A stretch of DNA of 64,000 bases, taken from assembly GCF_044704955.1 (NCBI RefSeq), contig NC_091984.1, positions 146,444,001-146,508,000 of the forward strand, given 5' to 3'. The stretch comes from Pristiophorus japonicus. Lineage: Eukaryota. Of the stretch, positions 1-64,000 are shown in pieces. The notes beneath the pieces are model-generated. The model was not told where the DNA came from. It was given only the letters and a program-made list of their open reading frames with translations, and did no database searches. Position 1 is the stretch's first letter; the number at the start of each line of letters is the position of its first letter. The position numbers and the translations under genes are program-made.

Positions 1-290
1 GAACCTACCATTAGTGTCCCCGGCGGGGGAGAAGAGAGGGAGAGGTGAGGAAGATGCCATTATTGTCCCGCTGGGGAGAGCGAGAGGTGAGGAACATACC
101 ACTATTGTCCGGGGGGTGGGGGGGAGAGGAGAGGAACATGCCATTATTGTCCCCAGGGGTGGAGAGGAGAGGGTGAGGTGAGGAACATACCATTATTGTC
201 CCCGGCAGGGGAGTTGGCGGGGGGTGGGGGGGTGCAGGGGCGAGGAGAGGGCGGCGTGAGGAACTTGCCATTATATTCCCCAGGGGGGTA
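1..290. repeat. G-rich minisatellite, ~55-65 bp degenerate unit (core GAGGTGAGGAACATACCATTATTGTCCC)
   Basis: Core motif repeats at least 4 times; the same array resumes at 5340-5863 after the CR1 insertion. Confidence 0.85.
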
Positions 291-299
291 GATGTGTGG

Positions 300-630
300 A
301 ACGTCGGCGAGAGGCGACAGTCCGGGGTCAGCGCGAGGCCTATAAAGGCCGCGAGATCAGGAGTTGGGCAACGTCGGAGAGAGGTGACTGTCCGGGGTCA
401 GCGAGAGGCCTATAAAGGCCGCGAGATCAGGAGTCGGGCAGCGTCGGAGAGAGGTGACAGTCCGGGGTCAGCGCGAGGCCTATAAAGGCCGCAAGATCAG
501 GAGTTGGGCAACGTCGGAGAGAGGCGACAGTCCGGGGTCAGCGAGAGGCCTATAAGGCCACAAGATCAGGAGTTGGGCAGCGTCGGAGAGAGGTGACAGT
601 CCGGGGTCAGCGAGAGGCCTATAAAGGCCC
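300..630 (+). repeat. CR1 5'-UTR tandem monomers, 70 bp x ~5, each with a TATA motif (GGCCTATAAAGGCC)
   Basis: TATA motif at 341, 411, 481, 551 and 620. Confidence 0.9.
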
Positions 631-813
631 GGCTTGTACAGCTACAGGGAGAAGGCAAAAAAGAAGTAGAAAGAAATAGAAAGGTGATGTCACAGCCAAG
701 GGGGTAAGTGATTGGCTGGTGATTGGTGAGTAGTTTTTCTTTTTTCTCTTCGATATCAGTGAGTAACTTTTAGCAGTGTTGTTGGCAATTTAAGTTCATC
801 GAAGGGTTAAGTC

Positions 814-1747
814 ATGGCAAGAGAGCTCGGACACATGTTATGCTCCTCCTGTACTATGTGGGAAATCAGGGACGCCTTCAGTGTCCCTGACGACTACGTG
901 TGCGGGAAGTGTATCCGCCTCCAGCTCCTGACAGACCGCGCTGCGGAATTGGAGCTGAAGGTGGATTCACTCTGGAGCATCCACGATGCTGAGAATGACG
1001 TGAATAGCACGTTTAGTGAGTTAGTCTTACTGCAGGTAAAGGGTCCACAGCCAGATACAGAATGGAAGACCAACAGGAAGAGCAGTGCAAGGAAGGTAGT
1101 GCAGGGATATCCTGTGGTCATCCCCCTGCAAAACAGATACACCACTTTGAGTACTGTTGAGGGGGATGACTCATCAGGGGGGAACAGCAGCAGCCAAGTT
1201 CATGGCACCGTGGCTGGCTCTGCTGCACAGGAAATAGACTGGGAGAGCGATAATGATAGGGGATTCAATTGTAAGGAGAATAGATAGGCGTTTCTGCGAC
1301 CGCAACCGAGACTCCAGGATGGTATGTTGCCTCCCTGGTGCAAGGGTCAAGGATGTCTCGGAGCGGGTGCAGGAAATTCTGAAAAGGGAGAGTGAACAGC
1401 CAGTTGTCGCAGTGCACATTGGTACCAAAGATATCAGTAAAAAACGGGATGAGGTCCTACGAGACGAATTTAAGAAGCTAGGAGCTAAATTAAAAAATAG
1501 GACCTCAAAAGTAGTAATCTCGGGATGCCTACCAGTGCTCGTGCTAGTCAGAGTAGGAATTGCAGGATAGCTCAGAAGAATACGTGGCTTGAGCAGTGGT
1601 GCAGCAGGGAGGGATTCAAATTCTTGGGGCATTGGAACCGGTTCTGGGGGAGGTGGGACCAGTACAAACCGGACGGTCTGCACCTAGGCAGGACTTGAAC
1701 CAATGTCCGAGGAGGAGTGTTTGCTAGTTGGGGAGGAGTTAAACTAA
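814..1747 (+). pseudogene. CR1 ORF1 (zinc finger + SGNH esterase), frameshifted
   Basis: CSSCTMWE..YVCGKC; GDSIVR; split across ORFs 814-1287 and 1253-1570. Confidence 0.85.
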
Positions 1748-1749
1748 TA

Positions 1750-4700
1750 TGGCAGGGGGATGGGAACCAATGCAGGGAGACAGAGGGAAACACAATGGAG
1801 ACAGAAGCAAAAGACAGAAAGGAGATGAGTAAAAGTGGAGGGCAGAGAAACCCAAGGCAAAAAACAAAAAGGGCCACTTTGCAGCAAAATTCTAAAGGGT
1901 CTAAGTGTGTTAAAAAGGCAAACCTGAAGGCTCTGTGCCTCAATGCGAGGAGTATTCGGAATAAGGTGGATGAATTAACTGTGCAGATAGCAGTTAACGG
2001 ATATGATGTGGTTGGCATCACAGAGACATGGCTCCAGGGTGACCAAGGCTGGGAACTCAACATCCAAGGGTAATCAACATTTCGGAACGATAGACAGAAA
2101 GGAAAAGCAGGCGGGGTGGCGTTGCTATTGAGGGAGTGCAGCGAAGGTTCACCAGACTGATTCCCGGGATGGCGGGACTGACCTATCAAGAAAGACTGGA
2201 TCAACTGAGCTTGTATTCACTGGAGTTCAGAAGAATGAGAGGGGACCTCATAGAAACATATAAAATTCTGACGGGGTTAGACAGGTTAGATGCAGTAAGA
2301 ATGTTCCCAATGTTGGGGAAGTCCAGAACCAGGGGTCACAGTCTAAGGATCAGGGGTAAGCCATTTAGGACCGAGATGCGGAGGAACTTCTTCACCCAGA
2401 GAGTGGTGAACCTGTGGAATTCTCTACCACAGAAAGTTGTTGAGGCCAATTCACTAAATATATTCAAAAAGGAGTTAGATGAGGTCCTTACTGCTAGGGG
2501 GATCAAGGGGTATGGCGAGAAAGCAGGAATGGGGTACTGAAGTTGAATGTTCAGCCATGAACTCATTGAATGGCGGTGCAGGCTAGAAGGGCCGAATGGC
2601 CTACTCCTGCACCTATTTTCTATGTTTCTATGTTTCTATGTAAAGAGGAAATTAATGCAATTGTAAGGAAAGACATTAGCTTGGATGATGTGGAATCGGT
2701 ATGGGTGGAGCTACGGAACACCAAGGGGCAGAAAACGCTAATGGGAGTTGTGTACAGACCTCCAAACAGTAGTAGTGATGTTGGGGAGGGCATCAAACAG
2801 GAAATTAGGGGTGCATGCAATAAAGGTGCTGCAGTTATCATGGGTGACTTTAATATGCATATAGATTGGGCCAACCAAACTGGAAGCAATACGGTGGAGG
2901 AGGATTTCCTGGAGTGCATAAGGGATGGTTTTCTAGACCAATATGTTGAGGAACCAACTAGGAGGGTGGCCATCTTAGACTGGGTGTTGTGCAATGAGAG
3001 AGGATTAATTAGCAATCTCGTTGTGCGAGGCCCCTTGGGGAAGAGTGACCATAATATGGTGGAATTCTGCATTAGGATGGAGAATGAAACAGTTAATTCA
3101 GAGACCATGGACCAGGACTTATAGAACGGTTACTTTGAAGGTATGAGGCATGAATTGGCTAGGATAGATTGGTGAATGATACTTAATGGGTTGACAGTGG
3201 AGGGGCAATGGCAGACATTTAGAGACCGCGTGGATGAACTACAACAATTGTACATCCCTGTCTGGCGTAAAAATAAAAAAGGGAAGGTGGCTCAACCGTG
3301 GCTATCAAGGGAAATTAGGGATAATATTAAAGCCAAGGAAGTGGCATACAAATTGGCCAGAAATAGCAGCGAACCCGGGGACTGGGAGAAATGTAGAACT
3401 CAGCAAAGGAGGACAAAGGTTTTGATTAGGGCAGGGAAAAGAGAGCACGAGAGGAAGCTTGCAGGGAACATTAAAATGGACTGCAAAAGCTTCTATACAT
3501 ATGTAAAGAGAAAAAGGTTAGTAAAGGCAAATGTAGGTCCCCTGCAGTCAGAATCAGGGGAAGTCATATCTGGGAACAAAGAAATGGCAGACCAATTGAA
3601 CAAGTATTTTGGTTCGGTATTCACTAGGAAGGACACAAACAATCTTCCGGATATAAAAGGGGTCAGCGGGTCGAGTAAGAAGGAGGAACTGAGGGAAATC
3701 CTTATTAGTCGGGAAATTGTGTTGGGGAAATTGATGGGATTGAAGGCCGATAAATCCCCAGGGCCTGATGGTCTGCATCCCAGAGTACTTAAGGAGATGG
3801 CCTTGGAAATAGTGGATGCATTGACAGTCATTTTCCAACATTCCATAGACTCTGGATCAGGTCCTATGGAGTGGAGGGTAGCCAATGTAACCCCACTTTT
3901 TAAAAAAGGAGGGAGAGAGAAAACAGTGAATTATAGACCGGTCAGCCTGACATCGATAGTGGGTAAAATGATGGAATCAATTCTAAAGGATGTCATAGCA
4001 GCGCATTTGGAAAGAGGCGACATGATAGGTCCAAGTCAGCATGGATTTGTGAAAGGGAAATCATGCTTGACAAATCTGGAATTTTTTGAGGATGTTTCCA
4101 GTAGAGTGGACAAGGGAGAACCAGTTGATGTGGTGTATTTGGACTTTCAGAAGGCTTTCGACAAGGTCCCACACAAGAGATTAGTGTGCAAAGTTAAAGC
4201 ACATGGGATTGGGGGTAGTGTGCTGACGTGGATTGAGAACTGGTTGTCAGACAGGAAGCAAAGAGTAGGAGTAAATGGGTACTTTGCAGAATGGCAGGCA
4301 GTGACTAGTGGGGTACCGCAAGATTTTGTGCTGGGGTCCCAGCTGTTTACATTGTACATTAATGATTTAGACGAGGGGATTAAATATAGTATCTCCAAAT
4401 TTGCAGATGACACTAAGTTGGGTGGCAGTGTGATCTGCAAGGAGGATGCTATGAGGCTGCAGAGTGACTTGGATAGGTTAGGTGAGTGGGCAAATGCATG
4501 GTAGATGAAGTATAATGTGGATAAATGTGGGGTTATCCACTTTGGTGGTAAAAACAGAGAGACAGACTATTATCTGAATGATGACAGATTAGGAAAAGGG
4601 GAGGTGCAACGAGACCTGGGTGTCATGGTACATCAGTCATTGAAGGTTGGCATGCAGGTACAGCAGGTGGTTAAGAAAGCAAATGGCATGTTGGCCTTCA

Positions 4701-5238
4701 TAGTGAGGGGATTTGAGCACAGGGGCAGGGAGGTGTTACTACAGTTGTAAAGGGCCTTGGTGAGGCCACACCTGGAGTATTGTGTACAGTTTTGGTCTCC
4801 TAACTTGATGAAGGACGTTGTTGCTATTGAGGGAGTGCAGCGAAGGTTCACCAGACTGATTCCCGGGATGGCGGGACTGACATATCAAGAAAGACTGGAT
4901 CAACTGGGCTTGTATTCGCTGGAGTTCAGAAGAATGAGAGGCGATCTCATGGAAATGTTCAAAATTCTGACGGGTTTAAACAGGTTAGATGCAGGAAGAA
5001 TGTTCCCAATGTTGGGGAAGTCCAGAACCAGGGGTCACAGTCTAAGGATAAGTGGTAAGCCATTTAGGACCGAGATGAGGAGAAACTTCTTCACCCAGAG
5101 AGTGGTGAAACTGTGGAATTCTCTACCACAGAAAGTTGTTGAGGCCATTTCACTAAATATATTCAAAAAGGAGTTAGATATAGTCCTTACGACTAGGGGA
5201 ATCAAGGGGTATGGTGAGAAAGCAGTAATGGGGTACTG
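1750..5238 (+). pseudogene. CR1 ORF2 (endonuclease-reverse transcriptase) with stops and a nested insertion
   Basis: Collinear fragments 1717-2073, 2641-3124, 3176-4504, 4505-4750 and 4757-5239. Confidence 0.9.
2121..2640 (+). mobile_element. 5'-truncated CR1 3' end nested in the EN domain of a same-family host element
   Basis: Closely matches 4820-5339 and ends in (TTTCTATG)3; the host EN resumes at 2641 (compare the uninterrupted copy at ~44595-44610). Confidence 0.9.
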
Positions 5239-5339
5239 AAGTTGCATGTTCAGCCATGAACTCATTGAATGGCGGTGCAGGCTCGAAGGGCCAAATGGCC
5301 TACTCCTGCACCTATTTTCTATATTTCTATGTTTCTATA

Positions 5340-5863
5340 GCATTATTGTCCCTGGTGCAGGATGGGGGAGAGGTGAGGAACATAACATTATTGGTCCTGG
5401 GGTGTGGGGGGATGGGGGAGAGGAGGGGGCAAGGTGAGGAACATACCATTAATGTCCACAGGGGGAGAGAGGAGGGGGATAGGTGAGTAACATACCATTT
5501 ATTTCACCGTGGGGGGTGAAGAAGAGGTGAGGAACATATCATTAATGTCCCCAGGGGAGGGGGTGGTACGGCATTGGGAGAGGGAGACCGACAGGGAGTA
5601 GTGTGGAACATACCATTATTGTCCCCAGCGGGGGAGAGGTAGAGAGAGAAGTGAGGAACATATCATTATTGTCCACAGAGGGGGAGAGGGGAGGAGAGGT
5701 GAGGAACATACCATTATTGTCCACAGGGGGGGAGAGGAAGTGGAGAGGTGAGGAACATACCATTATTGTCCACAGGGGGGCAGAAGTCGAGAGAGAAGTG
5801 AGGAACATACCATTATTGTCCCCGGGGGGGAGGGGCGGGTCGAGGAGAGGGAGAGGTGAGGAA
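5340..5863. repeat. Continuation of the G-rich minisatellite
   Basis: Repeated GAGGTGAGGAACATACCATTATTGTCC. Confidence 0.9.
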
Positions 5864-5864
5864 T

Positions 5865-6965
5865 GGTAGCACCAGCTTTCTGGCCATTTTTATGAGCAAT
5901 ACTTTAAATCCTTAAATGCAAAAGCCCAAGAAAGAACTGTCCTGTTTGGCGAGCTTGTGGGGGTGGCACTGAGGTGCATTCATATACAACTGGACATTTC
6001 ACACTGACAGGCTGGGTGGCAGGGAACCCAGGCCCATTGATGTCATCACCATCTAAAGTGATTACTGGGAACAATACCCCGAGAGGTAACTCAGAGACAC
6101 TGTGCCTTCGCATTATTAAAGCACAGTCACCACTCAGTCCCAACCCAAACTGGTGCAAGGCAGGAAATGACCGGCCCATTGTCTTCCAGGAGATAAGCCG
6201 GTTAAGCAAGATCGGTTTGTGATCGAAACCCATTACCTGCTAATGGGGGCCATCAACTCAGGAAACGACAGACATCCAGTAATCAGCACCCATTGTCTCT
6301 CCAGAGGCAAGGCCTGGGAGCGGGAAAACAAAATATCATTTTTCACAAAGATTTCAAAGGCTACGAGGCACTCCAGGCCATGGTGGGGGGCGTCCAGACA
6401 GATCACCGGAGTCAATCCATCGGTCAGTATTGGCGGGAGGAAAGGTGATGGGTTTTGGGGATATAAGGAGCCGCTTTGCAACGGTCTGAAGTTATCTTCA
6501 TTCAATGAAACACCGCTAGATGCTGAACACTGCTCTTCAATCCTCACCAACTGACCTCGACTCAAACTGGAACTTGGATTCTGCATCGGTGGTACGGAAC
6601 CAGGAGCGAGACGTTCAGAAAGAAGCTGCAAGCAAGACAACGGGCAATCCGTGTGAGCATATTGCCTGCACCTACACATCCGCAAGACCACTTAGCTGTG
6701 TGAGGGGGTGATTGTAAGTCCCAACCAAACCCAAGGGGTTTACTGCTGGGGGGTCCTGTGTTAGTTTATTTCACGGGAGGGTTCTTTTATTAATCCATGG
6801 TAACTTAGCACGGCAGGGCTTATTGGACAAGCCAGGGTTGTACTGTTTTGCACTGTTTATGTGTGGTGTTGTTAATCTTATAAAACATAATACGGTTGAG
6901 CCCGAATAATCCCTATCATCCAGAACTTGCATTTTCGGTACGCCCGAGAAAAGCACCTACAGATA
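5865..6965 (+). repeat. 5' LTR
   Basis: Direct repeat of 12405-13504; followed by the PBS. Confidence 0.9.
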
Positions 6966-6966
6966 T

Positions 6967-6984
6967 TGGCGACCGCGGCAGGAC
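6967..6984 (+). promoter_or_regulatory. Primer-binding site complementary to tRNA-Arg(TCG)
   Basis: TGGCGACCGCGGCAGGAC is the reverse complement of ...GTCCTGCCGCGGTCG-CCA, the vertebrate tRNA-Arg(TCG) 3' end as recalled from memory. Confidence 0.85.
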
Positions 6985-7020
6985 GATAAGTTTTGTGTCG
7001 GATCATAGGCAAGACCCGAA

Positions 7021-8647
7021 ATGGAGGATAGGATTTCCTCCGACGTGTTCAATAAGATTAACGTGTCTCAGCCATGGGTGCTGGCGATGCTGTGCTCTGA
7101 GAATCCCCAGGATAGGGATGCAGAGTGGACAGGTAGCAGGGATCACAGCAAATCAAAGGAAAAAGTGATTTGGCTCCTGTGTCTGCAGAAGCAAGTTCAA
7201 CTGTTCAGGAAGCAGGTTGAAAAGCTCGGGAATGAGCTTAAAGGGTCTGAGGATAGGTCACACATGAGGGAGATAGTCGGGAGCAGAGTATTAGAGGAAC
7301 TGCACGGGGAAAGGCAAAAAGACGTGAGCAAGAGGAGACCTCCGTTAACATGGTGGAATATCCACAGTGTCAGGTTACAGAGGCCAAGGTAAATGAACAG
7401 GCCCTACGGGAGGAGAATGTGAGGCTAATAGCGAAAGCTGGCAGCTTGGAGGGTCAGCTAAGGGATATAAAGATAGTTTATAAAGTAGCCAGGAGTAGAG
7501 GCTATGAGGAAACAGATCACGGATCCTGTAAGGAAAGGATCCAAAAATTGAGCCAAGCCTTGTCTGGAGCCAGAGGTTTGGCCTGTTTAATGTCACCGGG
7601 GGAAACCGGGGTAGACTGGGACAAGGAGGGTCAGGAGCCTGATGATAGGGCTCAGGATAGGGAAGTCCGACCGTTGCCGGAAGTACCACCGACACCAATG
7701 TGTCCTCTGCGGCAGCAGAAGTTTGGTCCACCCACACCAAACGGTGAGCAGGACCCACTGCAGAGCGATTACGTGGTCCCGATCACAACCCCTCAGCTGC
7801 AAGTCACGCTAGCAGGGACCCCTCAGTTCACTTTATGGAAGTAGAACAGGTAGGGGGGGGTCAACGGATGTAGTGAGGGCGAGATCAACAGGCTGATTCT
7901 GTCCTCCCTTGATTGGAGATTGTATCAGGGCTTATCCGCACCCACAAAGTGAGTAGAAGGCACCATAGAGGGGCTGAAAGACGAGACCCTGAGGGCCATG
8001 GGGCATACCCAGGGGAGCCTGTTCTTACAGGTAGAACGGTTGAGACAGCTGGCCGGCGAGGCACTAGATGCATTCGCGGACAGGTGATGGCCTGTGTACG
8101 TAAAGTCAACTGGAGGGACGCTCGACTGCACGCAGTTGATAGGGACCCCAGGAATCACTGGCTCAGGGTCCTTGTGGCCAACAGCTTGCCAAGAATCAGG
8201 GCCAGAGCAGAAGTGTGGTTTGACCCCAAGAACCTCGCCAATATGGAGACAGGCATGCTCAGAAAGCTGAGTCCAGCCTTTAAGGCCGATTCCGGGAAAG
8301 AGGTCAAATCAAATGGAAGGATCCACGAAATGAAAGCCAGTGAGGGTAATAGGAAGGAATGGCGACAGGAAGGGGTTAGTACCGACAAGTCCAGGACTTG
8401 TTTCGGGTGTGGGAAGCCGGGACACTGGAGGCGAGGCTGCCCATTCCCAAAAGGTGAAGGGGGCCAGACCGAGGGGGTCCTCCAGTGCAAAAGCCGCGTG
8501 TTACAGAGGGGGAGGGGACGACCAACGAGTCATTCGAGTTTCTGGTGGCTGCCCAACGGAAGGTTATGGGAAGAACAGAGACAAGTTAGATGCTGCTGTG
8601 AGCAGGGAAATACCCATCACACCCACATGCCCCCCACCCTGATTAGA
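7021..8647 (+). pseudogene. gag: gag (coiled-coil N-terminus, one CCHC knuckle), frameshifted
   Basis: ORFs 7021-7392, 7350-7844 and 7913-8662; CFGCGKPGHWRRGC. Confidence 0.8.
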
Positions 8648-8649
8648 AC

Positions 8650-11600
8650 CCGCCCAGCCTGAGTACCTGTGTCCACTCACGTACAATAGTGGGGCAGTCT
8701 CTGGGTAAAGATGTGGATGGAGATGGAGCAGGGGAAATATTTGGTGGGCACCGGGGCTTCCAGCACGGTGGACCATTCAACAAACCCGACCAATTCACCC
8801 TGGTCTAGCAGGGTCCCATTCAGCCTCGTGGGGTTCATGGGGAATGAGCAGGCTGGGGCAATCTCAAAACCCCTGGCCATAGAACTAGGATCTCTCCATA
8901 GCACGTGGGAGTGCGTCCTGATGCAATGGGAACCGTCCGGATCGGGAGTCCTTGGGGCTGACTTTATTTTGGCCCACCGAGTGATTGTGGTTTTAAGGAA
9001 TCACTGCCTATGGGGGGCAGTGGGTTCAGATAAAGCCGGAGGTGACAGTGATCCCAAGAGATGGGGAAGGAAGGGGTAGTGTGGTAGTATGGAGCCCAAG
9101 GGGAATTACGGCCTAGAGCAGCTGGTCTGTAATACCCCGGCCAACTATCCGGCGAACGTGTGGGACAACCTCGCCTCGTTCACCACTCACCAACACGACT
9201 GTGGCAGGGTGACGGGGTAGAAGTCAGGGTACAAGGGGACCCCATGTCACAGCCACAGAAACAGTACAGCTTCCCCAGAGAGGCAGAAGCCGACTTGGAG
9301 ACGGCACTGGGATCCCTGGTGGAACAGGAGGTGTTGAGGCCGATAGCCAGCCAGGTAAACTCACCACTTTGGCCGGTTACGTAGCCCGACCAGTCGTGGA
9401 GAACCACCGTGGACTATTGGGTGCTCAATAAAAATATCCCAGCCTGCTCCCACAGTCGCGGCTGTTGCTGACCTCAGAGGGAGCATTCCAGCGGCCGCAA
9501 CCACTGTCACAGTGCTGGATATTTTCATTGGGTTCTGCTCCATTCTCCTTAAACGGGAAGACCTGTACAAGTTTACCTTTACATTTAAAGGGAAGCAGTA
9601 CACCTGGACATGCCTTCCCCAGGGGTCCCACAACAGCCCCTCCATATTCCACCAGTGTATGGCAGATGCACTCAAAGGCTTCAGCCGACCCCAGCAGCTA
9701 ATCCAGTATGTGGACGACTTGCTTTTGTTCTCCGTGGAGCGGGAGGAGCACAGGCCACTGCTGGATGAGCTGTTGAGGCTGTTGCGGGAGACAGGGTTTA
9801 AAGTGAACCCAAAGAAAGCCAGATCGGCCGGGAGGAAGTCAAATCCCTCGGGCTGACCGTAAGGGCTGGTGAGCGAGCGATCGATGAGGCAAAGAGGAAG
9901 GCAGTACAGGAGTTACCCGCCCCCAAGGATGTAACCGGGGTAAGATCCTTCCTGGGACTGACAGGGTAATGCCGGGACTTTATAGAGGGGTACGTCGCCA
10001 CGGCAGCCCCTCTGCTTCGGCTCCTCCGCAAGGGAGTCGGGTGGGAGTGGGACCAGAACTGTCAGGAAACGTTCAGCCGCCTCAAGGAGAATTTACAGAT
10101 GGCGCCCGCACTGGGAGCCATTAACAGGATTGAGGAATTCTTTCTGGAGGTAGCAGCCAGCGGGGACAGCTTGAGCGCGGTGTTGCTCCAGGAGCGGAAC
10201 GGCAAGCTCGACCCGTGGTCTACTCCTCAAGGGTTCTCACTGAAGTAGAACAGGGATACTCTAACTGTGAGAGGCATCTCCTAGCCACGCACTGGGCCGT
10301 AAAGTGCTCCCAACTCTTTATAGGATCATCCCTGATCGTTCTACTGACCCAACACACCCCCAGCCAGATGTTGTTAGACGGGAGGATAAAGGATAGGACA
10401 GTAAGCCGTGCCTGCATTGCCCGCTGGACTTTATTGCTCTCGCAGATGAATCTGAGAGTGCAGAGGTTGACCGAGCCAAAGCTGGCTGTGAATTTCATCT
10501 ACCCAGGGACGGCCCATGCATGTACTGTGGAAGAGGTGTGGGACGTAGATGTGGGATTCCGGGCCAGGATACACCCGACAGGCCGGGAGATCTACATAGA
10601 CGGGTCCAGTTCGGAGGTGAATGGGAAGCGTCTCACTGGGTGTGGGATTTATGACCCCACAGCTAAGGTAGCGAGAGCCATTAAACTCCCCAGCACCCTG
10701 AGCGCTCAGCACGTCAAACTGTCGGTGGTGGAGTACGTGGTTATCCATCCCATCGAGTTCCCCACCCCCTATACCATCTGTTGGGATTCCATGTTCACCT
10801 GTAATTCGTGCAATGAGTACTTGGCCATCTGGGCCTGGCGCGACTTCAAGTCTGTAGACGGGAAGCCCCTAGCAACAGCACCGTTGCTAGGGGGAATGTT
10901 GGAGGTTACGGGCACCCGGGGAGATTACTACACACACAAGGTTAAAGCCCAATTCAAAGACAGAGCCCAAGGAGGAGGACAACCAAAGGGCAGACGAGCT
11001 GGCCAATCAGGGAGCCAGGGAAGGGGTATTCTGGGTTCCGTACAGAGCAGGTCCAGTAGCAGCAATCCGGGACAAGGGAGGCACACAGCGGGTAGCTTTG
11101 GCCCCGCACTTAAAGCAAGTCCAAGCACAGTATCCCATCCTTGTACAAAGGGGGAACGGCAAACCGGTAGAGGGTCCCAACAAGTATGGCTTAGTCCTGG
11201 TGGACGGATTCTCCCAGTGGGTGAAGGCCTTCCCATGCCGAGCAGCCACGGCACTAGCAACAGCAAGGATCCTGGTGAGGGAAGTGTTCTCCCGATGGGG
11301 ACTGCCACAGGTCGTGGAGTCTGACCAAGGGAGCCATTTCACGGGTCAGGTGATGCAGGCCACCTTCAAACATCTGGGAATACAAGGGAAGTGGCATGTG
11401 GCTCACAACCCCCAATCATTGGGGATTGTGGAGCACATGGACCGGACACTGAAAGAAAGACTGAGGAAGGAGATAGTGCCGTTCCCAAAGAGATGGGACG
11501 AGGTCCTGCCATTGGCATTAATGGGTGTCCGGGCCAGCCCCTCCAGAAGCACAGGGTACTCCCCACATGAGGTCATCACCGGGAGGGTTATGTGCACCCA

Positions 11601-12159
11601 ACCCATGTGTTGGTGCCGGTCCTCACAGAAGCTCAGGTCAGGGAGGTAAACCGGGACTGGTTTGTCCAGAATCTGTTTGAGGTTTTAAAACAGATTCACT
11701 GGCAGGCAGCCAGTAACCTGGGGAGCCAGCACCGGGAAACATCGGTTGCTGCTCGAGTCCCGGAGAAGCCACGAGTGGAAAGTGGGAGACCAGGTAATGT
11801 TCAGGAACTGTGCCCGAGTGGGGGCATTCGAGCCACTGTACCTGGGGCCTTGTAACATCGTAGATAAGGCCAGCCCCATGGTATATGCAGTCAGACTCCG
11901 GAAACGCACAAAATGCTGTCACATCAACCAGTGTAAGTTGTTTAACCCCGAGGGGGGGAAGACAAAGGCAAAGAGAAACCAGGGCATGATAATGAGCCTG
12001 GTGGACACGGGTCTTCCTCCCGTGGTGTGGGACGATGATGATGACCCAGAGGGCGGGGCAGTAAGGAGAAACAGTCAGATACCACGGCATAGGGCGCCGT
12101 GGACGCCTCCTTACTCACGGGCCATGAGCCGCAAGAGGCCCCAACAGGAGAGATTTTAA
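8650..12159 (+). pseudogene. pol: pol: protease, RT, degenerate RNase H tether, second RNase H, integrase (N-terminal HHCC region apparently deleted)
   Basis: YLVGTGAS (DTG mutated); QYTWTCLPQGSHNSP; QYVDD; SRVLTEVEQGYSNCERHLLA; IYIDGSS; VLVDGFSQW..SDQGSHF..GIVE; LYLGP. Confidence 0.9.
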
Positions 12160-12404
12160 CCGGGGGCACTCGATAACGCAGAACGAACGGTATATATATG
12201 TAAATAACGAAAGCCCGACCTGTGGAGGGAAAAAGCGCTCACTCACAGGTGGTGCTGTATCTTTTTGTCTTAATCAGGAAATCAGAAGAAACGGGAGCCC
12301 GGGTGTAATTGATCAGTAATGGACCCACAATGCACCTCCCGCAGCAGAAGACGACGGAATTCGAGATATTTCTGGTTTTGGTGACAAAATATCATCAGGG
12401 GGAT

Positions 12405-13504
12405 TGTAGCACCAGCTTTCTGGCCATTTCTATCAACAAAACTTTAAACCCTTAAATCCAAATCCCCAAGAAAGAACTGTCCTGTTTGGCGAGCTTGTGG
12501 GGATGGCACTGAGGTGCATTCATATACAACCGGACATTTCACACTGACAGGCTGGGTGGCAGGGAACCCAGGCCCATTGATGTCATCACCATCTAAAGTG
12601 ATTCCTGGGAACAATATCCCGAGAGGTAACTCAGAGACACTGTACCTTTGCATTGTTAAAGCACAGTCACCACTCAGTCCCAACCCAAACTGGTGCAGGA
12701 CAGGAAATGGCCGGCCCATTGTCTTCCAGGAGATAAGCCGGTTAAGTAAGATCGGTTTGTGATCGAAACCCATTACCTGATAATGGGGGCCATCAACTCA
12801 GGAAACGACAGACATCCAGTAATCAGCACCCATTGTCTCTCCAGACACAAGGCCTGGGAGCGGGAAAACAAAATATCATCTTTCACAAAGATTTCAAAGG
12901 CTATGAGGGGTGGGGAGATTGTCCAGACAGATTACCGGAGTCAATCCATCGGTCAGTATTGGCGGGAGGAAAGGTGATGGGTTTTGGGGATATAAGGAGC
13001 CACTTTGCAACAAGCTCCAGTTCAGGAGGAAGAAAGCTCCGGAAAAAGCCCAGGACAAAGCTCAGGAAAACCCAGGAAAAATCCCAGGAAAAAGCTCAGG
13101 AGCGAGACGTTCAGGAAGAAGCTGCAAGCAAGACAACGTGCAATCAGGGTGAGCATATTGCCTGCACCTACACATCCACAAGACCACTTAGCTGTGTGAG
13201 GGGGTGATTGTAAGTCCCAACCAAACCCAAGGGGTTTAGTGCTGGGGGGGTCCTGTGTTAGTTTATTTCACGGGAGGGTTCATTTATTAAGCCGTGGTAA
13301 CTTAGCATGGCAGGGCTAATTGGACAAGCCAGGGTTGTACTGTTTTGCACTGTTTATGAGTGGTGTTGTTAATCTTATTGAACACAAAACGGTTGAGCCC
13401 GAAAAATGTATGTCCGAGTCTGATCTGTCCATATAATCCCAATCGTCCAGAACTTGTAGTAGGAAGTGCGTTTTCGTTACGCCCGAGAAAACCACCGACA
13501 GACA
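12405..13504 (+). repeat. 3' LTR
   Basis: Starts TGTAGC after AGGGGGAT and ends ...GACA; direct repeat of the 5' LTR. Confidence 0.9.
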
Positions 13505-14900
13505 CCTCCTCAGTACTGCCCCTCCAACAGTGCTGTGCTCCCTCAGTACTGCCCCTCCGACAGTGCGGCATTCCCTCAGTACTGTGCCTCTGACGGTGCT
13601 GCACTCCCTCAGTACTGCCCCTCCGACAGTGCGGCATTCCCTCAGTACTGTGCCTCTGACAGTGCTGCACTCCCTCAGTGCTGCCTCTTCACCAGTGCGG
13701 TACTCTCTCAGAACTGCCCCTCCAAAAGTGCAGTACTCCCTTACTACTATCCCTCCGACAATCCAGCACTCCCTCAGTACTGCCCCTCCGACAGTGCGGC
13801 ACTCCCTCAGTACTGCCCCTCCGACAGTGCGGCACTCCCTCAGTACTGCCCTTCCAACAGTGCAGCACTCCCTCAGTACTGCCCCTCCGACAGTGCGGCA
13901 TTCCCTCAGTACTGTGCCTCTGACGGTGCTGCACTCCCTCAGTACTGCCCCTCCGACAGTGCGGCATTCCCTCAGTACTGTGCCTCTGACAGTGCTGCAC
14001 TCCCTCAGTGCTGCCTCTTCACCAGTGCGGTACTCTCTCAGAACTGCCCCTCCAAAAGTGCAGTACTCCCTTACTACTATCCCTCCGACAATCCAGCACT
14101 CCCTCAGTACTGCCACTCCGACAGTGCGGCACTCCCTCAGTACTGCCCCTCCGACAGTGCGGCACTCCCTCAGTACTGCCCTTCCAACAGTGCAGCACTC
14201 CCTCAGTACTGCCCCTCCGACAGTGCGGCATTCCCTCAGTACTGTGCCTCTGACGGTGCTGCACTCCCTCAGTACTGCCCCTCCGACAGTGCGGCATTCC
14301 CTCAGTACTGTGCCTCTGACAGTGCTGCACTCCCTCAGTGCTGCCTCTTCGCCAGTGCGGTACTCTCTCAGAACTGCCCCTCCAAAAGTGCAGTACTCCC
14401 TTACTACTATCCCTCCGACAGTGCAGCACTCGCTCAGTCCTGCCCCTCCAACAGTGCAGCACTCCCTCAATACTGCCCCTCCGCCACTGCGGTACTGTCT
14501 CAGCACTGCCCTTTGATCAGTGCAGCTATCCCATAGTATTACCTCTCCGACAGTGCAGCACTCGCTCAGTACTGCCCCTCCGACAGTGCAGCGCTCCCTC
14601 AGTACTGCCCTCCGGCAGTGCAGCACTCGCTCAGTACTGCCATTCCGACAGTGCAGCAGTTACTCACAACTGCCCCTCCAACAGTGCGGCACTCCATCAA
14701 TACTGCCCCTCTGGCAGTGCAGCACTCCCTCAGTACTACCCCTCTGACAGTGCAGCACTCCCTCAGTACTGCCCATCTGACAGTACGACACTCCCTCAGT
14801 ACTGCCCCTCTGACAGTGTGGTACTCCCTCAGTACTGCCCCTCTGACAGTGCAGCACTCCCTCAGTACTGCCCCTCTGACAGTGCAGCACTCCTTCAGGA
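13505..14900. repeat. 33-bp minisatellite (CCTCCGACAGTGCAGCACTCCCTCAGTACTGCC) with a 330-bp higher-order period
   Basis: Variant monomers recur at 13678, 14008 and 14338; the unit matches an internal segment of the Deu-type SINE (26866-26900, 17810-17842). Confidence 0.92.
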
Positions 14901-16487
14901 CTGCACAGCTGTGTATGTCTTTATTTTACACTCAGGCCCCTGGAGTAGGGCTTGAACCCACGATACAACATTGCATCACTGGATGCCGCACAGTCTGAGC
15001 TGTGAGTCATATCCCGACCTCAGTTGGAACAGCTAACTCAGAACAAACAACAGCAACTTTTATACAGCACCTTTAACACAGTAAAACTTCCCGAGCGCTT
15101 CACAGGAGCGTTATAGAATAAAGATTGACAGCGAGCCACGTAGGGAGACATTGAAAATTGCAGCTCAGTCAAATTGTGAGGGAAATTGGCAGTGCTGCCT
15201 TCATAACAAAAGGGGGCGATGTTGGTTCTGAAAAGACCAAATTTTTGGACAATTTCTGTGTAACTCAATTGATTGGTTTGTAAAACCCGTTTGTTCCAAA
15301 CCTCCAGTCAGGTTTGCAGAATCATTTCCAGTTCCCCACGTGTCATTTGATGGTGGATCTCAGCGTGTATCTCCTCGTCCGCTCGTGAGGCGGTGTCTCA
15401 GACCGATTGGCAGGTCAGCAGCCACTCCGCACTGCAGCGAGCATCGGCAGGTCATTCCACTGTGGAAGGCCTCACCGCAGAGCTCGGTGCACAGGGTATA
15501 TCCACACAGAGACGCTCAGCCGCCAGGTACAGCAGCAACAACCTGCATTGCTACAGCAACTGGAACATTAGAACAACATCCCGAGGCAGCTGACAGAGGC
15601 ATAATCTGGTCAAAGTGGTGCTGAGCCAAAGGGGGAGAGGCTGGGAGAGGGATCAAAACCCTCAGTCACAGATTGGGTTTGAAGGGAGGTCTTAAAAGAG
15701 GAGAGGGGTGGAGTGGCAGAGAGGTTTAGGGAGCAGGGAGTTAGGGCCCAGGCAGCTGAAGGCATGGCCCCCAATGGAGGGGGAAGGGAAGGGGGGAATG
15801 GATAAGAAGCCTGAGACAGATACAGCGGCCCCTGAACACAACAACAACTTGCATTTATATAGCGAGTGTTGTGACAATGACAGACAGTGAGAATATAACC
15901 CAGATAATGTAACACAGTATTTGCAGCACTTGACACTGTGGGGAAAGCTTGCAATTTTAAATCCATGAGCTGTACATAAGCGAGAGCAGGACCTGTTTGT
16001 GGCCGGTGCGGAGATCACCACTTACAGAAGGTAGTTACTGCAGGGAATTCAGGGCCACAGTGACCTCCTGGACTAGTTTCCATCGCCCGGGGGGAGAGCG
16101 GGGGCAGTCGGAGAGGAGTTTCCCAGATTTATTTCCCCCAATGGGTTTTTTACCTGGTTTTTCGCCTCTCCCAGGAGATCAGGTAGTTTTGGGTGGGGTG
16201 GAGAGTCTATACTGTGATACACAAGGTATCACAATTGTGTGGGACGGGCTGGATGGACCACAGGGTCTTTACCTGTCCGTCACTGTCCGTGGGTTTGGGT
16301 TTCAAAAATTTAGAGCTGAATTGGAAAGAAAGACTTGCATTTGTATAGCGCCTTTCACCACCTCAGGACGTCCGAAAGCGCTTTACAGCCAATGAAGTAC
16401 TTTTGAAGTGTGGCGACTGCAGTAATGGAGGAGACACGACAGACAATTTGTGCACAGCAAGCTCCCACATGTGTATGAACAGATAAT

Positions 16488-17654
16488 GGGCCCAAATTGC
16501 ATATCGCCCCGGTTGGGGCAGTAACTTTTCCCATGCCCAAATTGCGCCCCGGAATCGAAATTGGGGTCACGGCCCCTGACAGGTAGTGAAGCGCTGAACT
16601 TCCCCTGGGGTTAGGCTCGGAGCGGGCGAGTGTCAGGCTGCATCATCGCGGCAGCGACCCTGTCACATCAGCACAGAAAGGCCCGACCGGTCAGTCGGCA
16701 AAAACAAATGGCGAGGCACGGCGGCGCATACCTCCCGGCAAGTTTCACCCCGCGAGTGAAGTGCGGCCTGGTTCGTGACCCACAGGCCTGGCGCAGACAC
16801 GGCTCACGGGGAGCGGACTCAGCTCACGGGGAGCGGACACAGCTCACGGGGCACGGACTCGGCTCACGGGGAGCGGACACGGCTCACGGGGAGTGGACAA
16901 GGCTCACGGGGAGCGGACACATTCATGGGCGTGGATACGGGGAGCGGACACGGCTCATGGGGAGTGGACAAGGCTCACGGGGAACGGACACAGCTCACGG
17001 GGAACGGACACAGCTCACGGGGAGCGGACACAGCTCACGGGGAGTGGACCCGGCTCACGGGAAGCGGACACGTTCACGGGCGTGGATACGGGGAGCGGGT
17101 AGCGGACACGGCTCACGGGCGCAGACACAGCTCACGGGGAGCGGACACTGCTCACGGGGCGTGGACACGGCTCACGGGGCAGAGACTCGGCTCACGGGGA
17201 GCGGACACGGCTCACGGGGCACGGACTCGGCTCACGGGGAGTGGACACGGCTCACGGGGCATGGACTCGGCTCACGGGGAGCGGACACGGCTCACGGGGA
17301 ACGGACATGGCTCAGGGGGAACGGACACGGCTCACGGGGAACGGACATGGCTCAGGGGGAACGGACATAGCTCAGGGGGAACGGACACTGCTCACGGGGA
17401 ACGGACACTGCTCACGGGGAACGGACACAGCTCACGGGGAACGGACACAGCTCACGGGGAACGGACACGGCTCAGGGGGAACGGACTCGGCCCATGGGGA
17501 GCGGACGCGACTCACGGGCGCAGCCACGGCTCAGTGGGCGCTATCCATTTCACCCCCTGCACCACCCCACTTCCCGGGGAAGACAATGTCACACCCCGTC
17601 AGCGCCCCCCGGAGGCACTAAATGCAGACACACAGAGGGGAAATTTCGTAAACC
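16488..17654. mobile_element. Non-autonomous DNA transposon (PIF/Harbinger-like MITE) carrying a VNTR
   Basis: Splits the SINE with a 3-bp AAT duplication; GC-rich imperfect termini (GGGCCCAAATT.. / ..AAATTTCGTCCCC in the paralog). Confidence 0.6.
16795..17530. repeat. 20-bp GC-rich VNTR (GGCTCACGGGGAGCGGACAC) x ~36
   Basis: Clear 20-bp periodicity. Confidence 0.92.
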
Positions 17655-18059
17655 AATCTGTTTTTGTGATGTTGATTGAGGGATAAATATTGGCCAGGAC
17701 ACCGGGGAGAACTCCCCTGCTCTTCTTCAAAATAGTGGCATGGGATCGTTAACACCCACCTGAGAGAGCAGACAGGGTCTCGGTTTAATCTCTCGCCTGA
17801 AAGACGGCCCCTCCGACAGTACGGCACTCCCTCAGTACTGCACCGGAACTGTCAGTCTCAATTTTGGAGCTTAGTCTCTGGAGTGGAACTTAAACCCACA
17901 ACCTTCCGACTACAGAGGCAAGTGTGGTGCCCATTGAGTCACAGCTGACTGGTCCATCCACAGAGTTCGCCCTCAGTGGGGTGAACAAATCCAGAAATTA
18001 TGGTCTGAATGATGTAGGCCTGGCCGTTACTTGCTTTTCTATAGTTTTAAGTTTATTTC

Positions 18060-20533
18060 TGCTAAGTTAGTTCTTTGACTATTAAATAGAGGCATAGCAG
18101 GGCAGTTCTGTCCCGTGCAGTGCACATCCTGTGCCATGTGGGAAGTCCTGGACGCTTCTCGTGGCCTGGACGACTACATGTGCAGGAAGTGTCAGAGACT
18201 GAGCTGGAGTCACTGCGGTGCATCCGCGAGGCTGAGAACTTCATGGATAGCACGTTTCTAGAGGTGGCCACCCTGCAGCTTAAGAGTGTGCAGGCAGAGA
18301 GGGAATGGGTGACCACCAGACAGAAGAGGAGGTCCAGGCAGGTAGTGCAGGAGTCCCCTGAGTCCAACTCGCTCTCCAACCAGTATTCTGTTCTGAGTAC
18401 TGGTGGGGGCGATGGTGCCTCTAGGAAGTGCAGCCAGAGCCAAGTCCACAGCACCACGGGTGGCTCAGCTGCACAGGGGGGAGGAAGAAGAGTGGAAGAG
18501 CAATAGTGGTAGGGGATTCGATAGTTAGGGGAACAGACAGGCATTTCTGCGGCCGCAGACGTGACTCCAGGATGGTATGTTGCCTGCCTGGTGCCAAAGT
18601 CAAGGATGGCACTGATTGGCTGCAGTACATTCTGAGGGGGGAGGGTGAACAGCCAGAGGTTGTGGTCCATATCGGTACCAATGACATAGGTAGAAAGAGG
18701 GATGAGGTCCTACAGGCAGAGTTTAGGGAGCAAGGAGAGAGAATAAAAAGCAAGACCTCAAAGGTAGTAATCTCCGGATTACTCCTGGTGCCATGTGCTA
18801 GTGAGTACAGAAATAGGAGGATAGAGCAGATGAATGCGTGGCTGGAGAGATGGTGCAGGAGGGAGGGCTTTAGTTTCCTGAGGCATTGGGACTGTTTCTA
18901 TGGGAGGTGGGATATGTACAAACTGGACGGGTTGCATCTCAACAGAGCTGGAATCAATATTCTTGCGGGGATGTTTGCTTGTGCTGTTTAGGAGGGTTTA
19001 AACTAGCTTGGCAGGGGGATGGGAACTGGAGAATAGATTCAGTGGGGAGAGAAGCAAAGCTGGAATTGGAAAGCAGAAAAGGAGAAATTGAATTTGGAAG
19101 AAAGAGGAAAGAAACCTAGAAAATAGACAACAAGGCAGTTTGGCAGTGCTCAATGGTATATACTTCAAGCAAGGAGTATAGGGAATAAGGCAGATGAGCT
19201 GAGAGCACAGATAGACACTTGGGAGTACGATATTATAGCTATTACTGAGACATGGCTGAAAGAAGGGCAGGTATGCCAACTCAACATTCCTGGTTACAGC
19301 CTTTCCTGATGGGATAGAGAGGGGGATAAAAAAGGAGGAGTTCGCAGTTGTGAAACAATTGAAAGAAACAATTACAGCTGTGAGGAGGGATGATATGTCG
19401 GAAGGATCATCAAATGAGGCCATATAGGTCGAATTGAAGAACGAAAAAGGGGTAATCACACTGCTGGGAGTGTACTATAGACCCCCAAACAGTCAGAGGG
19501 AGAGAGAAGAGCAAATATGTAGGCACGTTTCTGACAAGTGCAAAAGCTATAGGGCAGTTATAGTAGGGGATTTCAACTACCCTGATATTAACTGGGATAA
19601 AATTAGTGTGAAAGATATAGAAGGTGCGGAATTCCTAAAATGCATTCAGGAGAATTTTTTTAGCCAGTGTGTAACGAGCCCAACAAGGGAGGGGACGGTT
19701 CTTGACTTGGTTTTGGGGAATGAGGAGGGGCAGGTGGAAGGGGTATCAGTGGGGGAGAGCATTTTGGTGCCAGTGATCATAATTCAGTTAGATTTAGGAT
19801 AGTTATGGAAAAGGACAAAGATAGACCAGGAATAAAAGTTATCAACTGGGGAAAAGCCAATTTAGCTGAGCTGAGATGAGATTTGGCCAAAGTGGACTGG
19901 AAACGGCTACTTGAAGGTAAATCAGTGTCAGAGCAGTGGGAGGCATTCAAGGAGGAAATCCTGTGGTTTCAGAGTAAGTCTGTTCCCTTAAAGAAAAAGG
20001 GTGGGACTAACAAATCTAGAGGCCCCTGGATGTCAAGGGAAATACAGTGGAGAATAAAGTAAAAAATGGAGGCTTATGGCAGATACCGAGGGCTCAATAC
20101 TGCAGGAACTTTAGAGGAGTATAGAAAGTGCAGGGGTGCAATGGCTGATGGGTGTTTTTGTGACTGGAAGGCTGTTTCCAGTGGGGTTCCGCAGGGCTCA
20201 ATGCTGGGTCCCTTGCTTTTTGTGTATATATCAATGATTTAGACTTAAATGTCGGGGTATGATGTAGAAGTTTGCAGATGATAGTAAAATCGGCTGAGTG
20301 GCTGATAATGAAGAAGAAAGCTGCAGACTGCAGGAAGATATCAATGAAATGGTCAGGTGGGCAGAACAGTGGCAAATGGAATTTAATCCGGAGAAGTGTG
20401 AGGTCATGCATTTGGGGAGGTCAAACAAGGCAAGGGAATACATATTAAATGGGAGGACACTGAGAGGTGTAGAGGAACAAAAGGACCTTGGTATGCATGT
20501 CCACAGATCCCTGAAGGTAGCAGGCCAGGTAGA
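18060..20533 (+). mobile_element. Older CR1 subfamily copy: ORF1 + EN + RT remnant, internal deletion at ~20138
   Basis: GDSIVRG..HIGTND..DGLHLN; YYRPPN..VGDFN; abrupt jump to the RT region. Confidence 0.88.
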
Positions 20534-20843
20534 TGGGTTTTTACGACAATCCGCCAGTTTCATGGTCACCATTACTGACACTAGCTTTTTATTCCAGATT
20601 TATTTAATTAACTGAATTTAAATTTCCCAGCTGCCATGGTGGGATTTGAATTCGTGTCTTGGTCATTAGTCCAGGCCATAGTAGTCCATAGCTCTTTCAA
20701 AGAGCCAGCACAGGTTTGATGGGCCGAATGGCTTCCCTCTATGCTGTGAGATGCTGTGATTAAGGAGCGGGGCTCCAACTAGCGTAGGCAATGTGGGTTG
20801 AAGGGTTGAAAGCAGGGGTTTGGGTGGAGCCCATAGAGATGTA

Positions 20844-20859
20844 CCACAAGGGGGCGCTA
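20844..20859 (+). promoter_or_regulatory. Candidate CTCF site
   Basis: CCACAAGGGGGCGCTA is close to the consensus CCASYAGRKGGCRS. Confidence 0.4.
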
Positions 20860-21084
20860 CATCATCGATTGATCCAATTATTGGTAGCGGGGAAACCGGG
20901 GATGGAAATAGTTTCAATAAAATGTATGCTGTGACTTTTAAAGTGGTCAACACCACCAGCATGATCATAGAATCACAGAAAATTACAGCACGGAAGGAGG
21001 CCTTTCAGCACATCGTGTCCGCGCCGGCCAACAAAGATCTATCCAGCCTAATCCCACTTTCCAGCTCTGGGTCCGTAGCCCTGT

Positions 21085-21750
21085 GAGTTACGGCACTTTA
21101 AGGGCACATCCACGTATTTTTAAATGTGGTGAGGGTTTCTGCCTCTACCACCCTTTCAGGCAATGAGTTCCAGACCCCCACCACCCTCTGGGTGAAGAAT
21201 TGTTTCCTCATCTCCCCTCTAAACCTTCCACCAATTACTTTAAATCTATGCCCCCTGGTTGTTGACTCCTCTGCTAAGGGAAATAGGTCCATTCTATCCA
21301 CTCTATCTCGGCCCCTCATCATTTTATACACCTCAATAAGGTCTCGCCTCAGCCTCCTTTGCTCCAAGGAAAACACCTCCAACAGATCCAATCTTTCCTC
21401 ATAGCTAAAATTCTCCAGTCCTGGCAACATCCTCGTGAATCTCTTCTGTACCCTCTCTCGTGTAATCACATCTTTCCGGTAATGTGGTGACCAGAACTGC
21501 ACGCAGTACTCTAGCTGTGGCCTAATTAGAGTTTTATACAGTTCAAGCATAACCTCCCTGCTCTTGTATTCTGTGCCTCGACTAATAAAGTCAAGTATTC
21601 TGAGTGCCTTTTTAACCATCTTATCGACCTGGCCTGCTAACTTCAGGGATCTGTGGACATGCACTCCAAGGTCCCTCCATTCCTCCACCCCTCTCAGTAC
21701 CCTCCCATTTATTGTGTATTCCCTTGCCTTGTTGCCCCTTCTCAAATGCA
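21085..21750 (-). mobile_element. CR1 3' fragment
   Basis: RPQLEYCVQFWSP..FFTQRVVGVWNSLP. Confidence 0.88.
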
Positions 21751-22044
21751 TTAGAACATGGCTGCAGTTAGAGCAGCCTTTCCACCCGCTGACAGCACTC
21801 ACTGAGTCTGACTCATGGCATCGATCAGCTGGACATTGATCTGGAAACACCAGCCCCCTGGTGAGGGAATCAAGGCTCTGATGTGACTGATAAAAGTCAA
21901 GATGAGGTTGTGGAGGTGCACAGCTGCTGCTGTATACAATGAACAGGAGGAGGCTATTCAGCCCCTCGAGCCTGTTCCCCCATTCAATCAGATCATGGCT
22001 CATCTGTATCTGAACTCCATCCACCCGCTTTGGTTCCACAAGTT

Positions 22045-22365
22045 CCAAGGCCTATACTCTCTAGAGTTTAGAAGAATAAGAGATGATCCCATTGAAACAT
22101 ACCCAATTCTGACAGGGTAGATGCAGGGAGGATGTTTCCTCTGGCTGGGAAGTCTAGAACCAGGGCTCACATTCTCAGAATAAGGGGTCGGCCATTTAGG
22201 ACTGAGATGAGGAGAAACCTCTTCATTCAGAGGGTGGTGAATCTCTGGAATTCTCTACCCCAGAGGGCTGTGGAGGCTCAGTCCTTGAGTATATTCAAGA
22301 CAGAGATCGATAGATTTTTGAATATTAAGGGAATCAAGGGATTTGGGGGCAGTGCAGGAAAGTAG
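22045..22365 (+). mobile_element. CR1 3' fragment
   Basis: LYSLEFRR..QRVVNLWNSLP. Confidence 0.85.
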
Positions 22366-22429
22366 GTGAAGGTGGGGGGCGCGGTGTGGCAGGACAAGAG
22401 GCCTATTCCTGGGGGGGGAGTGGTTAATT

Positions 22430-22890
22430 CGCACCAAGTCCCGCTCACCCATCACCCCCGCTGACCTACATTGGCTTCCGGTTAAGCAGCGCCTCGATTT
22501 TTAAATTCCCATCCTTGTTTTCAAATCCCTTCATGGCCTCGCCCCTCCCTATCTCTGTGATCTCCTCCAGCCCCACAACCCCCCGAGATGTCTGTGCTCC
22601 TCCAGTTCTGCCCTCCTGAGCATCCATGATTATAATCGCTCAACCATTGGTGGCCGTGCCTTCTGTTGCCGAGACCCCAAGCTCTGGAACTCCCTCCCTA
22701 AATCTCTCCGCCTCTCTACCCATCTTTCCTCCTTCAAGACGCTCCTTAAAACCTACCTCTTTGGTCACCTACACTAATTTTTTCTTATGTGACTTGGTGT
22801 CAAAGTTTGTATCTCATAATACTCCTGGGAAGTGCCTTGGGACGTTTCACTACGTTAAAGGCACTATATAAATATAAGTTGTTGTTGTTG
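22430..22890 (+). mobile_element. L2-clade LINE 3' end
   Basis: HITP..LHWLP..FKI..WNSLP..FK.LLKTYLF remnant; (TTG)n tail with a 3' end shared with the Deu SINE. Confidence 0.7.
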
Positions 22891-22959
22891 AATTGAGGCA
22901 AAATCTGGTATTCTGGATGTCGCCGCTCCTTTTAACACCCTCTCCAAAGCACGCACAGC

Positions 22960-24322
22960 AAATGTAACGCCCCTATTTAAAAAAGGAGGCAGACAGAAAG
23001 CAGGAAACTATAGACCAGTTAGTCTAACATCTGTCGTTGGGAAAATGCTGGAGTCCATTATTAAGGAAGCAGTAGCAGGACATTTGGAAAAGCATTGTTC
23101 AATCAAGCAGAGTCAGCACGGTTTTATGAAAGGGAAATCATGTTTGACAAATTTTCTGGAATTCTTTGAGGATGTAACGAGCAGGGTGGATAAAGTGGAA
23201 CCAGTGGATGTGGTGTATTTGGATTTCCAGAAGGCATTCGATAAGGTGCCACATAAAAGGCACAAGATAAAAGTTCACGGGGTTGGGGGTAATATATTAG
23301 CATTTATCGAGGATTGGTTAACTAACAGAAAACAGGGAGTCAGAATAAATGGGTCATTTTCCCGTTGCCAAACGGTAACTTGTGGGGTGCCACGGGGATC
23401 AGTGCTGGGGCCTCAATTATTTACAATCTCCATTAATGACTAAGGGACCGAGTGTAAAGTAACCAAGTTTGCTGGGAGGACAGACGCACCAACATTAGTG
23501 TCCTCGACCAGACCAACATCCCCAGTATTGAAGCACTGACCACATTGATCAGCTTTGCTAGGCAGGCCACATTGTCCACATGCCAGACATGAGACTCCCA
23601 AAGCAAGCGCTCTCCTCGGAACTCCTTCACAGCAAACAAGCCAAAGATGGGCAGAGGAATATTACGAGGACACCCTCAAGGTCTCCCTGATAAAGTTCAA
23701 CATCCCTACTGACACCTGGGAGTCCCTGGCCAAAGACCTCCCTAAGTGGAGGAAGTGTATCCTGGAGGGCGCTGACCACTTCGAGTCTCATCGCCGAGAG
23801 CATGCAGAACCCAAGCACAGGCAATGGAAGGAACGCGCGGCAAACCTGTCCCACCCTCCCTTCACCTCAACAACTATATGTCCCACCTGTGGCAGGGACT
23901 GTTCAGCCACCTAACGACTCATTCTACGAGTAGAGGCAAGTCTTGCTCGATTACGAGGGACTGCCTATGATGATGGGTGGGAAAGCAAATTGTGAGGACA
24001 CAAAAAATCTGCAAAGGGATATAGACAGGCTAAATGAGTGGGTAAAATGTTGGAAGATGGAGTATAATGTGGGAAAATGTGATGTAATTCACTTTGGCAG
24101 GAAAGCAATTTATTTTTTAATTGGAGAAAAATTGCAAACTGTTGCAGTGCAGAGGGACCTGAGGGTCCTGGTGCATGAAACACAAAAAGTTAGTATGCGG
24201 TACAACAAGTGATCAGGAAAGCAAATGGAATATTGGCCGTTATTGTAAGGGGCGGGGCGGGGGGGGGGGGGGGAGTATAAAAGTAGGGAAGTCCTGCTAC
24301 AACTGTACAGGGTATTGGTGAG
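22960..24322 (+). mobile_element. CR1 RT fragment interrupted by an RTE
   Basis: YRPVSLTS..QHGFMKGKSC..DFQKAFDKV; resumes at ~23976. Confidence 0.85.
23473..23975 (+). mobile_element. RTE-clade LINE 3' fragment
   Basis: GHIVHMPD..LPK..DTLK..WESLA..CPTCGRDC; (GAT)n tail; same family as 41770-42500. Confidence 0.75.
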
Positions 24323-24494
24323 ACCCCCCTGAGAACCCCCACACCCGATCGCCCAGGTTCCCCCCTTCCCACAAGGTCAGCCCCCGATCACTCCCCTGGT
24401 CTACCCTCCACCCCCCCCGCCCCCCAACCCTCCTCCCCCCAGCCCCCTAACGACCCCCGACTCCCCCAGGAGCTGGAGCATCTCCTCAGGCCAA

Positions 24495-24554
24495 CATAAC
24501 AGTGCTGGGTAGCAGTCACTAACACACAGACACACACCTACAGACAGTGCCAGG

Positions 24555-24593
<39 letters not shown>

Positions 24594-24760
24594 CAGTCAG
24601 TGCTGGGTAACAGTCACACACACACACACACTTACACACCTATAGACGGTGCTGGGGAACAGTCACACACACAACACACACACACCTACAGACGGTGCTG
24701 GGGAACAGTCACACACACACACACACCTACAGGTGGTGCTGGGTAAGCCACACTAACACT
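24495..24760. repeat. Compound (CA)n / GTGCTGGG..CAGTCAC repeat
   Basis: Visible units with variable CA tracts. Confidence 0.85.
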
Positions 24761-25244
24761 CAGGGGCATGTACACAGTGATACACTGACTGCTCCTCTCC
24801 CTAAGCTGAGGCCTCACTCGGTACAGTTTTGTGCTGCTGCCACGAGCCACACGTTAAGGAGAGAGAATGCAACGTTGTGACTGTGGCCTTCTGCCCCCAG
24901 ATTGCCCCCAGCAGTCAGCACAGAGTGATCCCACCATCGGGGGCTGCCCCAACACCCCTAGTGTGCAGAGTGAGAGCCAATGCTAAAACTGGGAGGGTTG
25001 AACACCAGCAGCTTTTAGTGCCTCTGTGTTTAATCTTGTGCACTCCAGGGGTTCGAGGTCAAATTGATCCTTTTAAAATGATTGAAAAATTGGCTTTGAA
25101 TCAAATCTCCTGCTGACCTGCCATTGATTGACAGCACACCCAGCCAATCAGGAAAGACACTTACTGAAATGCAGCCAATCCAGCTGAGGGGGAGGTGGGA
25201 CATTTCCAAAGCACTCGCCAGACACAGACTGAATATTCTTCACG

Positions 25245-25250
25245 TTTATT
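25245..25250 (-). terminator. Candidate IgL polyadenylation signal AATAAA (second candidate at 25340-25345)
   Basis: TTTATT on +, downstream of the C stop, followed by GT-rich sequence on -. Confidence 0.6.
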
Positions 25251-25540
25251 GCCTTTTACAGATTCACATTTACAGAAACAAGACTTGAATAAACAGCCCA
25301 GCGAGAGCGAGCTGGAGACATTCACAGGGAGAATGCAGCTTTATTAAAACAATTGTGGGGATTTTCTCCACACCGAGAGAATCCTGTCCCTTTAAACGGG
25401 GACAAAACCTTGAATTGTAACAGCAGGGTGAGCAGGGAGAGGGTCTGCTTACTGAAGCGTCACTTCGCAGTTTAACATTAGTTTTACTCTGCTGACAGTC
25501 TTCAGCATCTTCGAGAGGTTTTACTTGGCAGCACGAGTCA

Positions 25541-25820
25541 ACACTGTCCCATCAAACACTTCCAGGGCAGGTACAGCACGGGTTATAAACAGAGTAAAGC
25601 TCCCTCCACACTGTCCCATCAAACCCTCCCAGGGCAGGTACAGCACGGCTTAGATACAGAGTAAAGCTCCCTCGACACTGTCCCATCAAACACTCCCAGG
25701 GCAGGTACAGCACGGGTTAGATACAGAGTAAAGCTCCCTCGACACTGTCCCATCAAACCCTCCCAGGGCAGGTACAGCACGGGTTATAAACAGAGTAAAA
25801 CTCCCTCAACACTGCCCCAA
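25541..25820. repeat. 67-bp tandem repeat x ~4 in the putative IgL 3' UTR
   Basis: Units start at 25541, 25608, 25675 and 25742, with a partial unit at 25809. Confidence 0.92.
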
Positions 25821-25975
25821 TAACGTGCCTTACCCTCTGACCCTCAGATGCTTTCCCTGACCCAGTCCCGAGAAGGAAGAGAGTAGAAATGCAGTGCTGA
25901 CAATGACCTTTGTCCTCCCGGCTCACCCCCTGTTCTATTTAAAGTTGCGTCTCCCCGCGGACTGTCCCTGACACA

Positions 25976-26304
25976 CTACGCACATTCTGCTCTCCTGATG
26001 CCCTTGCTGAGGGGAGAGGAGAGACTCTCGTGGGTGAGGCTGCAGGAGAAGCTGGCGTTGGACTCCCAGTCGGAGCCAGAGAGGGTCAGCAGGCTGCTGA
26101 CACTGTAGGTGTTGTCCGAAGCTCGCAGGTAGTCGCTGGTCTGGACCCCGGCCGAAATGGTCGACCCGTCCTTCTTCCACTCCACCTCCACCGCATCGGG
26201 GTAGAAGTGATCGGCGAGGCACACCAGGGTGGCAGTGCCCTTAGTCGTGACCTCCTCCGTGGAGGGGGGCAACAGGGTCAGCGTGGGTGGTGTCTTCCCT
26301 CGGC
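25976..26304 (-). CDS. IGKC: Immunoglobulin light chain constant exon, kappa/NS4-type
   Basis: Acceptor ccctttcag|GC; (S)RGKTPPTLTLLPPS..TATLVCLADHFYP..W..YSVSSLLTL..FSCSLTH..AECA*; C1-set motifs and terminal Cys intact. Confidence 0.96.
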
Positions 26305-26574
26305 CTGAAAGGGAGGAGAAAGATGCTTAATAGGTGTATATTAGTCTGTGTGTATGTGTGTGTGTGTGTGTTGCGTGTGTTGCATGTATGCGTCTGTCAC
26401 TGTGACTGTTTCCGTGTGGGGATAATTCACAACTGAAAACGGAGAGCTGGGTTAATGAACTCCTGGCTGGTGATTAACCATTCGAGGCGAGCATCACTAA
26501 TTCTTAATCTTCTTTGCCTCACTTGATAAGTTTAATCTAAATATAAATGCGTTTGATCTTAAAGTGATTTAAAA

Positions 26575-27003
26575 AAGTATTTCATTTATATAGCGCCTTT
26601 CAAAACCACCAGACATCTCAAAGTGCTTTACAGCCAATGAAGTATAGTCACTGTTGTAATGTGGGAAACACAGCAGCCAATCTGCACACAGCAAGCTCCC
26701 ACAAACAGTGATGTGATAACGACCTGATAATCTGTTCTTCTGTCATGTTGGTTGAGGGGTAAATATTGACCAGGACACCAGGGAGAACTCTGCTGCTCTT
26801 CTTCGAAATAGTGTCCTGAGAGGGCAGACGGGGCCTCAGTTTAATGTCTCATCTGAAAGACAGCACCTCCAACAGTGCAGCACTCCCTCAGCACTGCACT
26901 GGAGTGTCAGCATAGATTCTTGTGTTCAAGTCCCTGGAGTGGGACTTGAACTCACAACCTTCTGACTCAGAGGCGAGAGTGCAACACACTGAGCCACGGC
27001 TGA
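26575..27003 (-). mobile_element. Deu-domain tRNA-derived SINE (SacSINE1-like), near full length
   Basis: tRNA-like head (GGTTGTGAGTTCAAGTCCCAC on -), conserved core, L2-like tail. Confidence 0.75.
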
Positions 27004-27554
27004 TACTCAAAATCATATTGGATTGTTGTATAAACATCTGCAGTGCAGGGTTGGCATACATTCAGCACAGAAATGGTTAACAGTAAGAGTCGGTAAAGAT
27101 TGAGTGTCCCGTTAAGATGCTGTTCACTGGCAGGAAGCTCGAACTGTAGATGGGTGGATACAGGGGAAACAGGCTCAGCAGTGAGAAAGCTCAGATCACA
27201 CACAGATCGGGAGAACTTTATCCGGGAACATTGCGGCACACTTGTATAAACACACTTCAGCAAGGCTTCATGTTGGGGGTCGGTATAGAAGCTTCTAGAT
27301 TGCATTTAAAAGCTTGCTGCCCAGCACCGCGGTGAGGCCCAGGGTGAGGATACAATTAGCCTCAGTTTACCGGGGTCAGGCAGGGTCACTGCTCCCAATG
27401 ATCCTGTGACCTCCTGGAAGGTCAGAGTGCGCGGACAATGAGCGAGGGTCAGGATCAGGGCCCACCCACTTCAATGAAAGAAAGCCTTGAATTTATATAG
27501 CGCCTTTCACAGCCTCAGGACGTCCCAAGGTGCTTTACAACCAATTGCACACAG

Positions 27555-27915
27555 GCAGATTTACGAGGATGTTGCCTGGACTGGAAAATGTTAGCAATTA
27601 GGAAAGATTGGATCTGCTGTAGTGTTTTCCGTGGAACAGAGGAGGCTGGGGGAGACCTTATTGAGGTGTATAAAATTATGAGGAGCCAATATAGAGTGGA
27701 TAGGAAGGCTCTATTTCCCTTAGCAGACTGGTGAACAACCATGGCATAGATTTAAAGTAATTGGTGGAATGTTTATGTGGGTATTTGAGGGGAAATGTCT
27801 TCACCCAGAGGATGGTGGGGGTCTGGAACTCACTGCCTGAAAGGGTGGTAGAGGCAGAAACCCTCACCACATTTAAGAATTACTTGGATGTACACTTGAA
27901 GTGCCGTAACCTATA
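27555..27915 (+). mobile_element. CR1 3' fragment
   Basis: Matches the reverse complement of 21085-21440. Confidence 0.8.
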
Positions 27916-29339
27916 GGGCTCAGTCTCTGGGCTCACACTGGGACAGTGAGCCCACTTGGGGAGGGGAGCTGTGACCCAGCCAGAGGTAGTGCCTTCAGGA
28001 GTGAGATGGGGAACAGATGACGAGCAGCCTGTGGTGTAGAGGGGAGACATTTCACCGGCCGAGGGCAGGTGCTGAGCCTGTTTACCTGTAAGAATGTGGT
28101 AAGTGGATGGGGAAAGTGGGCCGGGCACTGAGGTAACGTCCTGTGTTGCTGGTCGAATTGGTCATTTTAAACATGGCATCTTCCCATTCTCCCTGCCACA
28201 TGTCTCCGTGGTTGGTTTTACAGAACCTTACAGTCCCCCGTTAAAACACTCTGTCTCAGGATGTTTTCAAAATGTGAAGCAAAACCTTTTCCCTCTCACA
28301 GAGCCAATCTTCCCCAAATCTTACCTAAACCCATGATAAAACATTAAAATACACCAATGGTATTCATACATTTGGAATCAATACAATACTGAAAATGTAA
28401 AAAGGTTTCTCAACCAATACCCTTCACCAAATTCATTATAGTATATATGTAAGGTTCTGCAAAACCAACCATGGAGACATGTGGCAGGGAGAATGGGAAG
28501 ATGCCATGTTTAAAAAGATGCCATGTTTAAAATGACCAACTGCAGCCAACAGCCTGTAAACCGCGGAGGATGATGGGACTCTGGCCACCCTGTACAGTAC
28601 CAGACAGTGTTGCATGGGCACGGAACCGGACGGGGGATGAGCCAGCTACGGTGGGGGGAGAGGAGTGTACATTTGGTTCTTCCAGGAAAATGGATACAAG
28701 GCAACTTTATATTTTGAAAGGACATTTCTCCAGCTTTTTGTGTAAAAACCTCACAGAAGAGGCAACATGTCCAGGCAAAACCTCCCCAGTAATACACAAG
28801 GCAACAGAATGGGTATCAGTTGAATAATTAAACAAAGGCCCACAGGTCTGATGCAATCATTTTGGCCAGCTCAGACAGAGTGGCACATCTGTCGAGGTAG
28901 TTAACAATCATCTTCATTCACCCCATCAGTGAGCGACAGGATACAGGAGGTGTGGCTAATCTCCCATTCCAGACAGATCGATACACATCGAACTTCCATT
29001 CACACCCCATTTTATTCAAGGAAGACCCAAGACAATGGCATACAGTTTTGGCGCGAACATGAACAGACTATAAGAAAATCTGCAAAAACACACAAGGGTT
29101 GTTGAAGGTTTGGGTTGGAGGTTGAAGGTGTTGGATGTTGGGGGTTGGAGGTTGGAGGTTTTGGAGGTTGGGGGTTGGAGGTTGGAGGTTGGAGTCAGCT
29201 TTTGCATTGAGTTGTAGAGTTGAGTTAAGAAGGTGGGAGTCAGTTTTTGTTGTGGATGAGTTGAGTTAAAGGGGAGTTGAGTCAGCTCTTCACAGAGTCC
29301 TCGCTCTGGGGAAAGTGTGCTTAACTCCAACAGCTTTTT

Positions 29340-31882
29340 GCTTGGGAGGGCATCAAACAGGAAATTAGGGGTGCATGCAATAAAGGTGCAGCAGTTATCA
29401 TGGGTGACTTTAATATGCACATAGATTGGGCTAAACAAACTGGAAGCAATACGGTGGAGGAGGATTTCCTGGAGTGCATAAGGGATGGTTTTCTAGACCA
29501 ATATGTTAAGGAACCAACTAGGGGGGAGGCCATCTTAGACTGGGTGTTGTGCAATGAGAGAGGATTAATTAGCAATCTCGTTGTGCGAGGCCCCTTGGGG
29601 AAGAGTGACCATAATATGGTGGAATTCTACATTAGGATAGAGAAAGAAACAGTTAATTCAGAGACCATGGTCCAGAACTTAAAGAAGGGTAACTTTGAAG
29701 GTATGAGGCATGAATTGGCTAGGATAGATTGGCGAATGATACTTAATGGGTTGACAGTGGATGGGCAATGGCAGACATTTAGAGACTGCATGGATGAACT
29801 ACAGCAATTATACATCCCTGTCTGGTGTAAAAATAAAAAAGGGAAGGTGGCTCAAGGGAAATCAAGGATAGTATTAAAGCCAAAGAAGAGGAATACAAAT
29901 TGGCCAGAAATAGCAGCGAACCTAGGGACTGGGAGAAATTTAGAACTCAGCAGAGGAGGACATAGGGTTTGATTAGGGCAGGGAAAATGGAGTACGAGAG
30001 GAAGCTTGCAGGGAACATTAAGACGGATTGCAAAAGCTTCTATTGATATGTAAAGAGAAAAAGGTTAGTCAAGACAAACGTAAGTTCCCTGCAGTCAGAA
30101 TCAGGGGACGTCATAATGGGGAACAAAGAAATGGCAGACAAATTGAACAAGTATTTTGGTTCGTTAATCACTAAGGCGGACACAAACAACCTTCCGGATA
30201 TAAAAGGGGTCAGAGGGTCTAGTAAGAAGGAGGAACTGAGGGAAATCCTTATTAGTCGGGAAATTGTGTTGGGGAAATTGATGGGATTTGAAAGCCGATA
30301 AATCACCAGGGCCTATTGGTCTGCATCCCAGGGTACTTAAGGAGGTGGCCTTGGAAATAGCGGATGCATTGACAGTCATTTTCCAACATTCCATAGAGTC
30401 TGGATCAGTTCCTATGGAGTGGAGGGTAGCCAATGCAACCCCACTTTTTAAAAAAGAAGGGAAAGAGAAAACAGGGAATTATAGATCGGTCAGCCTGGTA
30501 TCGGTAGTGGGTAAAATGATGGAATCAATTCTTAAGGATGTCATAGCAGCGCATTTAGAAAGAGGTGACATGATAGGTCCAAGTCAGCATGGATTTGTGA
30601 AAGGGAAATCATGCTTGACAAAACTTCTGGAATTTTTTTGAGGATGTTTCCAGTAGAGTGGACAAGGAAGAACCAGTTGATGTGGTGTATTTGGACTTTC
30701 AGAAGGCTTTCGACAAGGTCCCACACAAGAGATTAATGTGCAAAGTTAAAGCACATGGGATTGGGGGTAGTGTGCTGACGTGGATTGAGAACGGGTTGTC
30801 AGACAAGAAGCAAAGAGTAGGATTAAATGGGTACTTTTCAGAATGGCAGGCAGTGACTAGTGGGGTACCACAAGGTTCTGTGCTGGGGCCCCAGCTGGTT
30901 ACATTGTACATTAATGATTTATACGAGGGGATTAAATGTAGTATCTCCAAATTTGCGGATGACACTAAGTTGGGTGGCAGTGTGAGCTGCGAGGAGGATG
31001 CTATGAGGCTGCAGAGTGACTTGGATAGGTTTGGTGAATGGGCAAATGCATGGCAGATGAAGTATAATGTGGATAAATGTGAGGTTATCCACTTTGGTGG
31101 TAAAAACAGAGAGACAGACTATTATCTGAATGGTGACAGATTAGGAAAAGGGGAGGTGCAACGAGACCTGGGTGTCATGGTATGTCAGTCATTGAAGGTT
31201 GGCATGCAGGTACAGCAGGCGGTTAAGAAAGCAAATGGCATGTTGGCCTTCATAGAGAGGGAATTTGAGTACAGGGGCAGGGAGGTGTACTACAGTTGTG
31301 CAGGGCCTCTGTGAGGCCACACCTGGAGTATTGTGTACAGTTTTGGTCTCCTGACCTGAGGAAGGACATTGTTGCTATTGAGGGAGTGCAGCGAAGGTTC
31401 ACCAGACTGATTCCCGGGATGGCGGGACTGACATTTCAAGAAAAACTGGATCAACTGGGCTTGTATTCACTGGAGTTCAGAAGAATGAGAGGGAATCTCA
31501 TTGACACGTTTAAAATACTGACGGGTTTAGACAGGTTAGATGCAGGAAGAATGTTCCCAATGTTGGGGAAGTCCAGAACCAGGGGTCACAGTCTAAGGAT
31601 AAGGGGTAAGCCATTTAGGACCGAGATGAGGAGAAACTTCTTCACCCAGAGCGTGGTGAAGCTGTGGAATTCTCTACCACAGAAAGTTGTTGAGGCCAAT
31701 TCACTAAATATATTCAAAAAGGAGTTAGATGTAGTCCTTACTACTAGGCGAATCAAGGGGTATGGCGAGAAAGCAGGAATGGGGTACTGAAGTTGCATGT
31801 TCAGCCATGAACTCATTGAGTGGCGGTGCAGGCTCGAAGGACCGAATGGCCTACTCCTGCATCTATTTTCTATGTTTCTATG
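29340..31882 (+). mobile_element. 5'-truncated CR1 (same subfamily as 291-5339) in the J-C intron
   Basis: EN end + RT + (TTTCTATG)n tail. Confidence 0.93.
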
Positions 31883-32084
31883 AGCCAACCGAGAGGCAAC
31901 CGACGCAACATCGAGGAGTAAAACCGAACCGACCAACAACGTAAAACCCACCCCAGAGGGACCCCGACCTGAAATAATTGCCCCCAGAACCCCGGAGTTG
32001 ATAGGATTGTGAGTGTAGCCCAAACCCCCTCACAGACACAATTTAGGACAGGAATTGGTAAGAAGGTAAAAAAGGATGCAGCAT

Positions 32085-33393
32085 TGATTCATGAAGGGGA
32101 AATCATGTTTGACTAACTTACTGGAATTCTTTGAGGATATAACGAGCATGGTGGATAGAGGTGTACCGATGGATGTGGTGTATTTAGATTTCCAAAAGGC
32201 ATTCGATAAGGTGCTACACAAAAGGTTACTGCAGAAGATAAAGGTACGCGGAGTCAGTGGAAATGTATTGGCATGGATAGAGAATTGGCTGGCTAACAGA
32301 AAGCAGAGAGTCGGGATAAATGGGTCCTTTTCCGGTTGGAAATCAGTGATTAGTGGTGTGCCACAGGGATCAGTGCTGGGACCATAATTGTTTACAATAT
32401 ACATAGATGACCTGGAAGAGGGGACAGAGTGTAGTGCAACAAAATTTTCAGATGACACTAAGATTAGTGGGAAAGCGGGTTGTGTAGAGGACTCAGAGAA
32501 GCTGCAAGGAGATTTGGATAGGTTAAGCGAATGGGCTAAGGTTTGGCAGATGGAATACAATGTCAGAAAGTGTGAGGTCATCCACCTTGGGGAAAAAACA
32601 GTAAAAGGGAATATTATTTGAATGGGGAGAAATTACAACATGCTGCGGTGCAGAGGGACCTGGGGGTCCTTGTGCATGAAACTCTTTTAGTTCCAAAAGG
32701 TTAGTTTGCAGGTGCAGCAGGTAATCAGGAAGGCGAATGGAATGTTGGCCTTCATTGCGAGAGGGATGGAGTACAAAAGCAGGGAGGTCTTGCTGCAACT
32801 GTATAAGGTATTGGTAAGGCTGCACCTGGAGTACTGCGTGCAGTTTTGGTCACCTTACTTGAGGAAGGATATACTAGCTTTGGAAGGGGTACAGAGACGA
32901 TTCACTAGGCTGATTCCAGAAATGAGGGGGTTACCTTATGATGATAGATTGAGTAGACTGGGTCTTTACTCGTTGGAGTTCAGAAGGATGAGGGGGGCTC
33001 TTACAGAAACATTTAAAATCATGAAAGGGATAGACAAGATCGAGGCAGAGAGGTTGTTTCCATTGGTAGGGGAGACTAGAACTAGGGGGCACAGCCACAA
33101 AATACGGAGGAGCCAATTTAAAACCGAGTTGAGAAAGAATTTCTTCTCCCAGAGGGTTGTGAATCTGTGGAATTCTCTGCCCAAGGAAGCAGTTGAGGTT
33201 AGCTCATTGAATGTTTTCAAGTCAAAGATAGATAGATTTTTAACCAATAAGGGAATTAAGGGTTACGGGGAGAGGGCGGGTAAGTGGAGCTGAGTCCACG
33301 ACCAGATCAGCCATGATCTTATTGAATGGCGGAGCAGGCTCGAGGGGCTAGATGGCCTACTCATGTTCCTAATTCTTATGTTCTTATGTTCTT
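32085..33393 (+). mobile_element. 5'-truncated CR1 (different subfamily) in the J-C intron
   Basis: KGKSCLTNLLEFF..FSDD..WNSLP; (TTCTTATG)n tail. Confidence 0.92.
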
Positions 33394-33689
33394 AAGGGTG
33401 GAAGTGGGAGGTGGGTTTGTGTGTGGGTGGAATGTTTCAACCTCTTATCTTCCCCTTCCCTGTTGCGAGAATTTTTCGTGTTGTTGAGTGAGATTGTGCC
33501 ATTACTGCTATTTACGACCTCTTCCTATGCCCTCTATCTTTGTGTTTACTATTGTAAATAAACAACATTAGCCATTTTGTACTCTTAGCCACTGTGTCTG
33601 GTGCCTCATTACTCACCCATCCTCATAAATCGCACATACAGAACCTCAGGGGAGTGGGGATTCGAACCCACACCCCAAGCTCCCTTTAC

Positions 33690-33900
33690 ACCTGCATTTA
33701 TATAGCGCCTTTGACACCTGAGGATGTCCCAAAGTGCTTCACAGCCAATGAAGTACATTTTTGAAGTGCAGTCACTGTTGTAATGTGGGAAACACGGCAA
33801 CCAATTTGTGCACAGCAAGCTCCCACAAACAGCAATGTGGTAATTGAGATTTTTAAGTGATGTAGGTCGAGGGATAAATATCGGCCTGAACTCGGGCCAC
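33690..33900 (-). mobile_element. Deu SINE 3' fragment
   Basis: Matches 26580-26780. Confidence 0.7.
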
Positions 33901-34419
33901 AGAAACAGCAACTGAGAGTCTCCCCACAACCCTGGAGCACTGCAGCTGCCGGATTGCGAGCCCTGCTGCCCCTGTTTGTGATCAGAAGTTGGACAGGAGG
34001 TGAGCGGGGGCTGGACAGATCAGAGTTGGAGCTGGGGGAGGCGGGACCTCGGGAGTGTCAGTGTGCTGAGGCTGAGCTCAGTTATATCAGAGACTGTGAC
34101 AGGAGCACAGACTGCCCCCAGCGAGCTCACTCACTCACACACACACTCTGCCCGTGTCTCACACACCGTGTCTGTCACACTGAGACAAGCAGGAGGCTCG
34201 GGACCGATTTCCGGGGATGGTGCAGGGATGGGACCGCAGTGTGCCAACGTCCAGATCTCCTCCACATGGTGGGTAACAGTTCGTTACTTATACTTTGCTG
34301 GGTGAAGGGGGAGTGTGGGTAAAGGAATGCAGCCGGGCTCCCTGTCATACACAGCACTCTTCAATTAACCCTTTCATTCACCGCAGCTCCCCACCATATT
34401 ATATAACCCATACACAGGC

Positions 34420-34840
34420 ACAGGAGAGGGTGCAGAGAAGGTTTACAAGGATGGGACCAGAAATGCGAGGGTGTACATATCAGGAAAGGATGAACAGGCT
34501 GGGGCTCTTTTCTCTTGAGGCTGAGGGGGTGACCTGATAGAGGTCTTTAACATTAGGAAAGGTTTTGATAGAGTGGATACAGAGAGAGTGTTTCCACTTG
34601 TGGGGAAGAGCAGAACTAGAGGCCATCAATATAAGATAGTCAGCAAGAAATCCAATCGGGAATTCAGGAGAAAATTCTTTACCCAGCAAGTGGTGAGAAT
34701 GTGGAACTGGCTACCACTGGGAGTGATTGAAGTGAATAGTATCGATGTATTTAAGGGGAGGCTAGACAGGGATATGAGGGAGAAGGGAATAGAGGGTTAT
34801 GCTGATAGATTTAGATGAGGAAAGACGGGAGGATCGAGTG
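34420..34840 (+). mobile_element. CR1 3' fragment
   Basis: ERVQRRFTR..FFTQQVVRMWN. Confidence 0.82.
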
Positions 34841-34939
34841 TAATCATACGTAAACTAACACCTTCGCATATTCAGCATTTATGTCTTAAAAAGATTCAGT
34901 ATTTAAAGTGTTAATAACGGAGGATTGGGGTTTACTTAC

Positions 34940-34974
34940 TCAGTCTGAGCTTGGTTCCTTTACCGAACGTGAGC
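34940..34974 (-). CDS. IGKJ: Ig light chain J segment (LTFGKGTKLRL)
   Basis: FGXG motif; donor A|GTAAGT in phase 1, matching the C exon; adjacent RSS. Confidence 0.96.
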
Positions 34975-35013
34975 CACAGTGACAGCTTCCAGTGCAGTGG
35001 CTGTACAATATCC
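34975..35013 (+). other. J recombination signal sequence, 23-bp spacer
   Basis: CACAGTG (34975-34981) + 23 nt + ACAATATCC (35005-35013; 7/9 match). Confidence 0.93.
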
Positions 35014-35019
35014 TCCGTC

Positions 35020-35295
35020 CCTGGCTCACTCAGTCTCTCTCCCCCTCTCTCTGTCTGTGTGTGTGTCTGTGTCTTTCTCAGCGTCTCACTCTCCCTTATT
35101 TTTTCTCTCTCTTTCTCACTCTCTCTCTCACACATTCTGTTTTTCTCTGACTACCTCTCACTCTTTCCCCCTCTCCCACTCCCCCTTCACCTCCCTCCCT
35201 CACTCACTTCTCCTCCATCTCCCTCACTCCATTCCTCACTCACTCACTCTCTCTCTTTCCCTGTCCCTCACTCTCTCCCTCCCTCTCTCTCTATG
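35020..35295. repeat. CT-rich polypyrimidine tract
   Basis: Base composition. Confidence 0.85.
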
Positions 35296-35559
35296 TCTGA
35301 GTTGCCTGTGGCAGTGCCCGGGAGAGTTGGGGATCCGACGTGTTTGGGACAAATCACCCAGCTGCCCTTCCCGCCCTATCAGATGGTAACCCTGGGGCCA
35401 CGGAATTGCTGGAGAATGAAAGTCCCTGTCACACAGGGCTCACCTCTTTGTGCCCCTCGAACAACGGGCTCCGTCTACAAGTGAGATGTTTGTGTTGCTG
35501 ACACAGGCCTTCCTCGGGGATAATTATAAAATAACGAGTTTTAGGGGTTTTAGAAACCT

Positions 35560-36000
35560 GTTTCCTCAGTCCGTGAATCGTGTGTACGTGGAGTGTGAGA
35601 GGATGCAGCCCCTCTTCCACTATTTGAAGGGACTGCTCCTCGATTTCTGGCTCCACTTCAGTCCCACATTCCTGGGCCTGGCCACCCGGTGCAGGGAGAG
35701 TGGGCAGGTCGGAGGGCCTTCCCGTGGGCCTGCTCCTGGGCCTGGTCACCCAGTGCGGGGGGAATGGGCAGGTCGGGGGGCCTCCCCGTGGGCCTGCTCC
35801 TGGGTCTGACCAAGGTGGCCATGCACAGGTCCTAGTTGGATGGGGCCCATGGGGTGGCTGCACTGCCTGCCTGTCTCCCTTCGGGAGCTTTGACCGTACC
35901 CCGGTGACCCTGGGGATGGAGCTCAAGGTAGGCCTGAGACCTTCTGCGATGGGTGGGCACCACAGAGCCTGGAGTGTCGAGTGGGCAGGGAAAGAGCACG
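35560..36000 (+). mobile_element. Tx1/L1-like LINE ORF2 C-terminal fragment between V and J
   Basis: SV.RVYVECERMQPLFHYLKGLLLDFWLHFSPT..GHPV..GLLLGL..KVA remnant. Confidence 0.6.
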
Positions 36001-36289
36001 ACCATTTCACTTGTTCACTTTCCTTTCATGTTTATACTTTGGGTTTTATAAGTTGTGGCCCTCTCAATAGTGGGAGGTTTGTGAGATTATTTGGATTGAG
36101 GACACAGGGACCACCCAGTGTCTCCGTGCTGTCTGAATGTACAGAGTAGGTCTGTGAGATTGTCAGTGATGAAGACACAGCTCCAACTCCTCTCTGACCC
36201 ACTCCATCCTTTCCCAATTCACTGCAGCTTCCAGCTGAATATTCCTGCCGTCACTCCCATCGAGCTGTGTGTCAGTCATGTGTAAAACC

Positions 36290-36432
36290 GTACAGGAGGT
36301 GGGGCTGTGTGTCCATTATTATATATTATATATAACTGTGGGGTGAGTCAGTACAGGAGGTGGGGCTGTGTGTCCATTATTATATATTATATATAACTGT
36401 GGGGTGAGTCAGTACAGGAGGTGGGGCTGTGT
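36290..36432. repeat. 61-bp tandem repeat x ~2.3 abutting the V nonamer
   Basis: Units start at 36290, 36351 and 36412. Confidence 0.9.
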
Positions 36433-36439
36433 ATATTGA

Positions 36440-36467
36440 GGTTTTTGTACAGCTGTGTATCACAGTG
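36440..36467 (-). other. V recombination signal sequence, 12-bp spacer
   Basis: CACTGTG + ATACACAGCTGT + ACAAAAACC on the - strand. Confidence 0.95.
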
Positions 36468-36766
36468 TAGAGGGTAGCTGTTATGTTGCTGACAGTAATA
36501 GTCTGCGACATCCTCGCTCTGCACGTTGCTGATGCTCAGGGTGAACATGTTGGACTTGTAACTGCCGGTGAAGCGATCGGAGGTTCCAGTGAAATGAGAT
36601 GTTGCCGAATAGATCAGCAGAGTGGGTTTCTGCCCGGCTTTCTGCTGGTACCAAGCAACATAATTGCTAACGGATGCACTGGCGGTACAGGTGATGGTTG
36701 CAGTCTGTCCCTCACTCACTGACAGCACCGGGGGAGACTGGGTCATGATGATGTCCCCACTGATAC
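36468..36766 (-). CDS. IGKV: Ig light chain V exon (L2 + V), kappa/NS4-type, unrearranged
   Basis: Acceptor tcag|GT; (G)[44 protein letters not shown]; open frame. Confidence 0.97.
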
Positions 36767-36953
36767 CTGAGGGGGAAATGGGGAAAGAAAGTGAAGTAAG
36801 CACTGTCACAGAAAGACGCTGTAAAATGAGAGATTGCTCGAGACACTGAGCTCTCCTCTCGTGTCAGCATTTGCCCTTCAATCACTGGTCAGTAGAGTTG
36901 GACAGAAATCGACAGCAGGGAGATATTAAACATGGAAGGAGAGAGATTGGTAC

Positions 36954-37002
36954 CTGCGATGCAGAATGCCAGAGGCCAGATCAGCTGGATGGGTGAAATC
37001 AT
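36954..37002 (-). CDS. IGKV: Ig light chain leader exon (MISPIQLIWPLAFCIA-G)
   Basis: ATG at 37002, 49 nt, donor G|GTACC, phase 1 matching the V exon; hydrophobic signal peptide. Confidence 0.93.
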
Positions 37003-37059
37003 GATGTCTGCTCCTGTCCCTGTGCCTGCTTACTGATAAACTGCCCTTCACTGGGCCCT

Positions 37060-37160
37060 GCTTTATAAACCTGCAGCCTGTGAGAGTCTCACTGCCCATC
37101 CCTCAGTATGTAAATGTCTTCACCCAGAGAAAGCCACGTCAGCACATTTCACTTCCTCTT
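37060..37160 (-). promoter_or_regulatory. IgL V promoter: TATA, variant octamer, TGACGTGG, Ets-IRF composite element
   Basis: TTTATAAA 37062-37069; ATTTACAT 37108-37115; TGACGTGG 37134-37141; GGAAGTGAAA 37147-37156. Confidence 0.78.
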
Positions 37161-37760
37161 CTTCTCTCCCTCCCTCTTCACCTCCCTCTCCCTTCCTCTC
37201 TCTCTCCATCCCTCCCTCTCGCTCTCCATCCCTCCCTCTCTCTCTCCATCCCTCCCTCTTTCTCCCTCTCCCCCACAGACTCCCAGCTGCAGCACACTGA
37301 AATGCAGAGTAAACCTCCCTGTGCCCTACCCCACCAATGGATGTTAACCCTTGACCCCAGAGCATGCCTTCTCCTGGAGTAAGGCCCCATTCCCCACAGT
37401 GGCCATCCCTTGGCCTCTCTCAGTACACTGGCTGTTTATTGCCCAATTAAGGGGCGTTCTGTGCTGTGGGCCTATTCTCAGTGAGAACCGGTTTGGACAG
37501 AAAGTTCATTTCATGAAGGCCCAGCAGAGAGAGGACATCCTCACCCCATCAGTGTGAGCTGGAGCGACAGGACAGGGTCTGAGCCACTGCCCCATCCTGT
37601 CCGCTCAGAACATCTTCGAATCCCTTCCCCTCTCCTTCCCCTTCCATGGCCCCGCTCCAGGTCAGGTGTTTTTACTGGGATCAGGTCCGACGATCCCACA
37701 TTTACAACAGGAAGGGTTCGCACTCCACGTCGACCATGGACTCCATGTCCCACTGGTCCT

Positions 37761-37920
37761 CCAATAGGGCTCAGGAAACATGGCTCCTTCCTATTGGTCC
37801 CCCAACAGGGACCAGGAAACATGGATCCTTCCTATTGGTCCTCCAATAGGGAATAGGAAAGATGGCTCCTTTCTATTAGACATCCAATAGGGCACAGGAA
37901 ACATGGCTCCTTCCTATTGG
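37761..37920. repeat. 41-bp tandem repeat x4 with internal inverted CCAATAGG..CCTATTGG
   Basis: Units start at 37761, 37802, 37843 and 37884. Confidence 0.88.
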
Positions 37921-37959
37921 ATATATACTTGAAAAGGAACAATTTGCTGGGTTATGGGG

Positions 37960-39590
37960 GCGAGGAACTTAACACAATCACAATCACTAAGGAGGTGGTA
38001 CTCAGTAAGATAATGGAACTAAAGGCGAATAAATCCCCTGGATCTGATGGCTTGCATCCCAGGGTCTTATGAGAACACGCGGCAGTCTCAGTGGATGCAT
38101 TGGTTGTAATTTACCAAAATTCCCTGTATTCTTGGGAGGTCCCAGCAGATTGTAAAACTGCAAATGTAACGCCCCTATTTACAAAAGGAGGCAGACAAAA
38201 AGCAGGAATCGATAGACCAATTAACCTAACATCTGTGGTTGGGAAAATGTCGGAGTCCATTATTAAAGAAGCAGTAGCAGGACATTTGGATAAGCATAAT
38301 TCAGTCAGGCAGAGTAAGCATGGAATTATGAAGGGGAAGTCATGTTTGATAAATTTGCAGAATTCTTTAAGGATGCAATGAGCAGGGTGGATAAAGGGGA
38401 ACCAGTGGATGTGGTGTATTTGGACCTCCAGAAGGCATTTGACAAAATGCCACGTAAGAGGTTACTGCACAAGATAAAAATTCACAGGGTTGGGGGTAAT
38501 ATGTTAGCAAGGATAGACGATTGGCTAACTAGCAGAAAACAGAGAGTCTGCAAAAATGGTTCATTTTCGGGTTGGGAATCAGTAACTAGTGGGGTGCCGC
38601 AGGGATCAGTGCGGGGACCCCAACTATTTACAATATATATTAACGACTTGGATGATGGAACCGAATATAATGTAGCCACGTTTTCTGACGATACAAAGAT
38701 GTGAGGAAAAGCAATATGTGAGGAGGACACAAAAAACCTGCAAAAGGACGTAGGCAGGCTAAGTGAGTGGGCAAAAATTTAGCCGATGGTGTATAATGTT
38801 GGAAAGTGTGAGATCATGCACTTTGGCAGAAAAAAACAATCAAAGAGCAAGTTATTATTTAAATGGAGAAAGATTGCAAAGTGCTGTGGTGCAGCGGGTA
38901 CTTGTGCATGAAACACAAAATGTTAGTATGCAGATACAGTAAGTGATCAGGAAGGCCAATGGAATATTGGCCTTTATTGCAAAGGGGACGGAGTATAAAA
39001 GCAGGGAAGTCTTGCTACAGCTATACAGGGTATTGGTGTGGACACACTAATTTTGGATTCCATATTTAAGAAAGGATATACTTGCTTTGGAGGCAGGTCA
39101 GAGAAGGTTCATTAGGTTGATTCAGGAGATGAGGCGGTTGATTTATGAGGAAAGCTTGAGTAGGTTGTGCATCTGCTCATTCGAATTCGGAAGAATGAGA
39201 GGTGATCTTATTGAAACGTATCAGATTTTGAGGGGGCTTGACAAAGTGGATGCAGAGAGGATGTTTCCACTGAGGGGGAGAATTGAACTAGAGGGCACAG
39301 TCTTAGAATAAGTGGCCTCCCATTTAAAACAGATGATGAGGAATTTCTTCTCTCTGAGGGTTGTAAATCTGTGGAATTGGCTGCCTCAGAGATCTGTGGA
39401 AGCTGGGTCGTTGAATAAATTTAAGACAGAGATAGACAGTTTCTTAACCGACATGGGAATAAGGGGTTATGGGGAGCGGGGAGGGATGTGGAGCTGAATC
39501 CATGATCGTATCGGCCATGATCGTATTAAATAGCGGAGCAGGCTCGAGGGGCCATGTGGCCTACTCCTGCTCCTATTTCTTATGTTCTTT
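37960..39590 (+). mobile_element. 5'-truncated CR1
   Basis: Decayed RT motifs through to the TTTCTTATGTTCTT tail. Confidence 0.9.
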
Positions 39591-40050
39591 AACTGGTGAG
39601 GAATGGGACTAATTGGGTAATTCTTTGAAAGAGCCGGCAAAGGCACGATGGGCCGAATGGCCTCCTTCTGTGCTTAAGATTCTAGGCTGTGAGCGCGGTT
39701 CACAGTTTTCTCCCGTGTCATTAACAAACGTACAGCTGTGACAACCTCCCTCTTTCACTTCCTCTGTGGGTGAAGTTTCATTCTTCCGATCTGACAGTCT
39801 CTTCAGTTATTTTTTGCACGGGGGATTTCTGCTGTGGTCTGAGTCTCTAATAATAACCGTCCAATCAGGCAGAATAGCAGCAGCTCGGACCGGCCCTGAC
39901 AGCGGATCCAGGCTCAGTGCTGACCCTGCAACATCCTCCTCACCAACATCTGGGGACTTGTGCCAAAAGTGGGAGAGCTGCCCCACAGACTAGTCAAGCA
40001 CCAGCCTGACATAGCCCTACTCACAGAATCAGACCTTTCAGCCAATGTCC
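39330..40050 (+). repeat. Segmental duplication arm B (inverted copy at 53119-53815)
   Basis: Shared CR1-tail junction, ~330 bp of unique-looking core and a shared LINE-EN junction. Confidence 0.9.
39733..39765 (-). promoter_or_regulatory. Candidate B-cell enhancer: E-box CAGCTG + EICE AGAGGAAGTGAAA
   Basis: Motifs at 39733-39738 and 39753-39762, both retained in the paralog (53431-53436, 53407-53416). Confidence 0.5.
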
Positions 40051-40365
40051 CAGACTCCTCCATCACCCAAGGTGGCAGCTCAGTGGTATACAGTCGGGAG
40101 GGAGTGGCCCTGGGAATCCTCAACATTGACTCCGGACCCCATGAAGTCTCATGGCATCAGGTCAAACACGGGCAATGAAACCTCCTGCTGATTACCACCT
40201 CCCGCCCTCCCTCAGCTGATGAATCAGTACTCCTCCATGTTGAACACCACTTGGAAGAAACACTGAGAGTAGCAAGGGCACAGAATGTACTCTGGGTGGG
40301 GGACTTCACTGTCCATCACCAAGAGTGTCTCGGTAGCACCACTACTGACTGAGCTGGCCGAGAGG
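39925..40365 (+). mobile_element. LINE APE-endonuclease fragment (family distinct from the local CR1s)
   Basis: NIWGL..PDIALLTES..RPPS..WVGDF.VHH. Confidence 0.7.
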
Positions 40366-41029
40366 GGCGATGCTGACATTGCAATCCCAGGTACCGGAGG
40401 ACTGGAGGACTGCAAACATGGTACCTTTGTTTAAAAATGGAGCAAGGGATAGATCGAGTCACTACAGGTCAGTCAGCCTAACCTCGGGGGCGGGATTGGA
40501 GGAATCTTCATTTAACAAGACACGGATTAATCAAGGACAGTCAGCATGGATTTGTTCAGGGAAGGTCGTGTCTGAATAACTTGATTGAATTTTTTGTGGA
40601 GAGTCGATGAGAGCAGTGCGTATGATGCAGTGTATATAGATTTTAAAAAGGCTTTTGAGAAGGTCCCACATGGCAGACTGGTCACAAAAGTAATAGCCCA
40701 TGGGATCCAGGTCAAAGTGACAAGTTGGATTCAAAATTGGTTCAGAGGCAGTTAGCAAAGGGTAATGGTTGATGGGTGTATTTCTTACTGGAAGCCTGTA
40801 TCCAGTGTGGTTCCGCAGGGCTCAGTACTGGGTCCCTTGCTTTTTATTAAATGGCGGAGCAGGCTCGAGGGGCCAAATGACCTACTCCTGCTCCTATTTC
40901 TTATGTTCTTATAATAAATGCCGGCCTTGCCTGCAACGCCCACATTCCATGAATTAATAAAAATCCCATGGGCTGACAGTTCAGGAGAATCGGACACACT
41001 TTCCTCTTTCACCCTCAACCATCATCCCT

Positions 41030-41200
41030 GAAACAGATTATCAGCTCATTATCACATTGCTGTTTGTGGGAGCTTGCAGTGCACAAATGGGTTGCCACGT
41101 TTCCTACATTACAACAGTGACTACACTTCAAAAAGTACTTCATTGGCTGTAAAGTGCTTTGTCATCCTGAGGATGTGAAAGGCGCTATATAAATACAAGT
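41030..41200 (+). mobile_element. Deu SINE 3' fragment
   Basis: Reverse complement of 26580-26735. Confidence 0.7.
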
Positions 41201-41331
41201 CTGTCTCTTTCTTTCTTTCACCCAACCGTAATTTCCAAGGTCAAGGGGGAGCGAGCTGAACTCTCCCTGGTTTTATTTTTCTTCAAAATATCAAATAACT
41301 GGAATGATAAAAGGTCTTTTACCCAGTAGCT

Positions 41332-41760
41332 CATTTAATCCCCTCCCACACACCATGTACACCCCACCCTATGATGGACTCTACCACCCATTTAATCCCC
41401 TCCCACACACCATGTACACCCCACCCTATCATGGATTCTACCACCCATTTAATCCCCTCCCATACACCATGTACACCCCACCCTATCATGGACTCTACCA
41501 CCCATTTAATCTCCTCCCACACACACCATGTACTCCCCACCCTATCATGGACCCTACCACCCATTTAATCCCCTCCCACACACCATGTACTCCCCACCCT
41601 ATCATGGAGCCTACCACCCATTTAATCCCCTCCCACACACCATGTACTCCCCACCCTATCATGGACCCTACCACCCATTTAATCTCCTCCCACACACACC
41701 ATGTACTCCCCACCCTATCATGGACCCTACCACCCATTTAATCTCCTCCCACACATATAT
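41332..41760. repeat. 57-bp minisatellite (resumes at 42502-42588 and 47257-47275)
   Basis: CATTTAATCCCCTCCCACACACCATGTAC.CCCCACCCTATCATGGA periodicity. Confidence 0.92.
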
Positions 41761-41769
41761 GTACACTCT

Positions 41770-42500
41770 CTCTCTTCTTAGGCAGACCCTCGGAGTTGAG
41801 GATGACTTGCTTTCACACTAACATGAGTTCTCAGGTGTTCGGCACCTTCCCGAATGTCTCCTCCACTTTGAGCAGTCTTGGGCCAGGGATTCCCAGGTGT
41901 CGGAGGGGATGTTGCACTTTTTCAAGGAGGCTTTGAGGGTTTCCTTGAAACATTTCCTCTGCCCACTTGGGGCTCGCTTGCCGTGTTGGAGCTCTGAGTA
42001 CAGCGCTTGTTTTAGGAGTCTCATATCGGGCATGCGGACAATGTGGCCCACCCAACGGTGATCGATTGTGGTCAATGCTTCGATGCTGGGGATGTTTGCC
42101 TGAGTGAGAACACTGACGTTGGTGCACCTATATTGCCAATGGATTTGCAGGATTTTGTGGAGACAGCATTGGTGGTACTTCTGCAGCGCTTTGAGATGTC
42201 TGCTGTATATAGTCCACATCTCTGAGCCATATATAAGGGCAGGTATGACTACTGCTCTGTAGGCCATGAGCTTGGTGCCCGGTTTGAGCTCCTGGTCTTC
42301 AAACACTCTCTTCCTCAGGCGATCAAAGACTGCACTGGCACACTGAAGACGATGTTGGACTTCGACTTTGATGTCTGCCCTTGTTGCCAGTAGATTCGCT
42401 AGGTATGGAATATGGTCCACTTTGTCCAAGGCCTTGTCGTGGATTTTAATAATCGAGGGACAGTGCAGTGTGGCGGGGGCAGGTTGGTTGAGAAGCTTTG
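41770..42500 (-). mobile_element. RTE-clade LINE 3' fragment
   Basis: ORF 41818-42429: LIYGSEMWT..RWVGHIVRMPD.. Confidence 0.8.
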
Positions 42501-42588
42501 TCTATCATGGGATCTACCACCCATTTAATCCCCTTCCACACACCATGTACACTCCACCCTATCATGGAATGTACCACCCATTTAATCA

Positions 42589-45500
42589 TCAGCAGCAGTC
42601 GGGAGCAGCGTCGGAGGTGCGTGGAGAGGCCTATAAAAGGCACAGCAGGGAGTCCGGGGCCCAGCCTCGGGAGCAGTGTCGAGGAGGTCCATTGGTGAGG
42701 CCTATAAAAGGCAGAGCAGGGAGTCCGGGGCCCAGCCTCGGGAGCAGCGTCGAGGAGGTCCATTAGTGAGGCCTATAAAAGGCACAGCAGGGAGTCCGGG
42801 GCCCAGCCTCGGGAGCAGTGTCGAGGAGGTCCGTTGGTGAGGCCTATAAAAGGCACAGCAGGGAGTCCGGGGCCCAGCGTCGGGAGCAGTGTCGAGGAGG
42901 TCCGTTGGTGAGGCCTATAAAAGGCACAGCAGGGAGTCTGGGGCCCAGCCTCGGGAGCAGTGTCGAGGAGGTCCGTTGGTGAGGCCTATAAAAGGCACAG
43001 CAGGGAGTCCGGGGCCCAGCCTCGGGAGCAGTGTCGAGGAGGTCCGTTGGTGAGGCCTATAAAAGGCACAGCAGGGAGTCTGGGGCCCAGCCTCGGGAGC
43101 AGTGTCGAGGAGGTCCGTTGGTGAGGCAAAAAAGAAGTAGAAAGAAACAGAAAGGTGACGTCACAGCCAAGGGGGTAAGTGATTGGCTGGTGATTGGCGA
43201 GTACTTTTTATTTTTTCTCTTCTATAACAGTGAGTAACTTTAGCATTGTTGTTGCCTATCTCAGGGTTAAGTCATGGCAGGACAGTTCGGTCACGTGTTA
43301 TGCTCCTCCTGTACCATGTGGGAACTCAGGGACGACTCCAGTGTCCCTGACGACTACATGTGCGGGAAGTGTATCCGCCTCCAGCTCCTGACGGACCGCG
43401 TTGCGGAGTTGGAGCAGAGGGTGGATTCACTCTGGAGCATCCACGATGCTGAGAATGACGTGAGTAGCACATGTAGCGAGTTGGTTGTACCGCAGGTAAA
43501 GGGTCCACAGCCAGCTTGGGAATGGAAGACCAGCAGGAAGAGCAGAGCAAGGAAGGTAGTGCAGGGGTCTCCTGTGGTCATCCCCCTGCAAAACAGATAC
43601 ACTGCTTTGAGTACTGTTGAGGGGGATGACTCATCAGGGGAGGGCAGCAGCAGCCAAGTTCATGGCACCGTGGCTGGCTCTGTTGCACAGGAGGGCAGGA
43701 AAAAGAGTGGGAGAGCGATAGTGATAGGGGATTCAATTGTCAGGGGAATAGATAGGTGTTTCTGCGGCTGCAACCAAGACTCCAGGATGGTACGTTGCCT
43801 CCCTGGTGCAAGGGTCAAGGATGTCTCGGAGCGGGTGCAGGACATTTTAAAAAGGGAGGAAGAACAGCCAGTTGTCGTGGTGCACATTGGTACCAACGAC
43901 ATCGGTAAAAAAATGGATTAGGACCTACGAAACGAATTTAAGGAGCTACGAGCTAAATTAAAAAGTAGGACCTCAAAAGTAGTAATCTTGGGATTGCTAC
44001 CAGTGCCACGTGCTAGTCAGAGTAGGAATCGCAGGATAGCGCAGATGAATACGTGGCTTGAGCAGTGGTGCAGCAGGGAGGGATTCAAATTCCTGGGGCA
44101 TTGGAACCGGTTCTGGGGCAGGTGGGACCAGTACAAACCGGACGGTCTGCATCTGGGCAGGACCGGAACCAATGTCCTAGGGGGAGTGTTTGCTCGTGCT
44201 GTTGGGAAGGAGTTAAACTAATGTAGCAGGGGGATGGGAACCAATGCAGGGATACAGAGGGAAACAAAAAGGAGACAAAAGCAAAAGACAGAAAGGAGAT
44301 GAGGAAAATTGGAGGGCAGAGAAACTCAAGGCAAAGAACAAAAAGGGTCACTGTACAGCAAAATTCTAAAAGGACAAAGGGTGTTAAAAAAACAAGCCTG
44401 AAGGATTTGTGTCTTAATGCAAGGAGTATCCATAATAAGGTGGATGAATTAACTGTGCAAATAGATGTTAACAAATATGATGTGATTGGGATTACAGTGA
44501 CGTGGCTCCAGGATGATCAGGGCTGGGAACTCAACATCCAGGGGTATTCAACATTCAGGAAGGATAGAATAAAAAGAAAAGGAGGTGGGGTAGCATTGCT
44601 GGTTAAAGAGGAAATTAATGCAATCGTTAGGAAGGACATTAGCTTGGATGATGTGGAATCTATATGGGTAGAGCTGCAGAACACCAAAGGGCAAAAAACG
44701 TTAGTGGGAGTTGTGTACAGACCTCCAAACAGTATAGTGATGTTGGGGAGGGCATCAAACAGGAAATTAGAGGTGCATGCAATAAAGGTGCAGCAGTTAT
44801 AATGGGTGACTTTAATATGCACAGAGATTGGGCTAACCAAACTGGAAGCAATACGGTGGAGGAGGATTTCCTGATGTGCATAAGGGATGGTTTTCGAGAC
44901 CAATATGTCAAGGAACCAACGAGGGGGGAGGCCATCTTAGACTGGGTGTTGTGTAATGAGAGAGGAATAATTAGCAATCTCGTTGTGCGAGGCCCCTTGG
45001 GGAAGAGTGACCATAATATGGTGGAATTCTGCATTAGGATGGAGAATGAAACAGTTAATTCAGAGACCATGGTCCAGAACTTAAAGAAGGGTAACTTTGA
45101 AGGTATGAGGCGTGATTAGGCCAGGATAGATTGGCGAATGATACTTAAGGGGTTGACTGTGGATGGGCAATGGCAGACATTTAGAGACCGCATTGATGAA
45201 CTACAACAATTGTACATTCCTGTCTGGCGTAAAAATAAAAAAGGGAAGGTGGCTCAATCGTGGCTATCAAGGGAAATCAGGGATAATATTAAAGCCAAGG
45301 AAGTGGCATACAAATTGGCCAGAAATAGCAGTGAACCCGGGGACTGGGAGAAATTTAGAACTCAGCAGAGGAGGACAAAGGGTTTGATTAGGGCAGGGAA
45401 AATGGAGTACGAGAAGAAGCTTGCAGGGAACATTAAGACGGATTGCAAAAGTTTTTATAGATATGTAAAGAGAAAAAGGTTAGTAAAGACAAACGTAGGT

Positions 45501-47256
45501 CACCTGCAGTCAGAATCAGGGGAAGTCATAACGGGGAACAAAGAAATGGCGGACCAATTGAACAAGTACTTTGGTTCACTATTCACTAAGGAGGATACAA
45601 ACAACCTTCCGGATATAAAAGGGGTCAGAGGGTCTAGTAAGGAGGAGGAACTGAGGGAAATCCTTATTAGGCGGCAAATTGTGTTGGGGAAATTGATGGG
45701 ATTGAAGGCCGATAAATTCCCAGGACCTGATGGACTACATCCCAGAGTACTTAAGGAGGTGGCCTTGGAAATAGCGGATGCATTGACAGTCATGTTCCAA
45801 CATTCCATTGAATCTGGATCAGTTCCTATCGAGTGGAGGGTAGCCAATGTAACCCCACTTTTTAAAAAAGGAGGGAGAGAGAAAACAGGGAATTATAGAC
45901 CGGTCAGCCTGATATCGGTAGTGGGTAAAATGATGGAATCAATTCTTAAGGATGTCATAGCAGTGCATTTGGAAAGAGGTGACGTGATAGGTCCAAGTCA
46001 GCATGGATTTGTGAAAGGGAAATCATGCTTGACAAATCTTCTGGAATTTTTTGAGGATGTTTCCAGTAGAGTGGACAAGGGAGAACCAGTTGATGTGGTG
46101 TATTTGGACTTTCAGAAGGCTTTCGACAAGGTCCCACACAAGAGATTAATGTGCAAAGTTAAAGCACATGGGATTGGGGGTAGTGTGCTGGCATGGATTG
46201 AGAACTGATTGTCAGACAGGAAGCAAAGAATAGGTGTAAGTGTGTACTTTTCACAATGGCAGGCAGTGACTAGTGGGGTACCGCAAGGTTCTGTGCTGGG
46301 GCCCCAGCTGTTTACACTGTACATTAATGATTTAGACCAGGGGATTAAATGTAGTATCTCCAAATTTGCAGATGACACTAAGTTGGGTGGCAGTGTGAGC
46401 TGCGAGGAGGATGCTGTGAGGCTGCAGAGCGAGTTGGATAGGTTAGGTGAGTGGGCAAATGCATGGCAGATGAAGTATAATGTGGATAAATGTGAGGTTA
46501 TCCACTTTGGTGGGAAAAACAGAGAGACAGACTATTATCTGAATGGTGACAGATTAGGAAAAGGGGAGGTGCAACGAGACCTGGGTGTCATGGTACATCA
46601 GTCATTGAAGGTTGGCATGCAGGTACAGCAGGCGGTTAAGAAAGCAAATTACATGTTGGCCTTCATAGCGAGGGGATTTGAGTACAGGGGCAGGGAGTAT
46701 TGTGTACAGTTTTGGTCTCCTAACCTGAGGAAGGACATTCTTGCTATTGAGGGAGTGCAGCGATGGTTCACCAGACTGATTCCCGGGATGGCGGGACTGA
46801 CCTATCAAGAAAGACTGTATCAACCGGGCTTGTATTCACTGGAGTTCAGAAGAATGAGAGGGGACCTCATAGAAACGTTTAAAATTCTGATGGGTTTAGA
46901 CAGGTTAGATGCAGGAAGAATGTTCCCAATGTTGGGGAAGTCCAGAACCAGGGGTCACAGTCTAAGGATAAGGGATAAGCCATTTAGGACCGAGATGAGG
47001 AGAAACTTCTTCACCCAGAGAGTGGTGAACCTGTGGAATTCTCTACCTCAGAAAGTTGTTGAGGCCAATTCACTAAATATATTCAAAAAGAAGTTTAATG
47101 AAGTCCTTACTACTAGGGGGATCACGGGGTATGGCGACAAAGCAGGAATGGGGTACTGAAGTTACATGTTCAGCCATGAACACATTGAATGGCGGTGCAG
47201 GCTTGAAGGGCCGAATGGCCTACTCCTGCACTTATTGTCTATGTTTTCTATGTTTT
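42589..47256 (+). mobile_element. Near full-length CR1 LINE (decayed)
   Basis: 5' monomers, ORF1 43274-44221 (internal stop), ORF2 ~44230-47159 (few lesions), tail; possible TAATC duplication. Confidence 0.95.
42600..43126 (+). repeat. CR1 5'-UTR tandem monomers, 71 bp x ~7.5, each with GGCCTATAAAAGGC
   Basis: CTATA at 42631, 42702, 42773, 42844, 42915, 42986 and 43057. Confidence 0.92.
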
Positions 47257-47304
47257 CTAATCCCCTTCCCACACACGGTGCAGAATCTCTATGATCACGG
47301 ACTC

Positions 47305-50300
47305 TATGGGGGATAAATTCGATCGGCCCTGCAAACATGCGCGAGGATCACGATGCGGGATTAACCCACGCCCATAGCTCCCGATGCAGGCAGCAGGCCA
47401 AATTTGTGCTGCCTGCTAACCAACATGATTTTTGCGCGCACCCAGCACTAACTGTGCTGTTGAGTGGCTACAGGCCTCAGCGGCCGGGGCCCAAGGTTGT
47501 GTGAGGCTGGCACCAGTTAAAGCTGGCCTGCACCTCTTAATGGACAAGTAAAATGTGTCTGGAGCAGGTGCTGGAAGTGGCTGTGGACGACATTCTGACC
47601 TGGACCAAGACGTACTGATGACACAACAGGGGAGAGAGCCGGCTCCAAGATCCTCCAGCGCTGCACTGAAGGCCTTGGGGGAGGAGGTGCAGAGGGGGAG
47701 AGATGTTCTCTACCCACACGGGGCGAGGAGGCTCCACCAGACAAACGTTTCGAAGGCAGTGAGACCAGGACCCGAGGACTGGGATGTAGTGCCGCCAAAT
47801 GTTCAATGACCTCACGAGAGTGGTCAAGGTCGGTGAATTCATCTTCAAATGCCGTGTCCCACCAACTGCTCCACTAGTCTCACACATTGCTCAATGTACC
47901 ACACCCCCATCACCCACTACCAACAATCTCTAGCAATCAGGACTCATACACAAGGACAGAAGGTATAGGAGCAGGAGTGGGCCATACGGCCCCTCGAGCT
48001 GGTCCACCATTCAATAAGATCATGGTGGATTTGATCTTGGCCTCAATTCCACTTCGCCGCCTGTTCCCCATAACCCGTGACTCTCCTGTAGTTCAAGAAT
48101 CTGTCTATCTCAGCCTTGAATATAGTCAATGACCCAGCCCCCACAGCTCTCTGGGGCAGAGAATTCCAAATATTCACGACCCGGAGAGAAGAAATTTCTC
48201 CTCATCTCCATCTTAAATGGGGTCCCCTTATTCTGAGACTATGCCCCCTAGTTCCAGATTCCCTCACAAGGGGAAATATCCACACTCACAGCTTCACCTC
48301 ACTCTCACACACTTAGATTCTGCTGCAAGCCTCACGCCCACATCTCACAGCTTGCACACACGGCCAGCTATTCAACCGTGACAGGCGCATCACCCAAACA
48401 CAGGGCACCACACTCACCGATACACTTCCCTCTCTTGCAGAGCAAGGTGGCCCAGAACCCGAGGCAGCAGGAGCTCAGTGGCGGGGGGCAGGCGCGCCCA
48501 GATGTCCTTATCCCCGTGGAGCAGACGGTGCTCGCCATCATTGGCGTGCCCATCGCTGAGCTCGTGGCCAGTGGCGGGGCGGAACCACAGAAGATGATGA
48601 TATGGCCGTACCTAATCCTCCTTCTCACATCCCACATCCCCCACAGCGCACAATCCCTTCTGATTTACAAGCTGCGGATGAGGGAAAGCATGCCCCTCTT
48701 ACATCGACCCCCCCACCACCACCCTTCCCGCACTGCAACCCTCCCCTTGTACCTTTCTCCTTTCACATACCCAGGAACTGCCACTTGGCCAGGCAGTGTT
48801 GGAAGAGCAAGAGGTGGAAAAGACAGAAGACATGATGGTGAAGACACACCGTCCCTCGATTTCACACTCACAGCCACCAGCTCAGATACTGACACTGCGT
48901 GTAATGTAGAGGGTAGTGTAGAGGCGGGATCGGCACGTGGTGAGACACCGGGCACGAGGGGCATGCAGCCAGGGCAGGGGGCAAGGATGGCGCAGGTTCC
49001 AGCTCGCCGGAGGGTGAGGTCACACACGGGTTCTGGTGTAGAGGACTCAGATGAGGATTTCGATGGGTGGGCTACAGAAGAAGGCTGATGGGTATGTACA
49101 ATGAAATGCTTGGTGCATTGGGAACCCTGCCAGAAAGCCTGTGCTCAATGTCAAGGAGCACGGAGGAGTCGGGCACCAGCTTGGCACAGGGCTTTGCGCA
49201 GAGCTTGGAGCCCATCCTTTCCAGCACGGAATGGTGGCCCACTCCATTGGGGCCCTTGTGGACCCGGCCATGATGCAGCGTCTGATGGCCGATGTCTCGG
49301 CTTCCATTGCAGCACAAGCAGCAGCCACCCAACGCCATGCAAGCTCAGATTGCTGCCATCATGGCTGCAGATTCCAGTGTTCAAAGGGGCTTGCAGGGTG
49401 TCACAGCAGTCCAGCAATCTGCCCGCCCGGGAATGATGCACCCCCTCCCCCCAGGGGAATGGCAGTGGCTCCATGGTGCACAAACCTACTGTCCTCTCTC
49501 AGAATGACAACATTCCTACACCCACCACTGCCACTCCACCAGTGTCGATGCTGTTGCCTGTCAGCCAGCCAGCCCAGACTGCTGCCGCCAAGGCCGAGGT
49601 GATGCAGTCCACAGCCGGGCCTTCTAGGCCCAGAGCTGCTCGAGGTCGCCTTCCAAGGCCATCTCCAGTCTCCCCAACTGAAAGTCAGCAGCCTTCCAGC
49701 AGCCCTGCTGCATCCCTTGGGGTATCAGTGCATAGGAGCACTAGGACAGGCAAAGACACACACAAGGCAGACACCAAGGGAATGCACCGGGGGATTAGTG
49801 GGCTTTTTGATGTAATATTGGATGCAGTGTCGCCCCCAACATCTGGCACCACTGCCCACAGAAGTTTCATGCCCTCAGACCACTGGTCAAGGTCAGGGAG
49901 TGAATCTTCAAAAGCCGTCTCCTACCAACTGCACCACTAGCCTCGCACACTGCTCAATGTCCGACCCCCTGCCCCCCACAATCGCTCACGTACCAACAAT
50001 CTGTACCAAACACCAGGCATACCTCCCAGTCCCAGCCTCACCTCACCCCCTTGGAGAAGACGCTGCAGGCCATTCTTGGCAGGGGCATGGCTGAGCCCCT
50101 GGCCAGGGGCAGGGCAAAAAGGATACAAGATGCTTGTATCCTCGTACGTTATCCTCCTTCTCACGTCCCACTTCCCCCCTCAGAATAAGAATCGCTTCTA
50201 ATTTACAAGGTGTGCAAGGTGTAAGTAGGCAGCTCTTGCTTTCCCGCCTCCCCTCACCACAACTCCACCCTTCCTCATTTCACACACCCAAATCCAGCCT

Positions 50301-51420
50301 GCCCAGCTCACGGGTGACCAAGCAGATGGAGAGGAGAGTGAAGAAGACACACTGTCACTCGATTTCTCACTCCCAGCCACCTGCTCCTCAAGGTCGACCA
50401 GCAAGGCCATCTGCAGTGTCCCCCACTGAAAGTCAGCAGCCTTCCAGCAGCCCTGCTGCAGCCCCTGGGGTAGCACTGCGTGACATCAGTACGATAGGCA
50501 AAGACACACACAAGACAGTGACGAATGGCGATCAGTTGATTTTTTGATGTATTATTGGATGCAGATATGGATAAAGTTGGATTGGAAAGTTTGCTTTGTG
50601 GGGGCTTTTATTTCAGCATTGTGGCCAAGAGGACGATGTGATGGTCAGTAACAGAGGAAAGGTAAGCTGTGGGACTAATGTTGAAAGAGGATTGGGGTGG
50701 TGGTCACTGGGACCACAGGCGGATGATTCGATCCCGGATATCCCGGCCAGAAAGCGACTGTCTGGGTTGCCTCCTTCCTTCCACTTCCTCCTCCTCCCTT
50801 TGCAAGCAGAAGTTGGAAATCTGAAATAAAGGCAGTAAATGCTGGAAATACTCAGCAGGTCAGGCAGCATCTTGAGCTGAAACGTTAACTCTGTCTCTCT
50901 CCATGGATGCTGCCTGACCTGCTGAGTATTTCCAGCATTCACGGTCTTTCCAGGGACCTTCCTTTACCACCTGAGGCCTTGCACGTGTCCAGCAGCACCC
51001 CTTGCATTCCCTGCACAATGAAAAAACATTGAACATTTATTGTACTAAGCCACTACTTCCATAAAATATATTGTTTAAAACAGACCAGAGCTTAAATGCA
51101 AACATACCTGAAAGATGTGTGGCTCGTTAAGAAGCACCAACTGCATCTGTGCAGGGCTGCTTCACGCCTGCTTTTCTGTGTGTGCTTAGGGCAGGGCCAT
51201 ATGGTGAGCGCAAACGCCCCAATTAACAGTCATGGCTCGAGCCAGGCATTGGTGTCACCATCTGACAATCCACATTGTGAGGCGAGTGCTGCCAACGACA
51301 GCGGTAAGGCCCTTACCAAAATGGTGGATGACGTGTCCCGGGCCGCAAGCAAGGCGGCTGTGATTATTTGAACAAAACCCTCTTATTGGCTGGTGCTAGA
51401 CCGGGGAAATTCTAGGCCAA
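47305..51420 (+). mobile_element. Decayed PIF/Harbinger DNA transposon (intron-containing Myb/SANT gene remnant; transposase largely deleted)
   Basis: PAPRSSSAALKALGEEVQRGRDVLYP; CRQMFNDLTRVVK|gt; cag|KVAQN.RQQELSGGG; weak TIR-like ends; CR1 fragment nested at ~47950-48280. Confidence 0.62.
50838..50939. repeat. Perfect 34-bp inverted repeat with a 34-bp loop (short palindromic interspersed element)
   Basis: AATGCTGGAAATACTCAGCAGGTCAGGCAGCATC ... GATGCTGCCTGACCTGCTGAGTATTTCCAGCATT. Confidence 0.9.
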
Positions 51421-51424
51421 AGAA

Positions 51425-53010
51425 TCATAAGAACATAAGAAATAGGAGCAGGACTCGGCCATTTGGCCCCTCGAGCCTGCTCCGCCATTCAATAAGATCA
51501 TGGCTGATCTGATCCTGGGCTCAGCACCACTTCCCTACCCGTTCCCCATAACCCTTTACTGCATTATCGTTCAAAAATCTGTCTATCTCCACCTTAAATA
51601 TATTCAATGACCAGCCTCCACAGCTCTCTGGGGCAGAGAACTGAACAGATTTACAACCCTCTGAGAGAAGAAATTCCTCCTCATCTCAATTCTCAATGGG
51701 CGACCCCTTATTCTTAAACTCTGCCCCCTAGTTCTAGATTTCCCAATGACTGGAAACATCCTCACTGCATCTATCTTGTCGAATCCCCTCAGAATCTTAT
51801 ATGTTTCAATAAGTTCATCTCTCATTCTTCTAAACTTCAAAGAGTATATGTGGAGCGGGCGGGGAAGTGGAGCTGACTCCATGATCAGATCAGCCATGAC
51901 CTTATTGAATGGCAGAGGGGCCGTATGTCCTACTCCTGTTCCGATTTCTTATGTTCTAATTAACCTGCTCAACCTTTCTTCATAAGTCAGCCCCTTCTTC
52001 TCAGGAATCAACCTCGTGAACCTTATCTGAATTGCCTCCAGTGCAAATATATCCCTCCTTACATAAGGAGACCAAAACTGTGCACAGTACTCTCGGTGTG
52101 GTCTCACCAATACCCTGTACAGATGTAGCAGGACTTCCCTGCTTTTATACTCCATCCCCCTTGCAATTAAGGCCAACATTTCATTTGCTTCCTGATTACT
52201 TGCTGTATCTGCATACTAACTTTTTGTGTTTCATACACAAGGACCCCCAGGTCCCTCTGTGTTACAGCATTTTGTAATCTCTCTCCATTTAAATAATAAT
52301 TTGCTCTTTGATTTTTTACACTCGGTCCCTTCATATAAGTTATTACCATAGATTGTAAATAGTTGAGGCCACAACACCGATCCCTGTGAAACCCAACTAG
52401 TTACCGTTTGCCAACCAGAAAATGACCCATTGATCCTGACTCTCTGTTTTCTGTGAGCTAGCCAATCCTCTATCCATGCTAATATATTAGCACCAACCCC
52501 ATGTTCTCTTATCGTGTGCGGTAATCTTTTATGTGGCATCTTATTGAATCCCTTCTAGAAATCCAAATACACCACATCCACTTGTCCCCCCATATCCACC
52601 CTGTGCGTTACGTCCTCAAAGAACTCCAACAAATGTGTCAAACATGATTTCCCTTTCATAAAAACATGCTGACTCTGCTTGATTGAATTATGCTTTTCCA
52701 AATGTCCTGTTACTGCTTCCTTAATAATGAACTCCAGCATTTTCCCAACGACAGATGTTAGGCTAACTGGTCTATAGTTTACTGCTTTCTGTCTCTCTTT
52801 TTTAAATAGGGGCGTTATATTTGCGGTTTTCCAATCTGCTGGGACCTCTCCAGAATTCTGGGAACTTTGGTAGATTGCAACCAATGCATCCACTATCTCT
52901 GCAGCCACTTCATTTAAGAGCCTAGGATGCAGGCCATCAGGTCCAGGGGACTTGTCCACCTTTAGTTCCATTATTTTACCGAGTACTTTTTCTATAGTGA
53001 TAGTGATTGT
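51425..53010 (-). mobile_element. 5'-truncated CR1
   Basis: KSPGPDGLHPR..YRPVSLTS..tail. Confidence 0.88.
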
Positions 53011-53118
53011 TTTCTCAGCACAGAATCTCTCACACCCAGAATCTCAGAACAGACTCTTCTTCAAAAGGGTTCCTGTTTAAGGGTTCACGGGATTCGGGGG
53101 TGGGGAGAGGAGGCAGTA

Positions 53119-53815
53119 GGACATTGGCTGAAAGGTCTGATTCTGTGAGTAGGACTATGTCAGGCTGGTGCTTGACTAGTCTGTGGGGCAGCTCTCCCAC
53201 TTTTGACACAAGTCCCCAGATGTTGGTGAGGAGGACGTTGCAGGGTCAGCACTGAGCCTGGGTCCGCTGTCCTAGCCGGTCCGAGCTGCTGTTATTCTGC
53301 CTGATTGGACAGTTATTATTAGAGACTCAGACCACAGCAGAAATCCCCCGTGCAAAAAATAACTGAAGAGATTGTCAGATCGGAAGAATGAAACTTCACC
53401 CACAGAGGAAGTGAAAGAGGGAGGTTGTCACAGCTGTACATTTGTTAATGACACGGGAGAAAACTGTGAACCGGGCTCACAGCCTAGAATCTTGCAGCAC
53501 AGAAGGAGGCCATTCGGCCCATCGTGCCTGTGCTGGCTCTTTGAAAGAATTACCCAATTAGTCCTACTCCCCCTCATTTTAAGAACATAAAAAATAGGAG
53601 CAGGAGTAGGCCACATGGCCCCTCGAGCCTGCTCTGCTATTTTATACGATCATGGCCCATCCGATCATGGATTCAGCTCCACATCCCTGCTTGCAGTCCA
53701 TAACCCCTTATTCCCTTGTCGGTTAAGAAACTGCCTATCTCTGTCTTAAGTATATTCAATGACCCAGCCTCCACAGATTTACAACCCTCTGAGAGAAGAA
53801 ATTCCTCCTCATCTC
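53119..53815 (-). repeat. Inverted copy of arm B
   Basis: Reverse complement of 39330-40050. Confidence 0.9.
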
Positions 53816-53819
53816 AGTG

Positions 53820-56422
53820 TCCTCTACCGTAAAAACTGATACAAAATATTTGTTCAGAGTTTCTGCCATCTCCATGTTCCCCATCACTAATTCCCTGGTT
53901 TTGTCCTCTCAGGGACCAACTTTATTTTAGCCACTCTTTTCCTTTTTATACACCGATAGAAACTCTTGCTATCTCTTTTTATATTTTGTGCTAGTTTACT
54001 TTCATCGTCTATCTTTCCATTCTTAATCATTTTTTTCGTCATTCTTTGCTGGCTTTTAAAAGTTTCTCAATTTCTGTCCTCCCACTAGTTTTGGCCACTT
54101 TGTATGCCCTTGTTTTTAATTGGATACCATCCTTTATTTCTTTAGTTAGCCACGGATGGCTATCTTTTCTTTTACACCATTTCCTCCTCACTGGAATATA
54201 TTTTTCTTGAGAGTTGTGAAATATCTCCTTATATGTATGCCATTGTTCATCAGCCATCCTACACTTTAATCTATTTTCCCAGTCCACTTTAGCCAAATCT
54301 GACCTCATACCTTTGTAGTCTCCATTATTTAAGCTTAGTACGCTGGTTAGAGATCCATCTTTCTCACCCTCCATCTGAATTTGAAATTGAACCATGTTAT
54401 CATCACTCAGTCCAAGGGGATCCTTTACTGGGAGCTTGTTTATTAATACTGTCTCATTATACAGGACCAGATCTAAGATTGCCTGCCCCCTGGTTGGTTC
54501 CATTACATACTACTCAAGGAACCCGTCCCTTATGCACTCTATGAACTCTTCCTCAAGACTACCCTGACCAATTTGATTTATCCAATCAATGTGGAGATTA
54601 AAATCACCCATAATTATTGCTGTTCCCTTTTTACAATCCTCCACTATGTCTTGCTTTATACTCCGATCAACAGAGTTGCTAATGTTAGGGGGCCGATAGA
54701 TTATGCCCACCAGTGACTTTTTCCCTTTATTATTCCTTATCTCCACCCAAACTGTTTCAACATCCTGATCATTTGAGCCAATATCATTTCTCACTATTGC
54801 AGTGATTCCATCCTTTATCAACAGAGCAACCCCACCTCCTTTTCCTTTCTGTCTGTCCTTCCGGATTGTCAAGGACTCCTGAGTATTTAGTTCCCAGTCC
54901 TGGTCACCTTGCAACTATGTCTATGTAATGGCTATCAGATCATATTCATTTGTATCTATTATGTGCCGTCAACTCATCTATTTTGTTATTTAGACAAAGA
55001 GCCTTTAAATTTGTTTTTTTACCCTTTTTATCTGCTTGTTTCCTCTCTCCTTCAAACTCACTTTCTTTATTTTTGCTTGCTAATTCCAGCTTTAGTCCCC
55101 TCCCTACTGAATCTATTCTCCGGTTCCCATCCCCCTGCCAAGCTAGTTTAATCCCTCCCCAACATCACTAACAAATGCTCCCCTCGAGGATATTGTCCCA
55201 GCTCTGTTGAGGAGCAACCTGGCCGGTTTGTACAGGTCCCACCTCCCCCAGAAACGGTCTCAATGCCTCAGGAAACTAAAGTGTCCCACCTGCACCATCT
55301 CTCCCGCCACGCATTCATCTGCTCTATCCTCCTGTTTCTGTATTCACCAGCTAGTGGCACCGGGAGTAATCCGGAGATTAGAGAATAATTAGAGATTAAA
55401 GATTCTGAGAGATAAATTCTTCCTCATCTCGCTCTCACCTCAGCCCCCTAGTTCTAGTCTCCCCTATCAGTGGAAACATCCTCTCTGCATCCACCTTGTA
55501 AAGCCCCCTCATAATCTTTCATTTTTTGATAAGATCACCTCTCTTTCTTCTGAATTCCAATGAGTAGATGCCCAACCTACTCAACCTTTCCTGAAAAGAA
55601 AATCCCCCTCATCTCTGGAATCAATCTAGTGAACCTTCTCTGAACTACCTCCAAAGCAAGTATATCCTTTCTTAAATATGGAAACCAAAATTGCATGCAG
55701 TATTCCAGGTGTGGCCTCACCAATACCCCGTAAAACTGCAGCAAGACTTCCGTACTTTTATATTCCATTCCCATTACAACAATGGCTAAGATTCATGACC
55801 ACTTGCTGTACCTGCATACTATCCTTTTGTGTTTCATGCACAAGTACCCCCAGGTCCCGCTGTACTACAGCACTTTGTAATTTTTCTCCATTCGAATAAT
55901 AACCTGCTCATTGATTTTTTTCTGCCAATGTGCATAACCTCACAGTTTCAAACATGATAATCCATCTGCCAAATTTTTGCCCACTCACTTAGCCTGTCTA
56001 TATCTTTTTGCAGGTTTTTTGTGTCTTCCTCACACATTGCTTTTACTCCCATCTTTGTATCATCAGCAAACATGGCTATGTTACACTCGGTCCCTTCATA
56101 CAAATCATTAATATAGATTGCAAATAGTTGGGGTCCTAACACTGATCCCTGCGGCACCCTAGTAGTTACGGATTGCCAGCCCGGAGAATGAACCATTTAT
56201 CATGACTCTCTGTTTTCTGTTAGTTTGCCAATCCTCTATCCATTCTAATGTATTACCCCAAACCCCATGAGCTTTTATCTTGTGCAGTAACCTTTTATGT
56301 GTCACCTTGTCAATTGCCTGCTGGAAGTCCAAATACACCACATAAACTGATTCCTCTTTATCCACCCTGTTCGTTACATCCTCAAAGAACTCCAGCAAAT
56401 TTGTCAAACATGACTTCCCCTT
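53820..56422 (-). mobile_element. CR1 fragments (ORF1 end/EN at 53820-55380; RT at 55400-56422 continuing at 59380-59600)
   Basis: IYRPPN..MGDFN; KGKSCLTNLLEFF split by the LTR element. Confidence 0.85.
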
Positions 56423-59379
56423 TGTTATGTATTGTCCAGGTACATTAAATTTATAAGTGCAATGGTGCGCCATAGAGGACGCTGTGGTGGGAGACTGGAA
56501 AGTACCTGCAAGACAGAGTCTAAAAGTCTGCCCACCACACCTGAGAGGCACTCTGGAGTCAGACAATGAAGGACTAAGGTCACAGCAGTTACTACAACAC
56601 CAGACTGTGTGGAGTCAGTGATTTGAGTGCGACATACATCACATTGGCGACAAGGACACGGACGAACTTCATGCATCATGCAACTATGGCTACTCTGGGC
56701 TCGTTAAAGGATTTTACAGTGGGAAATGATTGGGAGGCCTTTACGAAAAGGTTCGAGTACTACTTCACAGCAAACAACCCGACGGGGCACACGGACGCAC
56801 TGAGAGAAGCGTAAGGCGATATTACTTTCCAGCTGTGGCGATGAGGTTTACTGTCTTGTCAGGGATTTGCCGGCACCCGGGAGCGCCAGGGACAAGTCAT
56901 ATGAGAAGCCGGTGGTACTCATTCGTGACCAACTTACGTGACCAAAGGAGAGCATCTTCACAGCCCGGTACAAATTCTATCACCACTGCAGACCTGAAGA
57001 CCAGGATGTCACCAAATATGCTACGGACCTCAAGAGACTCGCGGCGCGATGTGATTTTGGCACACACCTTGAAGATGCGTTGCGAGACGTTTTTGTTTTG
57101 GGGATTGGCCATGAGGGTCTCTTTCTCAAGCTGCTATCCACGGAACCTACAGTCACCATGAAGCAAGTCATCACCACCAGCAGGGCATTTATGGCCTCGA
57201 CTTGCAGCACCAAACAGATGATCCACACAGTCTCGAATCCGGCAGGCACTGTCCACAGGATAGCACCCACCATGGACAAACTGCAAAACGTGGCTCTGCC
57301 TGGGGCAGAGAGCACGGACCTCGAGGTACTGGAACTCAGAGTCCGCTGAGGGGGGCTAATCGAGTAGCACCATGCTGGCGCTGTGGAGGAAGCCATGGGG
57401 CTCACCGGTGCAGGTTTGCGGAGTATACGTGCAATACCTGCCACATGAAAGGCCACCTTCAGCGTATGTTTGAAAGAGACACGACTCACCGTGTGGCTGA
57501 GGAGATGGTAGAGGGTCCATTTTCCGGCCAGGAACAGGCAGAAGAAGACAAGGCATTGTTTGGATTATACACGTGTACCGATGGTTCGGCCCCGGTGATT
57601 ATGGAGGTCAAGATTAACGGAGTCCCAGTGAGTATGGAAGTAGATACTGGCTCGGGTCCGTCGTTGCTGAGTCAGGAAACTTTTGAAAAACTGTGGGTTA
57701 ACCCAGCTGCACGACCCAAGCTGGTCCCGGTCATGGCAAAGCTGCGTACCTACACCAAGGAACTGATACCTGTTCTTGGCAGAGCAGATGTGCAGGTATC
57801 TCACGGGGACGAGATGCACGGTTTACCTTTGTGGGTCATTGCAGGCGATGGGCCGCGCTTCTCGGCAGAAGGTGGATGGGAAAGGTCCGTGGGAGCTGGG
57901 AAGACTTCACTCCTCCACAGACCGCTGTCCCCCGGGTCCCCAAAGAGCAGCACCAACCGAGCTGGAGAAGAAGTAAGCAGTTCATCAGCAGCCTCAATTC
58001 CACAGGCCACAGCAACCCTGCAGCCCCAACCCTGGAAGAGCAGCTTTTCAACCCGGCTGCAGGACTGGCGGCAGGTGCTGGAGCAGGAGCGGAGGCTCAG
58101 GAGAGGCGGCACCAGCGGCAGGAATGGAGGCTGCAGCGGCGGCGGAGGCTACGGAGGCGGCAGCTATGACTTGGGAGAACGCGATTTCTTGGACAGATAC
58201 AGGAGCCAGAGCAGATGCAGGAGTCAGAACAGAGGAAACGGCCAGATTCAAGATCATGCTTTGGCTGTTTTCTTTCCTTCTTTCTTCATTATTTCTTCTT
58301 TTCCAGAGAGTAAAATGGCAGGCCAGCGAGCTCAAGATGGCGGCAGCAGAGCTCTGCAAAGAACAAAGGCAAGCAGTACAACTAAAATGGCGGCGCCCAA
58401 GGGAAGCCTCGTGGGAACCACAAGATGGCGTCTTAAAAGGGAAATCCACCCGGGAATCTTAAAAGGGCCTTACACCATTGGCGGTCCCCACAAAGAGACT
58501 TTTGTAAGGCAAGAGCGAGTCTAAATGAGCAATGTGAATGTAGGATGACAGATTTATGATAAGAATTAATATTTTAATGCTGAATGGTTACTGTGTTTAA
58601 AATAATGGATATGAATTACGATTTATGATAAGAGTTAATATTTTAATTCTGAATGGTTACTGTGTTTAAAATTATGGATATGAATTACGAAAAGAGTTAA
58701 TACCATGAGGTTCAGGTAAAAGGGATATGGACCCGTGACTAACATGACCAACGGCTAATGCGATTTTCGCTTTAGCTGATTCATGCAATGGTTCAGCGGC
58801 TGCTAAGGCGACTATTTCAGCGCAGCCCATTACCTCGGGCAAAAAGGAGCTGTGTACAGCCACCGTACCTCACCCAGGTAACTGTTCAGTGTACCTGCAA
58901 CCTTTTGACATAACATCTGTACCACATATTATATGTACCATACAAATGTACCATCTATGTATACCTACTTTCTGTTGGAGGTTATGCTCGTGTGCTTTAT
59001 CCACCACGTAAGGACTGCAAATACCACATGTGTACACCGAGTCCTCCACATGGGGAGAAGAGGGAAGTGGATGGTCATGGACTCACACTCACAAATCAAC
59101 CAGGACGAACAAGGCCGAGGTCACCGGCAATGGCTTTTGGAACTGGGGGGAGAGTGAGTTGTTATGTATTGTCCAGGTACATTAAATGTATAAGTATAAT
59201 GGTGAGCCACAGAGGGCGCTGTGGTTGGAGACCTGAAAGTACCTGCAAGACATAGTATAAAAGGCTGCCCACCACACCTGAGAGGCACTCTGGAGTCAGA
59301 CAATAAAGGACTAAGGTCACAGCAGTTACTACAAACCAGACCGTGTGGAGTCAGTGATTTGAGTGCTACATACATCATA
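56423..59379 (+). mobile_element. Non-autonomous Ty3/Gypsy (Mag-like) LTR element, gag-protease only
   Basis: ~220-bp LTRs at 56423-56643 and 59160-59379; TSD CCCTT; PBS TGGCGACAAGGA (tRNA-Ser-like); PPT ~59145-59158; DWEAFTKRFEYYF, two knuckles, VDTGSG. Confidence 0.92.
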
Positions 59380-61780
59380 CCCTTCATAAATCCATGCTGA
59401 CTCTGCCTGACTGAATTTTGCTTTTCCAAATGTCCTGCTACTGCTTCTTTAATAATGGACTCCAACATTTTCCCAAGCACAGTTATGTTAGGCTAACTGG
59501 TCTATAGTTTCCTGCTTTTTGTCTGCCTCCTTTTTTAAATAGGGGCGTTACATTTGTAGTTTTCCAAACTGCTGGGACCTCCCAAGAATCCAGGGAATTC
59601 TCAGTGTCCTATCATGTAATGTGTATTCCTTTGATTGTTAGACTTCCCCAAATGCATTACCTCACAGTTCTCGGGATTGAAATCCATTTGCCACTGTTCT
59701 GCCCACCTGACCAGTCCATTGATATCTTCCTGCTGTCTACAGCTTTCTTCCTCACTATCAATCACACAGCTAATTTTTGTATCATCTGCAAACTTCTTAA
59801 TCATGTTCCCTACATTGAAGTCTAAATCATTGGTGTATATTACAATGTGCAAAGGACTTAGTACCGAGCCCTGCGGACCCCACTCGAAACAGCCTTCCAG
59901 TCACAAATACACACGTTGACCATTCCCCTTTGCTTCCTGCCACTGAGCCAATTTTGGATCCAACTTGCCACTTTCCCTTGGATCCCATGGGCTTTTTACG
60001 TTTCTGCCACATGAGACTTTGCCAAAAGCCTTGCAAAAATCCATGTATACTCCATCAAAGGTGCAACACTCATCGACCCTCCTTGTTATCTCCACAAAAA
60101 ATTCAATCAAGTTAGTCACGCATAACATTCTCTTAACAAATCCGTGCTGATTGTCCTTGATTAATCCATCCCTTTCTATATGACAATTTATCCTCTCCCT
60201 CGGAATTGTTTCCAATAATTTTCCCACCACCGAGGTTACGCTGACTGGTCTGTTATTACTCGGTCTATCTCTTTCCCCTTTTTAAACAAAGGCACCATGT
60301 TAGCAGCCCTCCAGTCCTCTGACACCTCACCTGTAAACAGGGTAGATTGAAAAATGATGGTCAGAGCCTCTGCTATTTCCTCCCTTGCTTCTCTTCACAA
60401 CCTGGGATACATTACATGCTAAACCCCTTAATACTTCTTCACTCACTATGTTTATCTCATCGAATATTTCACACTTGTCCTCCTTAATTACAATGTCTGC
60501 ATCGTCCCTCTCTTCTGTGAAGGTAGGTACAAAGTATTCATTTAGAACTATTCCCACATCTTCCGCTTCCACACACAGGTTACCTTTTTGGTCTCCAATA
60601 GGCCACACTCTTTTTTTAGTTATCCTCTTGGTCTTTATGTATTTATAAAACATCTTTGAGTTTTCCCTGATTATACTTGACAATATTTTTTCATACCCTC
60701 TCTTTGCATTCCTAATTTCCTTTTTAATTTCACCCCTGCACTTTCTATACTTCTCTGGGCTTTCTGCAGTATTTAGCTCTGGGTATCTGACATAAGCTTC
60801 CCTTTTTTGCCTTAACCTACCCTGTATGCCCTTTGACATCCAGGGGCTCTAGATTTGGCAGTCCCACCCTTTTCCTTTGTGGGAACATACTTGCTCTGAA
60901 CACTCACTATCTCCCCCTTGAATGCCTCCCACTGCTCTGACACTGATTTACCTTCAACAGAAGAACATAAGAACTAGGAAAAGGAGTAGGCCATATGGCC
61001 CCTCAAGCCTGCTCCTCCATTCAATAAAATTATGGCTGATCTGATCATGGACTCAGCTCCACTTCCCCGTCCGCTCCTGATAACCCCTTATCCCCTTATC
61101 ATTTAAGAAACTGTCTAATTCTGTCTTAAATTTATTCAATGTCCCAGCTTCCACAGCTCTCTGAGGCAATGAATTCCACAGATTTACAACCTTCTCAGAG
61201 AAGAAATTTCTCCTCATCTCTGTTGTAAATGGGTAGCCCCTTATTCTATGAGCATGTCTTCTAGTTCTAGTGGAAACATCCTCTCTGCATCCACCTTGTC
61301 AAGCCTATTCATAATCTTATATGTTTCCATAAGATCACCTCTCATTCTTCTGCTTTCCAATGGGTAGAGGCCCAACCTACTCAACCTTTCCTCATAAGTC
61401 AACCCCCTCATTTCCAGAATCAACCGAGTGAATCTCCTCTGAATTGCCTCCAAAGCAAGTATATCCTTTCGTAAATATGGAAACCAAAACTGCACGCAAT
61501 ATTCCAGGTGTGGCCTCACCAATACCCTGTAGAGCTGTTGCAAGACTTCCTTGCTTTTATACTCCATTCCCCTTGCAATAAAGGCCAAGATTCCATTGGC
61601 CTTCCTGGTCACTTGCTGTACTTGCATACTACCCTATTGTGTTTCATGCACAAGTACCCCCAGGTCCCGCTGTACTGCAACCTACCCAATCTTGCCTCAT
61701 AACTAGATTTGGGAGTGCCACCCTTTTCCTTTGTGGGAACATACTTGCTCTGAACCCTCACTACCTCCCCCTTGAATGCC
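59380..61780 (-). mobile_element. Nested CR1 fragments
   Basis: RT motifs (FADD, NQHGFVK); a younger 3' end inserted at ~60960-61690. Confidence 0.85.
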
Positions 61781-61781
61781 T

Positions 61782-64000
61782 CTCTCAGGTGGGCGTTAAT
61801 GATCCCATGCCACTATTTTGAAGAAGAGCAGGGGAGTTCTCCCCAGTGTCCCGACCAATATTTATTCCTCAATCAACATGACAAAAACAGATTGGGGACG
61901 AAATTTCCCCGCTGTGTGAAAGGGATGTGTTTTCCCTGGGGGGGGAGGGGGCCTACCCGATCCCGAGGGATTTAGCAGAGACGTGAAGCGGATAGCGCCC
62001 CGTGAGCCGTGTCCGCGCCCCGTGAGCCGTGTCCACGTACCGTGAGCCGTGTCCACGTCCCGTGAGCCGTGTCCGCGCTAGGCCTGTGGGTCACGAACCG
62101 GGCCGCACTTCGCTCGCGGGGCGAAACTTACCGGGAGATGCGCACCGCCGCGCCCCGCCATTTGTTTTTGCCGACTTACCCGTCGGGCCTTTCTGTGCCG
62201 ATGTGGTGGGGTCGGTGCCGTCATGGTGCAGCCTGACACTCGCCCCCGAGCCCACCCCCAGGGGAAGTGCAGCGCACCACATTGCGCTCCACTTCCTGTC
62301 AGGGGCCGTGACCCCAATTTTGCTTCCGGGGCAGGAATTGGGCGTGGCAAAATTAACCGCCCCAAACCGGGGCGATACACAATTTGGGCCCATTATCTGG
62401 TCATAGTCACATGTGGGAGCTTGCTGTGTACAAACTGTCTGTCGTGTCTCCTCCATTACCGCAGTGACTACACTTTAAAAGTACTTCATTGGCTGTAAAG
62501 CGCTTTTGGACGTCCTGAGGTGGTGAAAGGCGCTATATAAATGCAAGTCTTTCTTTCCAATTCAGCTCTACATCTTTGAAACCCAAACCCGCGGACAGTG
62601 ACGGACAGATAAAGACCCTGTGGTCCATCCAGCCCGTCCCACACAATTGTGATACCTTGTGTATCACAGTATAGACTCTCCACCCCACCCAAAACTACCT
62701 GATCTCCTGGGAGAGGCGAAAAACCAGGGAAAAAACCCATTGAGGGAAATAAATCTGGGAAACTCCTCTCCGACCCCACCCCCTCCCCCACACCAGGCGA
62801 TGGAAACTAGTCCAGGAGGTCATTGTGGCCCTGAGTTCCTTGCAGTAACTACCTTCTGTAAGTGGTGATCTCCACACCGGCCACAAACAGGTCCTGCACT
62901 CGCTTATGTACAGCTCATGGATTTAAAATTACAAGCTTTCCCCACAGTGTCAAGTGCTGCAAATACTGTGTTACATTATCAGAGTTATATTCTCACTGTC
63001 TGTCATTGTCACAACACTTGCTATATAAATGCAAGTTGTTGTTGTGTTCAGGGGCCGCTGTATCTGGCTCAGGCTTCTTATCCATCCCCCCTTCCCTTCC
63101 CCCTCCATTGGGGGCCGTGCCTTCAGCTGCCTGGGCCCGAACTCCCTGCTCCCTAAATCTCTCTGCCACTCCATCCCTCTCCTCTTTTAAGACCTCCCTT
63201 CAAACCCAATCTGTGACTGAGGGTTTTGATCACCCTCCCAGCCCCTCCCCCTTTGACTCAGCACCACTTTGACCAGATTACGCCTCTGTCAGCTGCCTTG
63301 GGATGTTGTTCTAATGTTCCAGTTACGATAGCAATGCAGGTTGTTGCTGCTGTACCTGGCGGCAGAGCATCTCTGTGTGGATATGCCCCGTGCACCGAGC
63401 TCCGCGGTGAGGCCTCCCACAGTGGAATGGCCTGCTGATGCTCGCTGCAGTGCGGAGTGGCTGCTGACCCACCAATCGGTCTGAGACACCGCCTCACGAG
63501 CGGACGAGGAGATACACGCTGAGATCCACCATCAAATGACACGTGGGGAACTGGAAATGTTTCTGCAAACCTGACTGGAGGTTTGGTACAAACGGGTTTT
63601 ACAAACCAATCAATTGAGTGACACAGAAATTGTCCAAAAATTTGGTCTTTTGAACCAACATCGCCCCCTTTTGGTATGAAGGAAGCACTGCCAATTTCCC
63701 TCACAATTTGACTGAGCTGCAATTTTCAATGTCTCAATACGTGGCTCGCTGTCAATCTTTATTCTATAACGCTCCTTTGAAGCGCTTGGGGAGTTTTACT
63801 GTTTTAAAGGTGCTGTATAAAAGTTGCTGTTGTTGCTTGTTCTGAGTTAGCTGATTCAACTGAGGTCAGGATATGACTCACAGCTCAGACTGTGCGGCAT
63901 CCAGTGATGCAATGTTGTATCGTGGGTTCAAGTCCCACTCCAGGGACCTGATTGCAAAATAAAGACATACATTACTGTGCAGTCCTGAGGGAGTGCTGCA
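61782..64000 (-). repeat. Inverted copy of arm A (runs off the window end)
   Basis: Reverse complement of 14883-17767, with only ~4 VNTR units. Confidence 0.92.

Follow-up and report, generated by a model that had tools for sequence, protein, structure and literature searches.

Endogenous retroviruses (ERVs) grouped with snakehead retrovirus (SnRV) are the closest described systems to the element reported here. The label 'SnRV-like ERVs' comes from Hayward et al. 2015 (as cited in PMC4977317), and Naville and Volff 2016 (PMC4977317) describe the SnRV-like elements as the major class of coelacanth ERVs and possibly an ancestral branch. Xu et al. 2018 place SnRV relatives in clade Huo and find them in all major vertebrate lineages. 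Grau et al. 2014 (PMC4131045) report a complete SnRV-like element without env in the frog Pelophylax, and about nine SnRV-like copies in Silurana. For cartilaginous fish, Han 2015 (PMC4422223) has CmiERV lineage I of the elephant shark clustering with SnRV, and PMC10699275 describes its catshark ERV as foamy-like. SnRV itself has a genome of 10,688 nt (PMC12193657) and a Gag with one CCHC knuckle (PMC1224870).

The combination of a tether with an acquired RNase H is stated for retroviruses generally by Wang and Han in their lokiretrovirus paper (PMC7947760). In Table S2 of that paper, the five chondrichthyan genomes found and Pyxicephalus are without an asterisk, a mark that appears to stand for 'loki found'. 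In literature other than subscription journals, Repbase and Dfam, no description was found of the specific family to which the present element belongs; the supplements of the Xu 2018, Grau 2014, Odin and loki papers may contain it.

The element lies within the window, the whole stretch of 64,000 nucleotides of Pristiophorus japonicus DNA that was analysed (Table 1). A shark host is consistent with the nearest described relative, from the elephant shark. The element adds a new member, decayed and without env, to a deep grade of canonical ERVs that is already known, and is neither a lokiretrovirus, an Odin element nor a foamy virus. Between the two LTRs, the primer-binding site (PBS) is followed by gag, the protease, the reverse transcriptase (RT), the tether, the RNase H, the integrase and the polypurine tract. 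The first-pass annotation had proposed LTRs of about 1.1 kb and some 245 bp between the integrase and the 3′ LTR. Both figures agree with the measurements, the second being counted from the last stop of the pol frame.

Table 1. Features of the element, in coordinates of the window.
Feature	Position	Strand	Remarks
5′ LTR	5865..6965	+	1101 nt; TATA-like box at 6462
Unlike block of 5′ LTR	6483..6599	+	not homologous to its counterpart in the 3′ LTR
PBS	6967..6984	+	18 nt; tRNA-Arg type; TCG in most of the tRNAs matched
gag	7021..8642	+	frame changes and stops; presumed end, set by reading frames
Aspartic protease region	8690..9130	+	decayed; recognised by alignment to P0001
RT and thumb	9133..10060	+	YVDD near 9708; RVT_1 89 bits (Pfam)
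Tether (degenerate Gypsy-type RNase H)	10048..10445	+	PF17919, PF17917; frame change near 10210
Second, acquired RNase H	10587..11020	+	frame change near 10940
Integrase	11100..12159	+	rve 45.5 bits; C-terminal SH3-like domain
Spacer, integrase to 3′ LTR	12160..12404	+	245 nt; no env
Polypurine tract	about 12395-12404	+	in the 245-nt spacer
3′ LTR	12405..13504	+	1100 nt; ends TGT...ACA

The N-terminal part of Gag is predicted to be coiled-coil-like. A single CCHC knuckle is found near 8393-8443, with a score (18.2 bits for Pfam zf-CCHC) below the cut-off, and the search of the ESM Atlas with the gag ORF gave only CCHC/Gag leads below 0.9. No Pfam match was obtained for the protease region. In pol as a whole there are two stops, at 9382 and 9967, and about seven shifts between reading frames. 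Both stops are in the RT, together with frame changes near 9447 and 9815, and further frame changes are found in the integrase near 11598 and 11735. The integrase also has an internal deletion near 11175, which removes the zinc-binding domain along with the beginning of the core and leaves about 120 residues of P0001, the nearest protein (see below), unmatched. Judged by these stops, frameshifts and the integrase deletion, the copy is dead, and it would be inert.

All the motifs quoted in the first-pass annotation (YVDD, LEVAAS, ERHLLA, TQH, IYIDGSS, SAQ, DS and HKVKA) are present in the reading frames. The tether scores 41.8 bits as RT_RNaseH and 39 bits as RT_RNaseH_2. One acidic catalytic position of the second RNase H is replaced, and the score of this domain with RNase_H (PF00075; 24.4 bits, E 3.6e-5) is slightly below the cut-off of 25.8. 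The same model gives 67 bits in P0001, a close relative that is 66% identical to the element. The second RNase H of the first-pass annotation is confirmed.

The presence of a tether together with an acquired RNase H had been put forward as typical of retroviruses and lokiretroviruses. It is not diagnostic, because the same pair of Pfam domains was found in all four kinds of canonical reference scanned, SnRV, MLV, WEHV-1 and foamy viruses (two Pol proteins). The PF17919 scores of the tether are 73-98 bits in five relatives of the element and 90-96 in two proteins with the loki signature, as compared to 79 in the foamy-adjacent P0304, 69 in WEHV-1, 55 in MLV, 46 in SnRV and 33-38 in foamy viruses. 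By this measure the tether of the element's lineage is as Gypsy-like as that of lokiretroviruses, which explains the primitive look of the element.

The proteins nearest to the element are P0001 and, after it, frog and coelacanth proteins that are annotated as NYNRIN-like or Gypsy-integrase-like (GIN1-like). These relatives come from Pyxicephalus (XP_072255088), Rhinophrynus (KAM4696090), Xenopus tropicalis (A0A803JYW4), bullfrog (XP_073459965) and Latimeria (P0313). Among the matches listed, the frog and coelacanth Pol proteins have 42-45% identity to P0001 from RT to RNase H. Their domain order is as in the element, but many of them have open pol frames, unlike the element. They are probably the 'SnRV-like' ERVs described in PMC4131045 and PMC4977317.

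With the single-frame piece of the element's RT, scores of 114-128 bits were obtained against six frog, coelacanth and other relatives, and 43-79 bits against the others of the group. SnRV follows with 95 bits as the best-scoring exogenous virus, and the scores are 63 bits for WEHV-1 and 38-61 bits for loki-signature proteins. Against chains of the Protein Data Bank the RT piece scores 51-57 bits with foamy viruses, 52 with Ty3 and 45 with MLV; the best such matches of the tether and RNase H are foamy. In the reciprocal search with the SnRV Pol, P0002, P0004, P0005, P0136 and P0313 are among the top 15 of 93 proteins. This query (P0159) was named by its match to the SnRV row in the supplement of PMC7947760, and a viral record of 10,688 nt (L001), the length given above for SnRV, matches it at 99%. 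No relative was found in the viral contigs searched with P0001.

Four RT-based trees were built, with 58 rows (no foamy rows), 46 rows and 34 rows (the latter two from RT and tether), and with 34 rows from RT alone. The reduction from 46 to 34 rows, made before the approximately unbiased (AU) tests, dropped P0059, which has a long branch, and 11 redundant rows. The RNase H tree was built without P0313 and P0137, as the search motif is missing in both, and loki rows are those that match the signature of published loki rows.

The element is on the side of the canonical retroviruses in all four RT-based trees, with support of 99-100/98-99. The Gypsy rows are monophyletic without it in the RT-based trees, and stand apart at 100/100 in three of them. 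The assignment to the retrovirus side, away from ordinary Ty3/Gypsy elements, is therefore borne out. Membership in Ty3/Gypsy (Metaviridae) was rejected, as the RT is outside the Gypsy clade and a second RNase H is present.

The position next to lokiretroviruses and foamy viruses that the first-pass annotation had also proposed ('loki/spuma-adjacent') is not upheld, since the element is outside both groups in those RT, RT and tether, RNase H and integrase trees that include them. The foamy rows are monophyletic without the element in each of the three RT-based trees that include them. In the RNase H tree, loki and foamy rows pair at 93/87, matching Wang and Han, and the second RNase H of the element joins SnRV, foamy and loki rows to the exclusion of class I (95/89).

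The element was also compared with the described systems by sequence features. CmiERV lineage I (scaffold 2), as translated by eye, shares with it HKHDCGR upstream of the RT, PACAP, LEVA and CERHLLA in the tether, and YIDGSS. It also has one CCHC, TGT...ACA LTR ends, long LTRs and a chondrichthyan host, but differs in having an env, with immunosuppressive-domain and CX6CC motifs, and a different PBS. Kinship between the two is likely, a judgement resting on motifs read by eye and not on a tree. SnRV is similar to the element in having one CCHC and a tether plus RNase H. However, it has an env and accessory ORFs, and the similarity of its Gag to that of the element is limited to the knuckle (E 0.059).

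Foamy viruses (L025-L041) have an A9 protease and a Gag with no CCHC, in contrast to the element, which has a CCHC and an RT outside the foamy clade. ERV-L and XtERV-S have YIDD, a dUTPase after the integrase and no CCHC, whereas the element has YVDD and a CCHC. XtERV-S was considered as a frog relative and rejected on its YIDD, dUTPase and Ser PBS. TGT...ACA ends have been described for class III ERVs (PMC8278194). The grouping of ERV-L/class III (clade Huo) is represented in the trees by a single long-branch YIDD proxy (P0059), whose position is unstable across trees. Lokiretroviruses and Odin elements share with the element a dual RNase H and a well-preserved tether (PMC7947760, PMC9040795), and the combination of dual RNase H with the absence of env is common to the element and Odin retrotransposons. 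In comparison, the RT has PFG in the published loki rows and LPQG in the element, which also lacks the paramyxovirus-F-like env of lokiretroviruses.

The 18-nt tRNA-Arg PBS of the first-pass annotation is supported by a search with 15 of its bases and a T-loop motif, which retrieved 18 loci from metagenomes, and thus not host tRNAs. ARAGORN identified a tRNA-Arg in 13 of these (10 with the anticodon TCG, two with CCT and one with ACG); one more was undetermined and four gave no tRNA. No tRNA gene was found within the 64-kb window. We take the PBS of SnRV to be of the tRNA-Arg type as well, with a sequence different from that of the element, and that of CmiERV lineage I to be of the tRNA-Ser type.

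No env was found in the element. None of the seven ORFs in the spacer and LTRs matches any env family of Pfam (including PF00523), and the SnRV env has a best E value of 1.2 against the element by tblastn, the best in tblastx comparisons with 41 viral loci being 0.30. As to whether env was lost or never present, both of which had been left open, loss is likelier, because an env is present (as read by eye) in CmiERV lineage I, which of the relatives described from chondrichthyans is the closest. That the family never had one is disfavoured.

Whether the loss concerns the family or this copy was addressed with sibling contigs, which are contigs of sequencing runs at 82% likeness to the element. 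The four runs (X1, X2, X5 and X6) represent three organisms, X1 and X2 being one sample and possibly the source of the window itself. The contigs cover all 30 bins of the element in X1, X2 and X5 and 29 of 30 in X6, which means that relatives are present in the runs of two other organisms; contig depth across these bins is not a copy number. Among the runs listed as containing the element there is none of RNA, which has no bearing on whether it is expressed.

The most serious alternative is that the element belongs to the same lineage but that env was deleted only in the present copy or a small sub-branch, the family having spread mainly by reinfection of env-bearing members. The env of CmiERV lineage I is consistent with this. 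In addition, the copy already has an integrase deletion that looks private to it, as sibling contigs carry different sequence at this point, running on beyond 11173 or into 11198. The spacer also contains a pyrimidine tract with a terminal AG near 12279, which is possibly a vestigial splice acceptor. On the other hand, sibling contigs span 11924-12242 (about 87% identity) and 11872-12152 with small gaps only, and the short spacer is thus shared at least in part. Moreover, the bin 12001-12287 is covered in all four runs, at a depth within the range of the other internal bins, and among the loose contig ends listed none falls between 12160 and 12404. We consider a deletion confined to this copy or sub-branch unlikely. 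Loss of env throughout the family is suggested at most, because among the contigs listed none bridges the end of the integrase to the polypurine tract.

The reading that we favour, and hold to be probable, is that of a decayed env-less ERV on the canonical side, likely from a deep lineage that also includes CmiERV lineage I and the frog and coelacanth ERVs. For its family, a loss of env and a spread within germ cells are both likely. An env-bearing ancestor would have entered the germ line and env would then have been lost, with the family spreading by intracellular retrotransposition in germ cells. Both the loss and this mode of spread are suggested by the relative that has an env and by the short spacer that siblings share in part. 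Env-less ERVs are known to reach high copy numbers. The enzymatic steps would be those of established retrovirology: a tRNA-Arg would prime reverse transcription at the PBS, the tether would serve as a structural linker in the RT, the acquired second RNase H would remove the RNA template, the polypurine tract would prime plus-strand synthesis, and the integrase would insert the DNA. A hairpin precedes the polypurine tract, with a stability that does not exceed that of shuffled sequences (z 0.63; 141 of 200).

Within the canonical retroviruses, the element forms a clade with the frog, coelacanth and other rows, supported at 95/92 on RT alone (seven rows) and 92/89 in the 58-row tree. With the tether added the support is 83/86 (unstarred) in the 34-row tree, and the clade is collapsed in the 46-row tree. 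An exclusive clade of the element and SnRV was rejected (p-AU 0.033 for RT and tether, 0.019 for RT), as was a broad SnRV-like clade of 14 rows (p-AU 0.009). 'SnRV-like' thus describes a grade in these trees.

The element may be 'basal', as the first-pass annotation describes it. A group of foamy viruses, SnRV and class I excludes the element's lineage in three trees (83/68, 89/92 and 92/90), but none of these branches is starred, all being sub-threshold, and the topology with foamy viruses branching first is not rejected (p-AU 0.167, and 0.052 on RT alone). These observations bear on a second alternative, in which the lineage is the earliest canonical branch, before foamy viruses, and its env-less state is primitive, making it an Odin-like intermediate in vertebrates. 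The three groupings, the near rejection of the foamy-first topology on RT alone, the association of the second RNase H with SnRV, foamy and loki, and the tether scores of the five relatives, which are like those of loki and above those of WEHV-1, MLV, SnRV and foamy viruses, are all in its favour.

However, the foamy branch is long (1.0-1.8), and mutual attraction of fast lineages may push the slow ones to the base. Long-branch attraction is a ready explanation for the outer position of the element's lineage, and it is plausible because of this long branch and because the trees hold no ERV-L, class II, fish foamy-like ERV or Odin references. Moreover, the base of the canonical retroviruses is a polytomy including SnRV in the 58-row tree, which is without foamy viruses, and a primitive lack of env would need an independent gain of env in the env-bearing relative. 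A primitively env-less first branch is quite improbable.

The ends of the element raise a different question. The terminal trinucleotides of the 5′ LTR differ at both ends from those of the 3′ LTR. Over five aligned segments, with short indel-rich stretches excluded, 890 of 940 positions are identical in the two LTRs (K2P 0.055). Directly after the TATA box, however, the unlike block of the 5′ LTR faces a block of the 3′ LTR (13012-13095) that contains a short tandem repeat, and 173 of 500 shuffles score as well as this pair. No target-site duplication was found in the nine combinations of end and length tried, and the flanks are two different minisatellites, with 49-nt units on one side and 33-nt units on the other. 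This suggests that the ends arose by recombination between two insertions or by misassembly.

As the target-site duplication is missing and the LTRs have an unlike block, the two LTRs may stem from separate integrations, and their distance is then unfit as an estimate of age; dating by LTR divergence was rejected for these reasons. The same observations, and the fact that among the contigs listed none spans the whole stretch, could be explained by a chimeric assembly in which two members of the family were joined between satellites. However, contigs from the sample in which the element is best represented connect the left satellite with the sequence just upstream of the 5′ LTR (joint at 5771-5853), and ectopic recombination between proviral LTRs, an established mechanism, would look alike. 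We regard a chimera as highly improbable, and it would concern the ends only, leaving the placement of the family unaffected.

A lokiretrovirus or Odin-type element, which would be the first in cartilaginous fish, is largely refuted and scarcely credible: the dual RNase H without env fits the description of Odin in PMC9040795, the integrase core reaches 104-128 bits with three of the four loki-signature proteins (5 with the fourth) as compared to 69 with SnRV, and the tether is loki-like in score, but the loki rows are monophyletic without the element in the trees of RT (100/98-100), of RNase H (100/98) and of the integrase (100/97), a grouping of the element with loki is rejected (p-AU 0.005), which also sets it apart, in trees built without Odin sequence, from the position of Odin as sister to loki, and its RT motif differs from theirs.

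As a single locus the element is of little weight, being a dead provirus of a grade that is known from cartilaginous fish and has env-less members in a frog. What gives it value is that it samples a deep lineage of retroviruses which evolves slowly and is mislabelled as NYNRIN-like or Gypsy-integrase-like in the databases. A bolder and rather unlikely proposal is that this chondrichthyan, frog and coelacanth lineage, whose tether is the least eroded of all canonical retroviruses sampled, was the first canonical branch to arise, before foamy viruses split off, is separate from SnRV, and forms an unnamed major clade that bridges loki/Odin and the other retroviruses, with env in some members only. 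If the lineage does precede foamy viruses, the root of the canonical retroviruses and the order in which env and RNase H were acquired would change, and its Pol, which evolves slowly and has a well-preserved tether, would lend itself as a good model of the transition from Gypsy elements to retroviruses.

A pyrimidine tract with a terminal AG is located directly after pol in the element. A similar tract and AG stands ahead of env in CmiERV scaffold 2, an env-bearing elephant-shark endogenous retrovirus (Han 2015, lineage I) that was compared by eye. The tract in the element is possibly a vestigial splice acceptor for env. Near their 5′ ends, both LTRs of the element contain a common stop-free frame, for which a Pfam search found no meaningful match.

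In two frog gene models of the lineage, the pol reading is continuous with a weak match to the Pfam domain Ig_3 beyond pol (P0003, residues 1214–1291, E 0.012; P0006, residues 635–704, E 0.062). This Ig-type match may represent a captured Ig-like gene or a portion of an envelope 3′ of pol, or the join may be an artefact of the gene model.

The window content is mostly LINE fragments, which we take to be CR1-like, together with several minisatellites, and no host gene is evident within the 64 kb.

Features of the element and of the surrounding window
Feature	Window position	Remarks
104-codon stop-free frame	5908–6222; 12448–12762	one in each LTR
Second RNase H, acidic catalytic position	~10710	substituted in the element copy
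Pyrimidine tract with AG	12260–12280	
Inverted duplicate, 2 kb	14883–16874; 61995–64000	92% identity, 45 kb between
Second retroelement, fragment	56804–57214	~30% identity to several Gypsy-type polyproteins
469-codon open frame	57115–58521	adjoins the second-retroelement fragment
LINE fragments, numerous	2100–5330; 29340–33250; 44600–47150; others	mutual identity up to 94%

The substitution in the second RNase H falls at the identical position in P0001, the closest relative protein of the element. Its cause is likely CpG decay, independently in each; less probably, it is a change that the two sequences share.

The protein P0304 clusters with the foamy viruses in the RT tree (97/94). Its A9-protease match is weak (E 0.0009), and its tether is well kept (79 bits). 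P0304 is possibly a foamy virus relative on a short branch.

Follow-up and report, generated by a model that had tools for sequence, protein, structure and literature searches.

Does the DNA beside an intact light-chain gene cluster hold a second copy of that cluster stripped of its genes, and if so, were the genes lost from that copy or never present in it? The window, meaning the whole 64-kb stretch analyzed, contains on its minus strand (26.0–37.0 kb) a whole leader-V-J-C unit, kappa-type judging from its sequence, with a single V, J and C, open frames and splice sites present. The C exon (25976–26304, minus) has an open frame plus stop and a C1-set match (E 2e-24), with AATAAA signals 3' of it at ~25245 and ~25340, while the J segment (34940–34974, minus) carries an FGKGT motif and a GTAAGT donor. 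The V exon (36468–36766, minus; V-set E 2e-18) is likewise open, and the leader exon lies at 36954–37002 (minus). V and J are unjoined, with a 12-bp-spacer recombination signal at V (36440–36467, minus) and a 23-bp-spacer signal at J (34975–35013, plus; nonamer with 2 mismatches); since sigma types have the same 12/23 layout, it does not single out kappa. In the PDB the light chain matches antibody light chains, one of them called kappa; a protein search returned three matches, none of the three named by isotype, and the leader-V shares 86 of 118 identities with a catshark protein of unnamed function. The V promoter region (37003–37160, minus) includes a TATA-like box, an octamer with one mismatch at ~37115 and an Ets-IRF-type 12-mer at 37158.

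Both flanks of this cluster recur in inverted orientation at 53.1–64 kb, and the interval between these copies lacks V, J and C. Self-BLAST of the 64-kb window pairs arm A (14883–17768, plus; 8–11 kb 3' of C) with A' (64000–61780, minus) at 94% identity and arm B (39331–40048, plus; 2.3–3 kb 5' of the leader) with B' (53814–53119, minus) at 95%, through inverted matches at 14883–16874/64000–61995, 17462–17768/62075–61780 and 39331–40060/53814–53107. Among 13 strong self-matches (200 bp or longer, 88% identity or more, >500 bp apart), three are inverted, namely A/A', B/B' and a LINE block (38118–38335/59599–59380) whose position is consistent with the mirror order of the arms; all three fall in mirror order. 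The first-pass annotation had read the flanks as inverted and in mirror order, as these matches bear out, but its estimate of roughly 90% identity was too low: counting substitutions only, identity is 93.9% for A 14883–16790, 95.4% for the A core, 95.0% for B 39590–40048 and 91.9% for the LINE tail of B.

The arms are composite. Arm A consists of a minisatellite edge, SINE pieces, a unique core (about 15180–15530) and an interrupted SINE, the last broken in A and A' by the same GC-rich insert and 20-bp minisatellite; B and B' have their LINE/unique/LINE-tail/LINE-tail joints in common around a unique core (39690–39910), so that the shared transposable-element junctions noted earlier are real. 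With 1.9 kb at 93.9% across unique/TE junctions, A/A' counts as a segmental duplication (1 kb or more, 90% identity or higher); B/B' taken alone spans 0.7 kb. A' reaches the window edge at 64000, where its visible part ends. CpG decay gives no clear signal between the copies (12 versus 14 in A, 6 versus 1 in B).

Chance placement of small dispersed mobile-element families with no relation to immunoglobulin clusters is a very improbable explanation of the pattern of A and B. Both arms are largely SINE/LINE-derived and both cores are multi-copy, as such families would be, but within the 64 kb each core pairs with a single other copy, the arms span several unrelated elements plus unique sequence with shared junctions, and an Ets-IRF (PU.1/IRF) 12-mer is common to B and the V promoter. 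Core depth in public contigs also lies 2–3 orders of magnitude under that of transposon bins: repeat-rich bins reach 1e5–1e6 and the A core bin 777–2312, summed depths that, by the tool's own warning, are not copy numbers. Single contigs on the A and B cores have depths of 363–563 against a median of 8–9 for the diverged contigs listed for runs X2 and X4, giving core-to-diverged-contig ratios of 47–67 in these runs and about 24 in X1. As a rough estimate, each core is present at some tens of copies (roughly 25–65), far below transposon level and compatible with the order of nurse shark kappa gene numbers.

The same multiplicity raises the question of an assembly artefact, be it a misjoin or a false duplication, in a region with tens of near-identical copies, which we consider improbable. 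The four best runs contain only 0.48–0.55 of sampled words at 54–64 kb, many listed rows lack the letter of the gene-less copy, and none of the 32 contig pieces listed bridges a junction of the gene-less copy. For a deletion from the gene-less copy speak the intact copy's letter in 13 of 18 listed variant rows inside A'/B' and a depth-437 contig over B' with 2 differences, where the two B copies differ at exactly 2 places; against it, common contigs in A are unlike both copies, with 4 and 6 differences from the gene-less copy where the two copies differ by 8 and 11. Contigs drop rare variants, however, and missing cover or missing alleles are not evidence of absence. Moreover, divergence of 5–6% with private indels is far above sequencing error, an LTR element flanked by a perfect 5-bp target duplication is inserted in the gene-less copy alone, and at three listed core sites a residual depth of 3.9–10 without the common letter corresponds to about one copy or a third allele. 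The organism B runs contained only 0.06 of words, with one depth-11 contig on the A core and none among the listed B-core rows, too few data to weigh here; the B-core pattern had no match in metagenome contigs, and Rfam gave 0 matches.

Between B' and A' lie ~8 kb (7,965 bp), versus 21.5 kb in the gene-bearing copy, made of LINE pieces and one LTR element only. From B' inward, a LINE fragment (53815–55380, minus) sits in the B' LINE with a ~25-bp host-LINE repeat at both sides, followed by the host LINE middle (55443–56422, minus; 85% to 38331–39296), an LTR retroelement that is presumably Gypsy-like (56423–59379, plus; 220-bp LTRs 93% alike, a 5-bp target duplication and a decayed protease ORF) and the host LINE 5' piece (59380–59599, minus; 93% to 38118–38335). 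The latter ends at a 1-bp-overlap junction with another LINE; the stretch that follows (59599–61782, minus) comprises a second LINE fragment (84% to 19911–20465), a LINE 3' end (60957–61680) and an 80-bp duplicate (60849–60928 and 61703–61782). In the intact copy the LINE adjoining B (37971–39589, plus), which we take to be CR1-type, is unbroken, with an empty site at 38331–38335 where the gene-less copy has its LTR element, and B homology probably continues into the interior LINE of the gene-less copy. Only 480 bp of the 7,965-bp interior fall outside window repeats and the LTR element (runs of 58, 399 and 21 bp), and the 399-bp run is LINE ORF2. The interior had been described as CR1 and Gypsy sequence only; its retroelement content is as described, the domains identified being those of a LINE endonuclease/RT and an aspartyl protease of retroelement type, and the two family names are presumptive.

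No immunoglobulin segment was found in this interior, in agreement with the earlier statement that V-J-C is missing at 53.8–61.8 kb. V and C tBLASTn across the window recovered nothing beyond the intact copies (E at least 1.0 for the next match), BLASTn with C, J, the V-J spacer and V/promoter against 53.1–64 kb gave only simple-repeat or LINE-tail matches, and there is no true recombination signal between B' and A'. Lacking any recognizable V, J or C remnant, the gene-less copy is a relic of cluster flanks and not an immunoglobulin pseudogene; with intron and promoter remnants also missing, it bears no direct sign of having once held V-J-C.

The direction of change can be read from the edges: at every visible one the intact copy is continuous and the gene-less copy is cut, which favors loss over gain. 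The SINE cut at 61780 runs on in the intact copy (17655–17948 matches the whole SINE at 26729–27003), as do the inner LINE cut at 53814, to 37971, and the outer LINE cut at 53119, past 40200. At the A' edge the 80-bp duplicate is cut with 3-bp microhomology, and the 28 bp of LINE expected before it are absent there but kept at 60929–60957, indicating that sequence was removed at this junction. The first-pass annotation had also allowed that a V-J-C cassette moved into one copy of an older A-B block, the gene-less copy being the empty ancestral site. The shorter, gene-less interior (8 versus 21.5 kb) would fit, but the elements at the two inner edges, a SINE at 17768 and a LINE at 39331, are uninterrupted in the gene-bearing copy and cut in the other, the common B alleles are those of the gene-bearing copy, and the aligned edges show no target duplication; we regard cassette gain as contradicted at the visible junctions and its probability as minimal.

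Our data favor, though with some reserve, a real segmental duplication of the entire cluster in which the copy afterwards lost its gene core by deletion, the branch of the first-pass interpretation supported by junction polarity, three-block order and cores at tens of copies. The light-chain cluster would have been duplicated in inverted orientation and its ~20-kb gene core subsequently deleted, after which retroelements would have entered what remained, the LTR element later and with its target duplication. The A-to-B span may be the repeat unit of a kappa cluster family, since both cores occur at similar tens of copies. One or more deletions may have joined A' to the LINE of B via short microhomology at 61780 and 59599, the latter end of the host LINE 5' piece being a candidate breakpoint, through end-joining or template switching rather than RAG activity or clean homologous recombination, and exchange among paralogues could account for the patchy divergence.

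Other deletion routes were rejected. Recombination between homologous repeats does not explain 59599 and 61780, which join unrelated elements with overlaps of 1 and 3 bp, though a switch within the LINE near 53814 is possible; nor does clean recombination of the LINEs at 23 kb and 38 kb, which share an orientation, since the 5' piece groups with that of B and not with the 23-kb copy. RAG-mediated deletion finds no full heptamer within 40 bp of the 8 edges. A 23-spacer signal-like site at 15505(+), mirrored at 63377(−) and so kept whole in A', is oriented as in a kappa-deleting element and has an expected chance count of 0.07 per strand; we rejected it as such an element because its nonamer is a decayed SINE CAA tail (score 41 versus a shuffle maximum of 29) and four similar matches occur at other spacer lengths.

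Alternatively, the relic may have been born empty, A' and B' having been copied separately in mirror order, from this cluster or a different one, by template switching or two partial duplications, and V-J-C never copied. We judge this unlikely but worth weighing. It would suit the missing immunoglobulin remnant, the plentiful donors offered by multi-copy cores, the outer side of B', which is also cut inside a LINE, and the junction microhomologies, which fit template switching and deletion equally. Interior identity is also at paralogue level and counts against deletion: interior LINEs are 84–85% identical to their positional counterparts versus 94–95% for the flanks (A versus LINE middle, Fisher p 1e-17), and the second LINE at 59.6–61.0 kb matches 19.9–20.5 kb at 84%, the level of other paralogues. 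In favor of deletion, quartet counts group the B LINE tail (13:0:0 and 12:2:0) and the LINE 5' piece of B (8:0:0 and 5:0:0) with the gene-less copy; they split the LINE middle against the 61-kb copy (5:3:1 and 1:6:1), and because the 61-kb copy does not span the 5' piece, the grouping of that piece may be a matter of subfamily alone. Against separate copying stand the three blocks in correct order and orientation, the same LINE families adjoining A' and B' as A and B, in matching orientation, and the signs that sequence was removed where A' begins its junction. The two LTRs have diverged by 7.2%, no less than the flanks (5.2–6.3%) and statistically indistinguishably from them, which leaves the order of events undated.

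The unique core of B is, from its motifs, a candidate B-cell-type enhancer: it holds CCAAT, RUNX, kB-like, Ets-IRF and E-box motifs (for RUNX, E-box and kB-like we assumed the usual consensus forms), all five instances being intact in B'. The five-motif set was picked after inspection of B, and the absence of B/B' substitutions from it (0 of 9) has a chance probability of about one in six. Across the window, generic Ets-IRF sites show no enrichment (4 against an expected 4.35), and conservation of the B core does not exceed that of A (divergence 4.1% versus 4.7%). It is a doubtful proposition, suggested by motif content, that B is an undescribed PU.1/IRF-type upstream enhancer in every kappa cluster and that gene-less copies keep working versions with a regulatory role. 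Limiting factors have been proposed to open only a few shark immunoglobulin clusters per B cell; were the proposition true, B' could either back up the V promoter, 16 kb distant, as an additional enhancer or act as a sink for such factors, and gene-less clusters would form a hidden, V-less class of immunoglobulin locus with a regulatory role.

If the deletion reading is right, a shark immunoglobulin cluster can die through loss of its entire coding core, and cluster turnover is undercounted because V-based annotation is blind to such relics. On that reading the duplicated unit would extend upstream of the leader by at least 3 kb and downstream of C by at least 11 kb, and B would become a testable candidate enhancer. 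We found no description of a flank-only shark immunoglobulin cluster or a shark light-chain enhancer in the titles and abstract openings of open-licence literature. Under the birth-and-death model, a gene is duplicated and one copy then decays. The first-pass suggestion of such a footprint is plausible and not surprising: the gene-less copy is most likely an ordinary birth-and-death relic, an expected by-product of turnover in a many-copy family, and a specialist would expect deletion within a segmental duplicate in a repeat-rich family numbering tens of copies. Birth-and-death evolution is named for immunoglobulin genes in PMC13320880; here, death would take the form of removal of the whole coding core, and V-based annotation such as that used in the paper would miss the relic.

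The closest comparison is nurse shark kappa (NS4/type III), with ~50–60 V-J-C units including pseudogenes (PMC2193156, PMC5192425, PMC4279169). As in NS4, the intact unit has a single V, J and C, unjoined, with 12/23 signals; FR1 of its V resembles the NS4A primer, and the flanks' copy number falls in the same range of magnitude. V and J are 1.5 kb apart here versus about 0.5 kb in nurse shark, and the pseudogenes described in the available portions of those papers keep V and J with stops or bad signals, unlike the gene-less copy, which has no coding segment. The putative enhancer recalls the Ets-IRF composite element, bound by PU.1/SpiB-IRF4 and originally identified at the mammalian kappa 3' enhancer (PMC9454692): the V promoter, B and B' each have a GGAAnnGAAA site, accompanied in B by RUNX, E-box and kB-like motifs, but the B site, a candidate from motifs alone, lies 2.8 kb 5' of V and not 3' of C. 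In avian IgH, inverted duplications supply V pseudogene donors (10.64898/2026.09.05.749481); an immunoglobulin repeat unit is likewise copied inverted here, but without a V it cannot donate. Human IGK also has an inverted segmental duplication, proximal and distal, with J and C in one arm only, and its interlocus gene conversion (10.1101/006866) provides a precedent for the patchy identity seen here. However, the human duplication covers ~0.5 Mb at >98% identity with 62 V genes kept, whereas the shark copy shows ~11 kb at 94–95% and retains no V.

On its minus strand the window carries a single complete light-chain cluster, with a leader (37002-36954), a V exon bearing a 12-spacer recombination signal (36766-36468), a J with a 23-spacer signal (34974-34940) and C (26304-25976). 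Pfam recognizes V-set and C1-set domains, the reading frames and the splice sites are both open and keep phase, and a catshark protein matches the leader-V portion at 86 of 118 residues. This layout is compatible with shark kappa (NS4/type III), and the label "kappa" would fit the gene by resemblance. An octamer with one mismatch lies in the V promoter (37108-37115), and framework 3 (36540-36570) has a 10-residue stretch where the normal form is a glycine-serine loop. Two shark-type light-chain proteins filed under bacterial names in public databases (P0001 and P0002) match the window's C at 81-82%; their source contigs are very short, and the bacterial labels are likely contamination.

Both arms flanking this cluster, A on the 3' side of C (14883-17768) and B on the 5' side of V (39331-40048), recur inverted, as A' (64000-61780, which runs out where the window ends) and B' (53814-53119), in a gene-less "ghost" block at 53.1-64 kb. 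The window has 13 self-matches of 200 bp or more that reach 88% identity and lie more than 500 bp apart. Inverted orientation is confined to three of them, namely A/A', B/B' and a LINE match (38118-38335 to 59599-59380), and all three keep mirror order. The inverted, mirrored recurrence described in the first-pass annotation is thus upheld, with substitution identities of 93.9% for A (14883-16790) and 95.0% for B (39590-40048) rather than the 90% or so estimated by eye, and the ghost is a real feature. Between inverted units of a tandem array, a spacer would run A' then B'; B' before A' is the within-cluster order, which argues that the block is not inter-cluster spacer. At the window edge, A' runs into the 33-bp minisatellite of 13508-14904 (42 copies, higher-order period of about 330 bp, 96-100% identity).

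The proposed tBLASTn check of V and C found no match within 53.1-64 kb, nor did BLASTn find the non-repeat parts of the intact core there. The 7,965 bp between B' and A' consist of LINE pieces and one LTR element, with LINE endonuclease/reverse transcriptase and retroelement protease domains; 480 bp have no partner in the window, including a 399-bp run of LINE ORF2. The earlier description of this interior as only CR1 and Gypsy holds for LINE and LTR content free of Ig segments, with CR1 and Gypsy as presumptive family names.

All visible edges mark the ghost, not the gene-bearing block, as the altered one. In the gene-bearing copy, the SINE at the inner edge of A is unbroken (17655-17948 matches 26729-27003); in the ghost it ends at 61780, fused to LINE sequence by 3 bp of microhomology. 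The LINE piece at the A' edge is an 80-bp duplicate of 60849-60928, and the 28 LINE bases preceding that copy are missing, indicating that sequence was removed there. The duplicates (60849-60957 and 61680-61782) are 95% alike, lie on both sides of a LINE 3' end and are very long for a target duplication, one being truncated by the A' junction. The LINE at the inner edge of B reaches 37971 in the intact copy; in its ghost counterpart, a 1.6-kb LINE fragment breaks in at 53814, the LINE picks up again at 55443, the LTR element splits it a second time, and it stops at 59599 in a junction with 1-bp overlap. The LINE at the outer edge of B is cut in the ghost too.

Since every visible edge is altered in the ghost and not in the gene-bearing copy, entry of a V-J-C cassette into one pre-existing A-B block, one of two origins first proposed, is contradicted. 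The other, loss of Ig segments from a duplicated cluster, fits the ghost-side cuts and removed sequence, and would imply that a core was once present. The copy and its order suggest head-to-head duplication of a kappa cluster unit that spanned at least 25 kb from A to B, with 13 kb of transposons between the copies. The junctions are consistent with one or two microhomology-joined deletions. Some 20 kb would have been lost in this way, C, J, V and promoter with it, and the remainder would then have taken in retroelements; the LTR element did insert there, leaving a 5-bp target duplication opposite an empty site in the intact copy. We consider this whole sequence of events reasonably probable. 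No full heptamer was present at the eight edges examined, so RAG is not implicated. A recombination-signal-like site oriented as a kappa-deleting element (15505-15543, plus strand; 63339-63377, minus strand) was rejected: the nonamer derives from an old SINE tail, making the likeness probably chance.

Divergence across the ghost is patchy. A and A' differ by 4.7% over most of their length and by 12.7% in a GC-rich insert, and B and B' by 5.0%; the LINE beside B differs by 8.1% in its tail, 14.8% in its middle and 6.9% in its 5' piece, and a second LINE fragment toward A' (within 59599-61782) by about 15%. Quartet counts group the ghost's tail and 5' piece with B's copy and give no clear grouping for the middle against a LINE copy near 61 kb, in which the 5' piece is not covered. 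LTR-LTR divergence (7.2%) is statistically indistinguishable from that of the flanks (5.2-6.3%). This patchiness could reflect exchange among paralogues, as a human IGK study describes (10.1101/006866). Alternatively, it could reflect piecemeal copying, which lends some weight to a block born empty, its flanks copied in pieces and V-J-C never included; we regard this as rather unlikely. Duplication followed by loss is preferred, and the ghost is most likely a decayed segmental duplicate within a birth-and-death family. A literature search, with most subscription papers outside its reach, found no flank-only shark Ig cluster.

Other elements in the window include an LTR retroelement (5860-13407) with LTRs of about 1 kb that are 93% alike; its reverse transcriptase domain and a pair of RNase H-type domains lie in disrupted frames. 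Three young LINE copies (653-5336, 29344-31882 and 42593-47255) are 92-94% alike; one lies in the J-C intron, and another, almost full length, begins with a tandem repeat of 71 bp at the 5' end. A 4-kb GC-rich stretch (47300-51400) that contains internal repeats along with several ORFs is probably a DNA transposon relic; the two ORFs tested gave no Pfam match.

The unique core of B (220 bp, 39690-39910; B' counterpart 53257-53478) contains CCAAT, RUNX, kB-like, Ets-IRF and E-box motifs; among 580 segments of 220 bp, all five coincide in just two, B and B'. One 12-base Ets-IRF site is present in identical form at three places, in B, at the V promoter (37147-37158) and in B', against an expected count of 0.03 for the window. 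PMC9454692 gives the Ets-IRF consensus and ties it to the kappa 3' enhancer; for the other four motifs, standard consensus forms were used. These motifs make B a candidate upstream enhancer, at the level of a lead, because the five-motif set was selected post hoc after inspecting B, the generic Ets-IRF motif is not enriched in the window and the B' core shows no extra conservation. If trans-factors are limiting, as one study proposes for shark cluster choice (PMC2435157), an orphan enhancer in the ghost would matter. In the unique core of A, an E-box beside a GGAA-3-GAAA motif (15325-15342; mirrored at 63540-63557), 10.6 kb 3' of C and covered by a contig from a second organism, might be the place of a 3' enhancer.

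Parts of 54-64 kb are present in nine sequencing runs. Four of these, all of one sample, contain 0.48-0.55 of its words; the sample is perhaps the assembly's own, and they do not count as independent support. Contigs aligned to 52760-64000 came from three of those four runs and one run of the second organism. Among the 32 contig pieces listed, none bridges a ghost junction; because this listing covers only part of the pieces and contigs lose rare variants, it speaks neither for nor against the assembly. Eighteen of the 40 variant rows listed (of 785) fall inside A' or B': 13 carry the intact copy's letter, four come from the second organism's contig and one lies within an indel. The common contig over B has exactly the intact copy's difference count, and those over A are intermediate between ghost and intact copies. 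Over 62059-62244, where ghost and intact copies differ at 22 positions, contigs with 23 differences have depths of 12.9, 7.6 and 4.7, similar to single-copy level.

In runs X2 and X4, depth over the B and A cores is 363-563 for single contigs, against medians of 8.7 and 7.7 for the listed diverged contigs (five each), for core/diverged ratios of 47-67; the ratio in the X1 rows is about 24. Summed A-core bin depth is 777-2312 in three runs versus 1e5-1e6 for LINE/SINE bins. Since summed depth is not a copy number, we take the depths to mean no more than some tens of copies, with A and B at similar levels. These depths describe the flank cores, whose copy number would be of the same order as the roughly 50-60 kappa genes of nurse shark (PMC2193156 and PMC5192425).
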